Part shown: positions 1 through 52,828 of the stretch, piece by piece
How positions within the stretch are numbered: the stretch's first letter is position 1
Layout: the number at the start of each line of letters is the position of its first letter
Source of the DNA: a virus
Lineage: Duplodnaviria > Caudoviricetes
Direction: 5' to 3' (one strand)
DNA: 52,828 nt
IMG/VR virus record: IMGVR_UViG_3300021449_000498
Coordinates: 1 to 52,828 of that record
The notes under the pieces: generated by a model
What the model was told of the DNA's origin: nothing
The model's database searches: none
The model's input: the letters and a program-made list of their open reading frames with translations, nothing else
Translations under genes and position numbers: made by a program

Positions 1-609
1 ATGACTACCCTTGTCGATTCGGGCACCCTCCAGGCCCTCGAACCCGTGGTTCGGACTATGGCGGCGGCGCTTCTCTGGGGTACGTGGCGCTTTCTGAATA
101 ACACCGCAGAGACGGGCGAGGGGTTCGACTTTCCCCGGTTTGCGAGTATGTTACTCGTCTCTGCCGGTGTCGGTGCGGGGTTTGCCGCGGCGGGCGACCC
201 GCTTTCTCAGGCTACGTTTGCGGCGGAAGTATCGGCTTACATGCCGTTAGTCGGCGTCCTCGATAATTTCTTTTCGCACCAACTTCGGGGGGTTAACCTG
301 GGTCGTTACGACTTGGACCGGTTGTATAATGGTAGCAAGTTCGTGCAGGAAAGCGTAGAGGACGCGGAACTGGTAGACGACATAGACGATTACCTCTTTA
401 CCGGTGAGGTGCCTGAGTGGAACGGTGAAAAACAAATGGCGTTTCTGACGCTATTGACGCGGTTACAGTCGTTCTCACGAAGTTCGGAAACGCCGGTTCC
501 GTCGGACGCGGAACTGGAACAGAAAGGTACCAGTGGCGATGAAAGCGGCGGTAGTGACGAAAGCGAACCGCAGGGGCCGGCCCCGGAAACCTTCGCTGGA
601 GGGAACTAA
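1..609 (+). CDS. Hypothetical membrane protein (N-terminal hydrophobic segments, acidic tail)
   Basis: 202-aa ORF; hydrophobic stretches MAAALLWGTW and MLLVSAGVGAGFAAAG; stop is 1 nt before the next ATG at 611. Confidence 0.65.
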   Translation: MTTLVDSGTLQALEPVVRTMAAALLWGTWRFLNNTAETGEGFDFPRFASMLLVSAGVGAGFAAAGDPLSQATFAAEVSAYMPLVGVLDNFFSHQLRGVNLGRYDLDRLYNGSKFVQESVEDAELVDDIDDYLFTGEVPEWNGEKQMAFLTLLTRLQSFSRSSETPVPSDAELEQKGTSGDESGGSDESEPQGPAPETFAGGN

Positions 610-610
610 C

Positions 611-1459
611 ATGGCTAATAGTAATCGAGTTACGGAAACGATACAGTTCGGTCAATTCAGTAGCAACGAGGACGGGCACGTTCGCGCGTCGTTGAAAGAG
701 AGCGTTCCCGACGAAGTGCCCGAAGCCCCCGAAGATGAGGGTCCGTGGACCGTACACGGCGTTCTATTGGGCGAAGACGAGGTTACAATGGGACAGCACG
801 GGGCTAAATTTTGGCCCTCCGAAGAACAGCAGAAAGCCTATCCGTCCCTCGTCGGGAAGGAGTTTAGCGTAGCGCATGAAGACGAGGCCGTGGAAAGTGG
901 GGAGGTTACCCGCGCGGCTTTTCAGCCGAACCTTGGTACGGTTTGGGAAGCCGACGTGGATAGTTGGGAAACCGCGGCGGCGCTGTCGAACGGCCAGTAT
1001 GACGTGTCGCTCGAAGCTTCGGTTCCGAATCACGACCATGTTGCCCGGACCCCCGAAGGCTTGCCGTATATGACCGACTACGAATACAACCGCGTTGCGG
1101 CGGTGGAAGGCGGCACCGGGGCGGCGGAAGCGAGTTATACAGCGTTCGGTTCGGCGAGTGATAACCCGGCTATCGCGGCGCTTTCGCAGGGCGAAAACGC
1201 CGAAAGCTTCCACAGTTCGATTGAGGCGGCCTTAGCACACGCGGATGCTACTGGGGCCGGCGGCGGGGCGAGCGAAATGGTCGATGCTACGATTCAGGTC
1301 GATGTTGGTAGCTTCCCGATTGACCGCGATACGCTTCTTGCCCTCGCCGAAAATCATGACATAGGCTATACGGCGTTTCTCGAAGCCGCAAGTGAAATCT
1401 CGCCTGATAATGTGACGATTGAGGCGACCGAAGAACAGCCCAATATCCGTATTTTCTAA
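611..1459 (+). CDS. Putative prohead (capsid maturation) protease
   Basis: ATG at 611 right after the previous stop; lies before scaffold and MCP; candidate His (VAHED) and Ser (YDVSLE) motifs as in HK97-type prohead proteases. Confidence 0.6.
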   Translation: MANSNRVTETIQFGQFSSNEDGHVRASLKESVPDEVPEAPEDEGPWTVHGVLLGEDEVTMGQHGAKFWPSEEQQKAYPSLVGKEFSVAHEDEAVESGEVTRAAFQPNLGTVWEADVDSWETAAALSNGQYDVSLEASVPNHDHVARTPEGLPYMTDYEYNRVAAVEGGTGAAEASYTAFGSASDNPAIAALSQGENAESFHSSIEAALAHADATGAGGGASEMVDATIQVDVGSFPIDRDTLLALAENHDIGYTAFLEAASEISPDNVTIEATEEQPNIRIF

Positions 1460-1463
1460 GCGT

Positions 1464-1480
1464 TCGGTAAAGGTACAAAA
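1464..1480 (+). promoter_or_regulatory. Conserved motif TCGGTAAAGGTACAAAA upstream of the scaffold gene (copy 1)
   Basis: 16/17 match to 2497-2513; starts 49 nt before the ATG. Confidence 0.5.
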
Positions 1481-1512
1481 AGCAAAACCTCGCTTAGTTT
1501 CTCGTAAGTACA

Positions 1513-2064
1513 ATGACTGACGACACTGCTAACACAGTCGAAATGTCGGAAGAGCGCCACGATAATCTTAAGGCGTCTCTAAAAGAGGCCGAAGAGAAGG
1601 CCGAACGCGTTGACGACCTGGAGGCTTCGCTACAGAAGGCCGAAGATGAGCGAGAGGACCTTGAAGAGGAGCTTGAAGCCCTTTCGCCGGTGACGGACGC
1701 TATTCGTGCCGCGCTACAGGAACGTTCGGAAAATGCGGGCATTGACGGGGCCGTTTTTGAAGATATGTCCGCCGCGCGAATGGTCGAAAGCGTTGACGAC
1801 ATCGAGGACCTTTTCGCGTCGCCTGACGAGAGCGAGGCGGGCGAGGGTGCCGACGGCGAAGAGGGCGAAGAGGGTGAGGGTATCGGGTCGTCGGGTGACG
1901 GCGAAGCGCAGACCGGTGCGGGCGAGGCCGACCTTGATACCGAGACCCAGGAAGAGGTTGCTGCACTTAAGGCAAGGGCCGAAACAGCGCGCGAAATGGG
2001 GTGGGAACCCGCGGCGGAAGAAGTCGATGAGCGAGTCGCAAATCTAACCCAGGGTGGAAACTAA
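1513..2064 (+). CDS. Scaffold protein
   Basis: Acidic coiled-coil (LKEAEEKAERVDDLEASLQKAEDE); located between protease and capsid genes. Confidence 0.7.
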   Translation: MTDDTANTVEMSEERHDNLKASLKEAEEKAERVDDLEASLQKAEDEREDLEEELEALSPVTDAIRAALQERSENAGIDGAVFEDMSAARMVESVDDIEDLFASPDESEAGEGADGEEGEEGEGIGSSGDGEAQTGAGEADLDTETQEEVAALKARAETAREMGWEPAAEEVDERVANLTQGGN

Positions 2065-2487
2065 ATGTATCCGAATTACACTGACGCACACACGATTACG
2101 TTCGAGGTTGCGGACAGCAGCAGCGAGATTACCCGCTACGACGCGGTGAAACTTACGGGGGACATGGAGGTTGCGATTACCGATACCGCAGGGGAACAGT
2201 TCTTCGGTATCGCGGCGACCGACGAAGACGAAGCCGCGGACCCCACGAAGGGCAAGACGGTTTCGGTGCGCCTAAAGGGTATGGGCAATGCCCGAGTCGC
2301 CGCCGAATACGACGATAACGGCGACGGCGCTGCTAACACGGCGACGGCAGCCCCCGCAACCCTTGTGCCGTCGGGTACCGAGGGTGTTCTTCGTCCGCTC
2401 GGGGCCGAAGACGCCGCGGAGGGCATTGACGCCCGGCTAACGGGCGCGCCCGGAGACGACGGCCTCGGTTCGGTTTACATTCGATGA
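2065..2487 (+). CDS. Capsid decoration/cement protein
   Basis: 140-aa Gly/Ala-rich protein with FFGIA and VSVRLKG motifs, directly before the MCP. Confidence 0.65.
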   Translation: MYPNYTDAHTITFEVADSSSEITRYDAVKLTGDMEVAITDTAGEQFFGIAATDEDEAADPTKGKTVSVRLKGMGNARVAAEYDDNGDGAANTATAAPATLVPSGTEGVLRPLGAEDAAEGIDARLTGAPGDDGLGSVYIR

Positions 2488-2496
2488 ATTGGTAAC

Positions 2497-2513
2497 TCGG
2501 TAAAAGTACAAAA
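2497..2513 (+). promoter_or_regulatory. Conserved motif TCGGTAAAAGTACAAAA upstream of the MCP gene (copy 2)
   Basis: 16/17 match to 1464-1480; starts 47 nt before the ATG. Confidence 0.5.
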
Positions 2514-2543
2514 CAAAAAGAACCTATATAGGAGTTTAAGATA

Positions 2544-3407
2544 ATGCCTTCGGGACAGCCGGAACTTACGGAAGATGTACTGAAAGACAAGGACATGGTT
2601 AACGCGTACCTTATCGACCGCGTTAATCATCGTACTGTGTTCGGAAACGCGTTTAGCGAACAGGACGTTTCCGAAGTCAACGACAGTGAGGTTTCGTTCT
2701 TCGTGGAAGACGGTGTTTATGATAGAACCGAACTTCCCACGGTTGACGAAGCGTCCGAATTCCCCGAGCGAGACGGCGAAAAGCGCCGCGTTCGGTGCCA
2801 GCGTCACAAGTACGGCGAAAAGTACGAAATGAGTATGGAAGCCGGCATGGACGCGCGTCTGGACGAAATCGCGCTTGAGGCGGAGCGGAAAATGAACCGC
2901 CTCGGGAATACTATCGACGCGGTTGCGTACCGGGTCCTCGCCGCTGCTGCTAATAACAACGACCACAACGACATCAGCCCCTCGGGAACGAACGGGGAGC
3001 TTACGTATGACGATTTCGTTGACGCTGGAACTGACATTCGGGGTGCGCCGGAGGGCGAATATGCCCCCACGGATGTTTTTGTCGGGCACGGTGGCCTTGG
3101 CGACGTGTTGAAGATGAGCGAGTTTACGCACGCCACTGACGCCGCAGACGACACGATTCGCTACGGCACTATCGGGGGCGTGGCGGGTCTTGGTTCGGTC
3201 AACACTTCGGCGTCGCCCTTTATCGACATGCCAAGCGGAACGGCATTTGTCGTTGACGGCGACTACCTGGGTCGTCGCGCGGAGTGGGTCGGCCCGACCG
3301 TTCGACGCGGGTCGGACTTCGACCGGCAGGTTGATGACATCATGCAGCTATTCAGCCTATTCGGGTATGTTGCGACTCACCCGAACGCCGTGCAGCGAAT
3401 TCAGTAA
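2544..3407 (+). CDS. Major capsid protein (HK97 fold)
   Basis: E-loop VDEASEFP, KYGEKYEMSME, GTIGGVAG and C-terminal FGYVATHPNAVQRI pattern; gene order. Confidence 0.88.
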   Translation: MPSGQPELTEDVLKDKDMVNAYLIDRVNHRTVFGNAFSEQDVSEVNDSEVSFFVEDGVYDRTELPTVDEASEFPERDGEKRRVRCQRHKYGEKYEMSMEAGMDARLDEIALEAERKMNRLGNTIDAVAYRVLAAAANNNDHNDISPSGTNGELTYDDFVDAGTDIRGAPEGEYAPTDVFVGHGGLGDVLKMSEFTHATDAADDTIRYGTIGGVAGLGSVNTSASPFIDMPSGTAFVVDGDYLGRRAEWVGPTVRRGSDFDRQVDDIMQLFSLFGYVATHPNAVQRIQ

Positions 3408-3488
3408 AACCGTGAAAGTTCGTCTTTCGCGGGCGGCCTCGTGACGTAGCGGAAACCCACTTTTCTTTCGGAGTAAAAGCATGAATCA

Positions 3489-3602
3489 ATGAGTGGCAAG
3501 TGCCCCGTCTCTGAGTGTGACGAACGCTTGTTCGGTCGTCACTGTAAACGCCTATGCAGACGCCACGGCGTGGTCTATGACTGTTCGGACCCCTTTTCGT
3601 AA
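3489..3602 (+). CDS. 37-aa zinc-finger microprotein (resembles the haloarchaeal HVO_2523 type)
   Basis: Hand translation MSGKCPVSECDERLFGRHCKRLCRRHGVVYDCSDPFS; below the ORF-track cutoff. Confidence 0.75.
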   Translation: MSGKCPVSECDERLFGRHCKRLCRRHGVVYDCSDPFS

Positions 3603-3646
3603 GGCCCTCATAAAAACCATACCAGAAGGCCCGGCTATCCGGTAGT

Positions 3647-4081
3647 ATGAGTGTTACCCCGGGTAGTTACGACACGAATGTTGCCCCCGGCGACGTTCGA
3701 GACGCGTTTGACCGCGAGGATGTTTCTGACGGTCGGCCGGCGGAGGATACTGACGGGAATGAGCGGGCGCAACGCGCTATAGACGACGCTGTGGCGTTCG
3801 CAGGCCCTCGCATATACGACGACGTTACCCCGCGGACGTTCGACGCTGTGGTTGCTTACATGGCTGCTGAATACCTGTATTCGGGTACTGACGGCGCGAC
3901 GGACGCCGAAGGTAACAAGATTAAGAGCCAGAAGAGCGGAAGCGACAAAATTAGCTACTTCGAGGACTCGAACGGCGAGGGGGCGAGCGAAGCCGGCGGT
4001 GGCCTGTTTTCGAGCGTAGCAGCGGCCCGCGACACGTCCAATCGTCTCTTCCAACGCACGGTCAATGGGTTCGTAATTTAA
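3647..4081 (+). CDS. Head-tail adaptor protein
   Basis: Follows the MCP; helical N-half (AVVAYMAAEYLY) and IKSQKSGSDKISY beta motif typical of adaptors. Confidence 0.7.
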   Translation: MSVTPGSYDTNVAPGDVRDAFDREDVSDGRPAEDTDGNERAQRAIDDAVAFAGPRIYDDVTPRTFDAVVAYMAAEYLYSGTDGATDAEGNKIKSQKSGSDKISYFEDSNGEGASEAGGGLFSSVAAARDTSNRLFQRTVNGFVI

Positions 4082-4438
4082 ATGGCCGGCGGAAGTAATT
4101 TCGTTAAACTCGTCGGGTACGGTTCGTTTTTGGATACGATGGAAAGCGGCGCGGAAGCTTTCTCCAGCGTAGGTGAGCCTACATTCATCGTTGGCACGAA
4201 CGTACATTATGGGCTATACCAAGAATACGGCACCTATAAAATGGCGGCACAACCGTTTCTGCGGCCTGCTACGGACCAAGTACGCCGCAAAATGGGCAAC
4301 TATTTCGATACAAACGCTACGCCGCGCGGGGCGCTTCGAGCCGCCGCGGGGGATTTGGCGAGCGAAGCCCAACGCCGGGCACCCGTAGACTCTGGTAAGC
4401 TCCGGGCTTCGCTCGCCCCGCCGGTTGAATCGTCTTAG
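4082..4438 (+). CDS. HK97 gp10-like neck/tail completion protein
   Basis: VGTNVHYGLYQEYGTYKMAAQPFLRPA and APVDSGKLRAS motifs. Confidence 0.85.
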   Translation: MAGGSNFVKLVGYGSFLDTMESGAEAFSSVGEPTFIVGTNVHYGLYQEYGTYKMAAQPFLRPATDQVRRKMGNYFDTNATPRGALRAAAGDLASEAQRRAPVDSGKLRASLAPPVESS

Positions 4439-4478
4439 TTACGCAATGATAAACACGATAAGAACAGAAACGGCGACT

Positions 4479-4883
4479 ATGAGCTTGAACTGGGGAAGTC
4501 TCGCAAACTTGCATGATAATTTCGCGTTCGAGGGGACGTTTACCGCTATCCGCGAAGGGGGGCGAAACCCCGACACGGGGCGGCCGCAACCGACGAAAAA
4601 TAGTTTTCCCGTCTCGATTCGGGTAGAAAAGACGGACGAACCGACGACCAAGACCGGCGAAGCCGGCGACATCGTTACAGCGGATGTAACGGTGCATTTC
4701 AAGTCAGACGAACTGGGGGGACTAAATGCCGGCAATGGAGCGTACCCAGAACAAGGAGACCGCGTTCGAGACGAACGACCCGCACCGGTAGGCGGAACGG
4801 CCTATGAGATTGTTCGAGTCATAAACAGCGGCACCGGAATCGTTCATTGTGACGCCGAACGTTTGGCGGAGCAAGAGAACTAA
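4479..4883 (+). CDS. Head closure (stopper) protein
   Basis: Beta-rich, GDRV and YEIVRV motifs, neck gene position; start uncertain (4446 or 4479). Confidence 0.55.
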   Translation: MSLNWGSLANLHDNFAFEGTFTAIREGGRNPDTGRPQPTKNSFPVSIRVEKTDEPTTKTGEAGDIVTADVTVHFKSDELGGLNAGNGAYPEQGDRVRDERPAPVGGTAYEIVRVINSGTGIVHCDAERLAEQEN

Positions 4884-4908
4884 AATACGATTTTAATAAA
4901 CGAAAAAT

Positions 4909-5430
4909 ATGTATGAAATTCGTAAGGCGCTACGAAGGTTGTATATCGATGAATGGACCCCGGAAGAAACCGAGGGCTTAGAGGCCGGTGACGGGGAAGA
5001 CGACATTCCCATTACGTTCGGCGGCGGCCCGAATCAGGAACTACCGTATCCGCAGGTCACAATCCGGGGAACGAGCGGACAAGGCGGCCCGCGGGGACTT
5101 GCGGGCGACGGAACCGGGGTTATTTACGATTACAACGGGCGCGCGGACGTTCAAGTGTGGTCCGGGTCATATGATACGGACCCGCCCGCGCCGCTTAGTT
5201 CGGGCAATGCTTACAGCCCGGAACGAATCGGGTCGAAAATTGCTAATCACCTGCGGGACATTACCCACGACCACAACCTTGGGGTACCGGACCCCGACAC
5301 CGGCGAAGCCCTTACGACGGATTTAGAGCCGCTTACGTATCCTTTTGTTCTCGCGGACCCGGACGTTACGAATCCACAGCATTTCTATGCGACGCTGGAG
5401 GTTGGCTTTGAATTACGAGTCCGTCCGTAA
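4909..5430 (+). CDS. Tail terminator protein
   Basis: LPYPQVTI and ADVQVWS motifs; position before the tail tube gene. Confidence 0.65.
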   Translation: MYEIRKALRRLYIDEWTPEETEGLEAGDGEDDIPITFGGGPNQELPYPQVTIRGTSGQGGPRGLAGDGTGVIYDYNGRADVQVWSGSYDTDPPAPLSSGNAYSPERIGSKIANHLRDITHDHNLGVPDPDTGEALTTDLEPLTYPFVLADPDVTNPQHFYATLEVGFELRVRP

Positions 5431-5462
5431 CTGTTTTATCAAATGCAACCGAAATCCGCCCT

Positions 5463-5915
5463 ATGGACGCGACAGATACCTACAAGAATAAAGAGTGGCT
5501 TGAACAGAAATACCACGAAGAAAAGTTGAATCAAAGAGAAATTGGCAAAATTGTAGACCGTTCGGACGGTACTATTTGCCGCTGGATGGAAAAATTGGGG
5601 GTAAAACCCCGAACCCAGGCAGCGGCTAATGTTTTATCGCGCCCCGGAATTTCTCACACCATAGAAGATAGAGACGGATACGAACAATTTAGTTTAAATC
5701 ACGAAGATAGTACGTATCACATTAAGGTCCATCGTCTTTGCGCTGTGGCGTGGTTTGGAATTTCGTATTTCGATCCGAGAGACGTACACCACAAAAACGA
5801 ACATCGAAACGATAACCGGGAAGAAAACCTTGAAATGAAAGAACACGCCGAACACCTAACAGAACATACAAGAGAAAAACACGAGAATGGCACTCATTAT
5901 ATGCAAAATTTATAG
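5463..5915 (+). CDS. HNH homing endonuclease with N-terminal HTH
   Basis: VHRLCAVAWFG and VHHKNEHRNDNREENLE motifs; HTH LNQREIGKIVDRSDGTICRWM; visibly AT-rich. Confidence 0.9.
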   Translation: MDATDTYKNKEWLEQKYHEEKLNQREIGKIVDRSDGTICRWMEKLGVKPRTQAAANVLSRPGISHTIEDRDGYEQFSLNHEDSTYHIKVHRLCAVAWFGISYFDPRDVHHKNEHRNDNREENLEMKEHAEHLTEHTREKHENGTHYMQNL

Positions 5916-5973
5916 CTTCTGTCGTCTTAAACAATAAGTCCGAAGGGGGCACTATGACTTTCTAAGAGTAATA

Positions 5974-7362
5974 ATGCCACTCAACAGCGAAGGAGGACTA
6001 AGGCCGTCTCGTATCGAGTTTGTGGGTGAGGACGAAGAGGGTGTTATCCCTGACGGGGCCAGTTGGTCCCTGATTAGCGACCGAATTACCGAATTCGAAG
6101 CCGAATTCGGGCCGGAAGCCGTGGATAAAGCGGGAATCGGCCAGCACGATAACGAGTATGCCCCCGGCTTGGAAGAAAACGAACTGACGCTTTCCTACGA
6201 CATGCAGCGGTGGCTTGTGGATAACAACGGGGAGCCTGATAGCGTCCTCGCCTACGGTATGCTTCGCGACGCTGTGGGTCACCTTCCCGGCACCGTCTCG
6301 GTGGTCGAACGGTCGGCGACCCACAAAGACGGTGACGGCTACCCGAACGCGGTCGAAAGCACCGTTCACTACGACTACATTAATGACGGGAACGCTACGC
6401 CTCGTCATAGTCACTTGTATACCGTAGCGCGCGGGTGTACTGTCGATGAGGCTTCCCTGGAGGGCGACCCCGAAGAAGTCTATTGGGCGGCCGAATCGAC
6501 GCTACTGTGTACCGGCGGGCGGTCGTATCAGTTCGACCAACCGGATACCTCGCAGGGCGGCGTTGATGGAACACTTATCATCAAAGCGGTACCGTCGGAC
6601 GATATTGACGGGACCAACCCCGAAGACGCCGGGCTTCCGCTTACTATCGAGAGCGAGAACGCGACGACCGCCGAGGATTTGACGTTAGACGACGCGGATG
6701 CTTCCGTGGGTGTTACGACTACGAACACCTACGAAAGCATCGACAGTATCGCGACTCAGGGACAAGTAGACCACTTCGGGGACGTTCTGGTTTACGAAGC
6801 CCGCAGTAACGACAGCGGCGGCTACGATACGAATCAGCTCCTCGGTGTCCTCTTCGGATACGGGCACTATGATAACACCCACGGCGATTACGGTACACCG
6901 GTCCTCGGTGCCGGCGGCACCCACGGGACCGAAATCGGGTCTACCATTACGGGTACGGACTACTTCGCGGTGGGCAATTCCCTTGTCGAGAGACCTGCGG
7001 GCCGGGCCTTTGAGCTTGCCGGGTCCGTGAATAGCGTCGAAATCGAACTGGAGAACGATTCCGGTTCGGTGCCGGATAACAACAGCCGGGAGAACCTGTA
7101 TCGGCCGGCTATGCGGTCTACGGAAATCACCTTGTCGTGTGACGGCGAGACCGTTTCGCACAGGGCCATGAAACAGGCCGCCGCGCTGGAGAAGTTGGAT
7201 ACCGTGGTTCTGTTCGACCGCGCGGGCAATCTGGCGCTTCGATTCCCGAGCGCGCCTATGGGCGAAAGCCCGCGGAACCGCAATGCAGGCGAAAATGCGC
7301 TCGAAATGGAGTTTTCCATTATGTCGGGCGAAGAAGGCGTTTCGGCTACTTCGCCGAACTAA
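5974..7362 (+). CDS. Major tail tube protein
   Basis: 462-aa acidic beta-rich protein between terminator and chaperone/tape measure; no sheath gene seen. Confidence 0.7.
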   Translation: MPLNSEGGLRPSRIEFVGEDEEGVIPDGASWSLISDRITEFEAEFGPEAVDKAGIGQHDNEYAPGLEENELTLSYDMQRWLVDNNGEPDSVLAYGMLRDAVGHLPGTVSVVERSATHKDGDGYPNAVESTVHYDYINDGNATPRHSHLYTVARGCTVDEASLEGDPEEVYWAAESTLLCTGGRSYQFDQPDTSQGGVDGTLIIKAVPSDDIDGTNPEDAGLPLTIESENATTAEDLTLDDADASVGVTTTNTYESIDSIATQGQVDHFGDVLVYEARSNDSGGYDTNQLLGVLFGYGHYDNTHGDYGTPVLGAGGTHGTEIGSTITGTDYFAVGNSLVERPAGRAFELAGSVNSVEIELENDSGSVPDNNSRENLYRPAMRSTEITLSCDGETVSHRAMKQAAALEKLDTVVLFDRAGNLALRFPSAPMGESPRNRNAGENALEMEFSIMSGEEGVSATSPN

Positions 7363-7366
7363 GGCG

Positions 7367-8248
7367 CTACGTTCGGCCGGCAAGTATATCTTTCGCGACT
7401 TGTTCCAAATTGTCCGCGCGGCGCTGTAAACGGGCGCGAAGTTCCTCGTCACTTTCGAGGCGGGCGGCGTCTTCGAAGTTTGTAGTCGCGCGCCGCGAGT
7501 CTTTCCTTTCGGCTTTTCGTAGTTCACACGCGCGGGCGTTTAGCACGTCGAACGCGGGGTAATCATCGTTGGGCGTTGCTTCGGGTTCGCGAAGAGCCGC
7601 CTCGATTAGTTCGGGGTCGTCCATTTCTCGATAGTCGGCTTCGGTTAGTTTTCGTCCGTCTTCGTCTTCCCCAGGCGCTTCTTTCAGGTAGTAATTCGGG
7701 TGGCTGATTGTGAACAGCACGAGGTTCGACGTTCGCACATGTTCGCTTTCCCCGAGAACGTAGTTGATTTTCGTTTTTCCGTTGCGTTCGTAGACTCGGA
7801 TGATTTCGATTTCCCGCCGGCCGTCTCGGGTTGACGCGAAGATAGCACCTTCTCGAACGTCTTTGAGGTTCATGGGAACCCGTTTCTCGTCTTCGGTTTC
7901 GTCTTCGTCTTCGCCGGTTTCGTTTTCTTCTTCGTTCTCTTCGTCTTCGTTTTCGTCTAACGTGATGTAATAGCCGGAACCGATTGCACCCTCACGCACG
8001 AGACCGGTTCGTCGGTTTGAAGGATAGAACGTAGTGGTGCCATATGAATGACCCACGACGCATTTCGCTTCAACGAACCGGGCTTCGGACGTTTCGTTAA
8101 TCTCAATCACTCTCCAGCGTTTTGCGCCGGAGCCTGCGTTTCCGGCTACGAAGGTGTCGCCCTCTTCGAGGCTGTTTAGTCGCGCTTCGGCGTCCTGAAA
8201 GTGGTCTCCGTCCAGTTCGACTTCTTCGCCGTTAGCCATTTCGACCAT
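7367..8248 (-). CDS. Hypothetical acidic protein, antisense insert in the tail operon
   Basis: Likely start MVEMANGEEV at 8248 with TTTATA box at 8281-8276; E/D-rich linker. Confidence 0.75.
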   Translation of the reverse strand: MVEMANGEEVELDGDHFQDAEARLNSLEEGDTFVAGNAGSGAKRWRVIEINETSEARFVEAKCVVGHSYGTTTFYPSNRRTGLVREGAIGSGYYITLDENEDEENEEENETGEDEDETEDEKRVPMNLKDVREGAIFASTRDGRREIEIIRVYERNGKTKINYVLGESEHVRTSNLVLFTISHPNYYLKEAPGEDEDGRKLTEADYREMDDPELIEAALREPEATPNDDYPAFDVLNARACELRKAERKDSRRATTNFEDAARLESDEELRARLQRRADNLEQVAKDILAGRT

Positions 8249-8271
8249 TGCATTTAGACCCACTATCGGCA

Positions 8272-8288
8272 TACGTATAAATCTGTCG
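8272..8288 (-). promoter_or_regulatory. BRE/TATA promoter for the 8248 gene
   Basis: Minus strand reads CGACAGATTTATACGTA; TATA ends about 28 nt before the ATG. Confidence 0.6.
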
Positions 8289-8453
8289 TATTGTATGCAG
8301 CGGCGGTAAATACTAAACCGCGGCGGCCGAAAAATGCAATACATGACCGTTATAGACTTTCTGACGCGGGCGGCGCGCCGCGGGCTAATCCTAAAGTTCC
8401 GAACGGCTCGGCTAAAACTTAAGATGTATTCGCTTTCTATTCGAGTTATAGAC

Positions 8454-8918
8454 ATGGCGAACAATACCGACACCGACGAAATTCCCGACGAAGTAGAAAA
8501 TTTTGAAGCCGAATGGGGCTTTGAAGAAACACAGCAGAAACAGGGACCCCAGGAAACGACCGTTGAAGGTATGGGGAAGGCCGTGGTCGAATTCATCGAC
8601 TTCGGGTATATCGAATCGTACCGCAAGCGAAACGCGGTGAAAGCCAGCGAAGGGCGCGGCGGGGCCGAACAAAGTGCAAGCGAAGACGAGGCAAATCTTA
8701 CGCCGCGCGATATGGCTGAAATCTTCAACGAACGGTATCATTCGCCCTCGTTCGACCTTAGCGCCGAAGACGTTCGGACCATGCGACCCCTCGCGCCGTC
8801 TAACATGTTGGAAGCCCTTATGGGCGACGCGGTGGACGTAGAAGCGAACGCGGACGGAAGCGTTACCGTGGGTCGTTCTGACGAAACCGGCGACGAAGAC
8901 GACACCGAGGGAAACTGA
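8454..8918 (+). CDS. Tail assembly chaperone (gpG-like)
   Basis: Acidic 154-aa ORF from ATG 8454; ends GAG GGA AAC TGA; lies before the tape measure gene. Confidence 0.8.
   Translation: MANNTDTDEIPDEVENFEAEWGFEETQQKQGPQETTVEGMGKAVVEFIDFGYIESYRKRNAVKASEGRGGAEQSASEDEANLTPRDMAEIFNERYHSPSFDLSAEDVRTMRPLAPSNMLEALMGDAVDVEANADGSVTVGRSDETGDEDDTEGN
8909..8915 (+). other. Programmed -1 ribosomal frameshift site G GGA AAC
   Basis: X XXY YYZ heptamer just before the stop; the -1 frame is open from 8909 into the 8999..9604 ORF. Confidence 0.85.
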
Positions 8919-9604
8919 CGGGAACCGAATTCGGCGGTGTAGATTTCTCCCAGATAGAAGTACACGGGCAAGCGGGGCACGGCCCCGACGGCGACCCATT
9001 GCCCCGCGTCGTGGAATACCCTGGGTGGCTAAACATAGCCATGCGTTCGTTGGAATACGGAAACATCGTCAAATACTACGAGAACTACCCTCGCGGGCCG
9101 CAAATGCTTTCAGGCGTTTTTTCAGCAGCTATTGCGCCGTGCAGCCCTGCGGACGTGCAAGCCATGAAGCCGGGCCTACCGAGTGCCCTCGAATACGGCG
9201 TACTGCTGGCTTCGGACTTACTCGAACGCGACCGCCACGCCGCGGAAGCCCAAGGCGGGCGGCTCGCAAAAGCCGACGACGACCTGGAAGACGTAGTTCG
9301 CGACGACAGTATGTTTACGGCGCACCAACAGGATGAGAAAAAGCGCACCGACATAGGCGAGGGGTTAGACGGCGACTTAGCGGACTTTCTCTATGGGTAC
9401 GTAGGGAATTACGGCACTCCGCCGCTTGAAGTGTACCGTCTCACAATGGGTGAAATCGACGCTATTCGGTACGGACACAAGCGCGCGGACGAGAGGGCAA
9501 ATAAAAAGAACGAAAGCGGCGGTAGTAGTGGTACGACGGGTAAAACCACGGGTAATCAGGGAGACCGAATAGGCGGCCGGCGGAACTTGCCTGATAGCCA
9601 TTAA
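8909..9604 (+). CDS. Frameshift extension of the tail chaperone (gpT-like part of gpGT)
   Basis: -1 frame reads GKLTGTEFGGVDFSQ...LPRVVEY; C-terminal GTPPLEVYRLTMGEI resembles gpT-like motifs. Confidence 0.78.
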   Translation, partial: GKLTGTEFGGVDFSQIEVHGQAGHGPDGDPLPRVVEYPGWLNIAMRSLEYGNIVKYYENYPRGPQMLSGVFSAAIAPCSPADVQAMKPGLPSALEYGVLLASDLLERDRHAAEAQGGRLAKADDDLEDVVRDDSMFTAHQQDEKKRTDIGEGLDGDLADFLYGYVGNYGTPPLEVYRLTMGEIDAIRYGHKRADERANKKNESGGSSGTTGKTTGNQGDRIGGRRNLPDSH

Positions 9605-9693
9605 CGAAACGCGCGCGGAGTATTGTTTTGTTCCTGACTGTGGTTAGGAACGAAAGTAAATAGCGGAATACAGCACAAGAGACCCATAGTATA

Positions 9694-12600
9694 ATGTTCG
9701 GCGGTGGTAGTGGAACTAATGTTATCGAAACTAAACTTACGGCAAGCGGTGCCGACGCCGTAGCTGCTGAATTTTCCCAAGCCGCGGCTTCCAGTAAGAA
9801 ATTCAAAACCGCAGTAGCGGGCTTAGGCACGGGTCTCGCGGCGGTTTCTGCCGGAGGAATCGCGAAAGCGACCCAAGCCGCGGTTGATTTCGAAAGCCAA
9901 ATGGCCGAAGTTCAAAAAGTAACATCTGAGGCCGTGGCAGACGAAATGAGTGGAAAAATTCAGCAAATGGCGAAAGATATTCCACTTACTACCAAAAAAC
10001 TTGCCAGCCTTACAGAACAAGCGGGGCGGTTCGGGGTTGAAGGAACGAAAAATATTAAAGAATTTACCCGAAACGTCGCGAAAATGGCGACCGCTACGGA
10101 CCTGACTGCGGACGAAGCCGGTACTGCATTTGCCAAACTTTCTACACTAACGAAAACGCCGATTCCCCAAACCGAAAACCTCGGGTCCGCAATCAACGAA
10201 CTGTCGAATACAGCAGCGGCGTCTTCGTCTGAAATTACTGACACGATGTTGCGGGCTTCGGGAACCCTCACGCAGTTGGGTATGTCTACCACCGACATTG
10301 TGGCCCTTAGCGGCGCTATGAATGAAGTTAGTAGCAGCGCGCGGCGCGCGGGGTCGGGCCTTCGCCGGGTCGGCCAAGAAATCAAAAACCCGAAAAAGGT
10401 ATCCGATTTTGCGGCGGCCTTGGGTATTACCTCGCAGAAATTTAGAAGCCTTCGCGATAATTCGCCAATAAAGCTGTTTAAGATGATGGCGAAGGAAATG
10501 GCGAATAACACCGAGAAGGGGAAAGCCCTTCGTAAGCAATTCAGTACCTATTCCCGCAAAACGCTGTCTTCGTTAGGGCAAAACATCGAAGGGGTAAATG
10601 ACGCCCTTGAAACGTCGAGCAAAGCGTTCGAGGAAAACACGTCCCTCCAGCGCGAATTCGCCATTCAGTCGAAAACTGCCGCGAATCAGCTTAAGCTACT
10701 GAAAAACAGCATTACGGTAGTTGCACAAGAAAGCGGCGGCGTGTTTCTGCCGGCCTTCGCGGCTATCATTTCTGTAATTAAGGACGGAATCAACGCCTTT
10801 TCCGATTTCAATTCGGCGCTAAACGGCGTCCCGGGTGCGGTCGTTCTCGTCTCCGGGGTAATCGGCGGCCTCACGACAGCGTTTACCGCCCTCCAGGGGA
10901 CCATTGCCGCGTCCTCGATTTATACCCTCGGTAGCGTCTTTCTGGCTGTCCTCGGTCCCGTCTCTGCGGTAGCGGCGGCGGTCGCCGCCCTCGCCGCTGC
11001 ATGGCAGAAGGACTTCGCAGGCATACGAAGCGCAACGACGCGGGTCGCGAAGTCAGTAAAGAAGTATATCGGCGGCATTGCTACATTTGCGTTTGACGAA
11101 CTGTCCGGGAAAGTAGACGCGGCGAAAGGTGTTTTTAAGGGCTTCGTCTCGGGTATCGAAGGCCCGATTTCCCGGTTCGTGCAGCTTGTAAGCGGCAAAA
11201 TGGTTGGTGCGGTGCAGGGATTTGCGAGTTATATGGAGCCGACTATTGTCGCTCTTTCGACAGATTGGGAGAACCACGGAACTGCGGTCTCGCGGGCGAT
11301 TGAAGGAGGATACGGGGCTATCGCCGGGGTCGTCAAAACAGCCCTCGGTGCGTTTCGAAGCGTCGTAGACGCCGCGACAGCGGGCGCAACTGAGGCCTGG
11401 AACCGTCACGGAAATATGGTTACGCGGTACCTGAAAATCGGCTACACGGCGGCCCTCAAAGCTGTGAAAGCCGTTACAGGGGCTATCGGAAGCGCCGTGG
11501 CGAATGTAACCGCCCGGATAAACGCGCTGTGGCAAAAACACGGGGCCGGCTTACAGGACAGTATCGGAAACCCCTACCGGATGATTCGGACCACGGTTCT
11601 GGGGGTTCTCGATACGCTATTCGGCGGAATCGTAGACGTAGCACAGAAAATGCGAGTGCTTTGGTACGAACACGGTTCCGCAGTCAAAAAAGCCATTACG
11701 ACCGCCTACAACGCTGTCGGGGGCGTCGCACTTGCGGCGCTTCGCGAACTTGCGGCCGGGGTGCAATCCGTTCTTACGCGCGTGCGGGGCGTATGGAACA
11801 AGCACGGAACCGCGGTTCAAAACACAGTTACGACCGCGTATAAAAAGCTGAAAACTATCGCCTTGAACGCGGTCGGACAAGTCGTTACGACCGTGAAAAC
11901 GTCCCTCACTAACGTAACGAAGCTATGGAACAAGCACGGAACGGCGGTCAAACAAGCCGCGACTCAGGCGTATCAAAAGGCCGTCTCGCTTATGCAGGGG
12001 CGGGTCCAGGCCTTCGTAACCGTCGTAACCGGCACCCTCAATCGGGCAACTTCGCTGTGGAACCGCCACGGCAAGCAAGTCAAAACGTCCATTCAGCAAG
12101 CCGTTTCGTCGCTTAGTCCCTATCAGGCCGCAGTCGCTTCGTTCATTCCAACGCTGGCCGCTTGGGCGACCAAGACCGGCGTCGTAACGTCTTCGCTTTC
12201 GGGTCTCACTGCGGGAATCAGCACAGGGGTTTTGCCCTCGGTTAGTAGCTTAGGGACTCTCATTACCGGAACCCTCGTTCCGGCCCTGGGGGTAAAGCTC
12301 GTTGGTGCCGCGAAGTCAGTCGTTACTACACTGGCGACCTTCGCCGGAAAGACGAACATAGCGAAGCAAGCCGCCCTCGTATTCGGACAAAAGGTAACTG
12401 TCCTCGGTGGAATAGTTAGCAACCTCAAAACCAAAGCTTCGGCGGCGGGAAGTGTGCTAAAGACCGTTCTCACCGCCGGCCTTACAGCAGCGAAGGGGGC
12501 GGTGACGCGGTTACTTGGTCCATTAGCCGGGCCGCTGTTTACCGCTTTCAGCAAACTTAGCGGCATTGTGAAACGCGTAGCCGGCGTCATTTCCTCGAAA

Positions 12601-14394
12601 TTTATCGGGTCCATCGTATCGAGTATGTCGCGAATCGGTCCCCTGATTGCCCGCGTGGGTAGTCTCGGGTCTACTATCGGGCTTCTTACCAACCCTATCG
12701 GAATTGCAGTCGCCGCGGTCGCTGGCTTGTGGTTGGCCTGGAAGACGAACTTCATGAACATCCAAAACAAAACGCAACAGGTTTTGGATGCTATCACCGC
12801 CGCTTTCAACGGGAATTCGACCGAACTAAAGGGTATCGTAAAGCGGACACTACAAGCGATTCAAGACTTTTGGAATAACAAGCTGAAACCGGTTATCCAA
12901 ACGACCAAGACCGTACTGGATAAGGTCGGGCAAGTCTTTATCGACACCCTCCAGTTCATTAACACGAACATCGTGCAGCCCGCGTTACAAGGTCTCTTAG
13001 ACCTGTGGGAAACCCACGGTGAGGAACTGAAAACGTCGGTCAATCAGCTTTTCAATTTCCTCAAAGGTATTTTCAAGGTCGGCGCGGGGGCTATCCTGAA
13101 AATATGGCAGCGTTGGGGAGACGAAATTCAGGCCGTGGCGAAGTTCGTAATCGACGCTGTGGGTAGTGTTATCAAGACGGGCCTGGATGTCATTCTTACC
13201 TCCTTCAACGTTATTACGGACTTAATGGCCGGCAAATGGAAAAGCGCCCTGAATAAAATACTCGACTTAGGCAAGCGAATCTTCGGCGGGATTATCGACT
13301 TCGTGAAAAAATGGGGCGGGAAACTTGTCGATTATCTCGTCACGATGCTATCCGACGCTTTACAAGCGTTCATAGACTGGGGGCAAGAAATCATCTTCGG
13401 CTCGCTAATCCCCGATATATTTAGCGCGATTCTTGATTTCATCAAGAACTGGGGCGGTGACTTGCTTTCGACCCTCGGTGACGCCCTCCAGCAGGGGTTA
13501 GATGCTATCGTTTCTTTCACCGAAGACGCCCTTTCAACCGTCCAAAAGTGGGGCGGAAACGTCATAACAGCCGTGCAAACAATGGGCGGCGAATTCGTCT
13601 CTGCTATCAAGACGCTGGCTACGGAAGCCTTCAACCGGATTTCCCAGTTTATCAGCAACGCCTTGTCGGCAATTCAGAAATGGGGCGGAAACGTCGTGAA
13701 AGCCGTTCGCACAATGGGCGGCGACGTAGTTACAGCTATCAAGAATATGGTGTCTGACGTTCTTGGCAAACTCGGCGAACTGTTCCGAAAAGGAAAATCC
13801 AAAGTCAAAAGTCTGAAAAAGAAAGTCGTCGGCAAAATCGAATCGATGAGAACCAAGGTATTCAATGCTGTGAAAGGCATGGTTGACGACGTACTCGGCA
13901 AAATAGACGAACTGAAAAGCGGCGGCGTCGAGAAGGTAAAAGGAATGTATGAATCCGTGGTCGGAGGGTCCATCATTCCCGACATGCGGAAAGAAAGCGT
14001 CGCGGAAATGGAACGCATGAAAGGCGAAGGGGTGGGCGAACTGGCAAATCTCGCCCAAGGCGGTATGTCCGAAATGGACCGACTACACAGCGGGGCCGGG
14101 CGGGCGGCCGCGCGAATGAAGAAAGGCGTCGCAAAACAAATGTCCGGTCTTAGCGGCGCGGTCGGCAAAGAAATGGCGCGCGCCGGAGACGTAGCCGAAA
14201 GCGAAATGGCACGCATGGCACGCCTCACCGAAGACGCCCCAGGCGTAGCAGCAGCGGCGGCGGCCGGCGGCGGTACTGTGAATATCACGAACATCGAAGT
14301 GAACGCCGAAGTCAATGCGAACAGCTACGAAGAGGGCGGCGACGCCGCGCGGGCCATGGAGGACGAATTCGACAGCTACTTGTCGAAAAACTAA
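9694..14394 (+). CDS. Tail tape measure protein (TP901-type core)
   Basis: 1566 aa, Ala/Gly-rich helical; AVDFESQMAEVQK core; periodic Trp repeats. Confidence 0.95.
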   Translation: MFGGGSGTNVIETKLTASGADAVAAEFSQAAASSKKFKTAVAGLGTGLAAVSAGGIAKATQAAVDFESQMAEVQKVTSEAVADEMSGKIQQMAKDIPLTTKKLASLTEQAGRFGVEGTKNIKEFTRNVAKMATATDLTADEAGTAFAKLSTLTKTPIPQTENLGSAINELSNTAAASSSEITDTMLRASGTLTQLGMSTTDIVALSGAMNEVSSSARRAGSGLRRVGQEIKNPKKVSDFAAALGITSQKFRSLRDNSPIKLFKMMAKEMANNTEKGKALRKQFSTYSRKTLSSLGQNIEGVNDALETSSKAFEENTSLQREFAIQSKTAANQLKLLKNSITVVAQESGGVFLPAFAAIISVIKDGINAFSDFNSALNGVPGAVVLVSGVIGGLTTAFTALQGTIAASSIYTLGSVFLAVLGPVSAVAAAVAALAAAWQKDFAGIRSATTRVAKSVKKYIGGIATFAFDELSGKVDAAKGVFKGFVSGIEGPISRFVQLVSGKMVGAVQGFASYMEPTIVALSTDWENHGTAVSRAIEGGYGAIAGVVKTALGAFRSVVDAATAGATEAWNRHGNMVTRYLKIGYTAALKAVKAVTGAIGSAVANVTARINALWQKHGAGLQDSIGNPYRMIRTTVLGVLDTLFGGIVDVAQKMRVLWYEHGSAVKKAITTAYNAVGGVALAALRELAAGVQSVLTRVRGVWNKHGTAVQNTVTTAYKKLKTIALNAVGQVVTTVKTSLTNVTKLWNKHGTAVKQAATQAYQKAVSLMQGRVQAFVTVVTGTLNRATSLWNRHGKQVKTSIQQAVSSLSPYQAAVASFIPTLAAWATKTGVVTSSLSGLTAGISTGVLPSVSSLGTLITGTLVPALGVKLVGAAKSVVTTLATFAGKTNIAKQAALVFGQKVTVLGGIVSNLKTKASAAGSVLKTVLTAGLTAAKGAVTRLLGPLAGPLFTAFSKLSGIVKRVAGVISSKFIGSIVSSMSRIGPLIARVGSLGSTIGLLTNPIGIAVAAVAGLWLAWKTNFMNIQNKTQQVLDAITAAFNGNSTELKGIVKRTLQAIQDFWNNKLKPVIQTTKTVLDKVGQVFIDTLQFINTNIVQPALQGLLDLWETHGEELKTSVNQLFNFLKGIFKVGAGAILKIWQRWGDEIQAVAKFVIDAVGSVIKTGLDVILTSFNVITDLMAGKWKSALNKILDLGKRIFGGIIDFVKKWGGKLVDYLVTMLSDALQAFIDWGQEIIFGSLIPDIFSAILDFIKNWGGDLLSTLGDALQQGLDAIVSFTEDALSTVQKWGGNVITAVQTMGGEFVSAIKTLATEAFNRISQFISNALSAIQKWGGNVVKAVRTMGGDVVTAIKNMVSDVLGKLGELFRKGKSKVKSLKKKVVGKIESMRTKVFNAVKGMVDDVLGKIDELKSGGVEKVKGMYESVVGGSIIPDMRKESVAEMERMKGEGVGELANLAQGGMSEMDRLHSGAGRAAARMKKGVAKQMSGLSGAVGKEMARAGDVAESEMARMARLTEDAPGVAAAAAAGGGTVNITNIEVNAEVNANSYEEGGDAARAMEDEFDSYLSKN
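11266..12072 (+). repeat. Seven 132-bp (44-aa) W-x-x-H-G repeats in the tape measure gene
   Basis: Trp codons at 11266, 11398, 11530, 11662, 11794, 11926 and 12058. Confidence 0.9.
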
Positions 14395-14427
14395 AGCCCA
14401 AAGCCGGCCTAAAGCGATATAATTACT

Positions 14428-15606
14428 ATGCCCAAAGGATACAGACTTTCTCGTACCGGGCTTCCCATAGCCGCGGACGGGCAAGAAAGCCCTTCTGACG
14501 GACGAGACGCGCCCCTGGAGGACTACGAAGAGGTAAGCGGCGGGTCCGTAGACCTTGATAATCTTAACTGGGGCGATATGCTACAAACCGGGTTACAATG
14601 GGTAGACGATAATTCCTTTTGGGTTACGGACGGCCGGCCGCAGAACGGCGGTTCTGATATTCCCCGGCTAATCCTCGATACGTCCACAGCCCCGTCTTCG
14701 TTACTTCGAAATAATAATAATGCTATTGTTTCTGAGTTTAAAATAGACCCCGTGGGTACGCTTAAAACAGTGAAAAACGGGCACCAAAACGGGGGGCTTA
14801 CGATTCAAGGACTCGAAATTAAAGGGACCCAAGGGAAGATAGTCGAACTTCGCGGAGACCGAATTAGCATTGATGGAGGGGGATTAGATGTTCGAAAAGA
14901 TAGCCGGGTTCGAAACAGTAGAAGCTGGAACTTCGGAACTGACGAAAATATAGGATTTCAATTCGACGCTTCGAGTGGTATTCTTAAAATGAGAGACTAT
15001 GGCAGCCGAAACGGAGCTTCAATTGCTATTTTCCCCGAAGGGGGGACGCCGAATTTTATAGCAGGAACTTCGATAGACGGCAATCAGCTTTTGCCGGATA
15101 TAAACGGGGGCGTTTCGGAATCGAACCTCGATTTCGACCCGCTTAATGACGTAGGCAACGCGGTGGACGCCGGAAACCTCACATTCGACCCAGTAAAGGA
15201 ATCCGAAGCCAACAGTCGCTTTTCAGACGAACGCAGTTCGGTCGTTTCGATTAACGAGACCGGAATCGCACAATCGAGTAAAGCCGCGCGTGTCGGTTCG
15301 CGTTACGTGTCTGCGAACGATACGATTACCGTCCATCAGCCCGGACTCGTGCTTTCCGACGGCGCGGGCGCACCAAGCGGCTTAGACCTAATCATCGTCA
15401 CCGGCGACGAAGCCAGCGGCTATACGAAACGTCAGAACGTAGTTGTGGGCGACGGAACCGTGCAAAATCCGAAACAGTCGGCCTCGTGGTCGAACGGAAC
15501 CGGCTCAGGCGTCTACGCTACCGTAGCAGTCGATAATGGACGCTTCGGAAGTGGTACCGGTTCGGATGAGAACTTTGAAACACTCGGAAAAATCAGAGTC
15601 AACTAA
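14428..15606 (+). CDS. Minor tail protein
   Basis: Directly follows the tape measure gene; beta/Gly-rich with NLDFDP and NLTFDP repeats. Confidence 0.55.
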   Translation: MPKGYRLSRTGLPIAADGQESPSDGRDAPLEDYEEVSGGSVDLDNLNWGDMLQTGLQWVDDNSFWVTDGRPQNGGSDIPRLILDTSTAPSSLLRNNNNAIVSEFKIDPVGTLKTVKNGHQNGGLTIQGLEIKGTQGKIVELRGDRISIDGGGLDVRKDSRVRNSRSWNFGTDENIGFQFDASSGILKMRDYGSRNGASIAIFPEGGTPNFIAGTSIDGNQLLPDINGGVSESNLDFDPLNDVGNAVDAGNLTFDPVKESEANSRFSDERSSVVSINETGIAQSSKAARVGSRYVSANDTITVHQPGLVLSDGAGAPSGLDLIIVTGDEASGYTKRQNVVVGDGTVQNPKQSASWSNGTGSGVYATVAVDNGRFGSGTGSDENFETLGKIRVN

Positions 15607-15626
15607 CCAACTAACTAATACAAACA

Positions 15627-17975
15627 ATGCAAATAGATAAAGAAACGGTCTACTTAGACGGAACCGGAACCTTGGGCTTAGGCGGCGTCAGTGGCGCGTA
15701 TGAATTCGATGGAAGCGACGACTGGATGGACGTGACTTCTCCGAATCCCGGATTCTTTCACGACACATTTACCGAACGAACCGTTGTATTCCGGGTAAAG
15801 AAACTAAAAAACGGCGAACGGGGAACACTATACGACGAAGGCGGTTCGGTAAACGGGTACTACGTTGGCCTCACCGGAGGGGGGAACGTAAAGTTAGCTG
15901 TTCGAGAAAGCAGCAATCAAACCAACGCCTTTGCGAAATTAGAAGCCGACGGCGAGTATCACACAGTCGTTGCATCATTCAAGGACTCGGAACTATTTGT
16001 TAGTGTAGACGGAAAACACACCGGGTCCGCTACGCATGGAACAACCCAAATCAACGACCACGGAAGCGACCCGGGGTTTTTCCGAAGCGTAGGTGACGAT
16101 GCAAACGATAACTCTGCGCAATACCTTAACCTCGAAACTGATTACATCTTAGTAAGCGACGGCGCGGGCAAACAAGTCGAATACGACTTTTCGAACGTAT
16201 CCGGCGATACCGTCCCTGATACCAGTGGAAACGGGCGCGACGGAACCCTGAAAAACGGGCCGACTTCCCGCGCCCAACCACCCGTTTCGCTGTGGGTAGA
16301 CGGCCTCGAAGCAAACACGCTATCGGAATGGAACCCAACCGACCTTACGCGCGTCAGCGACTTCGCGCGCGGGAACTTCGCCGGGTACTCCAGCAGCAGC
16401 GGCGGGTCCCAACCGCGCGCGTCAACCCAACCGAACATCGACACCGCGAAGCCGAAACTATTCGAGTTTTGGTACCGCGAGACCGGAAGTTCTACCGGGT
16501 CTATGGTCCTGCTGAAAGACGAAAACGGCAATGAGGTAATCGGGGCCGGCACCGATAATCCCCAGTGGGATATACGAGACGGAAATTCAGGACAAGGACG
16601 CGAAATCAATAGCGGAACGGACTATCGTCGCTTTATTCGGGTTCGTTTCGGCTTCAACTGGAACGCAGGTTCGGACGGAACCGCAGACGTGGAATTTTAC
16701 GACCCCACAGCCCAGAAAGAATACGCCGAAACAGGTCTTCCGCTCCGCGGCGGCGCGGGAATCGATACGATTGAAATTTGGGACTATAACGGCGGCGCGT
16801 TAGGCGGTAGCGCAATCGATACCTGGCATGACGACTTTCTCCTAAAGGAGACAGCCGCGGACCCGTCAAATCTGGTTATTGACCGAACCTACGCAACGAG
16901 CCTATACCTGCGGTGGGACGGCGAGTATCCCGCCTACGACGTATACATTTCCGAATCCAGCGGGAATTCGACCGGAGACTACAACCTCGAAAACGGCGGC
17001 GTAGCGCAGGGCAACGAGTACAACGTTGACGGCATAGAAGCCGGCGAGAAGTATTACATGCGGGTCGCGAACGCAGGCGAGAGCGAAGTGACGAACGAAG
17101 TAAACGTTGTTACGGTTCTCCGCGGGCCTGATAACCCACAAGCGAACGTCGATAGTAACGATAATATTAGTGTTTCCTGGGAGAAAGACGATAATTCGTC
17201 AGATGGAAACTTCGAAATCTACCGGTCTACGTCTTCCGGGTCTCTCGGCGGCCTGCTAACGACGATAACGGACCTGAGCCGACGGTCCTATACGGACACG
17301 TCTGCGAACCAGGACACAACCTACTACTACACCATTCGTCGGAATACGGACCACGCTTCGGCTGATAGCCCGCAAACCGACGGCACTACTATCGTTAGCA
17401 CAACCTGGGTAGACGACTTCGAGGACCAAGACGCCGGAGAATACTCATTCGACCAAGGAAGTGCGTCGAGAATTGGTTACTCCAGTTCGCAGGCCGTCAA
17501 AGGGTCCGTAGCAATGTCTATGTCGGGCGGAAACGTCGAAATGTACTCCGAAAACGGCCTCGATAATTACCCAGGCGAGGGCGACACGTATCGAGTCTTC
17601 AACGGAATGGACGGCACCGTGGACGTGAACCTGCGATACTACGGCCAAGACTATAAGAACTGCTACTTCGTTCGTCTACCAACCCCCACGACGGAATTCT
17701 TTTCACTATACAAGCTTACGAGTCACACAGCAGAGAAAATAAAGAACGAAAACCCGACGAGTACCCCGAACTACGGGGAAATGTGGGAATACCGGGTGAC
17801 GGTCTCGAACGGCACCCATACGCTCGAAGCCTATGACAGCAACGGAAACCTACAAAAGAGTTTCCAAGCGAACGACAGCCAATTTACGGCTTCGGGCGGC
17901 ACCGGCATAGGATTCGACGCCTACATAGGTAGTTCGGGGAACACAGTTTATTGGGACGGCGCGGAAATACTATAA
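15627..17975 (+). CDS. Tail-associated adhesin with LamG/ConA-like and fibronectin type III domains
   Basis: AYEFDGSDDW...YHTVVASF...VPDTSGNGRDGTL (LamG); two FN3-like units (LRWD...YYMRV; VSWE...FEIYRST...YYYTI). Confidence 0.8.
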   Translation: MQIDKETVYLDGTGTLGLGGVSGAYEFDGSDDWMDVTSPNPGFFHDTFTERTVVFRVKKLKNGERGTLYDEGGSVNGYYVGLTGGGNVKLAVRESSNQTNAFAKLEADGEYHTVVASFKDSELFVSVDGKHTGSATHGTTQINDHGSDPGFFRSVGDDANDNSAQYLNLETDYILVSDGAGKQVEYDFSNVSGDTVPDTSGNGRDGTLKNGPTSRAQPPVSLWVDGLEANTLSEWNPTDLTRVSDFARGNFAGYSSSSGGSQPRASTQPNIDTAKPKLFEFWYRETGSSTGSMVLLKDENGNEVIGAGTDNPQWDIRDGNSGQGREINSGTDYRRFIRVRFGFNWNAGSDGTADVEFYDPTAQKEYAETGLPLRGGAGIDTIEIWDYNGGALGGSAIDTWHDDFLLKETAADPSNLVIDRTYATSLYLRWDGEYPAYDVYISESSGNSTGDYNLENGGVAQGNEYNVDGIEAGEKYYMRVANAGESEVTNEVNVVTVLRGPDNPQANVDSNDNISVSWEKDDNSSDGNFEIYRSTSSGSLGGLLTTITDLSRRSYTDTSANQDTTYYYTIRRNTDHASADSPQTDGTTIVSTTWVDDFEDQDAGEYSFDQGSASRIGYSSSQAVKGSVAMSMSGGNVEMYSENGLDNYPGEGDTYRVFNGMDGTVDVNLRYYGQDYKNCYFVRLPTPTTEFFSLYKLTSHTAEKIKNENPTSTPNYGEMWEYRVTVSNGTHTLEAYDSNGNLQKSFQANDSQFTASGGTGIGFDAYIGSSGNTVYWDGAEIL

Positions 17976-17977
17976 CT

Positions 17978-19522
17978 ATGACGCTAAAAATTGGTTCTGA
18001 CGACATTCGAATTTTGGTATTCAAGGCACGAACCCCGCCGGGCGGAAGCGACTTTGCTATTCCCGCCGAAGACATCCTTGATTACAGCGTAACGGACAAG
18101 ACGGGAAAGACACGAACCTCGGGAAGCCTCTTAGTCGATAATCAAACCGGGGTCTACACGTCAGAAAAGCCGGTCCACCTGAAAGACCGAATCCTGATTC
18201 AAACGTCTTCGGAGGGCGATAACGAGGCTATGGGCGCGGGACCCTTCGGCGCGGGTCCTATGGGGGGTTATAACAAAAGCGGCGACTACATTGTTACAAA
18301 CGTTTCGAGAACCGGACTCGGGGGAGACCCGCACGAAATTGACCTGCGGGTTTCGGCCTTCGCGGACGGTATCATGTCCGACCGCGACGTAGACTTTCAC
18401 GACACCAACCGAACCGTTTCGGGGCAACCCACAAGCATCCTCAATCAGGTAATTAACGATAATTGCCCCGAACTTTCGACCGCCCGGCTTCCCGAACTTG
18501 ATTACCGGTTAGACTACTTCGCAGAAGGCAAAAAAGCGAATACCGTAGTGCAGGACATAGCAGATAGGGCGGCCGAAGAATACGGAACTATCGTCACATT
18601 TGCCGAAGGCGAGTACGTCCGATTCGAACCGGTGAGCGAACTGCGAAACCTGCATAGCAAACCTTTCACCCCGGACGATTTCAAAGGCGAACCGGCGGAA
18701 GAAACCACCGACCGCGGCATGATTAACAACATCCGCGTGACCGGGGGTATAGACGACCGGAACAATGTAGCAGACGAACAGCGAACAGTCGATACGTTCG
18801 TCACCGTCAGTGAAAGCAATGCGCTAATGATTCCCATTGCCACGAAGAAATCACAAATATCCTCGGTTGAAATCTACACGAAAGCCAGGGGCGACGACGC
18901 GGGCGAAGTTGACAGCGGGGTTCGGGTTCGTATTCAGTTGGGAAAAGCCGACGGAAGCGCGCCGATAGACGCGGGCGACCCGGACGCGGATATTATCAAG
19001 TCGGGGGAGCAAAAGGTAGCCTACGACGACGACGGCTATACGACCTTCCGCCTCGGAGGACACAGCATACCCGACCGTCAGATTTGGCTCATCCTCGATA
19101 CGCCGGGCGACCCCGCAGGCTACGACGTAGGCGCGAAAACTGACTCGAACGGAAACGTAACCGGACCTGCGTTCGGGGCTTTCTTTCCCAAACCAGTAGG
19201 AATAGAAAAGCCCCTACCGGATAGTGTGGATACCTACCGGCGGAAAGACGGACGAATCGATAACGAAGCCTTAGCGACCGGCGAGGCCGTCAGAGACACG
19301 GCCAACGCGGCGCTTTCCCGTTGGGGCTACCCAACACAGCGATTCGAACCGGAATACTGTCGTAGCGTGCGTGCCCACCGGCTAAATGTCGGAGAAATCG
19401 TCACTATCGAAGGATACGAGCATCTAATGGTAGATGGAAAATACGTGGTCACTGACCGGCAGAGAAATTACAACGGTCCCAACCTCGATACCTCACTTAC
19501 TTTTGAAGGAGTACGACTATAG
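17978..19522 (+). CDS. Tail tip/baseplate hub protein
   Basis: ATG 17978; DRILIQ, MINNIRVTGG and LNVGEIVTI..KYVVT patterns typical of hub/Tal-like proteins. Confidence 0.6.
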   Translation: MTLKIGSDDIRILVFKARTPPGGSDFAIPAEDILDYSVTDKTGKTRTSGSLLVDNQTGVYTSEKPVHLKDRILIQTSSEGDNEAMGAGPFGAGPMGGYNKSGDYIVTNVSRTGLGGDPHEIDLRVSAFADGIMSDRDVDFHDTNRTVSGQPTSILNQVINDNCPELSTARLPELDYRLDYFAEGKKANTVVQDIADRAAEEYGTIVTFAEGEYVRFEPVSELRNLHSKPFTPDDFKGEPAEETTDRGMINNIRVTGGIDDRNNVADEQRTVDTFVTVSESNALMIPIATKKSQISSVEIYTKARGDDAGEVDSGVRVRIQLGKADGSAPIDAGDPDADIIKSGEQKVAYDDDGYTTFRLGGHSIPDRQIWLILDTPGDPAGYDVGAKTDSNGNVTGPAFGAFFPKPVGIEKPLPDSVDTYRRKDGRIDNEALATGEAVRDTANAALSRWGYPTQRFEPEYCRSVRAHRLNVGEIVTIEGYEHLMVDGKYVVTDRQRNYNGPNLDTSLTFEGVRL

Positions 19523-19529
19523 TATAACC

Positions 19530-20384
19530 ATGAAAGAAAATCGCCAAAAGAAACGGTTTTACCGCCGATTGTTTCTCACGCTATCCGACCACCAACGACA
19601 GTTAGACGAAGTGCGACAATCGCGAAACAAAGAAACAAGCGCCCAACGGTACCCGAACGTCGAATTAGACGGCCTCGCGATTAGCGAAAGCGAAAACCTG
19701 AGTACCACAGCCAGCGAAGACGCCGGCTTTCGCTTCGGCTCAGGTCTCGGGTACGACTACACTGTCTATCGGTCGGCCGGAAACTGGCGCGACGAATTCG
19801 ACCGCGGAACGATTGAAAGCAATGGCTACGTCTACCGCGGCGAAGAAGACTTCTCCCCCTCCAGCGGCGTAGGTATGGGCGACGGAAACGGTCTCGTTAC
19901 TTCGTTCGATTCGAGTAACAAAACGCTGCACACGACCGCGGACCTCGATATTGGGGCACCCGGAAGAAAAATGGCCTGGCATTACCTCAATGACGGGTCC
20001 GGTACACACAGACGCTTTACCTTCAATGTGCAACGCGGCGGCGGTGACGGGACATACGGCGGAAGAACCAACCACTTCTTTGTAGACGTAGATACAAGTT
20101 CGAACTACTACGAAATAGGCTACAAATTAGACAATTCCGAAACCACCCTCGGGGGCACCCCAGGCAACACGCCGAACGGATGGACTCGAATCGAAGTGAC
20201 CCACGAAACGGATTTCACCGAACTATCCGTCCGCCGCGTGGACCCACTAACGCTACGCTCAATCGAGACTCTGGCCTACGCGGTAGTCCCGCACAATAAT
20301 CCACTTTCGGGGAAACGAAACCCTACTGATATGGGTATCGAGTCCGGGCCGGCCGGAGTATTCGACCTGTTTACGTCTTCGTAA
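19530..20384 (+). CDS. Minor tail protein
   Basis: ATG 19530; N-terminal helix then beta-rich region; position in tail module. Confidence 0.5.
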   Translation: MKENRQKKRFYRRLFLTLSDHQRQLDEVRQSRNKETSAQRYPNVELDGLAISESENLSTTASEDAGFRFGSGLGYDYTVYRSAGNWRDEFDRGTIESNGYVYRGEEDFSPSSGVGMGDGNGLVTSFDSSNKTLHTTADLDIGAPGRKMAWHYLNDGSGTHRRFTFNVQRGGGDGTYGGRTNHFFVDVDTSSNYYEIGYKLDNSETTLGGTPGNTPNGWTRIEVTHETDFTELSVRRVDPLTLRSIETLAYAVVPHNNPLSGKRNPTDMGIESGPAGVFDLFTSS

Positions 20385-20438
20385 CGCGCGGCGCGCTACG
20401 CAAAACCCTATAACACGGTTCCCGCCTATCTTTCCTAA

Positions 20439-20993
20439 ATGCCTTGTCCGCAAACAAAGACACTCGAACCGAAAGTTCCTATCTATGAGAACGTAGACCT
20501 ATACACGATACCTCGGTACACGGTAGCGGGCCTACGCGGACAAGACCGGCGAGACGCCGCTATTTCGCTCGCTAAGGGCGGGCGGTGGACCGACGCCACG
20601 AGGGAAACCAACACCACGACCGACGCCTTACACAGCCAAATTGCGGCCCTCTTGAACTTCAATAACGACCGAACCGCGTTGGACGAATACGACGCGCTGG
20701 AATTCGGAACCGGAAACTCGCCGACTGCGGCCGGGGGCTGTTCGTCGCCCGTAGGCCGGATTTCTATCGAGGACCCGAGTAACGAAGGCGATACCTTTTA
20801 TATGTCCGAATTAGCAGACGAATATGAAGTCAACCCCGAACCCAACGACGACGGAACAACGCCGGAACTGACGGAAATGGCGGCGTACTCGACAAAGAAC
20901 GACGTTTACAATTTCGTTACGCTAAACAACCCGATTAAGAAAACCGACGACTATATCCTTATTGTCAACATTAGTCTCTCAATAGGAGTGTAA
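20439..20993 (+). CDS. Minor tail/baseplate protein
   Basis: LEFGTGNSP, LTEMAAY and NPIKKTDDYILIVNI resemble fibre-collar/baseplate motifs. Confidence 0.55.
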   Translation: MPCPQTKTLEPKVPIYENVDLYTIPRYTVAGLRGQDRRDAAISLAKGGRWTDATRETNTTTDALHSQIAALLNFNNDRTALDEYDALEFGTGNSPTAAGGCSSPVGRISIEDPSNEGDTFYMSELADEYEVNPEPNDDGTTPELTEMAAYSTKNDVYNFVTLNNPIKKTDDYILIVNISLSIGV

Positions 20994-21001
20994 ATAAATT
21001 C

Positions 21002-22066
21002 ATGACTATCAGAACGGAACCAAGCCACGGTGACGCCACGAACAGCAGAGAAGCCGATAGCACTCGAATCGCCGCCGCGATAGCGAAAGCCGGCGGCGAG
21101 TGGATTGTTCCGTCAGATACGGACTTTCTCGCTACTGCTGATAACGAACTGGCGAACGGCCCCCTTGGCGGCTTCGGAGTCGCGAATACCAACGGTCGCA
21201 CACTGACGATAGCTACCGGCGAGGCTACTTTCTCGGGTCATTACCTCGCGTCAGACGATACGTCCGCAACCGACAGCGTAACTGGTAACAATGTGCATGA
21301 CGTAACGATTCCTGAAAACAGAAACGACGAAACGGTGTACCTTGGCGTGGACCGGACCCGAACAGACCGGATTATCGTAGATATTGCCGAAAACTTCGTA
21401 CTGTCGGACGCCAAAGCCCCACGAGTGGCGCTGTGGGACGTTAATACAGACAGTTCGAGTATTACCGCTACGTCGAACCGACGCGTTCTCACCCGAAGCC
21501 TGAATCTAAAGAACCAACGCTACGAAGGCGGCGGAAACCCGGTGGACGAAGCCCAAGACGCGAATTTCCTCGGTGGCATACAGCCCGGAAACTTCGCGCG
21601 AACCGACGAAACCGACCGATTCCTTGGAAACCACTACGTCTTCGCACCTTCGGACAGCACGAACAAACAGCCCGGAATCCCCGAAGGCGAACGGATGCAC
21701 TACGCTTCCGGCACCTCAGACTTTCTATTAAGCCTCCAGGGGGGGCACGGGCGCGTGGTATGGACCTGGAACGCATGGTATGACGGCGATACGTGGCGGT
21801 CTATGGTTAGTGGCGAGGGACACAGCTTACTCGGGTTCTCAAACGGGTCACCCGGACCCGATAGCGGCGGCGGAAATGTCGTTCGCGCGTCCGCACCCTC
21901 GAATTCAAACGCCGACGACCCGATTTCGTGGAACTGGCGGGCAATCGGCGAAGACGGTCAATTGGTCGTTAACGGCGAGGAAATGACCCCCGTACCCGAA
22001 CGGTCGAATTCCCCCTCTTCAAGCGCCGTGCCCCCGGGACACGTCGGAATGTATGTCGAACGATAA
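21002..22066 (+). CDS. Tail fibre protein
   Basis: LTIATGEATFSG and VALWDVNT N-terminal fibre motifs; DANFLGGIQPGNFARTD repeat-like segment. Confidence 0.65.
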   Translation: MTIRTEPSHGDATNSREADSTRIAAAIAKAGGEWIVPSDTDFLATADNELANGPLGGFGVANTNGRTLTIATGEATFSGHYLASDDTSATDSVTGNNVHDVTIPENRNDETVYLGVDRTRTDRIIVDIAENFVLSDAKAPRVALWDVNTDSSSITATSNRRVLTRSLNLKNQRYEGGGNPVDEAQDANFLGGIQPGNFARTDETDRFLGNHYVFAPSDSTNKQPGIPEGERMHYASGTSDFLLSLQGGHGRVVWTWNAWYDGDTWRSMVSGEGHSLLGFSNGSPGPDSGGGNVVRASAPSNSNADDPISWNWRAIGEDGQLVVNGEEMTPVPERSNSPSSSAVPPGHVGMYVER

Positions 22067-22079
22067 TCGATAACAAACA

Positions 22080-22886
22080 ATGGCGGACCCAATTTACACA
22101 ATGCAGTTCGGCGGTGAAAGCGTATACGTCTACCGTCAGTCGGAAATAGCGAAACCGTACCTCGCGCTTGACGACGGCGGCGCAATAAAACTAACCACTG
22201 ACGGCGGCGAAATCGATACGTCGGTACGGACCAAGTTCGGGGACGGTACCCTCATGGGGGTTCGCTCCGAACTTGTCACGGAAATCGAATCTTGGGCGGA
22301 ATATTCGGACGGGGAAAAGCCGGGTCCTTGGGCAACTGGGTCGTCGGACCTGTGGGTCGTTAAGAATCGCTCTTGGGCGCGTGACGGCAAAGTCTACCGC
22401 CTCGAAGGGTATAACGTGGACGGTTCGGAAAGCCGCCACACCGGCGGCTCGCTTCCGGGAGACGGCTTAGACCAATACTGTCCCCCGCCGCCCTTTGACC
22501 TGTATGTCGGGTTGCGAATCGGCTCCGAAAGCTACCACGAAGTCAACTTTCACTGGAACATCGAAACCCGTAGCTACGAAAGCTACCGGAACGTCTTAGA
22601 ATACGAACCGGACATCAACAGCATGAATACGGGACAAAAGGGACCAAACAAAGGATTCACGACATTAGACGAAACGAGTGTCGATGTTCCCTCGAATACC
22701 GATATTGAAATACACGTACATCAAAAAGCAAACGGACACTGGGAAGTCGATACGCTCGGAAAACACTTGGATAGCCGCGCGTATGGAAACACACCGAAGA
22801 ACATTACAGATGATTACTTCGGATACGGTTTCTCGATAGGCGACGGCGACATAGCGGAAATTAGCTACATAGACTTAGATAAATAA
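22080..22886 (+). CDS. Putative receptor-binding/tail fibre-associated protein
   Basis: Last gene of the tail module; beta-rich and aromatic-rich C-terminal domain. Confidence 0.5.
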   Translation: MADPIYTMQFGGESVYVYRQSEIAKPYLALDDGGAIKLTTDGGEIDTSVRTKFGDGTLMGVRSELVTEIESWAEYSDGEKPGPWATGSSDLWVVKNRSWARDGKVYRLEGYNVDGSESRHTGGSLPGDGLDQYCPPPPFDLYVGLRIGSESYHEVNFHWNIETRSYESYRNVLEYEPDINSMNTGQKGPNKGFTTLDETSVDVPSNTDIEIHVHQKANGHWEVDTLGKHLDSRAYGNTPKNITDDYFGYGFSIGDGDIAEISYIDLDK

Positions 22887-22955
22887 CCCGAAAGGCGACG
22901 AAAGAAGGCGTGCGAAGAGCTTTCCGCGGAAGCGCCGCTATCTTCTCTCATCCGC

Positions 22956-23204
22956 ATGGCTATCGAACTGACGAATAGAACTATCGGGATTGCCTTAGTG
23001 GCCTTTCTTGTCTTCGTCGCGTTTGTGGAACTGGCGGGAATAGGCACTCTCTCCAGCCATTGGACCCGCGAATTAGCGGCTCTCGCCGGAAGTCTGCTGA
23101 TTTCCGAAGGGTTGCGGCGTGGCGCGAAGGCCACTAATTTACCGGAAACAGAGCGCAATGGGAATAGAGAAAATAAAGACGAAAACGAAAGAAAACAGGA
23201 ATAA
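22956..23204 (+). CDS. Small membrane protein (holin-like candidate)
   Basis: Hydrophobic IGIALVAFLVFVAFV segment, second weaker segment, charged C-tail. Confidence 0.6.
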   Translation: MAIELTNRTIGIALVAFLVFVAFVELAGIGTLSSHWTRELAALAGSLLISEGLRRGAKATNLPETERNGNRENKDENERKQE

Positions 23205-23210
23205 CGTAGC

Positions 23211-23681
23211 ATGAAGATAGAATACCAAACGGTCGAAATCGAGAGTTACATTTGGTCGAACTTAATCGTGGTCTTTAGCGTCCTCTCCGCCCTCGGGGCC
23301 GTAGCGGGCGTAGCCTCGGGGCACCTGATTCCCGCCGAAGCCGGCGTGATTACGTCCTGCGTGGCTTTTTCGTGGGTAGCGAACATCTTCTTTCTCACGC
23401 CGCGCGAAAACGAGGACCCGATTTTCTACAACCCGACCATAGCCTTTCTGTCTATGTCCGGGCTGTTTTCAGTCGGCTTCGGGACCTTACTCGTTGGGGG
23501 CGCGTACCTTGTTAACGGGTCTACCCTGCTATACACAACTGTCGGAACGCTCATTTTTGTAACGTATGTCACTATGCTCGGGTTCGTTTCGTCGGTCGCG
23601 GCAAACGAACACAAGCCATTCATGGCGTTTGCCTTTATTCCGGCGAAAATAATCGAGTCAATTAGAAAAGACCGGGAATAA
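23211..23681 (+). CDS. Multi-pass membrane protein
   Basis: About four hydrophobic segments in 156 aa. Confidence 0.7.
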   Translation: MKIEYQTVEIESYIWSNLIVVFSVLSALGAVAGVASGHLIPAEAGVITSCVAFSWVANIFFLTPRENEDPIFYNPTIAFLSMSGLFSVGFGTLLVGGAYLVNGSTLLYTTVGTLIFVTYVTMLGFVSSVAANEHKPFMAFAFIPAKIIESIRKDRE

Positions 23682-23808
23682 TCCGGCGGAGGAAACTCTT
23701 ATAACACGGGGGACTCAAAGGGTGTTTATGCCCGATTTCACCCCCGCGCGAAATGCGACTCGTTTCGCGGAGTATCACGCTCTCTTTTGTGCTTTCTATC
23801 AGTAATCC

Positions 23809-26800
23809 ATGCCGGAAACGAAAACTCGCGAAGAACGGATTGCGGCGTTCCAAGAGTTTCACGAATTCGCAAAGGAAACCGAGGAAATCGAAGACGAAGA
23901 CCGCCGCTACGTTATCAGCTTTGGACCTTCTGATTTCCCAAACTGGCATGAGCCGTCCGGGCGCGCGACGGCCTCGCAAGTCGAGAAGAAAATTCGCAAT
24001 ACGGACCCCGAAGCATATCTGGCAATTGCCTACATGTTTCAGGCCGGCGACCGGATGCTTGCCGTAGACGAAGACGAGCCTGTTTTTCGCGAGCGAAACG
24101 GCGAAGACTTTCAGCCCACTTTCCGAATTCGGTCCCGTTCGGGCGGCACCCACCTGTATTACACACTTCCCGACGAAGACACCAATTTCCCACACGACAG
24201 TCTCCAGGTTCCCGAGACCGTAGAAAAGCCCGACGAAATGAAGGGCGACGCGAATACGGTTGCTGATTTTCGGGGCGCTCAAAATCAAAAAATCATGTAT
24301 ATTCCGGGGTCCCACCGCCCGGACCCGAAAGGTGGGTACGATGGACCCGGCGCTGGCTACTACACGATAACCAATAACAGGCCGGCCGCAGACTTCGATA
24401 TGCGGCAAATGCCTCGTTCGTGGCTGTATATGTTTGCCGAAAACGAGCGAATCGCCCGCGTTCGCAAAGAAGAGCGCAACGAACGCCTGCGGGGCAACGC
24501 CGAAAATTACGACCCCGACGAAACCGACGAAGACACAAGCAACTTCTTTGACGACAAAGCCGGGCGGCATATCATGCAGAACCTCGGAGTGGATGTAAGC
24601 GGCGAGAAATTTGCTCATCCGATTCACGGGTCTACCACCGGAAAGAACGCTCAATTCGACCCGGACACTTGTACCCTCACCTGCTGGCGGCATAACGTTG
24701 CCCTTGGGCCGGCACAATTGTTAGCACTCGACAGCGAAATGTACGACGATGATAGCGGGTGCGCTTTGCTCGGAAAGCCCCACGCAACCGGCGGCGAATC
24801 CGCCGCCAGTTCCGCAGGCCCCTCCGACTATATAGCCAACCCCAAGGCTATGTTTCACGCATGGAAACGCGGCGTGGAAGTTAATGCGGTAAACGGTACC
24901 GAAATTCCCTACAAGGCGCTCGTATGGGTCGCAATCGAACACGTCAACACGGACCCGCACAGCCGGCGCGACCCCCCGGACCCGCATGACTACGACGAAG
25001 ACGACCCCGAAAAGCGGCTCCAGGCCGTCGTCTTCAACGAAGCCCTCGCCGCAGTTCGCGACTACTACGGCGTCGAACCGAACCGCGACGAAGTTGACCC
25101 CTCCGAAGACATCGAAACCGACGACGTAGTAGCCAGCAAACCCTTTAAACAAAACGGATTAGACGTTTACAAAAACCAAACCCTCCAGGGAATCGCGCGG
25201 TCGGGCAAATCCTACGATATGATTGAAGCCGTCTACGAAGCCCGCAAACAAGGCTTCGAAGGCCGTGTAGGATACCTCCTACCGTCACACCAAGAAGGCA
25301 AATCGACCTGGGATAAAGCCGCCAAGTTCGGCCTGGCGGCCGCTTACGTCGCGGGCAAAACCAAAGCAAAAGAACGGTGGGAAGTGAACACGGCTTCGGA
25401 CGAATACCCCGACGATACAGCCCTTACGCCGTGGGACGCCGCCGAACAGATAGACGAAGACCAAAACCAGTATCAGGCTAACATCGAAGGCGCGAAAGAA
25501 AGCGACTTCGTAGTTCTCCCCCCCGAAAAGTTAGACGATGTTGACCCGCATGATTTCGACCTGCTGATTACCTCCGAAGAGGCCGTTCTGTCGCGTCTGC
25601 TGTCCGAAGAACTGTGTGTTTTCAAAGCGAAACGCGGCGGCGGCCCCGCCGAAGATAACTCCGCTCACTTCCTCAGACTCGGCGATAAAGTTCTCGGGGC
25701 GGCGGAAAAAGTCAAAGACAAAATCGAGGACTTAGAGCGAACCGACGCGGTACACGATGATATGGTACAGGCCGCCGATTTGCTGTTAGACATAGACGAG
25801 ATAACCCGAAGCACGAATTTCGACGTATGGAACGACCTGGAGGGTAACGAAGACGCGGACGAAGACACCCCGGACCCGTTCGACCGCCTTGTCGAGACGA
25901 TTCGCGAACGCGCGCGCGAAGTCGAACCGAAAGCGAACTTTCAGGAAACCCGCACCCGCTTGAAAAACTACACACCCGGGCACGCGGAGAAACTGATTAA
26001 CGCACTCTATCACGACAGCAGCGAAGGGCGCGACGAGGACCTAACGAACGAGTTAGACGGCGTATATGACTACGGAAACGGAAACGAGAAAGCAATCTAC
26101 CTTGTCGGAGACGTAGACCGCGTGTTTGCGGACTTGCCAGACGATTGTAATTTCTGGTTCGCGGGCAACGACCTTCCGGCAATGCAGAACGCACACGAAC
26201 TGATTCACGGCGAGGTACCCGAGGCTATGCGGCATGATAGCGAATTTACCCCCGTCACGCGCTGTATGCGAGTGATTCGATACAGCGGCGGCGACACTCC
26301 GAAACAGCAAACCGGAGACATCCGAAAGACGATTGAAAACCTACAAGGCGCTGGCTACGGCGACCGTCCGAAATACGCCGGCCTGCTGTTTGACGGGTCC
26401 GGGGCGAGGACAGCACAATTAGCGTCAAAAACCCCGTCTACCTATACCCCAGGCACCGATTCACTGGACGGCGTAAAGAGCCAGCAAGTCAACCGGAACA
26501 GCGTTGCCATGCCCGCGAACAGCCGATTCGCCGAAGGGGTTGACCTACAAGAATACGACTTCGGCGCGGTCCACTCCGCTCAATTCGCGACCCCGCGGCA
26601 ATCGTACCTCGGTGAGGAAACCGGCGAGTGGACGATGAAATTCAGTGAGCTAATCCGGGCGACTCAAAACGCGGCGCTTCGGGCGTCGAACGTGCCCCAC
26701 AGCGGCGACCCGAACGGACGGACGCTAAAAGACGGAACCCAGGTCGCAAACCCCGCCGGGACAGCCATAGACGAAGACGAAGAAGACGGCACGGTGCCGA

Positions 26801-27102
26801 CCATTATTCCCGATAAGCATATCCCCGAAGTTATCTTTGATATGTTCGAAGCGTTCGGAATCGACGTGGAAACGGTCGAAAACGTTGACGAAGCGACCGA
26901 GGAAATGGAGGGCTATATGACGGCGAAAATCGCGCCTGACGCTGCTATCGAGGAAACCCACGCCGAAGGCGGTACCCGAGTCAACGAACGGAAAACACCC
27001 GCGGAAGTTCACGAGACTATCGACGTGGCAGACGACCAACCAGAACCGGAAACGAGGCCGCCGCCGACACCGCCCGACGAGAAGCATATGCAACGAATGT
27101 GA
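23809..27102 (+). CDS. Primase-polymerase / Zn-binding / helicase-like fusion replication protein
   Basis: Prim-pol motifs LAVDED and SRSGGTHLYY, MYIPGS; HPIHGSTTG...CWRH Zn module; Walker A GIARSGKS; RFAEGVDL helicase motif V. Confidence 0.8.
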   Translation: MPETKTREERIAAFQEFHEFAKETEEIEDEDRRYVISFGPSDFPNWHEPSGRATASQVEKKIRNTDPEAYLAIAYMFQAGDRMLAVDEDEPVFRERNGEDFQPTFRIRSRSGGTHLYYTLPDEDTNFPHDSLQVPETVEKPDEMKGDANTVADFRGAQNQKIMYIPGSHRPDPKGGYDGPGAGYYTITNNRPAADFDMRQMPRSWLYMFAENERIARVRKEERNERLRGNAENYDPDETDEDTSNFFDDKAGRHIMQNLGVDVSGEKFAHPIHGSTTGKNAQFDPDTCTLTCWRHNVALGPAQLLALDSEMYDDDSGCALLGKPHATGGESAASSAGPSDYIANPKAMFHAWKRGVEVNAVNGTEIPYKALVWVAIEHVNTDPHSRRDPPDPHDYDEDDPEKRLQAVVFNEALAAVRDYYGVEPNRDEVDPSEDIETDDVVASKPFKQNGLDVYKNQTLQGIARSGKSYDMIEAVYEARKQGFEGRVGYLLPSHQEGKSTWDKAAKFGLAAAYVAGKTKAKERWEVNTASDEYPDDTALTPWDAAEQIDEDQNQYQANIEGAKESDFVVLPPEKLDDVDPHDFDLLITSEEAVLSRLLSEELCVFKAKRGGGPAEDNSAHFLRLGDKVLGAAEKVKDKIEDLERTDAVHDDMVQAADLLLDIDEITRSTNFDVWNDLEGNEDADEDTPDPFDRLVETIRERAREVEPKANFQETRTRLKNYTPGHAEKLINALYHDSSEGRDEDLTNELDGVYDYGNGNEKAIYLVGDVDRVFADLPDDCNFWFAGNDLPAMQNAHELIHGEVPEAMRHDSEFTPVTRCMRVIRYSGGDTPKQQTGDIRKTIENLQGAGYGDRPKYAGLLFDGSGARTAQLASKTPSTYTPGTDSLDGVKSQQVNRNSVAMPANSRFAEGVDLQEYDFGAVHSAQFATPRQSYLGEETGEWTMKFSELIRATQNAALRASNVPHSGDPNGRTLKDGTQVANPAGTAIDEDEEDGTVPTIIPDKHIPEVIFDMFEAFGIDVETVENVDEATEEMEGYMTAKIAPDAAIEETHAEGGTRVNERKTPAEVHETIDVADDQPEPETRPPPTPPDEKHMQRM

Positions 27103-27287
27103 GGCGGCGGCAGGTAGATACATCTCCAGGCCGAACCCGGCTTCGTAGTGGTTACTCGACATTTTGCGGGCGAGTCGCGGCGCTAATGTAATTTTCGAGG
27201 GCGAAAAATCGAGTTAGAGACCAAAGTCCCGCCGAAGTTTTAGGCGCGCCAAAGGCCTGAGAACGTTCTTCCGGCTTTTTCGCCGGT

Positions 27288-27327
27288 AAAGTTCCGGCAG
27301 CCCCGTTAGGGTATTCTATAATAAGAA
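27288..27327 (+). repeat. 40-nt dispersed repeat, copy A
   Basis: AAAGTTCCGGCAGCCCCGTTAGGGTATTCTATAATAAGAA; 33/40 identical to 52776-52815. Confidence 0.8.
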
Positions 27328-27364
27328 CCGAAGGAGACGGGTGCGTGGCTTCTTGAATTTCAAG

Positions 27365-27382
27365 CGCCGAAGATTTTTAAAT
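27365..27382 (+). promoter_or_regulatory. BRE/TATA promoter for the 27405 microprotein
   Basis: CGCCGAAGATTTTTAAAT ending about 23 nt before the ATG. Confidence 0.65.
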
Positions 27383-27404
27383 ACCTCTCGGTGTACTGGT
27401 TCGT

Positions 27405-27569
27405 ATGGGAATTTGGTCGTCGCGAAGACGAGACGGTCGCGAAGAACAAGCGCCGAAGTTTTTGTGTTCTTCGTGCGGGTCCCGAGTAACTTCGGATTAT
27501 TTTCGGCTTTTTAGCGTTTCAGGGACGCTTTATGAGTGTATCCACTGTTCGGAGGACCCGGATTATTGA
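27405..27569 (+). CDS. 54-aa CxxC...CxxC zinc-finger microprotein
   Basis: Hand translation MGIWSSRRRDGREEQAPKFLCSSCGSRVTSDYFRLFSVSGTLYECIHCSEDPDY; own TATA box. Confidence 0.78.
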   Translation: MGIWSSRRRDGREEQAPKFLCSSCGSRVTSDYFRLFSVSGTLYECIHCSEDPDY

Positions 27570-27652
27570 GGGCGACAAGGGCGACAGCGCACCGAAAGTC
27601 TTTTTTGTCGGTCTTTCGTACACGCACCTGCGGCAAACCGAGGTAACAAACT

Positions 27653-28573
27653 ATGGCCGACTACGACCTAAGCGATACGCCGGAAGAGTCGCAAACGGAT
27701 ACGAACAGCAGCGGCGGGGGCGGTTTCACCTATTGGTGGAGGCCGTCGCGGAACGACGAAGAACAGGTAGGCGGCGTGGTTATGGGCGGGCGCATGGTCT
27801 CCGGTTACGAGTACGAAGAAGTACAAGGTGACGAGACCGACGTTCCGGTCGTGACTATCGCAGTCGCCGAAGGATTCACGGACCCGTTCTCTACCCAGGA
27901 TGATGAGGGGCGCGAAATCGAGGCAAGCCCCGAAGCCGGTATGGCTGTCAATCTTCCCACGCACGCGCGTCTTCTAAACGAACTGGAGAACGTTTCCGTG
28001 GGTGACGCTGTGGTAGTCGAGTGCGGCGGCTATCACCTTCCTGACGGTGCGGATAACGCACAGTACCTATACACCTTCTCGCAAATGTCGCCCGAACAGT
28101 ACGCCGGCCAGGACTTCGAGGATACCCTTAACGAAGCCCAAGCCGCGTATAGCGGCGAGACGGGCGACGACCGGGTTTTCTATGACGAGAACGGAAACCC
28201 GAAGGGACAGCCCTCGCAGGGCGGCGAGGCTGCTACCGACGGCGGTATGCAGGCCGCAAAGCCGGCGGGCAAAAGCGCAGACTCGGGTATGGGCGGCGGT
28301 GGTCCTGACACCGTAGAAGATGACCTTAGCGGTTTCACGCAGGACGAAGCCGACGAGGGTCCCGACGTACCCGAGGGGGTTCGCGAAGCCGCGTGGACCT
28401 ACGTCAAACAAATCTCCGACGACATGGAGTGTACGGTTGACGAGTTAGACCACTTCCTAAAGCAAACTGTGGGTTCGGAACACGACACCGAAACCGTGAT
28501 TGAAGTCGCGGACGTGCATCTTTGGAACGAAGACGAGAAGGTACACGCGCGACCGGAAGGCGAAGACGAGTAG
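27653..28573 (+). CDS. Putative single-stranded DNA-binding (OB-fold-like) protein
   Basis: Aromatic N-terminal WWRP, beta-rich core (VSVGDAVVVECGG), very acidic tail; SD-like GAGGT upstream; next to the primase. Confidence 0.5.
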   Translation: MADYDLSDTPEESQTDTNSSGGGGFTYWWRPSRNDEEQVGGVVMGGRMVSGYEYEEVQGDETDVPVVTIAVAEGFTDPFSTQDDEGREIEASPEAGMAVNLPTHARLLNELENVSVGDAVVVECGGYHLPDGADNAQYLYTFSQMSPEQYAGQDFEDTLNEAQAAYSGETGDDRVFYDENGNPKGQPSQGGEAATDGGMQAAKPAGKSADSGMGGGGPDTVEDDLSGFTQDEADEGPDVPEGVREAAWTYVKQISDDMECTVDELDHFLKQTVGSEHDTETVIEVADVHLWNEDEKVHARPEGEDE

Positions 28574-28624
28574 CGAACCCGAGACCCGTTTTTATTGGCT
28601 ACGAAAACGACACACAACGCAACT

Positions 28625-28987
28625 ATGTCAGAAACACAAACAGACGCGGACACGACCGAGGCAGAACCGAAGCCAGAACCGAGAGAAAGCGCGACTGCGG
28701 ACTTGGACGTTATTCGGACGGACACGACCGAGTACGCGGAGGTTCCCGGAACTGTGGACCCGAGAAACCTAATCGAACGGGACCGTGACGAGTCAACTAC
28801 TACGGTGTGGACCGCGGGCTTTCATCCGGCGGACGTAGTGGCGGCTCACATTGACGCGGCTATCCTGGCCCTTGATGAAATTCCCGAAGGCCAGCGGCCG
28901 GAAGGGTTCGACCAGTGGTATTATGCGCTTATGATGTCCGCGATTAAAGCGACCCGAATTCGCGGCGCTATCAATTCGGAACCGTAA
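28625..28987 (+). CDS. Hypothetical protein
   Basis: Acidic ORF from ATG 28625, followed by a T-rich tract. Confidence 0.65.
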   Translation: MSETQTDADTTEAEPKPEPRESATADLDVIRTDTTEYAEVPGTVDPRNLIERDRDESTTTVWTAGFHPADVVAAHIDAAILALDEIPEGQRPEGFDQWYYALMMSAIKATRIRGAINSEP

Positions 28988-29056
28988 CTCCGCAGGCGTT
29001 TCGCTATTTACTTTTTTGCATCAAGTATAAGTGGGAAAGCCTGCCGACCGTTAGCT

Positions 29057-29434
29057 ATGGCAAACGAAGACGCGACCGAAGGTGGCACCGGCGGCGGCGA
29101 GTACGCGAACGCGGGCGCGGATACGAACCTGGGGCGCGAAACTTCCTTGGCCGAACGCGCGGCGGACGGGGAGTTTGACGAGTCGCTGGACCCGTCGTTC
29201 TACCACCCGAACGAAGCGCCTGACGATGTTCCGTTTGACCCGGACCCCGACCCTCGCCCGGCGGCGATTCGCATGGCGCGCTATGCAGACGACGCAAGAG
29301 AAGCGTTGGCAATCATCGAGCGGACCAACGAAATTACGCAAGCGACTTTGCGGGGGGAGAACACGATTGAGGACCACCGCGAAAAAATCGAGGCGGCCGA
29401 AGCCGAGAAAATTCCTGCGCTGCTGTTCGGTTAG
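29057..29434 (+). CDS. Hypothetical protein
   Basis: 125-aa acidic ORF; TATAAG about 30 nt upstream. Confidence 0.65.
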   Translation: MANEDATEGGTGGGEYANAGADTNLGRETSLAERAADGEFDESLDPSFYHPNEAPDDVPFDPDPDPRPAAIRMARYADDAREALAIIERTNEITQATLRGENTIEDHREKIEAAEAEKIPALLFG

Positions 29435-29979
29435 TCGAAGAATCCGGGGTCAAAGAACACTTCGTCTCGGGTCGGATGTTCGGTTCCATAGTGAACCAGG
29501 TCCTCGCGTTTGAAGAACGCCAGTTTCTCGTTTTCGTTTCCGCCGCGACCGGCACCCGCTTTGGTTTGCACGGTCACTAAGCTGTCGTGTAGTCCCCTTC
29601 GTGTTCGACCACCGAGTACATAGCCCGTGTTCGCTTCGTAGATAAGCATGTAGACGGGCACACCCGTTACACGTTCTATAGTCCGGTATTCATGTAGCAA
29701 CCGCGTGGGGATACCGTGGCGGTATTGGTTTTTCTTCCGGTAGTAGGCGGGTTCGGTTTTGTGTTTCACTTCTACATAGACGCTTTCACCGGACCTGGAA
29801 GCGAGAATGTCGGGGAGAACCACAGTTCCGGTGTCGGTTTCGAGGACCGGCGGCCCTTCGCGGTTCCACTTGCGAACGGGAAGAACAGCCCACCCATGAC
29901 TTTTGAGGGCGTTTTCGATGAGGGTTTCGGTGTTTTCTCCCCGTTGAAATTCCGGGGTGTCACGCAGTTTTTGGCCCAT
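29431..29979 (-). CDS. PD-(D/E)XK nuclease (resolvase/restriction-like)
   Basis: RGENTE, LPDILA and YVEVKHK catalytic pattern. Confidence 0.8.
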   Translation of the reverse strand: MGQKLRDTPEFQRGENTETLIENALKSHGWAVLPVRKWNREGPPVLETDTGTVVLPDILASRSGESVYVEVKHKTEPAYYRKKNQYRHGIPTRLLHEYRTIERVTGVPVYMLIYEANTGYVLGGRTRRGLHDSLVTVQTKAGAGRGGNENEKLAFFKREDLVHYGTEHPTRDEVFFDPGFFD

Positions 29980-30056
29980 GTAAGTAAGCGTAGTGTTCGT
30001 AAAGACATAAACCCCGGGCGGAAGGCTTATGTGGCGGGCCGTGTTTAGTGCGACGT

Positions 30057-30281
30057 ATGGCTACGAAAAAGAAAGCGATAGCACAAATGGGTATCGGGCT
30101 GTTAGTAATCGCGGCGGCGTTCGTTGCTTTGGCTCTTCTGGCATGGACCGCGGCGGGGTACATGCTTGCCGCTACTGGAGTGGCGTTTATCGTTAGAATC
30201 GGCCTTACACTGTTTATCGTCCGAATCGCGATTTTGGTTCTCCAGGTTCTCGCGGGCCTGACGGCGCTTTCGGTGTCGTAA
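30057..30281 (+). CDS. Small membrane protein
   Basis: MATKKK followed by long hydrophobic stretches. Confidence 0.7.
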   Translation: MATKKKAIAQMGIGLLVIAAAFVALALLAWTAAGYMLAATGVAFIVRIGLTLFIVRIAILVLQVLAGLTALSVS

Positions 30282-30283
30282 AA

Positions 30284-30643
30284 TTACCGAGTAAGAGGAC
30301 CGACGCGTTGCTGATTGTTCTTCGGTTGAAGCTTGTAGGTAGCGTTTCGGCGCTGTCGCGTTCGTTCTGGCTCTTCGGCGCTTTGTAGATTTTCGACCCG
30401 AACGCCGTCAGATTTCCATCCGGCCCGTTTCAGGTGCCCGTGTAGATTAATCGGGGTCTCGGGATTGTACGAGACATGAATGGTGTACCGTTCTGGGTTC
30501 GTGATTAGCTCTATTTCTTCGTGGTAGCGATAGCTTTGCTGAATGGCCTCGATAAACTCGATTCCGGTGAGGTTGCCCTTCCGGTAGGCGCGCGTCAATT
30601 GAACCACATTCAGGGTGTCGCTCTGTTCGACAAAATCTACCAT
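30284..30643 (-). CDS. Hypothetical protein
   Basis: 119-aa ORF with upstream TTTTATTTT box, divergent from the Cas4-like gene. Confidence 0.6.
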   Translation of the reverse strand: MVDFVEQSDTLNVVQLTRAYRKGNLTGIEFIEAIQQSYRYHEEIELITNPERYTIHVSYNPETPINLHGHLKRAGWKSDGVRVENLQSAEEPERTRQRRNATYKLQPKNNQQRVGPLTR

Positions 30644-30730
30644 AGTTTTCCTGTTAGAGTGTGCCGCGATTATCTAAAATAAAACCTCCTAAGCGGAAGT
30701 GTTTTATCCCCCCGCCCGCTGTGTATTTTC

Positions 30731-31597
30731 ATGTCGTTAGAATCGTGGGATTTGGCGTTAGAAGAAGTTGACCCGCTAATTCCGGCCTACCTGGAAGCCG
30801 AACACGTAACTCGGTACGACCCCGGGCGTCACGAAGGCATTTCGGATGAGGTACACGCTTCGGGGGTCGCGAAATGCCAGCGCCGCGCGCTGTGGAAATA
30901 CCAAAACCCGCCGGCCCCGGAAGCCTCGCCGTACTTTACCTTGGGCGACGCACACGAGGACCTGTATGGCGGCCCGCTACGCGAACGCTACGGGGATAAG
31001 CGGGTCCGTCAGGACGTAGGTTGCACGCTTTTCCTTCCCGCACCGTCCGCACCCGAGGGCGTGCTGAAAATCGTCGGAGAAAGCGACTGGACGGTTTTTA
31101 GCGTCGATGCACCGGGGCGGGGACACGTCTGCCTGCTACCGGACGGTACCCGTACTGCTAAGTCGAGTTACGACGAAGCGACCGAGGGGTACCCAACGCT
31201 TGAAGAAGCGCAGTCATGGAGCGAGTACGATGATTGTATAGATTTGGTCGTGGAAACGAAAACGACGAAAGACCTGGAATCGTTAGACAAGTTCAATAAG
31301 CGGGGGTTCAAGCCGAAACACCGGTACCAACTGGCGGTTTACATGCGGGCGTTCAATGCCGAAGGGAGACTGACGTATATGACTCGCAACGAGTGGAATG
31401 AGCGAAATTACCGCGTCGAGCGGAGTGAGGGCGTGTGGTCCGAAGCAATGAGTCGCGCTTACACCCACTATTACAACCGCGGCGACGACGTTATTCCGGC
31501 GGCGGACCCACTACACGACCAGGGGACCTGCGAACGTTTTTGTTCCTTTGTGGACGAGTGTAAGAAGGTCGGCGGCCAGCAGTGGGGTGAGGAATGA
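30731..31597 (+). CDS. Cas4/RecB-like exonuclease with Fe-S cysteines
   Basis: HASGVAKCQRR, GDAHE, VGESD, VETKT, YQLAVYM and C-terminal CERFCSFVDEC. Confidence 0.85.
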   Translation: MSLESWDLALEEVDPLIPAYLEAEHVTRYDPGRHEGISDEVHASGVAKCQRRALWKYQNPPAPEASPYFTLGDAHEDLYGGPLRERYGDKRVRQDVGCTLFLPAPSAPEGVLKIVGESDWTVFSVDAPGRGHVCLLPDGTRTAKSSYDEATEGYPTLEEAQSWSEYDDCIDLVVETKTTKDLESLDKFNKRGFKPKHRYQLAVYMRAFNAEGRLTYMTRNEWNERNYRVERSEGVWSEAMSRAYTHYYNRGDDVIPAADPLHDQGTCERFCSFVDECKKVGGQQWGEE

Positions 31598-31971
31598 CCG
31601 ACAGTATGGGCGACCGCGACCGCCGCGAATTCATCAAAAATCGCGAGGATAATCCTTTTGCATCTATTACTGTTGTAGAAACGGTTCACTACAATCCAGT
31701 AGGAAAGGAAAAGACGGCCCACTTAGTCGGGTGTGACGGGAAACTTCCCCGGTTTCTCATTGAGAGACATGCGAAGACTGTTTACCGGAACCACGGAATA
31801 GACGTTATGGACCGAGGGATTTCGGTTTCTCGTTCCCACTTTTTGGAAGAAGGAGACCCGAAAGAGGACCCGAGAAATTATAGCGTAAGTTCTGAATACG
31901 AAACGCTGTCGCGCGAACAGTGGAACAGCGTTAAGTCAGAAATAGACCACGAGAACGAAGACGACGGTTAG
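31594..31971 (+). CDS. Hypothetical protein
   Basis: ATGA overlap with the Cas4-like gene; SD-like GGGGTGAGG. Confidence 0.7.
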   Translation: MTDSMGDRDRREFIKNREDNPFASITVVETVHYNPVGKEKTAHLVGCDGKLPRFLIERHAKTVYRNHGIDVMDRGISVSRSHFLEEGDPKEDPRNYSVSSEYETLSREQWNSVKSEIDHENEDDG

Positions 31972-32135
31972 CTTCCTTGTTCGAGTGCTGAAAGAAAGAT
32001 AAAAGTTAGTCCTAACACTGTCCAGTAGACGAACGACGGGCCGACTGTTATATCGTTCACAATAAAGTAAAGCTGAATCGGTAGCCCCAAGATAGCGCCG
32101 ATAGCCATTTTCATGCAGAACCTTCGCACGGTCAT
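31968..32135 (-). CDS. 55-aa two-TM membrane microprotein
   Basis: Hand translation MTVRRFCMKMAIGAILGLPIQLYFIVNDITVGPSFVYWTVLGLTFIFLSALEQGS; ATGA overlap with the upstream stop. Confidence 0.65.
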   Translation of the reverse strand: MTVRRFCMKMAIGAILGLPIQLYFIVNDITVGPSFVYWTVLGLTFIFLSALEQGS

Positions 32136-32569
32136 TTTTCACTTCCGGTGTCGCTCTCGGTTTCGCTTTCTCGAACGCGCGCCGCCAGTTCTCGATAGCC
32201 CGCACCGTCTCGATAGTCGTCTAAGTTGTTATCTCCATGCCGGCTACGCGCGTCTTTCATGATACCAAGTAGCATAGCGCCTTGGGCATAGGTTAACTCC
32301 GGGTAGTCGGGTCCGAGGTACGCGTTCCACATATCTACGACGGTTTTCATCGATTGTTCTGGCGGCCCGTTTTGCGCTTCGCGTTCGGTTATAATCTCGG
32401 CGGCGTCGCCTAAGATTAGGGTTTCTTCGCCGCGTCCACTTCGGTATTTGGATTCGTCTTCGCTTTCCCACACTTTGCCACAGCGCCGGCAGCTATGCTT
32501 TTTGTTTTCATAGTGCCCCAGTTCGTCGCTTCCACAAAATGGACATTCGCGCGGTTGTTCTCGATTCAT
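32132..32569 (-). CDS. Zn-ribbon plus DUF6378-like phage protein
   Basis: CPFCG...CRRCG; ILGDAAEII..R...GPP..MWNAYL..MKDAR...DDYRDGAGY pattern. Confidence 0.75.
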   Translation of the reverse strand: MNREQPRECPFCGSDELGHYENKKHSCRRCGKVWESEDESKYRSGRGEETLILGDAAEIITEREAQNGPPEQSMKTVVDMWNAYLGPDYPELTYAQGAMLLGIMKDARSRHGDNNLDDYRDGAGYRELAARVRESETESDTGSEK

Positions 32570-32589
32570 ATGAGGGGGTATTATTCCGA

Positions 32590-32620
32590 AAAGTAAAAAG
32601 CTATCGGAAACTTTTTAATG
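32590..32620. promoter_or_regulatory. Back-to-back divergent BRE/TATA promoters (TFB gene and 32569 gene)
   Basis: Plus strand CGGAAACTTTTTAAT about 30 nt before ATG 32648; minus strand CCGATAGCTTTTTAC about 25 nt before ATG 32569. Confidence 0.65.
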
Positions 32621-32647
32621 CTTTCTCGTCTACTGAAAAATATACCT

Positions 32648-33574
32648 ATGGTTAAGACGTGTCCTGAATGTGAGGGCGGTACTATTAGGCAACCGTCAGG
32701 GGAACCCGAAGCGTTCTGCGAACAGTGTGGCTTCATTCCCGAAGACGGCCCGGACGTAGACTATGGCCCCGAGTGGCGAAGCTTTGACGAAGAGGACCGT
32801 CAGGTGCGGCGGCGAACGGGACCGGTGACGAACCGAACGCACTTGAACCGGGGGCACTATACCACGTTTAACGTTAACGAAGCGCGAAGCGAACAGCGCG
32901 CGCGGTTTTCGCGTATGCGGACCAAACAGCGGTGGGCCGAATCGTCGGAATACAAGCGCGCCCAACACACGGCCTACGGCGAAATGCGCCGCATGTGTTC
33001 GGCCCTGGGGCTTCCGAAATCCATTGCCGAACAGGCACACTCGTTATTTGATACGGTATATAACGATTTAGAAATGACCGGGCGAACTATCGAGGCTGTG
33101 GTTTCGGCCTGTATCTATACGACGTGTCGAATTAACACGTATCCGCGGACGTTCGAAGAAGTCGGGGAAGTGTGCCGCGTTGGGGCTGAAAAGACGAAAC
33201 ACATGTTCAAGGTTATCAATCGGGAAATGCGGCTTCCGCTTGCCCCGCCTACGCCGTTAGCCTATGTGGATAGGTTCGGCTCCGAAGCCGACCTGGACGA
33301 GGGCGAACGCCGAACCGCGCGAAATATTTTGAAATCGATTCCGCAGAAAGAATGGGCGTCGAAGAATCCGGCCGGGTTCGCGGCGGCGGCGGTCTACATG
33401 TCGGCGCTTCGGAGCAAGAAAGACGACCACCTTACACAGTCGGAATCGGCGGAAGTGGGCGGGGTTAGCACAGTGACGATACGGACGCAAATGCGGAAAA
33501 TGCGAGAATATGTCGGTTCTGCGGACCCTGCGGACGAAAACCCCCCGATAGAAGTGCCGATTGACCCGGCGTAA
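32648..33574 (+). CDS. tfb: Transcription initiation factor IIB (viral TFB)
   Basis: Zn ribbon CPEC...CEQCG, GPEWRSF B-reader, two cyclin repeats, HTH TQSESAEVGGVSTVTIR. Confidence 0.95.
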   Translation: MVKTCPECEGGTIRQPSGEPEAFCEQCGFIPEDGPDVDYGPEWRSFDEEDRQVRRRTGPVTNRTHLNRGHYTTFNVNEARSEQRARFSRMRTKQRWAESSEYKRAQHTAYGEMRRMCSALGLPKSIAEQAHSLFDTVYNDLEMTGRTIEAVVSACIYTTCRINTYPRTFEEVGEVCRVGAEKTKHMFKVINREMRLPLAPPTPLAYVDRFGSEADLDEGERRTARNILKSIPQKEWASKNPAGFAAAAVYMSALRSKKDDHLTQSESAEVGGVSTVTIRTQMRKMREYVGSADPADENPPIEVPIDPA

Positions 33575-33615
33575 GCGGCGTAAGTGTTTTGACTCGCCGG
33601 GTATTCCGGGGGTGT

Positions 33616-36387
33616 ATGGAATACTACGACCTGCAATACGGTCTCGATAGCGTAGATTCGGACCCGCTGTATATCGAGTTTCTGTGTAAAGACGAGAACG
33701 GCGAGAAGACGCGGAACCGCATGGATGCACCGTTCGCACCTTATTGCCTGATAGAACGCGGCGCTTTCGGAGAAATACCCTGGGGTTCGAACGCGTTTAA
33801 TAGCTTTCACGTATCGAAAGGTAGCTACGACACCGAAGTTCGCGACGAGACCCCGGACGGTTACGTTCGGTTGACCGCCGAACAGCCCGGAGACATAGGC
33901 GCGATTCGGCGCGCTATGGATGCTATTCGAGACGACCGCGAAGCCGCGCGGCGCGTAAGCGAGGATATAGAAGCCGGTGACGCCTCGAAGTGGCTTCCCG
34001 AGGCAATGGTCTCTGACGAATATATCGACGCCGAAAGGACCGCAGACGACCGCGACTCGAATTCTACCAACCTTCCCCCAGGCCGCGCGTACCTCAATTC
34101 CGAAACCACGACCGAAGCGAAGAACGAAGCCGAGAAAAATGCGGAAGAAAAGCTGGAGAAAACAGAAGAGCCGCCGCTTACCTATCAAGCCGACGTGCCC
34201 TACGGTCGTCGCGTCCTGATAGACGAAGGCTATCAACTGAATGTACCGGACCCTTCGGACGTGCTGTATTTCGACATTGAAGTTGACCCTTCGGGCGGGT
34301 TCCCCGAACCGGAAGACGCTACTGCGGACGTGCTTTCGGTAGCAGCCGTAGACGGCGAAGGGAACGAATTTTTCCTGAGTGGAACCGAGAGAGAAATCTT
34401 TGACGGTCTTGTAGGTGACCCTACGACCCACGACGACCGAATGGCCGAACCGGACCACGGCCTTCTTGCCGATTACTTCGTTCTCGTCGGATGGAACAGC
34501 GAAAGTTTCGACCTTCCGTACCTGAAAAATCGCATGGAGAACGCGGGGTATGGGCACAGTTGGCCTGGGTTCGACATTATCCATTTTGACGGCATGGGTC
34601 TCTATCGTTCATTCAAGCGGAAAAAGCAAGAAAGCTACGCGCTGGACGCTGTGGCAGAAAACGAAGTAGACGACTCGAAAGACATGGACGAAGACGAAAG
34701 TTACAAAAATCTTCGTCAGTGGGCGGACGAAGGGAACCCGCGGCTCAGGGAATACAATCTCCATGACGCGGTTCTGACGCGGAAGATAGCGGAGAAGTTT
34801 AGCCTTGTCGAGACGACCGCGCGGCTGTGCCGCCAGGGGTTTTCACGCATGGCGTCGATTACCTACGACAGCGGCGGCTATCCGCGCGTAGCAGTAGGCA
34901 AGCCGTGTGATTCGGTCATTCTTCGCGAAGCAAAGCGTCAGGGATTCGTCTTCGGCGACCGCGGACGGTACAAAGAGACCGGCGAATTCCCGGGTGGCTA
35001 CGTTTTCGAGCCGACGCCGGGTACTCATTCGTGGGTGTTCGTAGCAGACTTTTCGAGTATGTATCCGTCTATCATTCAGGCGCTTAATATCGGAGAAAAT
35101 ACCTGGATACCGAAACAAGGCGATATGACGCCCGAAGACGTAGACGGTATGATTCATGGGGTCAATCAGGTGTTTGACGCGGGGGACCGCGCGCGCGGCG
35201 GGTTCAAGCAACCGGCGGCGGACGGCGGCGAAGAAGGCGTTCTATCGACAGCGACGAGAAAGATTAGCACCCTCGCGGATGAGTACAAGGCGAAGCGAAA
35301 CGACTCGACACCGGGAACGCCCGAACACGAAGTCTATGCAACGATGTATGAGGGGCTAAAGACGGTCAAAAACAGTATGTATGGGGTGATTGCCTCGCCA
35401 CTACACCGCTACTACCTTCCGGGTATGAGCGAACACATTACCGAGACGGGGCAATTCCTGATTCGCGAATGTGAACGTTTTGTCTCCGACGACCTGGAGG
35501 ACGTAAGCCGCGTGGTCGGCGGTGACACGGATAGTGTGTTTATCGAGTTAGACGAAGACGACCCCGACGCGGACCCGGAAGCTATCGAAGACCGGTGTAA
35601 GGCCGTCACCGAGAAGCTAACAACCCACATTCAGGACTTGGTTCGAGAGGAAATGAACGCGGACGCTTCGCACCTGGAATTAGACGTGGATTATGTAGCG
35701 CGAAAATTCGTACAAACGGACAAGAAGAAAGCGTATGCCGCCCATATCGTTCGCGAGGACGGGAACCCGCAGGATGAAAACAAAATAGTAGGACTAAAGT
35801 GCAAAAAGTCGGATACGATGGACGCGGCGGCCGAATTACAGAAGTCACTCGTTGACGCACTACTGGCGGACGAGCCTACGGGAATGATAATCAAAGCGTA
35901 TAAACACGCGTTCTTTTCCGGGGCGAAAGATGAGAAAATAGTAAAACACAGTTCGCTCGGAAAGCGCCTAAGCTGTGGGTGTAGTGCCGGTGACGCTTCC
36001 GAAGCCGACTGCGAGTGTGACGTTTACAAGGGTAACACCGCCTCGAAACGCGCCGCAGAAATGTATAACTTGGCTATCGAGGCGGGCGCAATTACAGGCG
36101 TTAAACTCGGTCGGGGTGATAGTGTTAGTTACGTGAAATACGGCAAAGAACGCGAAAAGACGCTGCACCCTGAGATAATCCGCCGGGGTCTCGCGTTTCG
36201 AAAGGTAGACCCCGAAGGCGGGGCTGTTCATGGCGAGGACGTAGGCGACGTTACGACCGGAGAAAGCTTTTCGTGGACCCCCGGAAAGCGGCGCTACGTA
36301 TGGGGTAATTACATGGAGAAAGCTATCAGGCAAATCAATTTGGACCCGTCGGGAACGGAACAGGCCGGCTTAGGTGCTTTCATCTAA
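33616..36387 (+). CDS. polB: Family B DNA polymerase
   Basis: Exo motifs FDIE, GWNSESFD, YNLHD; pol motifs DFSSMYPS, KTVKNSMYG, GDTDS, KKAY; no intein seen. Confidence 0.96.
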   Translation: MEYYDLQYGLDSVDSDPLYIEFLCKDENGEKTRNRMDAPFAPYCLIERGAFGEIPWGSNAFNSFHVSKGSYDTEVRDETPDGYVRLTAEQPGDIGAIRRAMDAIRDDREAARRVSEDIEAGDASKWLPEAMVSDEYIDAERTADDRDSNSTNLPPGRAYLNSETTTEAKNEAEKNAEEKLEKTEEPPLTYQADVPYGRRVLIDEGYQLNVPDPSDVLYFDIEVDPSGGFPEPEDATADVLSVAAVDGEGNEFFLSGTEREIFDGLVGDPTTHDDRMAEPDHGLLADYFVLVGWNSESFDLPYLKNRMENAGYGHSWPGFDIIHFDGMGLYRSFKRKKQESYALDAVAENEVDDSKDMDEDESYKNLRQWADEGNPRLREYNLHDAVLTRKIAEKFSLVETTARLCRQGFSRMASITYDSGGYPRVAVGKPCDSVILREAKRQGFVFGDRGRYKETGEFPGGYVFEPTPGTHSWVFVADFSSMYPSIIQALNIGENTWIPKQGDMTPEDVDGMIHGVNQVFDAGDRARGGFKQPAADGGEEGVLSTATRKISTLADEYKAKRNDSTPGTPEHEVYATMYEGLKTVKNSMYGVIASPLHRYYLPGMSEHITETGQFLIRECERFVSDDLEDVSRVVGGDTDSVFIELDEDDPDADPEAIEDRCKAVTEKLTTHIQDLVREEMNADASHLELDVDYVARKFVQTDKKKAYAAHIVREDGNPQDENKIVGLKCKKSDTMDAAAELQKSLVDALLADEPTGMIIKAYKHAFFSGAKDEKIVKHSSLGKRLSCGCSAGDASEADCECDVYKGNTASKRAAEMYNLAIEAGAITGVKLGRGDSVSYVKYGKEREKTLHPEIIRRGLAFRKVDPEGGAVHGEDVGDVTTGESFSWTPGKRRYVWGNYMEKAIRQINLDPSGTEQAGLGAFI

Positions 36388-36434
36388 CGGTCGGCGAGCG
36401 ACAGTGTTTTTACTCCGGGCCTGAAATCCGGTGT

Positions 36435-36608
36435 ATGCCTCGAAGCGAACCGTGGCGCTATGCGTGTGTGCATTGTGGAAGCGTAACGCCTATTTGGCGG
36501 CCGGAAAAGCAACATTACCACTGTGAGGTTTGTACTGCGAAAGAATCAACGCTGTTAGACAAAAAGACGAGCAAAGAGGTTACGCGGTCGAATAAGTTAG
36601 CAGTATAG
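36435..36608 (+). CDS. 57-aa zinc-finger microprotein
   Basis: Hand translation MPRSEPWRYACVHCGSVTPIWRPEKQHYHCEVCTAKESTLLDKKTSKEVTRSNKLAV; upstream TTTTTA box. Confidence 0.78.
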   Translation: MPRSEPWRYACVHCGSVTPIWRPEKQHYHCEVCTAKESTLLDKKTSKEVTRSNKLAV

Positions 36609-36658
36609 GCGCGACCCGCGGCGAAACTGATAAGTGTGTGGCATTGCTTTCTGGGGGT

Positions 36659-36784
36659 ATGGGAATCGAACCCGCAGATAGCGAAAACTTTCGCCGCGTA
36701 TCGACATTCGGCCTGTTTCCGAAAACCGAGAACGAAGGTCAACACAGCGAAAGCGAGGGCGTCGAGTGTTGGGGTGAGGCATAA
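36659..36784 (+). CDS. 41-aa acidic microprotein
   Basis: Hand translation MGIEPADSENFRRVSTFGLFPKTENEGQHSESEGVECWGEA; TAATG overlap with the next gene. Confidence 0.55.
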   Translation: MGIEPADSENFRRVSTFGLFPKTENEGQHSESEGVECWGEA

Positions 36785-37002
36785 TGGAAGAAGACGCCGG
36801 CATTGCTATCGCGTTCGACGTGTTGGGGAACCTACTGCGGGAATGGGACGAGTTGGACGGAGAAGAACGCTACGGGCGGCTTTGCGCTGTCCGGGGCTAT
36901 CTTGTGGGCTTTTACGGTGACGAACTGTTGGAAGCGACCGACATTCCGGCGTCGTGGTCTCCCGGAGACGGTTCGAACGCAGGGGCGGAGACAAAACAAT
37001 GA
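36784..37002 (+). CDS. Hypothetical protein
   Basis: 72-aa acidic ORF; SD-like GGGGTGAGG; ATGA overlap with the ERCC4 gene. Confidence 0.65.
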   Translation: MEEDAGIAIAFDVLGNLLREWDELDGEERYGRLCAVRGYLVGFYGDELLEATDIPASWSPGDGSNAGAETKQ

Positions 37003-37700
37003 ATAGCTTAGGTGAGGAACCGTCGTCTTCGCCGCCGGCTAACGGGCGTTTGGTTGTGGATACCCGAGAACCCCCGGACGTGAAAAAACTGTCTAAGGAC
37101 GCGGCTATGGACCGAGAAATCGATTACACTACCGATAACCTTGGGGCCGGCGACTTCCTGACGGGTACGTATCTGGTAGAACGAAAGCGATACTCCGATT
37201 TCGTTGGTCGCCTTACGAGTCATGACGTAGATATTTGGACCCAGGTACGCGCGTTAGACGCGGCGGCCGAAGAACTGGGTCTCGTTCCCGTTCTGCTACT
37301 TGAAGGGGCGTGGGACAGTCGGAATCTGCGAGGGACGAGTGATAATGCAGTCTTTGGGGCGAAAGCGGCGATACACAAAATGGGTATTCGTCACTATCAC
37401 GCCCTCGATAAAGACGAAACCGCGTATGCTGTGGCAAAAATGGCCGAAATGTCCTCGTCTGACGCGAAAGCGCACAGCGTTCGGTCGTCGCCCTCGGTGC
37501 CGGAAGCCGACCGTCCGCAACACCTAATCGAGGGCTTGCCAAATGTCGGGCCGAAAACGGCGCGAACGTTACTCCGGCGGTTCGTAACTGCCCGCGGTGT
37601 CTTCAACGCTACCAAAGACGAACTACAAGAAGTGGACGGTGTAGGACCGAAGACGGCAGAGAACATAGATTCGGCGCTTATTGACGTGCAGCGTAGTTAA
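36999..37700 (+). CDS. ERCC4/XPF-family structure-specific nuclease with HhH domain
   Basis: VVDTREP, GDF, VERKRYSDF and LLEG motifs; two HhH motifs (LPNVGPKTA, VDGVGPKTA). Confidence 0.93.
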   Translation: MNSLGEEPSSSPPANGRLVVDTREPPDVKKLSKDAAMDREIDYTTDNLGAGDFLTGTYLVERKRYSDFVGRLTSHDVDIWTQVRALDAAAEELGLVPVLLLEGAWDSRNLRGTSDNAVFGAKAAIHKMGIRHYHALDKDETAYAVAKMAEMSSSDAKAHSVRSSPSVPEADRPQHLIEGLPNVGPKTARTLLRRFVTARGVFNATKDELQEVDGVGPKTAENIDSALIDVQRS

Positions 37701-37800
37701 AATAATGTAGTTTTTGCGTAGAAAAGTAAATATTCGCGTTAGTCAAAGGTGCATGGGAAACCATTTAGTTTATTTTCCTTTCGTGCCTACCGCGTTTTGC

Positions 37801-38295
37801 ATGGCGAACTACCAAACCATGCCTGACGTATTCGCGTTGGTCGCGAATAGAGGGCAAAAAGGCGACGGAAGTATAGCCGTCCAGGCCGAACTGGAAGTAG
37901 GCGACGAGGTTACGCTGTATAAAGCCGACCGCGTGCGCCGCCTCGTGGAACATGGTTGGATAAACGACCCCGAAGACCACAACAGCGGCGAACACACGGC
38001 CCGGCTTACCGAGTTAGGCGCTGCTGTGGCGAACTACTACGGCCCGGAGACCCACCGCCACTTAGAACAGTCGGTAAGCGATTACCTGAAAAAAGCGAAG
38101 TCAACACTGGACCACGAACACTACCCGAAAGGCGGAGAATACGACCGATTCGAGCAAAACGGTTCGATAGTGGAAGCCTTCGCTACCTGCGAAGTGTGTG
38201 GAAAGGAGATAATCACGCCACTTCAAAGGCGTTCGCCGCCGGAAGAAACGGAAACGGAACAGGAACAGGAACCGAAAGCCGCGGTTCCGGCCTAA
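37801..38295 (+). CDS. Hypothetical protein (possible winged helix plus Zn site)
   Basis: VRRLVEHGWI...ARLTELG wHTH-like pattern; CEVCG near the C-terminus. Confidence 0.6.
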   Translation: MANYQTMPDVFALVANRGQKGDGSIAVQAELEVGDEVTLYKADRVRRLVEHGWINDPEDHNSGEHTARLTELGAAVANYYGPETHRHLEQSVSDYLKKAKSTLDHEHYPKGGEYDRFEQNGSIVEAFATCEVCGKEIITPLQRRSPPEETETEQEQEPKAAVPA

Positions 38296-38394
38296 CACGG
38301 AACGGTCTCGGTTTCTTTTTTACTCGTCTGTCCCCTGCGCAGTCACTACACACCGAAGCCGAAGGGTTTATACTTCTCCCGATAGTGGGTGTAA

Positions 38395-40302
38395 ATGAGG
38401 AAAGCGAAAATGTCCGAATACACCTACGCTCGAATCGAGGTTGACGACGACGGCGAGACAGTCGAAAAGCTTGCTATTGAACAAGCGCCGCGGGAAGCTA
38501 TAAAAAGCACCCACTGGGGAACGGTCCAATATCAGCCCGCATACGACGACGATTTCCCCGAAATAGATGAGTTTGCGTGGGCTGTCGCAATGACGGAAGA
38601 AAGTTTTGACGCCGTGGAACGCGCGCTAAACACGGTCATTCCCCCTGAGTACAAGGGGTGGGACGCGAACGGACAAGGCACCGTTACCCTCGAACGCGAC
38701 CCCGAACGCAATTGCTTCCGTGTGCAAGCGGACCATTACGGTGTCCGAACTGACGCCGAAACGCTGCTAAAACAAGCGTTTAGTTACGAGAATCCTGACG
38801 CCGATTTTGACCCTTCGGCGCGCCCGGTAAAGTACATCTATAGCAACGGTAGCGGCCCGCTTGGGCTAACCGAACGCGCGGCGGAGCACCTGGACGCCGA
38901 AGGGTTCACGGTCGAATTCGCCGGCCCCGAAGACGGCGCGAAGGGTGCGGACGTGTCCTCCGAACTGTCGTGGAACTTCGAACACAGCCTTCGGTACTAC
39001 CAGAACGAGGCCGTGACTGCGGCGCGCGAAGACGAACAGGGTGTGATTAGCCTACCCACCGGCACCGGGAAATCAGTCGCGGCGCTTCGGCTTATCGAAC
39101 GTCTCGGTCGTCGGGCTATCATCTTCGTCCACACGAAAGAACTGCTATACCAGTGGGCGGAGACTATCGAAGACGTTCTGGGTGTCGCGCCTGGGGTTAT
39201 CGGCGACGATGAATGGAGCGAAGGACCCGTGACGGTTGCTATCATGCAAAGCCTCACGTCCCGCGGGCTGGAGGGCGGCCCGGACGATGAGAACGAAGCA
39301 ATCGACCCGGCAAGCTACGGCGTTTCGATTTACGACGAAGCCCACCGGACCACTGCGGCGGAAACGTTTCACGCGGTCGGCAAGCTCTTTCCTTCTCACT
39401 GGCGAATCGGCCTCACCGCCACTGACTGGCGACGTGTTGAAGCCGAAAAGCTGTGGATAGAGGGTACGACCGGAGAACGGGTCTACCACCTGAGTCCCGA
39501 AGAGGCTGTTCGTCAGGGCTTCCTCGCGCGCCCCGTCTTCGAAACCCTCGAACACGACGGCCCCGAGCGCGATAATCAGGAACACTATCAAACGGCTTAC
39601 AAGCGGTGCATTGCCGAAAGCGAAGAGCGAAACCGCGCTATCGGCAAGCGCGCCGCGGAAATAGCCGAAACCGGTCGTCAGGTTATCGTTAACACGCGGT
39701 GGATTGACCCCGCGCGACACATTGCGGAATACGCCCGCGAGGCGGGGGCGGACGCAAAGGCGATTCACTCCGAATCGTCCGACCGGGACGAGGACCTGGA
39801 GGCCTTTTCCGACGGCGAAATCGACGTAGTGGCAAGCACGCTGCTAAAGGAGGGCGTGGACCTACCCGAAGTGAACGCGATTATCTTGGCGCACGGCGGC
39901 AAATCGTCGGTCGAAACCTTACAGACTATCGGGCGTGCGCTACGACCGTCCGGGGGGGACGATGCTTTAGTCGTTGACGTGAAAGATAACGGCTATACGT
40001 TCCACTCGGCGCACCGGGACCGCATGGAAACGATGGACGAATACTACGGCGCGTTCGGCCCCAACGGTGAGGCCACCGGCGAGGACATTATCGGAAACGG
40101 GCCGCTGGCTACTGACGGCGGCGAACCCGACGGCGAACCCGAGGGTGAGGAAATATGGAGTGACCTTTCGGATTCCGAGGCTGTCGAGTCCGCGGCGGAC
40201 CTGCTGGAGCATATGGGCGAGGGGTGGGCGGTCGCCGATAAACAGGAACAGCTCGAAGCCTTGGCGACCCGGCTTCGCGAGGTTGACCCCGGCGGCGACT
40301 GA
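38395..40302 (+). CDS. Superfamily 2 helicase (XPB/Rad25-like)
   Basis: LRYYQ Q-motif, PTGTGKS, DEAH, GLTAT, EGVDLP, QTIGRALR; TTTATA at 38367-38372. Confidence 0.93.
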   Translation: MRKAKMSEYTYARIEVDDDGETVEKLAIEQAPREAIKSTHWGTVQYQPAYDDDFPEIDEFAWAVAMTEESFDAVERALNTVIPPEYKGWDANGQGTVTLERDPERNCFRVQADHYGVRTDAETLLKQAFSYENPDADFDPSARPVKYIYSNGSGPLGLTERAAEHLDAEGFTVEFAGPEDGAKGADVSSELSWNFEHSLRYYQNEAVTAAREDEQGVISLPTGTGKSVAALRLIERLGRRAIIFVHTKELLYQWAETIEDVLGVAPGVIGDDEWSEGPVTVAIMQSLTSRGLEGGPDDENEAIDPASYGVSIYDEAHRTTAAETFHAVGKLFPSHWRIGLTATDWRRVEAEKLWIEGTTGERVYHLSPEEAVRQGFLARPVFETLEHDGPERDNQEHYQTAYKRCIAESEERNRAIGKRAAEIAETGRQVIVNTRWIDPARHIAEYAREAGADAKAIHSESSDRDEDLEAFSDGEIDVVASTLLKEGVDLPEVNAIILAHGGKSSVETLQTIGRALRPSGGDDALVVDVKDNGYTFHSAHRDRMETMDEYYGAFGPNGEATGEDIIGNGPLATDGGEPDGEPEGEEIWSDLSDSEAVESAADLLEHMGEGWAVADKQEQLEALATRLREVDPGGD

Positions 40303-40349
40303 CAGCTACGGACGAAACGTTTTAGTCGCCCGCAAATCTGAAAATAACT

Positions 40350-40745
40350 ATGAGTATCAAAACTCGATTCGAACGCGACGAGAGAGACGGACGCGAGGGG
40401 CACGAAATGTTTGTAACAGCTATGTCCTCGCCCGACGGACGCCTGTATATTAGTGCCGGCGTCGTGAGGGCTTGGGAACCGCTCGAACCCGAGGGGGTGA
40501 TAATCTCGGGAGACCCTGACGCCGCGGTATTCGAACTGTCTCCGGTGGACCAACCCACCGAGGGCATGGATACCAACCCGGATTATCGGTCCCTGTTTGA
40601 CTCGAACGCAAATCAGGTGTGTAAGATGTTCAATTGCGCTCCCTTGTGGGACGCAATCATGGGGTTAGCCAGCGACGATAGCAGCGCCGTGCGGTGCAAT
40701 GCGACGATGGACCCGAACGGAAACGTGCGGTTCGAAGTAGAATAG
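40350..40745 (+). CDS. Hypothetical protein
   Basis: 131-aa acidic ORF with GAAACGTTTTA promoter upstream. Confidence 0.7.
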   Translation: MSIKTRFERDERDGREGHEMFVTAMSSPDGRLYISAGVVRAWEPLEPEGVIISGDPDAAVFELSPVDQPTEGMDTNPDYRSLFDSNANQVCKMFNCAPLWDAIMGLASDDSSAVRCNATMDPNGNVRFEVE

Positions 40746-40805
40746 CAGCCGCGGGCGCGACGCCCGCGAAGGTTCTTATCGTGAAATACCAGTTAGGTTA
40801 CTTAC

Positions 40806-40894
40806 GACGCGAGCGTAGCCGGTGCGCCCTGCGGTTCCGTGGCGTGGGGCCATACGTTGGGCACCGCACCGACGAAACGTTTGGTTCTCGCGTC
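40806..40894 (+). ncRNA. Candidate structured small RNA 1 (three-way junction)
   Basis: Ends pair perfectly (GACGCGAG/CTCGCGTC); inner stems AGCC/GGTT, GGTGCG/CGCACC, GACG/CGTT; upstream CGAAGGTTCTTAT promoter; no ATG. Confidence 0.55.
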
Positions 40895-40955
40895 TATTCA
40901 CACAGGATAGCGAAAGCCGAAACATTTTTAGCGGCGTGGCGCGATAGAAACGCCT

Positions 40956-41031
40956 GCGGCCGAAGGTTAAGGACATTTCCGGCGGCCGCCCGGGGAAAGT
41001 GGCCTTTGATTCCGGGTCGGGCTTCCTCGGC
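40956..41031 (+). ncRNA. Candidate structured small RNA 2 (three tandem hairpins)
   Basis: GCGGCCG/CGGCCGC, CCGG..AAAG/CTTT..CCGG, GTCGGG/CTCGGC; upstream CCGAAACATTTTTA promoter; no ATG. Confidence 0.45.
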
Positions 41032-41096
41032 TCGTTTCATGATTTCGCGACTGACCGAAACTGATAATACAATCCGCCTCGGTAGCGTAAGATGCA

Positions 41097-41375
41097 ATGA
41101 TAGAAGCAATCGAGGCGGCGAAAGTCGTAGTATCGCTACTGTTCGGAGTATTCCTAATGGTCCTCGGGGTGGTTTGCCTCGGGGGCTTACTCATGGGGGT
41201 CGAAGAGGCAAAGCCGAAATACGGCACCTGGAAAAAAGAACTGTCGGACCCGAACCGCGACCTCGTTAACCTGATTGAGGCGTTTATAGCATACCTCATA
41301 CTCGGGATTATAGTCGCAATGGCCGGGTTCTTCGCCTGGGATTTGGGGCAAAGCTTTCTTACCTGGCTATTCTAA
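41097..41375 (+). CDS. Two-TM membrane protein
   Basis: Two long hydrophobic segments. Confidence 0.7.
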   Translation: MIEAIEAAKVVVSLLFGVFLMVLGVVCLGGLLMGVEEAKPKYGTWKKELSDPNRDLVNLIEAFIAYLILGIIVAMAGFFAWDLGQSFLTWLF

Positions 41376-41384
41376 ATTTGGTGT

Positions 41385-41927
41385 ATGGACCTACCGGACC
41401 CTGAGAACGGCACCGGCGGCCTGAATACGACGTGTCGAGTCTGTCACGAAGAATTTCCTTCCGAACAGCGAATGAGGGGCCACTGTTTTTCCGAACACGG
41501 CCTACACCCTGAGCCGAAAGGGTGGGAATACGAACGGTCGCAAGAACTGGAAGACTCAGGATGGAAATGCCGGCGCTGTAATAACCCGTCCGCGTTGGTT
41601 GGCCGGTTACACGTCCATCATAGGATACCCAGAAAGTATTTCGAGAGCGAAGACGACAGCCACTTTTATGCGAACCTAAAAGCTTTGTGTGCGTCGTGTC
41701 ATGCCACAGTCGAGAACGTTTCCGACAGTTGCCCGTCACCTGACTGTTCGTTTTCGGTGTCCTCGTGCGGGCGCTTAGAAGTAGTCGTAGACGATTCGGT
41801 GAAATTAGAAGATTCGGAAAGCCCCCGGGTCAACCGGGCTATTTCCTACCGCTGTCCGCGCTGTGAACAGCCGTTTGATTTCCGTGAATGGGTCAATGAC
41901 GGCCTCAATGAGGTTGAAATCGCATGA
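41385..41927 (+). CDS. HNH endonuclease with C2H2 and Zn-ribbon modules
   Basis: CRVC...HCFSEH; CRRC...LHVHHRIP...NLKALCASCH. Confidence 0.85.
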   Translation: MDLPDPENGTGGLNTTCRVCHEEFPSEQRMRGHCFSEHGLHPEPKGWEYERSQELEDSGWKCRRCNNPSALVGRLHVHHRIPRKYFESEDDSHFYANLKALCASCHATVENVSDSCPSPDCSFSVSSCGRLEVVVDDSVKLEDSESPRVNRAISYRCPRCEQPFDFREWVNDGLNEVEIA

Positions 41928-42079
41928 ACGGCCCCGCCGTCACCGACGAACCTGGAGTACACTTATGGACCTGCGGGCGCTGTGGCGACAGTTTCAACGC
42001 GCGAACCATACCGGAAATGGTCAAAGAGCGCAACGACCACGCGCGCGAACGGCACCCCAAAGCGTGGCTGAATATGTGA
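41924..42079 (+). CDS. 51-aa C2H2-type zinc-finger microprotein
   Basis: Hand translation MNGPAVTDEPGVHLWTCGRCGDSFNARTIPEMVKERNDHARERHPKAWLNM; ATGA overlap and SD-like GAGGT. Confidence 0.75.
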   Translation: MNGPAVTDEPGVHLWTCGRCGDSFNARTIPEMVKERNDHARERHPKAWLNM

Positions 42080-42136
42080 AATCGCGGCGGCGTTTGCGGC
42101 TTTTGTTTTAGTATCAAAGTGGGTATAAAAGTAGGT

Positions 42137-42814
42137 ATGCCCTCTTCCGAACCCGTAGACGGACGCTGTGGATATGACTTAGACACCCAAGACGGTTTTT
42201 GTGAGAATCTACCCAACCCCGACAGTGAGAACGATTTGTGTGCCGCTCACGCGGAGCATATGCCGGAAGCGTCGAAAGGCGGGGCACCCGAGGGAAACCA
42301 ACGCGCGACCCGTCACGGCCTATATGCCGACCGTGAGAAGTACATGCAGAACTTCGAGGGTATCGACATGGAGTTTATCGAGGCAATGCAGAACGACTTA
42401 GCGGAACGCTACGAACGGATTCACGGACGAGAACCGGATATGTTTAGCCGCGAAGTCCTGCGGAATATCGCTATCGACTTAGAGCAAATTCCCGCCGCCT
42501 ACCGCTATCTGAAAAAAGAGACCTGGGTCCAACGCGAAGAACGCCTGGAAGAAGGCACCCTGTTCGTAGACGACGTGCCCAACATCCTGTTAGAAAGCGT
42601 TCGCAAACAAAACGAAAGCGTCATTAAACGCATGAAAGACCTGGGTATGCTACAAGACCCCGAAACGAAGAAGGCAGACGCGCTAAAGGGCAAATCCGTC
42701 GGTGAGATTTGGGACGAAAGCGGCGAAGGCGAAGGCGACATCATAGACCTGGAGTTTGCTGATTTCGACGTAGCGGACGAAGGCGACGAAGGCGACGAGA
42801 ACAAATCGGGATAA
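42137..42814 (+). CDS. terS: Terminase small subunit
   Basis: GGAPEGNQRATRHGLY motif after a C-C-C-H module; directly upstream of TerL. Confidence 0.8.
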   Translation: MPSSEPVDGRCGYDLDTQDGFCENLPNPDSENDLCAAHAEHMPEASKGGAPEGNQRATRHGLYADREKYMQNFEGIDMEFIEAMQNDLAERYERIHGREPDMFSREVLRNIAIDLEQIPAAYRYLKKETWVQREERLEEGTLFVDDVPNILLESVRKQNESVIKRMKDLGMLQDPETKKADALKGKSVGEIWDESGEGEGDIIDLEFADFDVADEGDEGDENKSG

Positions 42815-42826
42815 TCGGTTTCGAGT

Positions 42827-44311
42827 ATGGTTACTAAAGAACAGCTACCCTCTTCAACGCAAGTAGTCGAACGCATACACGAACAGCGTGGCGACGACAT
42901 ACAATTAGACCCCCACAGTCAGGACGCGGCGGACTTCCTTAGAAATCTGCGAAAGCTTCCTCGTTCACAGCGCGTAAAAATCCTGTTCGGTGCGGACCCG
43001 CATGACTATCAGGACTTAATGCTGGACGTTAATCTCTGGCGCGACCAAACGCGCTGTGTAGCCCCTATCGGCCGGCGCGGCGGCAAGACCTACACCGGCG
43101 GCCTGATAATCGCAGACTCGCCGCTTGCCCCTGCTATTGCCGAAGACACCGTGGTCGCTGCACCCTACCAACGAACCGCGGACGAAATGTTTACCGAAGC
43201 AATGGAGTGGTATGAGAAAAGCCCGTGGCCCGAATTCTTCGGTCTCGAAACAAACGAATTCTTCGGAATCGAAGTCGATAACGCCCGGACCTACGAATTC
43301 GATACGGGTGCCCGGGTAATGTCTCGAACGACCGGCAAGAAAGGCAAACAAATCAGGGGTATCGGCCCCCAGGTCATGGTTGTAGACGAAGCCGCGTTCG
43401 TCAACCAAAGAAAAATCTACACCGAAGTTATCGAACCGTTCTTTGCGACGTTCACGACCGAGGGGCAACGGTCGGAATTCTACCTGTATAGTACCACGAA
43501 CGGGCAATCCGGGTACTTCTACGAGAAGTGGATTGCCGCCTCGGAAGACGCCGAAAGCAAGTGGTTCGGGTTCCACTGGCCCTCGTACATCAACCCCATG
43601 ATTAGCGACGAGTGGCTTGATGGAAAGCGCGCCGAACTTGATAGTATTTCCTTCGCCAAGGAGTATCTGGCCGAATTCAAAGACGAAGGCAACGTGTTTA
43701 TTCCACATTCCGACGCGAAGAAATGCCAACCGCGGACGGTCGGCGAGACGTTTGGATTGACCCCGCCTATCTATGCCGGTCTCGACGTAGCGCGCGGCGG
43801 CGGCGACCTTACAGCGTTGGTCTTAGTAGACGAAACCGGGCGGGTAGAAGTCTTCGATACGTTTAGCGAGAACAGCATACCTGAAATCGTCGGACTTATG
43901 CGCCGCGTGAACGACGAACGGGGCTACGGCAATCCGCAGTCTATCGAGGAAATCTACGTCGAAAGCAACGGTGTCGGCGGCGGCGCTGTGGATTTCGGCG
44001 CGGAATACGACATCTACAATATCGGCGAAATCAAGTCTTCAACCCAAACGAAACACGAATTCTATAGCAACCTCAAACGGCGTATTGAAGAACAGTCGCT
44101 TACGCTTCCGTATGACAAGACACTAATGGGGCAACTGACGGACCTGGACTACACCCATACACCGAACGGGTATCTGAAAGTTAGTCACCGGGACCCCAAG
44201 CGGGGCGACGACCTACCGGACGCTTTAGCGTTGGCTTGCTATGCAGCAGGTGGGTACGCACCTACTTCGCGACCGTATAACACGTCGAGTTATCAGCCCG
44301 TAATCGGTTAG
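42827..44311 (+). CDS. terL: Terminase large subunit
   Basis: Walker A GRRGGKT, Walker B VVDEAAF, STT coupling motif; nuclease GLDVARGGGD and DDLPDALAL. Confidence 0.95.
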   Translation: MVTKEQLPSSTQVVERIHEQRGDDIQLDPHSQDAADFLRNLRKLPRSQRVKILFGADPHDYQDLMLDVNLWRDQTRCVAPIGRRGGKTYTGGLIIADSPLAPAIAEDTVVAAPYQRTADEMFTEAMEWYEKSPWPEFFGLETNEFFGIEVDNARTYEFDTGARVMSRTTGKKGKQIRGIGPQVMVVDEAAFVNQRKIYTEVIEPFFATFTTEGQRSEFYLYSTTNGQSGYFYEKWIAASEDAESKWFGFHWPSYINPMISDEWLDGKRAELDSISFAKEYLAEFKDEGNVFIPHSDAKKCQPRTVGETFGLTPPIYAGLDVARGGGDLTALVLVDETGRVEVFDTFSENSIPEIVGLMRRVNDERGYGNPQSIEEIYVESNGVGGGAVDFGAEYDIYNIGEIKSSTQTKHEFYSNLKRRIEEQSLTLPYDKTLMGQLTDLDYTHTPNGYLKVSHRDPKRGDDLPDALALACYAAGGYAPTSRPYNTSSYQPVIG

Positions 44312-45219
44312 TCGGAAGCGCGCGGCGCTTCCGGGGGTTCCGGTGGGTCGTATAGCAGTATGTCTTCCCCCCGCCACGTTTCCGGCGGGCAATCCGGCCC
44401 CGAATACGTCCGGTCGGAAAACTGTTCCTGCGGCGCGAAGTCTTCAGATTCGGGGCGTGGTAGCGTTTCGTCCCATTTATAATGAAACCCCGGCGGCGGC
44501 TCTCCCATATAATTTAGCAGTTCTTGTGTTTCTTCTACTGAAAACCACGCCCCACCCCTGGGGGTAATAGTAGGGGAAAACCCCACATTTTCAAACATGT
44601 TTTTCATTTTTTCAAGATTTTGTTTTTCATTTTCAAATACTATCGCAGCATGTGGTTTTTCTCTTTCTTTCACGATTAAGTTACCATCTCCCGCAAACCA
44701 ATGTTTAATAACAACCGGATTTAATTTGATAGTATTAGGGAAAGTGCGCTGTCCAGTTTCATACCAGTGTTTATACATTATTTTAAATAAGGGAGTTTTA
44801 AGTGTTTTAAAACGATATATGTCACTGTAGTTCTTTTCTTTTGCCTGGGGGGAAAACCCCGTCTTTCTTGCGTGTTTAGCGGATTCTTTAGCTGTTTTAC
44901 TAAAACGGACACCTTTTCCTACGACTGGATAAAAAAGTCTTTCTAAAAAAAGTAAATAAGCTTTAGACTTTGAATACATGTTAACTGTCATATTAAACCT
45001 GTTTCTCCCCACGTTTCCGTCACCCAAAAGTAAGCCTGTGGCTAAATCTATTTGAAAGTTAGACATTTTTGGATAATTGCAGGTTTTCAACCAGTGGAAC
45101 CCGAATTTCTCAAAACGTTTTCCACAAACCGGACACGGCGACCGTCCATCATCTTCGTCTTGTTCGGCTTCGAACTGTTCGCTTCCAAGCGTAGCCTGAA
45201 AACGGTTTTCAGCAGACAT
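44308..45219 (-). CDS. Free-standing LAGLIDADG-type homing endonuclease
   Basis: ATGLLLGDG and KHWFAGDG helices; N-terminal CPVCG; AT-rich core. Confidence 0.88.
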   Translation of the reverse strand: MSAENRFQATLGSEQFEAEQDEDDGRSPCPVCGKRFEKFGFHWLKTCNYPKMSNFQIDLATGLLLGDGNVGRNRFNMTVNMYSKSKAYLLFLERLFYPVVGKGVRFSKTAKESAKHARKTGFSPQAKEKNYSDIYRFKTLKTPLFKIMYKHWYETGQRTFPNTIKLNPVVIKHWFAGDGNLIVKEREKPHAAIVFENEKQNLEKMKNMFENVGFSPTITPRGGAWFSVEETQELLNYMGEPPPGFHYKWDETLPRPESEDFAPQEQFSDRTYSGPDCPPETWRGEDILLYDPPEPPEAPRASD

Positions 45220-45306
45220 ACAAAATTACAAACGACACAGCCATAAATATCCTACGGTGCTTCGGAGTAAACGTTTTACGGCGAAGCCGCGAAACAAACT
45301 TATAAC

Positions 45307-47139
45307 ATGGACCTTACGGATGAAATTCGCGGCGTCTACGATACTACCCGCGCGGCTCTCGCGCGCGACAGCGAAGTCTTAGGCGGAGACCCGATTCCAC
45401 AAACCATTAGCGGCAATGGCGGCCTTGGCGGTATGTTAAGCGGCTCCGGGCAAGTGCGGCGGATTCGCCCGGACAAGAACCAAACCCGTCTCTATCGCGA
45501 AATATACCGCCATAATCCGTATGTGAACGCCGGCATTGACCTGCGGGCCGGCGAAGTAGTGCGCCCGGGGCCGCGAATCACAAGCGACGATGAGAAGCTT
45601 ACCGAAGCCCTCGAAACCTGGAGCGAACAATGCACCATTTACGCGGGCGAGTACGACCAACCACTGACACCGCAACTGTGGAACGACGCCCGCGGCTTCG
45701 ATATGGACGGCACCGTGACGCTTGAACACATGTATGACGACCCTGCGGAACCTGCTACCTTTTCGGGCTTTCAGACAGTCGATTCGCTCACACTCGATAT
45801 GCTATGCTACCCGAATACCTCGCGTCTGATTCGCCCCGGAGACAGCAGCGGCCGGGTGCCGAAAGAAACGCCGAAGAATGCGCGCGGGCAATGGGCGGCC
45901 TACGTCCAAAACCTCGGGGGCGGGGCGAGCGAAGTGCAGCGCCGCAAAGCGCAATCGTCCCAACGGACCCGAGACGTAGCTTCGGGCAACCGAAGCGAAA
46001 CTGGGGCCGGCAAGCCTACGGAACCGGACGGGACCGTACCCCTTTCCCAGGATGATGTTACGAAAATGGTGCGCAATCCTATGCTGGATACGCCGCTTAC
46101 GAGCGGAAACAGTAACCGCGGAAGTGGAAAAGCCGGTCAAACCCGGGGGGTTTCCCTCATTGAACCCATTTCCTCCGAAGCTATCCGGGTCCAAAATCGT
46201 AAAGACGACCACAACGCCGTCTTACAGAACCTCGCGTACCCGCGCGTGGTCGTGAAATTCAATCAGGTAGAATTGCCGACGGGGGATACCCTGCAATGGG
46301 AAACGAACCAAATGCAGGCGTTTATCAAGACCCTCCGACAGCGAGGAACGGGACGCGACGGGTCCGAATCGTGGCGCGAAAGCCGGCGTGAGGAAAGCAA
46401 AGAAGCCGACAGCTACGGTGAGGACAGCAGTACGGACTATTCGGGCACGAATACCGAAGCGCCCGAATTCAACAGCCCCGGCGGTATCCTCGGTGCGCCG
46501 CCGGGTGTCGAAATCGAGTGGTACACCCCCGACCTTCCCGACATCAACCCAAGTATCCAAATGTCAATCAATACTATCTTCTCGGGAATGAACGTGCCCA
46601 AGGCCTACGTCGGTTTCGGTGACGACCTGAATCGAGACGTAACCGAACCGCGCGTAGAACAGTTCGACCGCGACGTGCGGCGAATCCGCAGTCATATTAG
46701 CTATTCCTACACCCAAATCTTCCGCAAAAAAGCGCGATACCTGTTGGACCGCGGCGTGGTCGCCGGCCCCGAACCGGGAAGCGAAGCCTACGACAGCCTC
46801 ATCGAAAGCGTCGAATTTGCTATCGAGTCCGACGACGATGTAAGTCCGCTACAAGATTCGGACTTCGATGCTAAGAAGTTCTTAGCCTATATGCAGGCCT
46901 GGAAGGTCTACGTTTCGTCGGGCGTGGACGCCTACCTTCCGCCGGAACGTCTGATTGAGAAGGATTTGGGCATGGAAACGTCGGAGCTTGAAGAAGAGTT
47001 AGAAAACGCGTCTGAAATCTTCCAAAATGCCGACGGCGGGCTGAATATGGAAGAAACCGGCGCGCCCCAGGGCGGTGGCACTCCGGTTTCCGACCGAGTG
47101 GACGGAAGCCAGCGCGAGGATGAAAACCAAAACGACTAA
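45307..47139 (+). CDS. Portal protein
   Basis: 610 aa after TerL; YRHNPYVNAGID, RGVSLIEPI and SGMNVPKAYVG portal-like motifs. Confidence 0.82.
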   Translation: MDLTDEIRGVYDTTRAALARDSEVLGGDPIPQTISGNGGLGGMLSGSGQVRRIRPDKNQTRLYREIYRHNPYVNAGIDLRAGEVVRPGPRITSDDEKLTEALETWSEQCTIYAGEYDQPLTPQLWNDARGFDMDGTVTLEHMYDDPAEPATFSGFQTVDSLTLDMLCYPNTSRLIRPGDSSGRVPKETPKNARGQWAAYVQNLGGGASEVQRRKAQSSQRTRDVASGNRSETGAGKPTEPDGTVPLSQDDVTKMVRNPMLDTPLTSGNSNRGSGKAGQTRGVSLIEPISSEAIRVQNRKDDHNAVLQNLAYPRVVVKFNQVELPTGDTLQWETNQMQAFIKTLRQRGTGRDGSESWRESRREESKEADSYGEDSSTDYSGTNTEAPEFNSPGGILGAPPGVEIEWYTPDLPDINPSIQMSINTIFSGMNVPKAYVGFGDDLNRDVTEPRVEQFDRDVRRIRSHISYSYTQIFRKKARYLLDRGVVAGPEPGSEAYDSLIESVEFAIESDDDVSPLQDSDFDAKKFLAYMQAWKVYVSSGVDAYLPPERLIEKDLGMETSELEEELENASEIFQNADGGLNMEETGAPQGGGTPVSDRVDGSQREDENQND

Positions 47140-47171
47140 AAAGAAAGCGGGACCATTTTCAGGTCCCACCT

Positions 47172-47297
47172 ATGCCAGGAAATCAGAACCTCGAATGTTT
47201 CGTGTGTAACGACGGCGGAACCCCACAGCCCGCGGATTATGGCTGTGGCGTGGATTGTGCAGAGTGCGGCAATACTATTCTTGCCTGCGGGGAGTAA
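47172..47297 (+). CDS. 41-aa Cys-rich zinc-finger microprotein
   Basis: Hand translation MPGNQNLECFVCNDGGTPQPADYGCGVDCAECGNTILACGE. Confidence 0.7.
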   Translation: MPGNQNLECFVCNDGGTPQPADYGCGVDCAECGNTILACGE

Positions 47298-47354
47298 ATC
47301 AGAAGCGACGCCGGAGCGAAAGCTTTTTTACACGCGACCCAGTTAGGTAGAAAT

Positions 47355-47450
47355 GCCGCTGCGTGTGATACCACGCGGTCGGCTCCGCGGGCTTGGTTAC
47401 CCCGCGTCACCTCCTTCACAGGGTCGTAAGGCCTGGGAGTGGGAATCGGC
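47355..47450 (+). ncRNA. Candidate structured small RNA 3 (multi-stem, GNRA loop, anti-SD-like tract)
   Basis: Promoter GCGAAAGCTTTTTTA at 47316-47330; stems GCGTG/CACGC, CGCGGG/CCCGCG, CTCC..CAGG-GTAA-CCTG..GGAG; pyrimidine-rich tail. Confidence 0.55.
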
Positions 47451-47531
47451 GCTTTCCTCGTCGGTTCTCGCTTCCGCGCGCTTCGTGCAAACTCCTAACA
47501 CTTATATTCAGTAGACGCGGCACCGGTTTCT

Positions 47532-47819
47532 ATGTCGCCACAAACACCCGGCGGACCCTCGGTACCCGGCACCATTGACCCCTGGGAAAACTCGAAATGG
47601 AAAGGCCTGCGGCCCGAAGTGAAAGGCAAACTCGTCTATTGCCCCTACTGTCAAACAGCCAGCGTTCTCGGGAATTTCAACTTTGCCTGCATGTTCATGC
47701 CCGCGCTAAAAGACGAGAACGGCGCGTTTTCGTACAAAGGTGCCGACGGCGAGTGTCCTGAATGTGACCGCTACGTTAGGCTTAAGGACACCGAGGACGT
47801 GGAAACAAGCGGAGTCTAA
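47532..47819 (+). CDS. Zinc-finger protein
   Basis: CPYC...CPEC; CTTATA box upstream. Confidence 0.72.
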   Translation: MSPQTPGGPSVPGTIDPWENSKWKGLRPEVKGKLVYCPYCQTASVLGNFNFACMFMPALKDENGAFSYKGADGECPECDRYVRLKDTEDVETSGV

Positions 47820-47822
47820 CGC

Positions 47823-48146
47823 ATGACAAAAACTGTCTCGGTTACCCTATACGATAGGGAAGACGAAGACGACGAACAAGAGCTGAAAGAACGGAAAGAA
47901 AGAAACAGAAACAGTTTTCCCCCACACTTCGTTTTACCGCGAGACGAACGATTCGTAGCAGTCGGGCAAACCGTAGCGACTGAAAGCATCAGAAACAACG
48001 AACTGCTAACGGATAAAATGATAACAGTCGTGAAAGCCGCCCGAAGTCCCGAAGACGCGGTTCAAGACGCCGCTATGGAATTTTCTGACCGGACGTTTGG
48101 ATACGCTCGAAGCGTCACCTACGAAAACCTGGAGAAAGAAGTATGA
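47823..48146 (+). CDS. Hypothetical protein
   Basis: 107-aa acidic ORF, tightly packed with neighbours. Confidence 0.65.
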   Translation: MTKTVSVTLYDREDEDDEQELKERKERNRNSFPPHFVLPRDERFVAVGQTVATESIRNNELLTDKMITVVKAARSPEDAVQDAAMEFSDRTFGYARSVTYENLEKEV

Positions 48147-48754
48147 GCGACCGCTATATCGAACCCGAAAGCGGGCGCGAAAGCGAAACACCAACCGCCG
48201 AAGGCGAAGATGAGGACTCAGGTGCCGGCGCGGATGTTTCCCCGGACGGTGCCGGGCACGTCACACCGTTCGTGCATCAAGTCGCGAACCGAAGCCCGCT
48301 ACTGGCGGCATACTTCAAGACGATTGCCGACCGAACCCCAGAAGCCGAAGCCGACGAATTCAATCCGTCCGACCTACCGTTTACCGCGTCATTCGACAGC
48401 GTTCTTTCCCGGCTTCCGGTCGTGGGGTCCTGGTTCGAGAACACACAAGACATTACCTGGATTATGGCGCTGTGTATCCATTTCGGGGTAATGTTGGAAC
48501 GCGAATACCCCCACAACCGGGATAACTTAGAGGAAGCCGGTCAAGCTCTCGATTGTATGGGTCACTACATGAACCACGACGAATCTATCGAGACCGGCGA
48601 AGCTATCCGCCCGGTCCACCCACACGACCTTTCCCACCGCGTGGAAAAGCCAAAATCCGGCTACGATAGTGAGGAAGAATATCTTGCGGCGCTGGACGAA
48701 GAACTGCGAAAGAACCTTCAACAGTTCGAACATAGCGAAGACGGCGAAGACTAA
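48143..48754 (+). CDS. Hypothetical protein
   Basis: 203-aa acidic ORF, ATGA overlap. Confidence 0.7.
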   Translation: MSDRYIEPESGRESETPTAEGEDEDSGAGADVSPDGAGHVTPFVHQVANRSPLLAAYFKTIADRTPEAEADEFNPSDLPFTASFDSVLSRLPVVGSWFENTQDITWIMALCIHFGVMLEREYPHNRDNLEEAGQALDCMGHYMNHDESIETGEAIRPVHPHDLSHRVEKPKSGYDSEEEYLAALDEELRKNLQQFEHSEDGED

Positions 48755-48787
48755 CGTTCTTTAGCAGAGACCGGCGAATCCGGTCGT

Positions 48788-49927
48788 ATGGCTTCCGACG
48801 ACTACCGCCCGCTTTACGGTATCGCAAACGTTTTCGGCGTTTCTCACGAACCTGACGGCACCCTCGTTGCACTCGTGGACGAAAAAGTTCCTGAGAGCGA
48901 ACTACACGACCACGATGTCATAGCGACCGCTATCGAGGACGTGACGCGCGCGTTCGGAATTTTCCCACCCGACGAGTCCGACGTAGTGGAAGTCGGTCAA
49001 CCTTCGATTCACGATGAGGGCGCGTCGTGGTCCCCTGGCCTGGAGGAAACCGTAGCGGACCCAACCCCCGCCCAACATAGAAAGCGGCGGCGGCCGCCGC
49101 GGGCCGGCCTAAGCGAAATCAACGTAGACGGAACCGCCGCGACCGCCGGGACGCTTGCCGTAGACGACGACAGCGGCGAACGCGTTCGAGTCTCGAATCA
49201 GCACGTCTATGGCCTCGCAGGCCGGGCGGCTTCGGGGAGCGCAATCGTGCAGCCTTCGCCTATCGACACCGGCGAAGCGCCTGCGGACAAAGTAGGCGAA
49301 TACATCCGCGGCATTACAATGGTAGACGGCACCAAAGCCGACGCCGCAATTCGGTCGCTCACTGACGCCGAACGACAGCAAGCCCCAAAGGCAGAGACGA
49401 TTTACGGCCTCGGGACTATTTCACAAGTTCGCCGAACGTATTCGAAAATGAACGGCGTCGAACTGGCAAAAAGCGGCCGAACGACCGGCGTCAGTCGAAA
49501 CGCAGTGAAAGCTACGCAGGCGAACATCCGGGTGCGCTACGGAAAAGACCGAATAGTCGAACGAAAAGACGTTCTCGTGTTAGACCCCATGTCCCGCGGC
49601 GGCGATAGCGGAAGCCCGCTTGTTCGCGAACTGTCTGACGAGTCCGCGAATAGCACCCTGGAGTTAGTTGGGCACGTTTTCGCCGGGTCGAAACGCGCTA
49701 CAATCGCAGACAAAGCGAAAAACATCGAAGACGAATTGAACGTCACGTTTCTTCTGTTCGAAGAACCAGAACCCGACGAGCCGCCGCGGGACGAGCCGCC
49801 GCGCGAAACCCCCGACGAACCGGGCAAAAAAATGAGCCTACAAGACGCGCTCATTGCCGTCCTAAAAGAACTGGCGACGCTATTACAGGCACTTACGCTT
49901 TACATCGAACGGTCGAATCGGGAATAA
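48788..49927 (+). CDS. Trypsin-like (S1/PA clan) serine protease
   Basis: TAGTL, SNQHV (His), ADAAI (Asp), KSGRTTG, GGDSGSP (Ser), LVGHVFAG. Confidence 0.9.
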   Translation: MASDDYRPLYGIANVFGVSHEPDGTLVALVDEKVPESELHDHDVIATAIEDVTRAFGIFPPDESDVVEVGQPSIHDEGASWSPGLEETVADPTPAQHRKRRRPPRAGLSEINVDGTAATAGTLAVDDDSGERVRVSNQHVYGLAGRAASGSAIVQPSPIDTGEAPADKVGEYIRGITMVDGTKADAAIRSLTDAERQQAPKAETIYGLGTISQVRRTYSKMNGVELAKSGRTTGVSRNAVKATQANIRVRYGKDRIVERKDVLVLDPMSRGGDSGSPLVRELSDESANSTLELVGHVFAGSKRATIADKAKNIEDELNVTFLLFEEPEPDEPPRDEPPRETPDEPGKKMSLQDALIAVLKELATLLQALTLYIERSNRE

Positions 49928-49930
49928 AAC

Positions 49931-50872
49931 ATGTCCGTAGCCAGTGGCGACCCAAGTAATACGAAAACGCTTCGCGAACGCCAGTATCGTCCCGACCTTA
50001 CCACCCGATTCGACGCTGTGGTTCGTGTCCTTCGGGAAACAATCGGCAGAAACGACGCCCTCGGTCTAAACGAATCGGACTTGTCGGACTTATCAGCCTC
50101 ACTGGCGGAATACGACCCGGAGAAATTCAAGCCGGCGGACCACTTTAGCGGCGGCGACTTAGCGCGTCGCGACGCGTTTGTGAATCGTCTCGACTATTGG
50201 CTGTCCGAAGGCGTACTGGAACAAATGGACCCGCAGGACATAAACGTAGGCAAGCACTTTACCGGAAAATACGTTCGTGCAGCGGCGTCTAAAGGCGAAG
50301 GATTCGCTGTAAGCCAATTAGAACAAGACGGCATAGATGTCCCCCGAACGGGCGACGAAGCCGTAGCAAGCGCGTTAGACCGTCCTGTAAGAGTGCAGCT
50401 ACTAAGCCGTCTCTATCAACGGAACTACGACTACCTGGAAGGCATTACGTCGGACGTATCCGACGACATTGCCGACGAACTGGCAAAGGGGGCCTTCCGC
50501 GGCGAAAATCCGCTCGAAGTCGCCGCGAAACTAAACGGGCGGGTGAAAGGTATCGGACGCTGGAGAGCCGAAGTTCTCGCGAGGACCGAAACGCTATACG
50601 CTCATAACTCGACAGCCGTAGAAGTCTACGACCAATGGTATGACAAAGACCGAGAATTGGGCTATAGTATCGAAGGTTCGAATAGCAACCCGAACGCCGC
50701 GGGAAGCGAACAAATGGAACACATTACCGCGGGCGATAGCCGAGTATGTGCCGAATGTCGGGCCTTAGAAGGCCGAACCATGACTATTCGCGAAGTCAAA
50801 AACAACCCAGGCGAGTACATGCCGCCGGTGTGTACCCACGCTCAATGTCGTTGTACTGTCGTTTTGGCGTAA
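49931..50872 (+). CDS. Head morphogenesis protein (SPP1 gp7/MuF family)
   Basis: RAEVLARTETLYAHN, DSRVCAECRALEG and PPVCTHAQCRCTV motifs. Confidence 0.92.
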   Translation: MSVASGDPSNTKTLRERQYRPDLTTRFDAVVRVLRETIGRNDALGLNESDLSDLSASLAEYDPEKFKPADHFSGGDLARRDAFVNRLDYWLSEGVLEQMDPQDINVGKHFTGKYVRAAASKGEGFAVSQLEQDGIDVPRTGDEAVASALDRPVRVQLLSRLYQRNYDYLEGITSDVSDDIADELAKGAFRGENPLEVAAKLNGRVKGIGRWRAEVLARTETLYAHNSTAVEVYDQWYDKDRELGYSIEGSNSNPNAAGSEQMEHITAGDSRVCAECRALEGRTMTIREVKNNPGEYMPPVCTHAQCRCTVVLA

Positions 50873-50921
50873 CGCCGGAAAAATAGTCCGAACTGCGGCC
50901 AGGAAGCGCGCCGCGCGCGTT

Positions 50922-51254
50922 TCAGAAGCGCGTCTTCTCGCGGAAGACGTGATACCACACGCCTGTTAATGCAAGGGTCGCGAGAACGAGCGGAACAGTA
51001 CCATACGCGCCCGCACCTTGTCCCAACGCGACGAGCGAAATAATCGAAAACGTAAGCGCCCCAAGGATATACGACGCGAGAAAGCGCGCGAACGCCTTGG
51101 TTCGGGGAAGCCGTTCGCCGAAAACGAACCCGCTACCGCTGTCCTCGGTCGCGGCAGCGTTCGGGCTTGGGTCCGTAGTCACGTCTAATTCGCTATCGAT
51201 TTCAACGCTGTTCTCCGCCTCGCCTCGTTCGCTCGCTTGGGTCTTTGTACCCAT
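50922..51254 (-). CDS. Two-TM membrane protein
   Basis: Acidic N-terminus, two hydrophobic helices; GAAGGTTTATTTA promoter upstream. Confidence 0.72.
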   Translation of the reverse strand: MGTKTQASERGEAENSVEIDSELDVTTDPSPNAAATEDSGSGFVFGERLPRTKAFARFLASYILGALTFSIISLVALGQGAGAYGTVPLVLATLALTGVWYHVFREKTRF

Positions 51255-51319
51255 ACACCTGTGAAACAGGTGGGAATAAATAAACCTTCTGGCTCGTCTT
51301 TGGGGCCGCTTTTCGCGCT

Positions 51320-52582
51320 TTAGCGCGAGAAGAACGAATGATTACTCAGGTGAGCCAAAAACTCGTCGCGTGCTTCATAATCCGGGCGAGTCTCGGTGAC
51401 ACCGCCCGCAGGACCGCCGCGGTAGTACGCACCGTTGAAGTCTAACGTCTCGCTATCGATTTCGACCGGCACCGACACAGCCTCATCGTTGCTTACATCC
51501 AGCACGAAGAGGGCGAGAAGGTCGCCCTCGAATTCGAACCCGTCCGCGAACTGCGGAAGGAACCACCCGCCGACCATACCAAGATGTTCCCCCGCTACGT
51601 CCGTCTCGTCGCCCCGGTCGATTTCCGACAAGTCCGAATCGAGGCGGGCACTACCCGACGTAATCGCATACCAGTGTAGGGCTTCGCTCTTGTCCCGCGG
51701 TTCCGACCCCTCGCCGCCAAGAACGCACCGGTGGGAAAAGCCGCGCGGTTCGGTGCGCTTCGAGCCGTCCGAACCGTCACCCAGAGCCGCCTCGCGCGCC
51801 GTGCGGGGTACACCATTTGGCATACCCAGGTCGGGGTCCGAACCGACGTTTCGCATAACGATTTCATCCGAACTGTGCTTCTTTCCGACCTGATTGCCAC
51901 TCGGGGCTAAGTCCGAATCCTCGATAACCGTCTTCCGGCCGGATTCATCGTCTTGGGACATGACTGCGGGCGAAGCGTGCGGTCCCGAAGCCAGCATATC
52001 CGAATCGATGATTTTCACCGTGCCTTCTTCTTTGTGCCACACACAGCGCGAAAACTTCCCCTGACGGCGCTTCAAGCCTACGTCACCGTCCGAAATAGAA
52101 ACACAGTTCCGAACCTCGCCCGAAGCAAGTCGCATGTTAGCCGTGTTGTTATTGCGGAAGTACGAATCTTCGAAATAAATATCTGCGCCGCCCGACGGTT
52201 TCGAAGAATGGCCGGGCGCGCTTGCATAAACGCAGTTATCCACCCAATTTTGCCCGTTGATGTTGCGGAACGTAACCGTCCCCTGAGTCTGCCGGCCAAC
52301 GAAGACGAGCGTGTTGTGATAGCCCGGAATACAGCCGTCCGCCCCGTAGACGTTTTCGAGAACAGCGTCTCCCGTGGTTTTGATGCTAATAACTTGTTCT
52401 TTGCCTTCGTGGGAATTCCGGCCTTTCACGCCGATATTTTTGACGTGCGGGCTGTGCCCCCGAATGTCGAGATTGTAGTGCGACCCAGGCGCGCTAATGT
52501 CGATAAGTAGGCCCTCGTCATAGGTGCCGCCCTCGATTCGCTTGCCGCGGGTCTCGCCAGGTGGGACAGTTACGGTCTCCAT
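51320..52582 (-). CDS. Right-handed parallel beta-helix (pectin lyase-like) protein
   Basis: Likely start METVTVPPG at 52582; Asn-ladder-like strands (VKNIG, LENVY, FRNIN, FEDSYFRNN, VRNC, IIDS, IEDS). Confidence 0.7.
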   Translation of the reverse strand: METVTVPPGETRGKRIEGGTYDEGLLIDISAPGSHYNLDIRGHSPHVKNIGVKGRNSHEGKEQVISIKTTGDAVLENVYGADGCIPGYHNTLVFVGRQTQGTVTFRNINGQNWVDNCVYASAPGHSSKPSGGADIYFEDSYFRNNNTANMRLASGEVRNCVSISDGDVGLKRRQGKFSRCVWHKEEGTVKIIDSDMLASGPHASPAVMSQDDESGRKTVIEDSDLAPSGNQVGKKHSSDEIVMRNVGSDPDLGMPNGVPRTAREAALGDGSDGSKRTEPRGFSHRCVLGGEGSEPRDKSEALHWYAITSGSARLDSDLSEIDRGDETDVAGEHLGMVGGWFLPQFADGFEFEGDLLALFVLDVSNDEAVSVPVEIDSETLDFNGAYYRGGPAGGVTETRPDYEARDEFLAHLSNHSFFSR

Positions 52583-52602
52583 ACTGCGTACTTTCTCGGT
52601 CC

Positions 52603-52749
52603 CGCTTGAATTGTTTTCGGGTTCGGTTTCGCCCCGCGAAACCGGGGGAAATCCGGGCAATGTATCAGATTGCCCGCATACGTGTGCGCCCCCACGGGGG
52701 CTTCTCACCGAACTATCGGATATGCGAAACGTCGGGAACAATTCGGGCG
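52603..52749 (+). ncRNA. Candidate structured RNA 4 (or structured ssDNA origin)
   Basis: 17-bp closing helix 52603-52619 with 52733-52749 (four G-U pairs, no mismatch) enclosing several hairpins. Confidence 0.55.
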
Positions 52750-52775
52750 TCTTAGCGGCTCTAAACGAAAAGTCG

Positions 52776-52815
52776 AAAGTATCGGCAACCCCGTCGGGGT
52801 ATTCTATTAGAAGAA
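52776..52815 (+). repeat. 40-nt dispersed repeat, copy B
   Basis: AAAGTATCGGCAACCCCGTCGGGGTATTCTATTAGAAGAA; 33/40 identical to 27288-27327. Confidence 0.8.
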
Positions 52816-52828
52816 GGGGAAACCGGGG

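Follow-up and report, generated by a model that had tools for sequence, protein, structure and literature searches.

A 179-nt insertion separates a promoter-like box from the small zinc-ribbon gene that it originally preceded in a halite haloarchaeal tailed virus. The inserted DNA folds strand-specifically, is non-coding in character, and brings a second promoter-like box next to the gene. We interpret the insert as a plus-strand structured RNA, most likely a 5' leader and not a free non-coding RNA, and assign this reading a probability of roughly 40%. A function at the RNA level on the plus strand is moderately supported; the anti-Shine-Dalgarno (anti-SD)-like tract within the insert, predicted to be exposed, is a candidate functional element.

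A lineage-specific insert with two promoter-like boxes

The window, that is, the whole 52.8-kb virus record that we analyzed (52,828 nt), encodes acidic proteins and has TATA-like boxes approximately 24-30 nt 5' of many start codons (judged by eye, uncounted), a combination typical of leaderless genes in haloarchaea. Three halite metagenome runs of one study, none of them recorded as an RNA run, contained its DNA, and the contigs of these runs had the same arrangement as the window, with no joint across the insert; a second sample contained one 204-nt contig, spanning only 47460-47663. We read the window as a halite haloarchaeal tailed virus.

The portal protein was 20.6-22.8% identical to the portals of ChaoS9 and HGTV-1 (tblastn; four records from two viruses) and 57-59% identical to the portal ORFs of three relatives, L001, L003, and L005. 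These three, all viral contigs, were the only close relatives found with portal, ribbon, CxxC, and terminase queries; L003 is from a complete 63.9-kb genome (G001). One search returned 21 loci, of which a single locus was close and 20 had 24-27% identity, and no relatives were found in genome contigs or metagenome contigs. A tblastx comparison of the four genomes indicated that the CxxC ORF is the sole conserved ORF of the region. The zinc-ribbon gene, which in the window follows the CxxC gene after a gap of 234 nt, encodes a protein with a full-length N-terminus and 38-42% identity to the ORFs located after the promoter in the three relatives; it had no tblastn match in phages. In all four genomes the region lies between two Zn-binding mini-proteins, and further head genes, including one for a MuF-like protein, are located 3' of the zinc-ribbon gene (Table 1).

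The promoter that a sequence-only reading of this locus had proposed was found as GCGAAAG-CTTTTTTACA (P1), at the usual distance from the ATG at 47353, a spacing that resembles that of other genes in the window (by eye, uncounted). L001, L003, and L005 each have a BRE/TATA-like box approximately 25 nt 5' of the zinc-ribbon ATG, with nothing inserted between them. The L001 box, GCGAAGCTTTTTACA, precedes the ribbon ATGCC by approximately 25 nt, and its L005 counterpart is CGAAACTTTTTCA; P1 is almost identical to the L001 box, and its distance to the ATGCC downstream is the one seen in L001 and L003. The second box, P2, has a spacing to the ribbon ATG like that of other genes in the window (by eye), and the two promoter-like boxes are 179 nt apart on one strand. 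The promoter-ATG layout of the relatives, the full-length N-terminus of the ribbon protein, and the gene's own P2 indicate that 47353-47531 is an insertion at the ancestral start codon.

Table 1. Features of the portal-to-ribbon region of the window, and the SD-type word in the window and its relatives
Feature	Position	Strand	Details
Terminase gene	42827-44311		
LAGLIDADG endonuclease gene	44308-45219	opposite to neighbors	Pfam; between terminase and portal genes
Portal gene	45307-47139	+	tblastn to ChaoS9 and HGTV-1 portals; ORFs of relatives
41-aa four-cysteine (CxxC) mini-protein gene	47172-47297	+	adjoins portal gene; conserved
Putative promoter P1	47316-47332	+	BRE-like GCGAAAG and TATA-like CTTTTTTACA; about 25 nt 5' of ATG 47353
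Lineage-specific insert, structured RNA element	47353-47531	+	179 nt; comparison with three relatives, and folding
53-codon ORF	47353-47514	+	ancestral start codon; stop TAG 47512-47514; judged non-coding/accidental
Hairpin 1	47355-47383	+	-17.9 kcal/mol; z -3.46; 1/200 shuffles as good
Hairpin 2	47386-47406	+	6 bp, 9-nt loop; -10.1 kcal/mol; z -1.43; 20/200; weak alone
Tract UCACCUCCUU	47407-47416	+	exact match; first 8 nt are the complement of the extended SD motif
Hairpin 3, GUAA tetraloop	47421-47434	+	-6.1 kcal/mol; z -2.05; 9/200
Hairpin 4	47434-47476	+	18 bp; -26.8 kcal/mol; z -5.06; 0/200
Hairpin 5	47476-47488	+	5 bp, then AAACUCCUAA; z -1.77; 15/200; part of internal direct repeat
Putative promoter P2	47501-47508	+	TATA-like CTTATATT, 24 nt before ribbon ATG (leaderless); inside 3' end of insert
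95-aa zinc-ribbon gene	47532-47819	+	putatively served by P2, formerly by P1
Word in window, as CACCTCCT	47408		17/5000 shuffles
AGGAGGTG in L001	5952	gene-sense	53/5000 shuffles
AGGAGGTG in L003	2590	gene-sense	19/5000 shuffles; 23 nt after portal stop codon
AGGAGGTG in L005	2042	gene-sense	37/5000 shuffles; 8 nt after portal stop codon

The insert is carried by one genome and was absent between the promoter and the ribbon gene in all three relatives. The sequence-only reading had named loss of the tract or the structure in homologues as evidence against its proposal, and at the matching place both are missing from all three. This distribution raises the possibility of a neutral scar, in which recombination or the remnant of a mobile element split the promoter from its gene, P2 arose or came along, the hairpins stem from whatever source the inserted DNA had, and the match of the tract to the anti-SD is coincidental; we consider such an origin a serious possibility, although a somewhat unlikely one. 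The insert has no detectable homology to the non-coding gaps of the relatives (in the best comparison, 23/300 shuffles were at least as good), and the LAGLIDADG gene, which the complete relative lacks between its terminase and portal genes, is another lineage-specific insertion close to the element; both observations are consistent with a scar. However, neither terminal inverted repeats nor a target duplication was found at the insert, and there was no second copy in the window or in the loci of the relatives, so that the combination of inverted repeats, target duplication, and several copies that marks MITE-like elements was not seen in the sequences compared. A blastn search of the element against phages and plasmids also gave no match. 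That the element is an inverted copy of the relatives' gap was rejected as unproven; neither a 20-nt hairpin match to L001 (19/20 with one gap; E 2.6) nor local alignments (23/300 shuffles) reached significance.

We found no terminator-like site on the plus strand between 47000 and 47900 and no run of four or more T within 47353-47531. Because P1 is still promoter-shaped and neither a terminator nor a T-run precedes the gene on this strand, the insert would most likely be transcribed as a 5' leader. A separate small RNA could draw on the same BRE/TATA-like P1, with its usual spacing and its counterpart in the relatives, but no defined 3' end or terminator was found for it. Of the viral non-coding RNA that had been proposed, the non-coding appearance and the plus-strand structure found partial support; the free-standing 96-nt unit did not. 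The T6 run of P1 could also terminate an upstream transcript.

Strand-specific folding and non-coding character

Folding energies were compared with those of 200 shuffles per sequence. A 182-nt plus-strand fold reached -74.0 kcal/mol (z -2.78; 2/200 shuffles as good), compared with -64.3 (z -1.23) for the minus strand of the same stretch. The interval 47355-47450 (96 nt), which had been taken as the unit, folded no better than shuffles by itself (z -1.33; 16/200). The gain on extension to the next gene is due to hairpin 4, the strongest hairpin, which lies outside that interval, and the unit is better drawn from 47353 to approximately 47531. The three hairpins described earlier were all predicted, although hairpin 2 was no better than shuffles when folded alone, and the suggested GCCG/CGGC closing stem appeared in no predicted fold. 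The direct repeat to which hairpin 5 belongs (47379-47397 and 47468-47486; 79% identity, 89-nt spacing) is weak.

Hairpin 4 contains no mismatches, and G.U pairs make up 6 of its 18 pairs; on the minus strand this segment gave only -8.3 kcal/mol (z -0.15; 85/200). Given these six G.U pairs and the lack of mismatches, hairpin 4 would form only as plus-strand RNA. On the transcribed-sense strand, each of the six non-Watson-Crick pairs is a G.U pair, an outcome with a probability of approximately 1/64 if either direction were equally likely, which argues against the neutral scar. Among distinct 45-nt hairpins, hairpin 4 ranked approximately seventh in stability (35,190 windows, both strands), and hairpins of comparable stability also occur inside coding regions.

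The folds have a direct bearing on the tract, which immediately follows hairpin 2. In the 96-nt fold the tract pairs with GGGAGUGG, whereas in longer RNAs hairpin 4 is predicted to form instead, taking up GGGAGUGGG, the internal partner of the tract noted earlier and the only one predicted, and so freeing the tract. The predicted mean unpaired probability of the tract was 0.93-0.97 for RNAs with 3' ends at 47495-47514, compared with 0.38 for an RNA ending at 47450 and 0.44-0.69 in longer RNAs.

A search of 4227 Rfam models, including rRNA, tRNA-like, ribozyme, and riboswitch models, gave no match in the window at the gathering score; with E up to 10, the segment 47100-47700 gave two sub-threshold snoRNA matches (E 1.5 and 1.9), neither of which is on the plus strand of the element. 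ARAGORN detected no tRNA or tmRNA genes in the window. The element matched none of the named families tried and fits only the generic class of structured 5' leaders or small regulatory RNAs.

The ATG at 47353 opens a 53-codon basic ORF, as had been pointed out, with 7 R+K against 2 D+E in an otherwise acidic proteome. Its codon score of -0.033 per codon lies below the range of the 43 genes used (0.114-0.707), and its net charge value of -0.094 per residue lies below their minimum of -0.035. The ORF had no Pfam match. The sequence-only reading had regarded conservation of this ORF as a point against its RNA; tblastx found no counterpart in the three relatives. The frame ends 17 nt 5' of the main start codon and, given an insertion at the start codon, consists of the ancestral ATG joined to inserted sequence; on the sequence evidence, it looks non-coding.

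When the 53-aa frame was searched with phmmer in 1.84 billion proteins, only two matches were obtained, both dubious. The first, P0002 (E 1.2e-4, 19/39 identities), is an internally repetitive singleton that has no name; the second is an artefact of repeats, 5162 aa long. P0003, the only relative of P0002, looks alike. P0002 and P0003 may have arisen by reading through a dispersed DNA repeat; alternatively, shared composition may explain the likeness. The weak resemblance of the translated frame to two unnamed, internally repetitive ORFs with the look of dispersed-repeat read-through favors the neutral scar. Even if P0002 were homologous, the tract would not be kept in it. Following this lead with tblastn gave no match among plasmids or viral contigs, and the atlas gave no usable match.

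A real leaderless basic micro-protein would agree with the position of the ATG behind P1, with a frame that stays open for 53 codons, and with the E value of P0002. Its codon score under all 43 genes, its basic charge, the missing counterparts and Pfam match, and the repetitive or artefactual nature of the two phmmer matches make it highly improbable. Haloarchaeal ribosomes normally start translation at an AUG with which a leaderless RNA begins (PMC3986360), so that ribosomes on the 53-codon frame could unfold the structure.

The anti-SD-like tract and its complement in relatives

The 16S anti-SD-like tract that had been reported is exact, with TCACCTCCTT at 47407-47416. Its 8-nt part UCACCUCC is complementary at every position to GGAGGUGA, the extended SD motif of haloarchaea in the form that PMC3986360 gives for Haloferax volcanii. 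In 200 shuffles of the window, the 10-mer had an expectation of 0.06 copies per window (either strand), and the 7-mer CACCTCC occurs on either strand of the window only at the tract, compared with an expectation of 4.56 (sd 2.16). In the 266 nt of portal-to-ribbon non-coding DNA, the 8-mer core was found in 17/5000 shuffles. This rarity, together with the recurrence of the complement in all three relatives described below, argues against a coincidental tract in a neutral scar. A copy of TTACCTCCTT at 13196 is inside a 1566-aa ORF and was set aside as irrelevant.

The genes of the virus are not led by strong SD sequences. GGAGGTG does not occur on the plus strand of the window, against 2.65 expected copies (P of zero 0.09). 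Of 18 closely spaced (distal) genes, one had a best upstream SD match of 5 nt, six had one of 4 nt, and the remaining 11 had none. These figures would suit a free-standing small RNA that mimics the 3' end of 16S rRNA and titrates host SD sequences, thereby favoring leaderless viral mRNAs. The exact complementarity of the tract to GGAGGUGA and its predicted exposure also speak for such an RNA, as does its position directly after a hairpin, which we take to be loosely like helix 45 and the 3' tail of 16S rRNA. We nevertheless judge it distinctly unlikely: the element has no terminator, is not conserved in the relatives, and matched no Rfam model, rRNA models included, at E up to 10. In addition, PMC3986360 reports that SD pairing does not drive initiation at 5'-UTRs in H. 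volcanii, which would leave few responsive host targets, and that an 8-nt SD at a 5'-UTR repressed translation tenfold. SD motifs are described there as enriched before distal operon genes, and the inactivity at 5'-UTRs narrows the possible targets of an anti-SD decoy to internal operon genes. Nothing pointed to the packaging role that had also been suggested.

In search listings, we found no precedent for a virus-encoded anti-SD RNA, which is not proof of absence. Strand-specific halite metatranscriptomes exist (PMC7002113), and the sRNA lists of that study might include the locus.

The reverse complement of the tract, AGGAGGTG, occurs exactly once, on the gene-sense strand, in the portal-to-CxxC non-coding gap of each relative. 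These gaps measure approximately 500 nt in L001, 250 nt in L003, and 760 nt in L005, compared with 32 nt in the window; they span 5768-6264 of L001, 2567-2817 of L003, and 2034-2795 of L005. When the 8-mer was counted on either strand in 5000 shuffles per locus, its chance of occurring in the relatives' gaps was 0.4-1.1% each (Table 1). The relatives carry (A)AGGAGGUG, which agrees with seven of the eight SD positions. Because their gaps otherwise align poorly (with significant blocks between L001 and L005 and borderline results for the other pairs), a kept 8-9-mer suggests constraint. The gaps are also strongly structured (z -3.75 in L003, -2.79 in L001, and -1.72 in L005), and in folds of 70 nt on either side of the word the gene-sense strand folded better in the window, L003, and L005 and approximately equally in L001. 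The presence of one AGGAGGTG in the gap of each relative, each time at low chance, suggests that the SD-type word is of importance to these viruses, as far as sequence comparison can tell.

We rejected AGGAGGTG as the ribosome-binding site of a small ORF, as it is not followed by a start codon at a distance of 3-7 nt; the frames that open at its own GTG encode unrelated peptides. The only other AGGAGGTG in the complete relative genome is inside a 277-aa ORF and was likewise rejected as a second element.

The word in the window has the opposite sense and a different, unrelated sequence context. Since the relatives carry the 8-mer on the opposite strand, they provide no evidence that the window tract is conserved as RNA, and the shared word may reflect common descent, convergence, or chance (0.3%). 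A DNA-level signal would account for the inversion, because a site that works in either orientation could lie on either strand; AAGGAGGTG would then be a putative protein-binding site, for example for one of the two small zinc-finger proteins encoded next to it. The 8-mer occurs once in the portal-to-ribbon non-coding DNA of all four genomes (plus strand in three, minus strand in the window), with the two Zn-binding mini-proteins flanking the region in each, and the relatives' gaps share other short conserved words, GACACCGATT, TATGATCGGA, and GGATTTCCACGC, as expected of regulatory DNA. These other words are, however, absent from the window; the 8-mer occurs singly and forms neither a dyad nor a repeat, its distance to the promoters varies, and a DNA site leaves the strand-specific G.U hairpin unexplained. 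We therefore regard a DNA-level signal as very unlikely.

Proposed mechanism and comparison with known systems

In the 5'-leader reading that we prefer, the insertion landed at the start codon of the leaderless zinc-ribbon gene and cut P1 off from it. The gene now has its own TATA box, P2, within the 3' end of the insert, which would yield the usual leaderless ribbon mRNA, and P1, which is still promoter-shaped, would give a second, longer plus-strand transcript that reads through into the ribbon gene. Five hairpins would form in the first 180 nt or so of this long transcript. While the RNA is being made, the tract could pair first with GGGAGUGG and then be released as hairpin 4 forms; hairpin 4 would capture GGGAGUGGG and leave UCACCUCCUU single-stranded between hairpins 2 and 3. 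The leader may be processed to a small RNA, and the exposed tract would be a candidate seed for pairing with GGAGG-type purine tracts, none of which the virus supplies itself.

A broader, two-part reading, to which we give little credence, is that the SD/anti-SD word itself may serve these leaderless halite haloviruses as a regulatory signal in their RNA. In the relatives, AAGGAGGUG in untranslated RNA after the portal gene would be a binding site, or sponge, for the 3' end of the ribosome's RNA, whereas the window RNA with UCACCUCCUU would act as a decoy by imitating the 3' end of 16S rRNA. Such a decoy could titrate the SD tracts of host operon mRNAs or of transcripts from co-infecting relatives and would spare the virus's own SD-free leaderless genes.

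Should this RNA be produced and its tract be active, the virus would encode a copy of the ribosome's mRNA-binding tail. It would then become testable how such viruses bias translation in a host group that mostly translates leaderless mRNAs, and also which roles SD-type words play in haloarchaea away from start sites. Even taken soberly, the locus is a clean natural example of an insertion that made a two-promoter unit, with a long structured leader, out of a leaderless gene. The comparison also draws attention to an SD-like word that three related viruses conserve in non-coding DNA behind the portal gene.

Base-pairing sRNAs with a C/U-rich seed that masks ribosome-binding sites are a known kind of regulator, for example the C-rich-motif sRNAs of Firmicutes, and sRNA162 of Methanosarcina is reportedly a seed sRNA that masks ribosome-binding sites. 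The element resembles them in its pyrimidine tract, which is complementary to GGAGG and predicted to be single-stranded between hairpins, and in the promoter-like box of its own upstream. It differs in having no terminator and probably being a leader, in not being conserved in relatives, and in being virus-encoded in a host group that is reported not to use SD at 5'-UTRs (PMC3986360). Its likeness to the 3' end of 16S rRNA is confined to the tract, with no rRNA model match at E up to 10. The SD-like word of the relatives, for its part, differs from the haloarchaeal SD motif in that no start codon follows 3-7 nt downstream.

Structured 5' leaders with an upstream ORF and tandem promoters are also comparable, in view of the two promoter-like boxes, the short ORF, and the predicted competing folds; unlike them, the element matched no ligand- or protein-binding family, and its arrangement stems from a recent insertion and is not conserved. 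At the level of gene order, the window resembles ChaoS9, in which terminase, portal, a small CxxC protein, and a MuF-like head protein follow in the same order. The genes of ChaoS9, however, overlap without a non-coding gap, whereas the viruses of the window group have 179 nt (window) or 250-760 nt (relatives) of non-coding DNA in this region.

Repeat and protein-level likeness of the insert

The translated insert, that is, the lineage-specific stretch of the window that precedes the Zn-ribbon gene (translated from 47353 to 47511), showed a weak likeness to P0002 and P0003 of the protein library (E 1.2e-4 for the whole library). Both are internally repetitive ORFs, located on two NCBI/ENA contigs (81.5 kb and 167 kb), and the likeness may reflect either a family of dispersed DNA repeats or chance similarity in composition. 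The insert itself contains a direct repeat. Each copy leads into a small hairpin with a CUCCU word behind it (UCACCUCCUU in one case, AAACUCCUAA in the other), which gives a hint that the insert may have expanded when a unit of hairpin plus CUCCU was duplicated.

Features in the window and in the relatives
Feature	Location	Strand	Details
LAGLIDADG homing-endonuclease gene, free-standing	window 44308-45219	-	Pfam PF03161, E 1.1e-13
Hairpin, core GGGACC...GGTCCC	window 47145-47171		10 bp; fills the 32-nt gap from portal stop to CxxC start
Internal direct repeat	window 47379-47397 and 47468-47486		79%, 89-nt spacing
Long non-coding portal/CxxC gap	L001 5768-6264
Long non-coding portal/CxxC gap	L003 2567-2817
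Long non-coding portal/CxxC gap	L005 2034-2795
Predicted hairpin	L001 5840-5872	gene-sense	GATCACCTTC, 5-nt spacer, GGGGGTGGGG; 8 bp

Endonuclease gene and hairpins of the window

The LAGLIDADG gene lies between the terminase and portal genes. In the complete relative, only 47 nt separate the terminase gene (L008 1978-3444) from the portal gene, which starts at 3492; the spacing thus identifies the endonuclease gene as a second lineage-specific insertion in the terminase-portal module. The hairpin between the portal gene and the CxxC gene, which encodes a four-cysteine mini-protein, had a terminator-like score on the minus strand. Among local 45-nt hairpins, the window has its most stable ones elsewhere, at 24776-24820 (- strand, -35.6 kcal/mol) and 9224-9270 (both strands, about -28 kcal/mol).

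Portal/CxxC gaps of the relatives

The portal/CxxC gaps of all three relatives (loci L001, L003 and L005) fold strongly, with a z of -3.75 in L003 (0/200 shuffles), and contain TATA-like boxes. They also have short conserved words in common: AAGGAGGTG or TAGGAGGTG occurs once per gap, GACACCGATT and TATGATCGGA are each present in L001 and twice in L005, and GGATTTCCACGC is common to L003 and L005. By appearance, these gaps are either regulatory DNA or RNA genes that have escaped annotation.

In L001, approximately 100 nt upstream of AGGAGGTG, the two arms GATCACCTTC and GGGGGTGGGG are predicted to pair, such that an anti-Shine-Dalgarno-like word would be sequestered by a G-rich partner. In a likeness that carries no statistical support, this pair resembles the anti-Shine-Dalgarno-like tract of the insert together with GGGAGTGGGA.

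Follow-up and report, generated by a model that had tools for sequence, protein, structure and literature searches.

A strongly folded 147-nt non-coding element beside a beta-helix gene of a virus from a halite metagenome: a candidate plus-strand RNA domain

Little has been mapped of how archaeal tailed viruses control their genes; the single transcript map of a haloarchaeal tailed virus, that of HFTV1, points to frequent antisense and internal transcripts (PMC12542753). In Halobacterium virus phiH, an antisense RNA is directed against the 5' end of a transcript in a divergent control region (Stolt and Zillig 1993, as cited in PMC6210493). Besides, haloviruses of the HF1/HF2 group are described as having repeated AT-rich intergenic sequences at strategic places between transcription units, and these carry promoter elements (PMC7230728). 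Structured leaders and riboswitches closed by a P1 helix provide a further point of comparison.

The 147-nt element described here belongs to no described family; by its kind it falls among the non-coding control elements of viruses. If it were transcribed rightward, it would be placed against the beta-helix promoter region in a manner similar to the phiH antisense RNA, and a cis-antisense geometry is allowed, with the element beginning 20 nt from the beta-helix ATG on the opposite strand. The phiH RNA is defined by mapped transcripts, whereas the element is known here from sequence alone, with no sequence relation found between the two, and lies upstream of the start codon with no overlap with the coding 5' end. 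The HF1/HF2 intergenic repeats are similar in kind to a repeat family of three copies (A, B, and C) in this virus, each consisting of a GC hairpin and an AT-rich box, which are candidate promoters. The element itself is unlike them, being single-copy and not AT-rich, and it is only its neighbor, repeat B, that occurs in several intergenic copies. As in riboswitches, the element has an end-closed multi-helix junction and a competing alternative helix, but it has no Rfam family and no nameable conserved junction, ligand pocket, or expression platform, and its downstream gene lies outside the record.

The window, that is, the whole stretch of DNA analyzed, is the complete IMG/VR record IMGVR_UViG_3300021449_000498 of 52,828 bases, labelled "provirus" and with an estimated completeness of 81%. 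The sequence was found in three runs, all as DNA contigs from one halite-metagenome study, with no RNA run among those matching 52300-52828, and the portal protein is 22.8% identical to that of ChaoS9 and 20.6% identical to that of HGTV-1, the nearest isolates. Because of this halite origin and these low identities, the source is an uncultured haloarchaeal tailed virus distant from every studied one. Gene identities (Table 1) are from family scans of 36 window ORFs against Pfam and/or PHROGs, and nearly all genes of the virus are on the plus strand. No integrase was matched among the 36 scanned ORFs, and on that ground an attachment site was rejected as an identity for the element. A packaging site was also rejected, since the HNH endonuclease and both terminases are located 8 to 11 kb upstream (41385-44311).

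Table 1. Positions of the element, its parts, and other features in the window
Feature	Position	Strand	Description
147-nt element	52603-52749	+	Multibranch fold of 57 pairs, shut by a long-range helix; non-coding
Closing helix, 5' arm	52603-52620	+	18 pairs, 5 G-U; pair probabilities 0.7-1.0
Closing helix, 3' arm	52732-52749	+	Site of both A>G changes in the variant (52737, 52738)
Hairpin H1	52624-52644	+	9 perfect pairs, loop CCC; CGGTTTCGC/GCGAAACCG at 52624/52636
Hairpin H2	52654-52676	+	CGGGCAAT/ATTGCCCG at 52654/52669; 7-8 pairs, 7-nt loop; pair probability 0.98-1.0
Hairpin H3	52676-52687	+	4 pairs, one G-U
Hairpin H4	52688-52701	+	GCCCC/GGGGC at 52688/52697, 5 pairs
Branched arm H5	52703-52727	+	Core CCGA/UCGG at 52708-52719
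Repeat copy B	52776-52828	+	GC hairpin ACCCCGTCGGGGT, then AT-rich box TATTCTATTAGAAG, up to the record end
Repeat copy A	27288-27327	+	83% identical to copy B (52776-52815); in a 550-nt gap between two plus-strand genes
Beta-helix protein gene	51320-52582	-	420 aa; ATG at 52582, 20 nt from the element
Small hydrophobic protein gene	50922-51254	-	110 aa; own canonical box GGTTTATTTATT at -30 to -23; membrane reading from sequence only
Major head protein	2544-3407	+	Family scan
Tape measure	9694-14394	+	Family scan
TFIIB/TFB-like protein	32618-33574	+	Family scan
Family B DNA polymerase	33589-36387	+	Family scan
ERCC4-type nuclease	36954-37700	+	Family scan
Helicase	38395-40302	+	Family scan
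HNH endonuclease	41385-41927	+	Family scan
Small terminase	42119-42814	+	Family scan
Large terminase	42827-44311	+	Family scan
LAGLIDADG endonuclease	44308-45219	-	Family scan
Portal	45307-47139	+	Family scan
Protease	48788-49927	+	Family scan
MuF-like protein	49931-50872	+	Family scan

We confirmed that the element folds more than chance, and better as plus-strand RNA than as minus-strand RNA or DNA. An earlier sequence-only reading had taken the fold to favor a plus-strand single-stranded molecule and had proposed folding z-scores on both strands as a check. As RNA, the plus strand of 52603-52749 (58.5% G+C) gave -71.2 kcal/mol with a z of -5.31, and 0 of 200 shuffles were as good, whereas the minus strand of the same 147 nt gave -57.4 kcal/mol with a z of -2.56, and 3 of 200 shuffles were as good. 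With DNA energy parameters, the plus strand (-37.0 kcal/mol; z -3.44) and the minus strand (-36.6 kcal/mol; z -3.83) folded alike, so that the proposed strand preference held for an RNA and failed for a DNA molecule. Since the asymmetry is present with RNA parameters and gone with DNA parameters, the extra plus-strand stability comes from G-U pairs, which count in RNA. The inner hairpins fold on both strands, the interior alone (52621-52731) having z values of -3.33 (plus) and -2.21 (minus) as RNA, and the plus-strand excess is supplied by the closing helix. The folding of the interior on both strands is a point against a plus-strand RNA.

In a genome scan of 2,108 windows of 147 nt (step 25) with the fold energy corrected for G+C, the grid window at 52601 had the lowest corrected energy on the plus strand (rank 1 of 2,108; residual z -3.4), and the exact element reached a residual z of -4.4. 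The strand difference of 13.8 kcal/mol is ordinary within the genome (z -1.8).

The MFE fold of the plus strand contains 32 G-C, 18 A-U, and 7 G-U pairs with no mismatch. All ten motifs quoted in the sequence-only reading lie where it had placed them, and its closing helix of 17 pairs with four G-U pairs and no mismatch, with arms at 52603 and 52733, was right for those coordinates; the full helix has 18 unbroken pairs (52603-52620 with 52732-52749), of which five are G-U, and these five positions are A.C on the minus strand. The pair probabilities of the closing helix are near 1, and the helix is kept in folds of 246 or 379 nt and lost in a 529-nt context. Among all unbroken helices with a span of up to 220 nt on either strand of the genome, the closing helix ties for the longest at 18 pairs; the longest on the minus strand has 17 pairs, followed by five helices of 16, all within coding sequence, and for this reason the closing helix by itself lies just at the limit of what chance gives in this genome.

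Mutually exclusive pairings, another claim of that reading, were borne out by a near-isoenergetic alternative in which ACCGAAC (52707-52713, in H5) pairs with GTTCGGT (52621-52627): the forced alternative has -70.3 kcal/mol against -71.2 kcal/mol for the MFE fold and accounts for only some 3.6% of the ensemble. Two exclusive folds close in energy, as in a two-state leader or riboswitch, are thus present, though the probability of the alternative helix is about 0.036. The 5' strand of H1 has an alternative partner as well, in a second GCGAAAC at 52724-52730, and GCCCC of H4 is also present at 52631. In shape, the element is a ring of short, perfect, bulge-free palindromic hairpins, which is atypical for evolved RNAs and in that respect speaks against a plus-strand RNA.

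A natural variant with five substitutions within the element is seen in run X3, on a 248-nt contig that spans 52613-52828. At three of these sites (52708 C>T, 52737 A>G, and 52738 A>G), a Watson-Crick pair becomes a G-U pair on the plus strand and would be a mismatch on the minus strand or in duplex DNA; 52648 G>A is in an unpaired loop, and 52661 T>C disrupts the pair that closes the loop of H2. The closing helix of the variant is fully paired as plus-strand RNA and has seven A.C oppositions on the minus strand. Stem transitions kept the plus-strand pair in three of four cases, against an expectation of two in four, and the neighboring A>G changes could have arisen in a single event; the fit of the variant to a plus-strand RNA is suggestive but not significant. 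No pair was changed on both sides in this one variant contig (three one-sided changes to G-U, one loop change, and one opened terminal pair), which counts against a plus-strand RNA. The divergence amounts to 5 changes in 137 nt of the element versus 4 in 177 at the 3' end of the beta-helix gene. In the 26 nt after the element (52750-52775), the variant has eight substitutions and two indels, and over the shared part this altered flank equals the 30 letters before the third repeat copy in a contig of run X2. Because of this identity, the neighborhood seems to exchange sequence between repeats, and the flank change looks like such an exchange between repeat copies and not like free drift.

The element is located in a divergent intergenic region between oppositely directed gene units, which is cut by the record end so that 246 nt are visible. 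The beta-helix product had no Pfam or PHROG match; a homologue of 420 aa with 51% identity, encoded on a 31,834-nt contig, starts at the same residue, and an NCBI protein with 30% identity is named a right-handed parallel beta-helix protein. The 5' arm of the closing helix spans -21 to -38 relative to the beta-helix ATG, which would be the position of a leaderless promoter, in agreement with the overlap with a likely beta-helix promoter noticed in the sequence-only reading. Read on the minus strand, the 5' arm contains the BRE/TATA-like CGAAAA CAATTCAA at -37 to -24; in the upstream region of the gene, CGAAAA CAATTCAAG at -37 to -23 is the complement of the arm, and AATTCAAG occupies the usual box position. 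A box at about -32 to -23 is the expectation for leaderless haloarchaeal genes. We inspected 60 nt before 38 gene starts, judging boxes by eye, and ten of the 38 have a TTTATA-type box in this position, among them the start of the small gene at 51254, the neighbor of the beta-helix gene.

On the plus strand, no TTTATA-type box was seen in 52560-52602, and none 25 to 30 nt before 52603, so that no canonical BRE/TATA precedes the element; the nearest A/T-rich boxes on this strand are at 52435-52443 and 52495, inside the beta-helix gene. The element therefore does not have the feature of an independent archaeal small RNA gene, namely, its own BRE/TATA about 25 to 30 nt before the 5' end. As a point against a plus-strand RNA, transcription would then have to arise inside the beta-helix gene in antisense.

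The element is followed by a 26-nt spacer and repeat copy B, as the sequence-only reading had recognized, and the record ends 79 nt past the element. A 7,421-nt contig of run X1 has the window end at one end and a repeat copy with two differences at the other, and so the genome extends a further 7.3 kb or more, as far as a third repeat copy; the earlier statement that the head operon comes next after the element is thus at best loosely correct. Should repeat B act as the rightward promoter, the element would be upstream of the two start sites, which would be a point against a plus-strand RNA.

A coding function was considered, since a minus-strand frame is open across the element up to the record end, and was rejected. 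The homologue supports the start at 52582, the variant sites fall on codon positions 1, 3, 1, 2, and 1 of this frame with no third-position preference, and five ORF translations across the region matched no Pfam family and had a best E value of only 0.27 against PHROGs.

Rfam 15 produced no match at the gathering score in the whole window, and with permissive filters, 52450-52828 gave only RF01453 (10.6 bits versus a gathering score of 80; E 8.8); ARAGORN found no tRNA or tmRNA gene in the window. The covariance-model check proposed by the sequence-only reading likewise yielded neither an Rfam family nor a counterpart: model R1 of the element matched only itself in the window, had no match in the related virus records G001 to G003, and had no significant match in 157 Halobacteria genomes (4 + 151 + 2). 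Its best E values in the 151 genomes (0.175, 0.301, and 0.936, in 3 of the 151) are at chance level, and in genome G333 it gave an E of 1.73 at the site of an H1 match described below. In BLAST searches of 401 Halobacteria genomes, only short pieces of the element matched, at E values of up to 0.1 in 50 genomes, where about 40 were expected, with one genome outstanding and no multi-copy signal. No match was obtained by blastn of 51300-52828 against phage records or of 52583-52828 against plasmid records, and exact patterns from H2, H1, and repeat B each had 0 matches in IMG/VR. Neither the beta-helix protein and its alignments nor the MuF-like protein matched viral contigs; the beta-helix alignment found only two loci among metagenome contigs, at 27 to 28% identity and in an unrelated co-directional context. 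That no homologue was found is a point against a plus-strand RNA.

The only other 18-pair helix in the genome (47434-47451 with 47459-47476) is also on the plus strand and has six G-U pairs. It sits in a 156-nt non-coding element with a z of -3.90 on the plus strand versus -0.22 on the minus strand, directly behind the box AAAGCTTTTTTACA, read by eye as a canonical promoter. Because of this second G-U-rich helix behind a promoter-like box, the virus probably makes structured plus-strand RNAs.

A region comparable in layout is found in G002, a related complete virus of 63,920 bases with a portal 54% identical. There, about 11.5 kb separate the MuF-like gene and the head genes and contain an opposite-strand ORF cassette, a divergent gap, and main-strand genes. 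At the same genome position as the element, beside the first opposite-strand cassette gene, G002 has a module (L011:7340-7600 and 3390-3650) which, like the element, combines a long-range helix (17 pairs, with transition mismatches) and inner hairpins, followed by a GC hairpin and an AT-rich box. The module and the element have no detectable sequence or covariance-model similarity, and the cassette genes differ, G002 being without a beta-helix gene. The module is duplicated 4 kb away with a different preferred strand in the two copies, whereas the element is single-copy. Beside the first cassette gene, the module has a z of -6.90 on the strand of that gene versus -4.06 on the other. When the copies are compared, three pairs of a 10-pair hairpin are changed on both sides and are still Watson-Crick, and hence the hairpins of such regions are kept as hairpins. 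The 17-pair closing helix has two A.C in one copy and two G.T in the other on the same strand; thus, the strand preference of long helices is unreliable in this group, and this instability weighs against a plus-strand RNA.

Taken together, we favor, with a probability of roughly 0.35, a reading of the element as a plus-strand structured RNA domain of the control region, because its seven non-Watson-Crick pairs and three of the four variant stem changes fit the plus strand, the asymmetry is RNA-specific, and a second such element lies behind a promoter-like box. The first rank in the genome scan and the frequent antisense and internal transcripts of HFTV1 speak for it as well. The data show the fold, its excess over chance, its better fit to plus-strand RNA, and its tolerance of natural variation, whereas the existence of the RNA, its two ends, and all functional steps given below are inferred. 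A rightward transcript would pass the start of the beta-helix gene and fold into a compact domain, shut by the G-U-rich 18-pair helix and containing four to five short hairpins. Since the 5' arm complements the beta-helix promoter region, the transcript would run against that promoter and might damp it. The folded domain could also be a stable, nuclease-resistant end or a leader for the next unit, that is, repeat B and the genes past the record, and two folds within 1 kcal/mol would leave room for two-state behavior.

With a TFB-like gene and two strand-biased folded elements in non-coding gaps, this virus, distant from isolates, bears on a little-mapped subject, and if the RNA is real, it would offer a first way into studying how an accessory cassette is controlled by RNA in the group. 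We regard the element as a good candidate and not as a discovery. A more ambitious version of the plus-strand RNA seems a long shot, namely, a two-state, lineage-specific RNA of a family-level new virus group, silencing the cassette of beta-helix and small hydrophobic protein genes, acting as a leader for the next late unit, and being one of at least two G-U-rich plus-strand RNAs in a virus with a TFB-like factor.

Among the alternatives, a control region acting at the DNA level is a possible, if rather doubtful, explanation. The palindromes (H1, 9+3+9; H2, 8+7+8; H4, 5+4+5) and the outward-facing arm copies would then be protein-binding sites or upstream promoter elements for the divergent beta-helix and repeat-B promoters, the RNA fold would be a by-product, and the element would mark the switch region of a variable segment. 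The placement of the element between divergent units, its 5' arm falling exactly on the presumed promoter position, and the equal folding of both DNA strands agree with this, as do the flipping of strand preference between the G002 module copies and the repeated GCGCAC palindromes that form arrays in the corresponding region of G002. Help from an upstream activator is plausible because the beta-helix gene has AATTCAAG where ten other starts have a TTTATA-type box. Furthermore, among 401 Halobacteria genomes searched, one contains H1 plus AACCC with 28 of 30 bases identical (E 8.2e-6 per genome). The match there stops 42 nt short of the leaderless ATG of a gene for a UvrD/REP helicase and directly precedes TTATAC at -30 to -25; H1 in the window ends 41 nt before the beta-helix ATG. 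This parallel is a single case, the 25-mer occurring with up to three mismatches in only 2 of the 401 genomes (reversed control, 0), and we take it as a lead toward a promoter-upstream DNA element. The palindromes differ from one another, however, and the arms agree as DNA at only 13 of 18 positions, or 11 of 18 in the variant. Besides, the arm core GAACAATTC is not enriched elsewhere, with 20 matches (up to one mismatch) versus 13.3 +/- 3.7 expected, and a repeated operator built on it was rejected.

It is unlikely that the element has no function of its own, its fold being a product of intergenic repeat and palindrome turnover, by recombination or miniature-transposon-like insertion, and kept by hitch-hiking. 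The element occurs in this virus line alone and is missing from G002, the closing helix is only at the edge of chance in length, the variant flank indicates sequence exchange between repeats, and the location is an approximately 11-kb variable segment from the MuF-like gene to the head genes, all of which would suit such turnover. Against it stand the z of -5.3 and first rank in the genome, the mere 5 changes in 137 nt of the element compared with 4 in 177 at the beta-helix 3' end, and the absence of further copies in the window or in the searched Halobacteria genomes. A miniature inverted-repeat transposable element was rejected on similar grounds, with arms agreeing at 13 of 18 positions as DNA, no target-site duplication visible at the arms, and one copy in the window.

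A minus-strand leader is quite unlikely. In this case, beta-helix mRNA would start from a distal TTTAGA at 52765-52760 and have a 5' untranslated region of about 155 nt, in which minus-strand hairpins would control translation or stability. That box is the only TATA-like one farther upstream on the minus strand, no canonical box occupies the leaderless position, the minus-strand fold is above chance (z -2.56 for the element and -2.21 for the interior), and the G002 module beside the first cassette gene folds best on the strand of that gene, which together give the idea some appeal. A start near 52737, however, would omit most of the 3' arm, so that the closing helix cannot form; the helix has five A.C oppositions on the minus strand, or seven in the variant, and three of the four stem substitutions break minus-strand pairs.

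Single-strand initiation signals of bacterial phages and plasmids include hairpin clusters of about this size. Finally, a replication element, either such an initiation site or the single-strand origin proposed in the sequence-only reading, is very improbable: the intergenic location and GAAAC followed by a G run, which presumably resembles part of archaeal origin-recognition boxes, are offset by the loss of the strand argument as DNA (z -3.44 versus -3.83), a G+C content of 58.5% with no AT-rich unwinding stretch and no repeated box in the visible 246 nt, the lack of a primase, rolling-circle Rep, or Orc1/Cdc6 match among the 36 scanned window ORFs (Pfam and/or PHROGs), and the presence of a family B polymerase together with a helicase, as is usual for double-strand replication.

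The portal alignment matched nothing among genome contigs and found three related records among viral contigs, which have no beta-helix gene, no DNA similarity to the region, and no R1 match. The exact portal sequence of the window is also recorded on a 61,345-nt contig.

A second folded non-coding element, lying apart from the 147-nt main element (52603-52749), was identified in the window. Its RNA fold reached -71.3 kcal/mol, with a z score (fold energy relative to shuffled sequences) of -3.90 on the + strand and -0.22 on the - strand, and it contains the other 18-pair helix of the genome (6 G-U pairs). Besides, the element starts just after a promoter-like box, AAAGCTTTTTTACA, at about 47318-47333. 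DNA similar to it was not found in the three related virus records retrieved with the portal protein alignment. Of the two elements, this second one is in our view the more promising stand-alone small RNA candidate.

Coordinates of features in the window and its continuation
Feature	Position	Strand	Remark
Folded non-coding element	47345-47500	+	Between two small zinc-finger ORFs
TFIIB/TFB-like protein gene	32618-33574	+	TFIIB repeat, E 4e-27
Repeat family, three copies (A, B, C)	27288-27327; 52776-52828; ~7.3 kb past window end	all +	GC hairpin and AT-rich box
LAGLIDADG endonuclease gene	44308-45219	-	Lies between the large terminase and portal genes, on the opposite strand
Cas4-like exonuclease ORF	30731-31597	+	

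The strongest - strand fold of the window was at 24701-24847, extending to about 25100, within a + strand gene of 1,097 amino acids; it gave -74.4 kcal/mol (z -4.22) and contains an 11-pair GC hairpin. In addition, hairpin H1 of the main element (52624-52644), together with AACCC, has a near-identical copy in a Halobacteria genome (G333, contig 3; L023:1500-1530), located just 5' of a UvrD/REP helicase gene promoter.

The zinc ribbon of the TFB-like protein scored below the Pfam cutoff. This predicted protein could direct the host polymerase to virus-specific promoters, for example, those of the A/B/C repeats, whose AT-rich box reads TATTCTAT(T/A)A. Contigs from public runs end at copies of this repeat family. 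Other promoter-like sequences were also present: the 550-nt gap at 27103-27652 contains four GCCGAAG-type boxes, each with a T-rich run behind it (one copy being GCCGAAGATTTTTAAATA), and these boxes resemble stacked promoters. Furthermore, two gene starts, at 8251-8288 (-) and 38360-38397 (+), share a 38-nt promoter-plus-start block (82%), in which TTTATAC is followed by CCGATAGTGGGT and then by TAAATG.

The provirus label of the whole window seems questionable. Scans of 36 window ORFs against Pfam and/or PHROGs revealed no integrase, and the gene order runs on from the window end into the window start, like that of the complete relative G002. A portal identical to that of the window is recorded on a 61,345-nt contig.

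In G002 itself, inverted repeats close a module of about 200 nt that is present as two direct copies 4 kb apart (L011:7340-7600 and L011:3390-3650). Between the copies, one hairpin is swapped for a hairpin of different sequence, in which both bases differ in 3 of the 10 pairs. Upstream of the second copy, at L011:3600-3720, lies a row of several GCGCAC-containing palindromes, which look operator-like.
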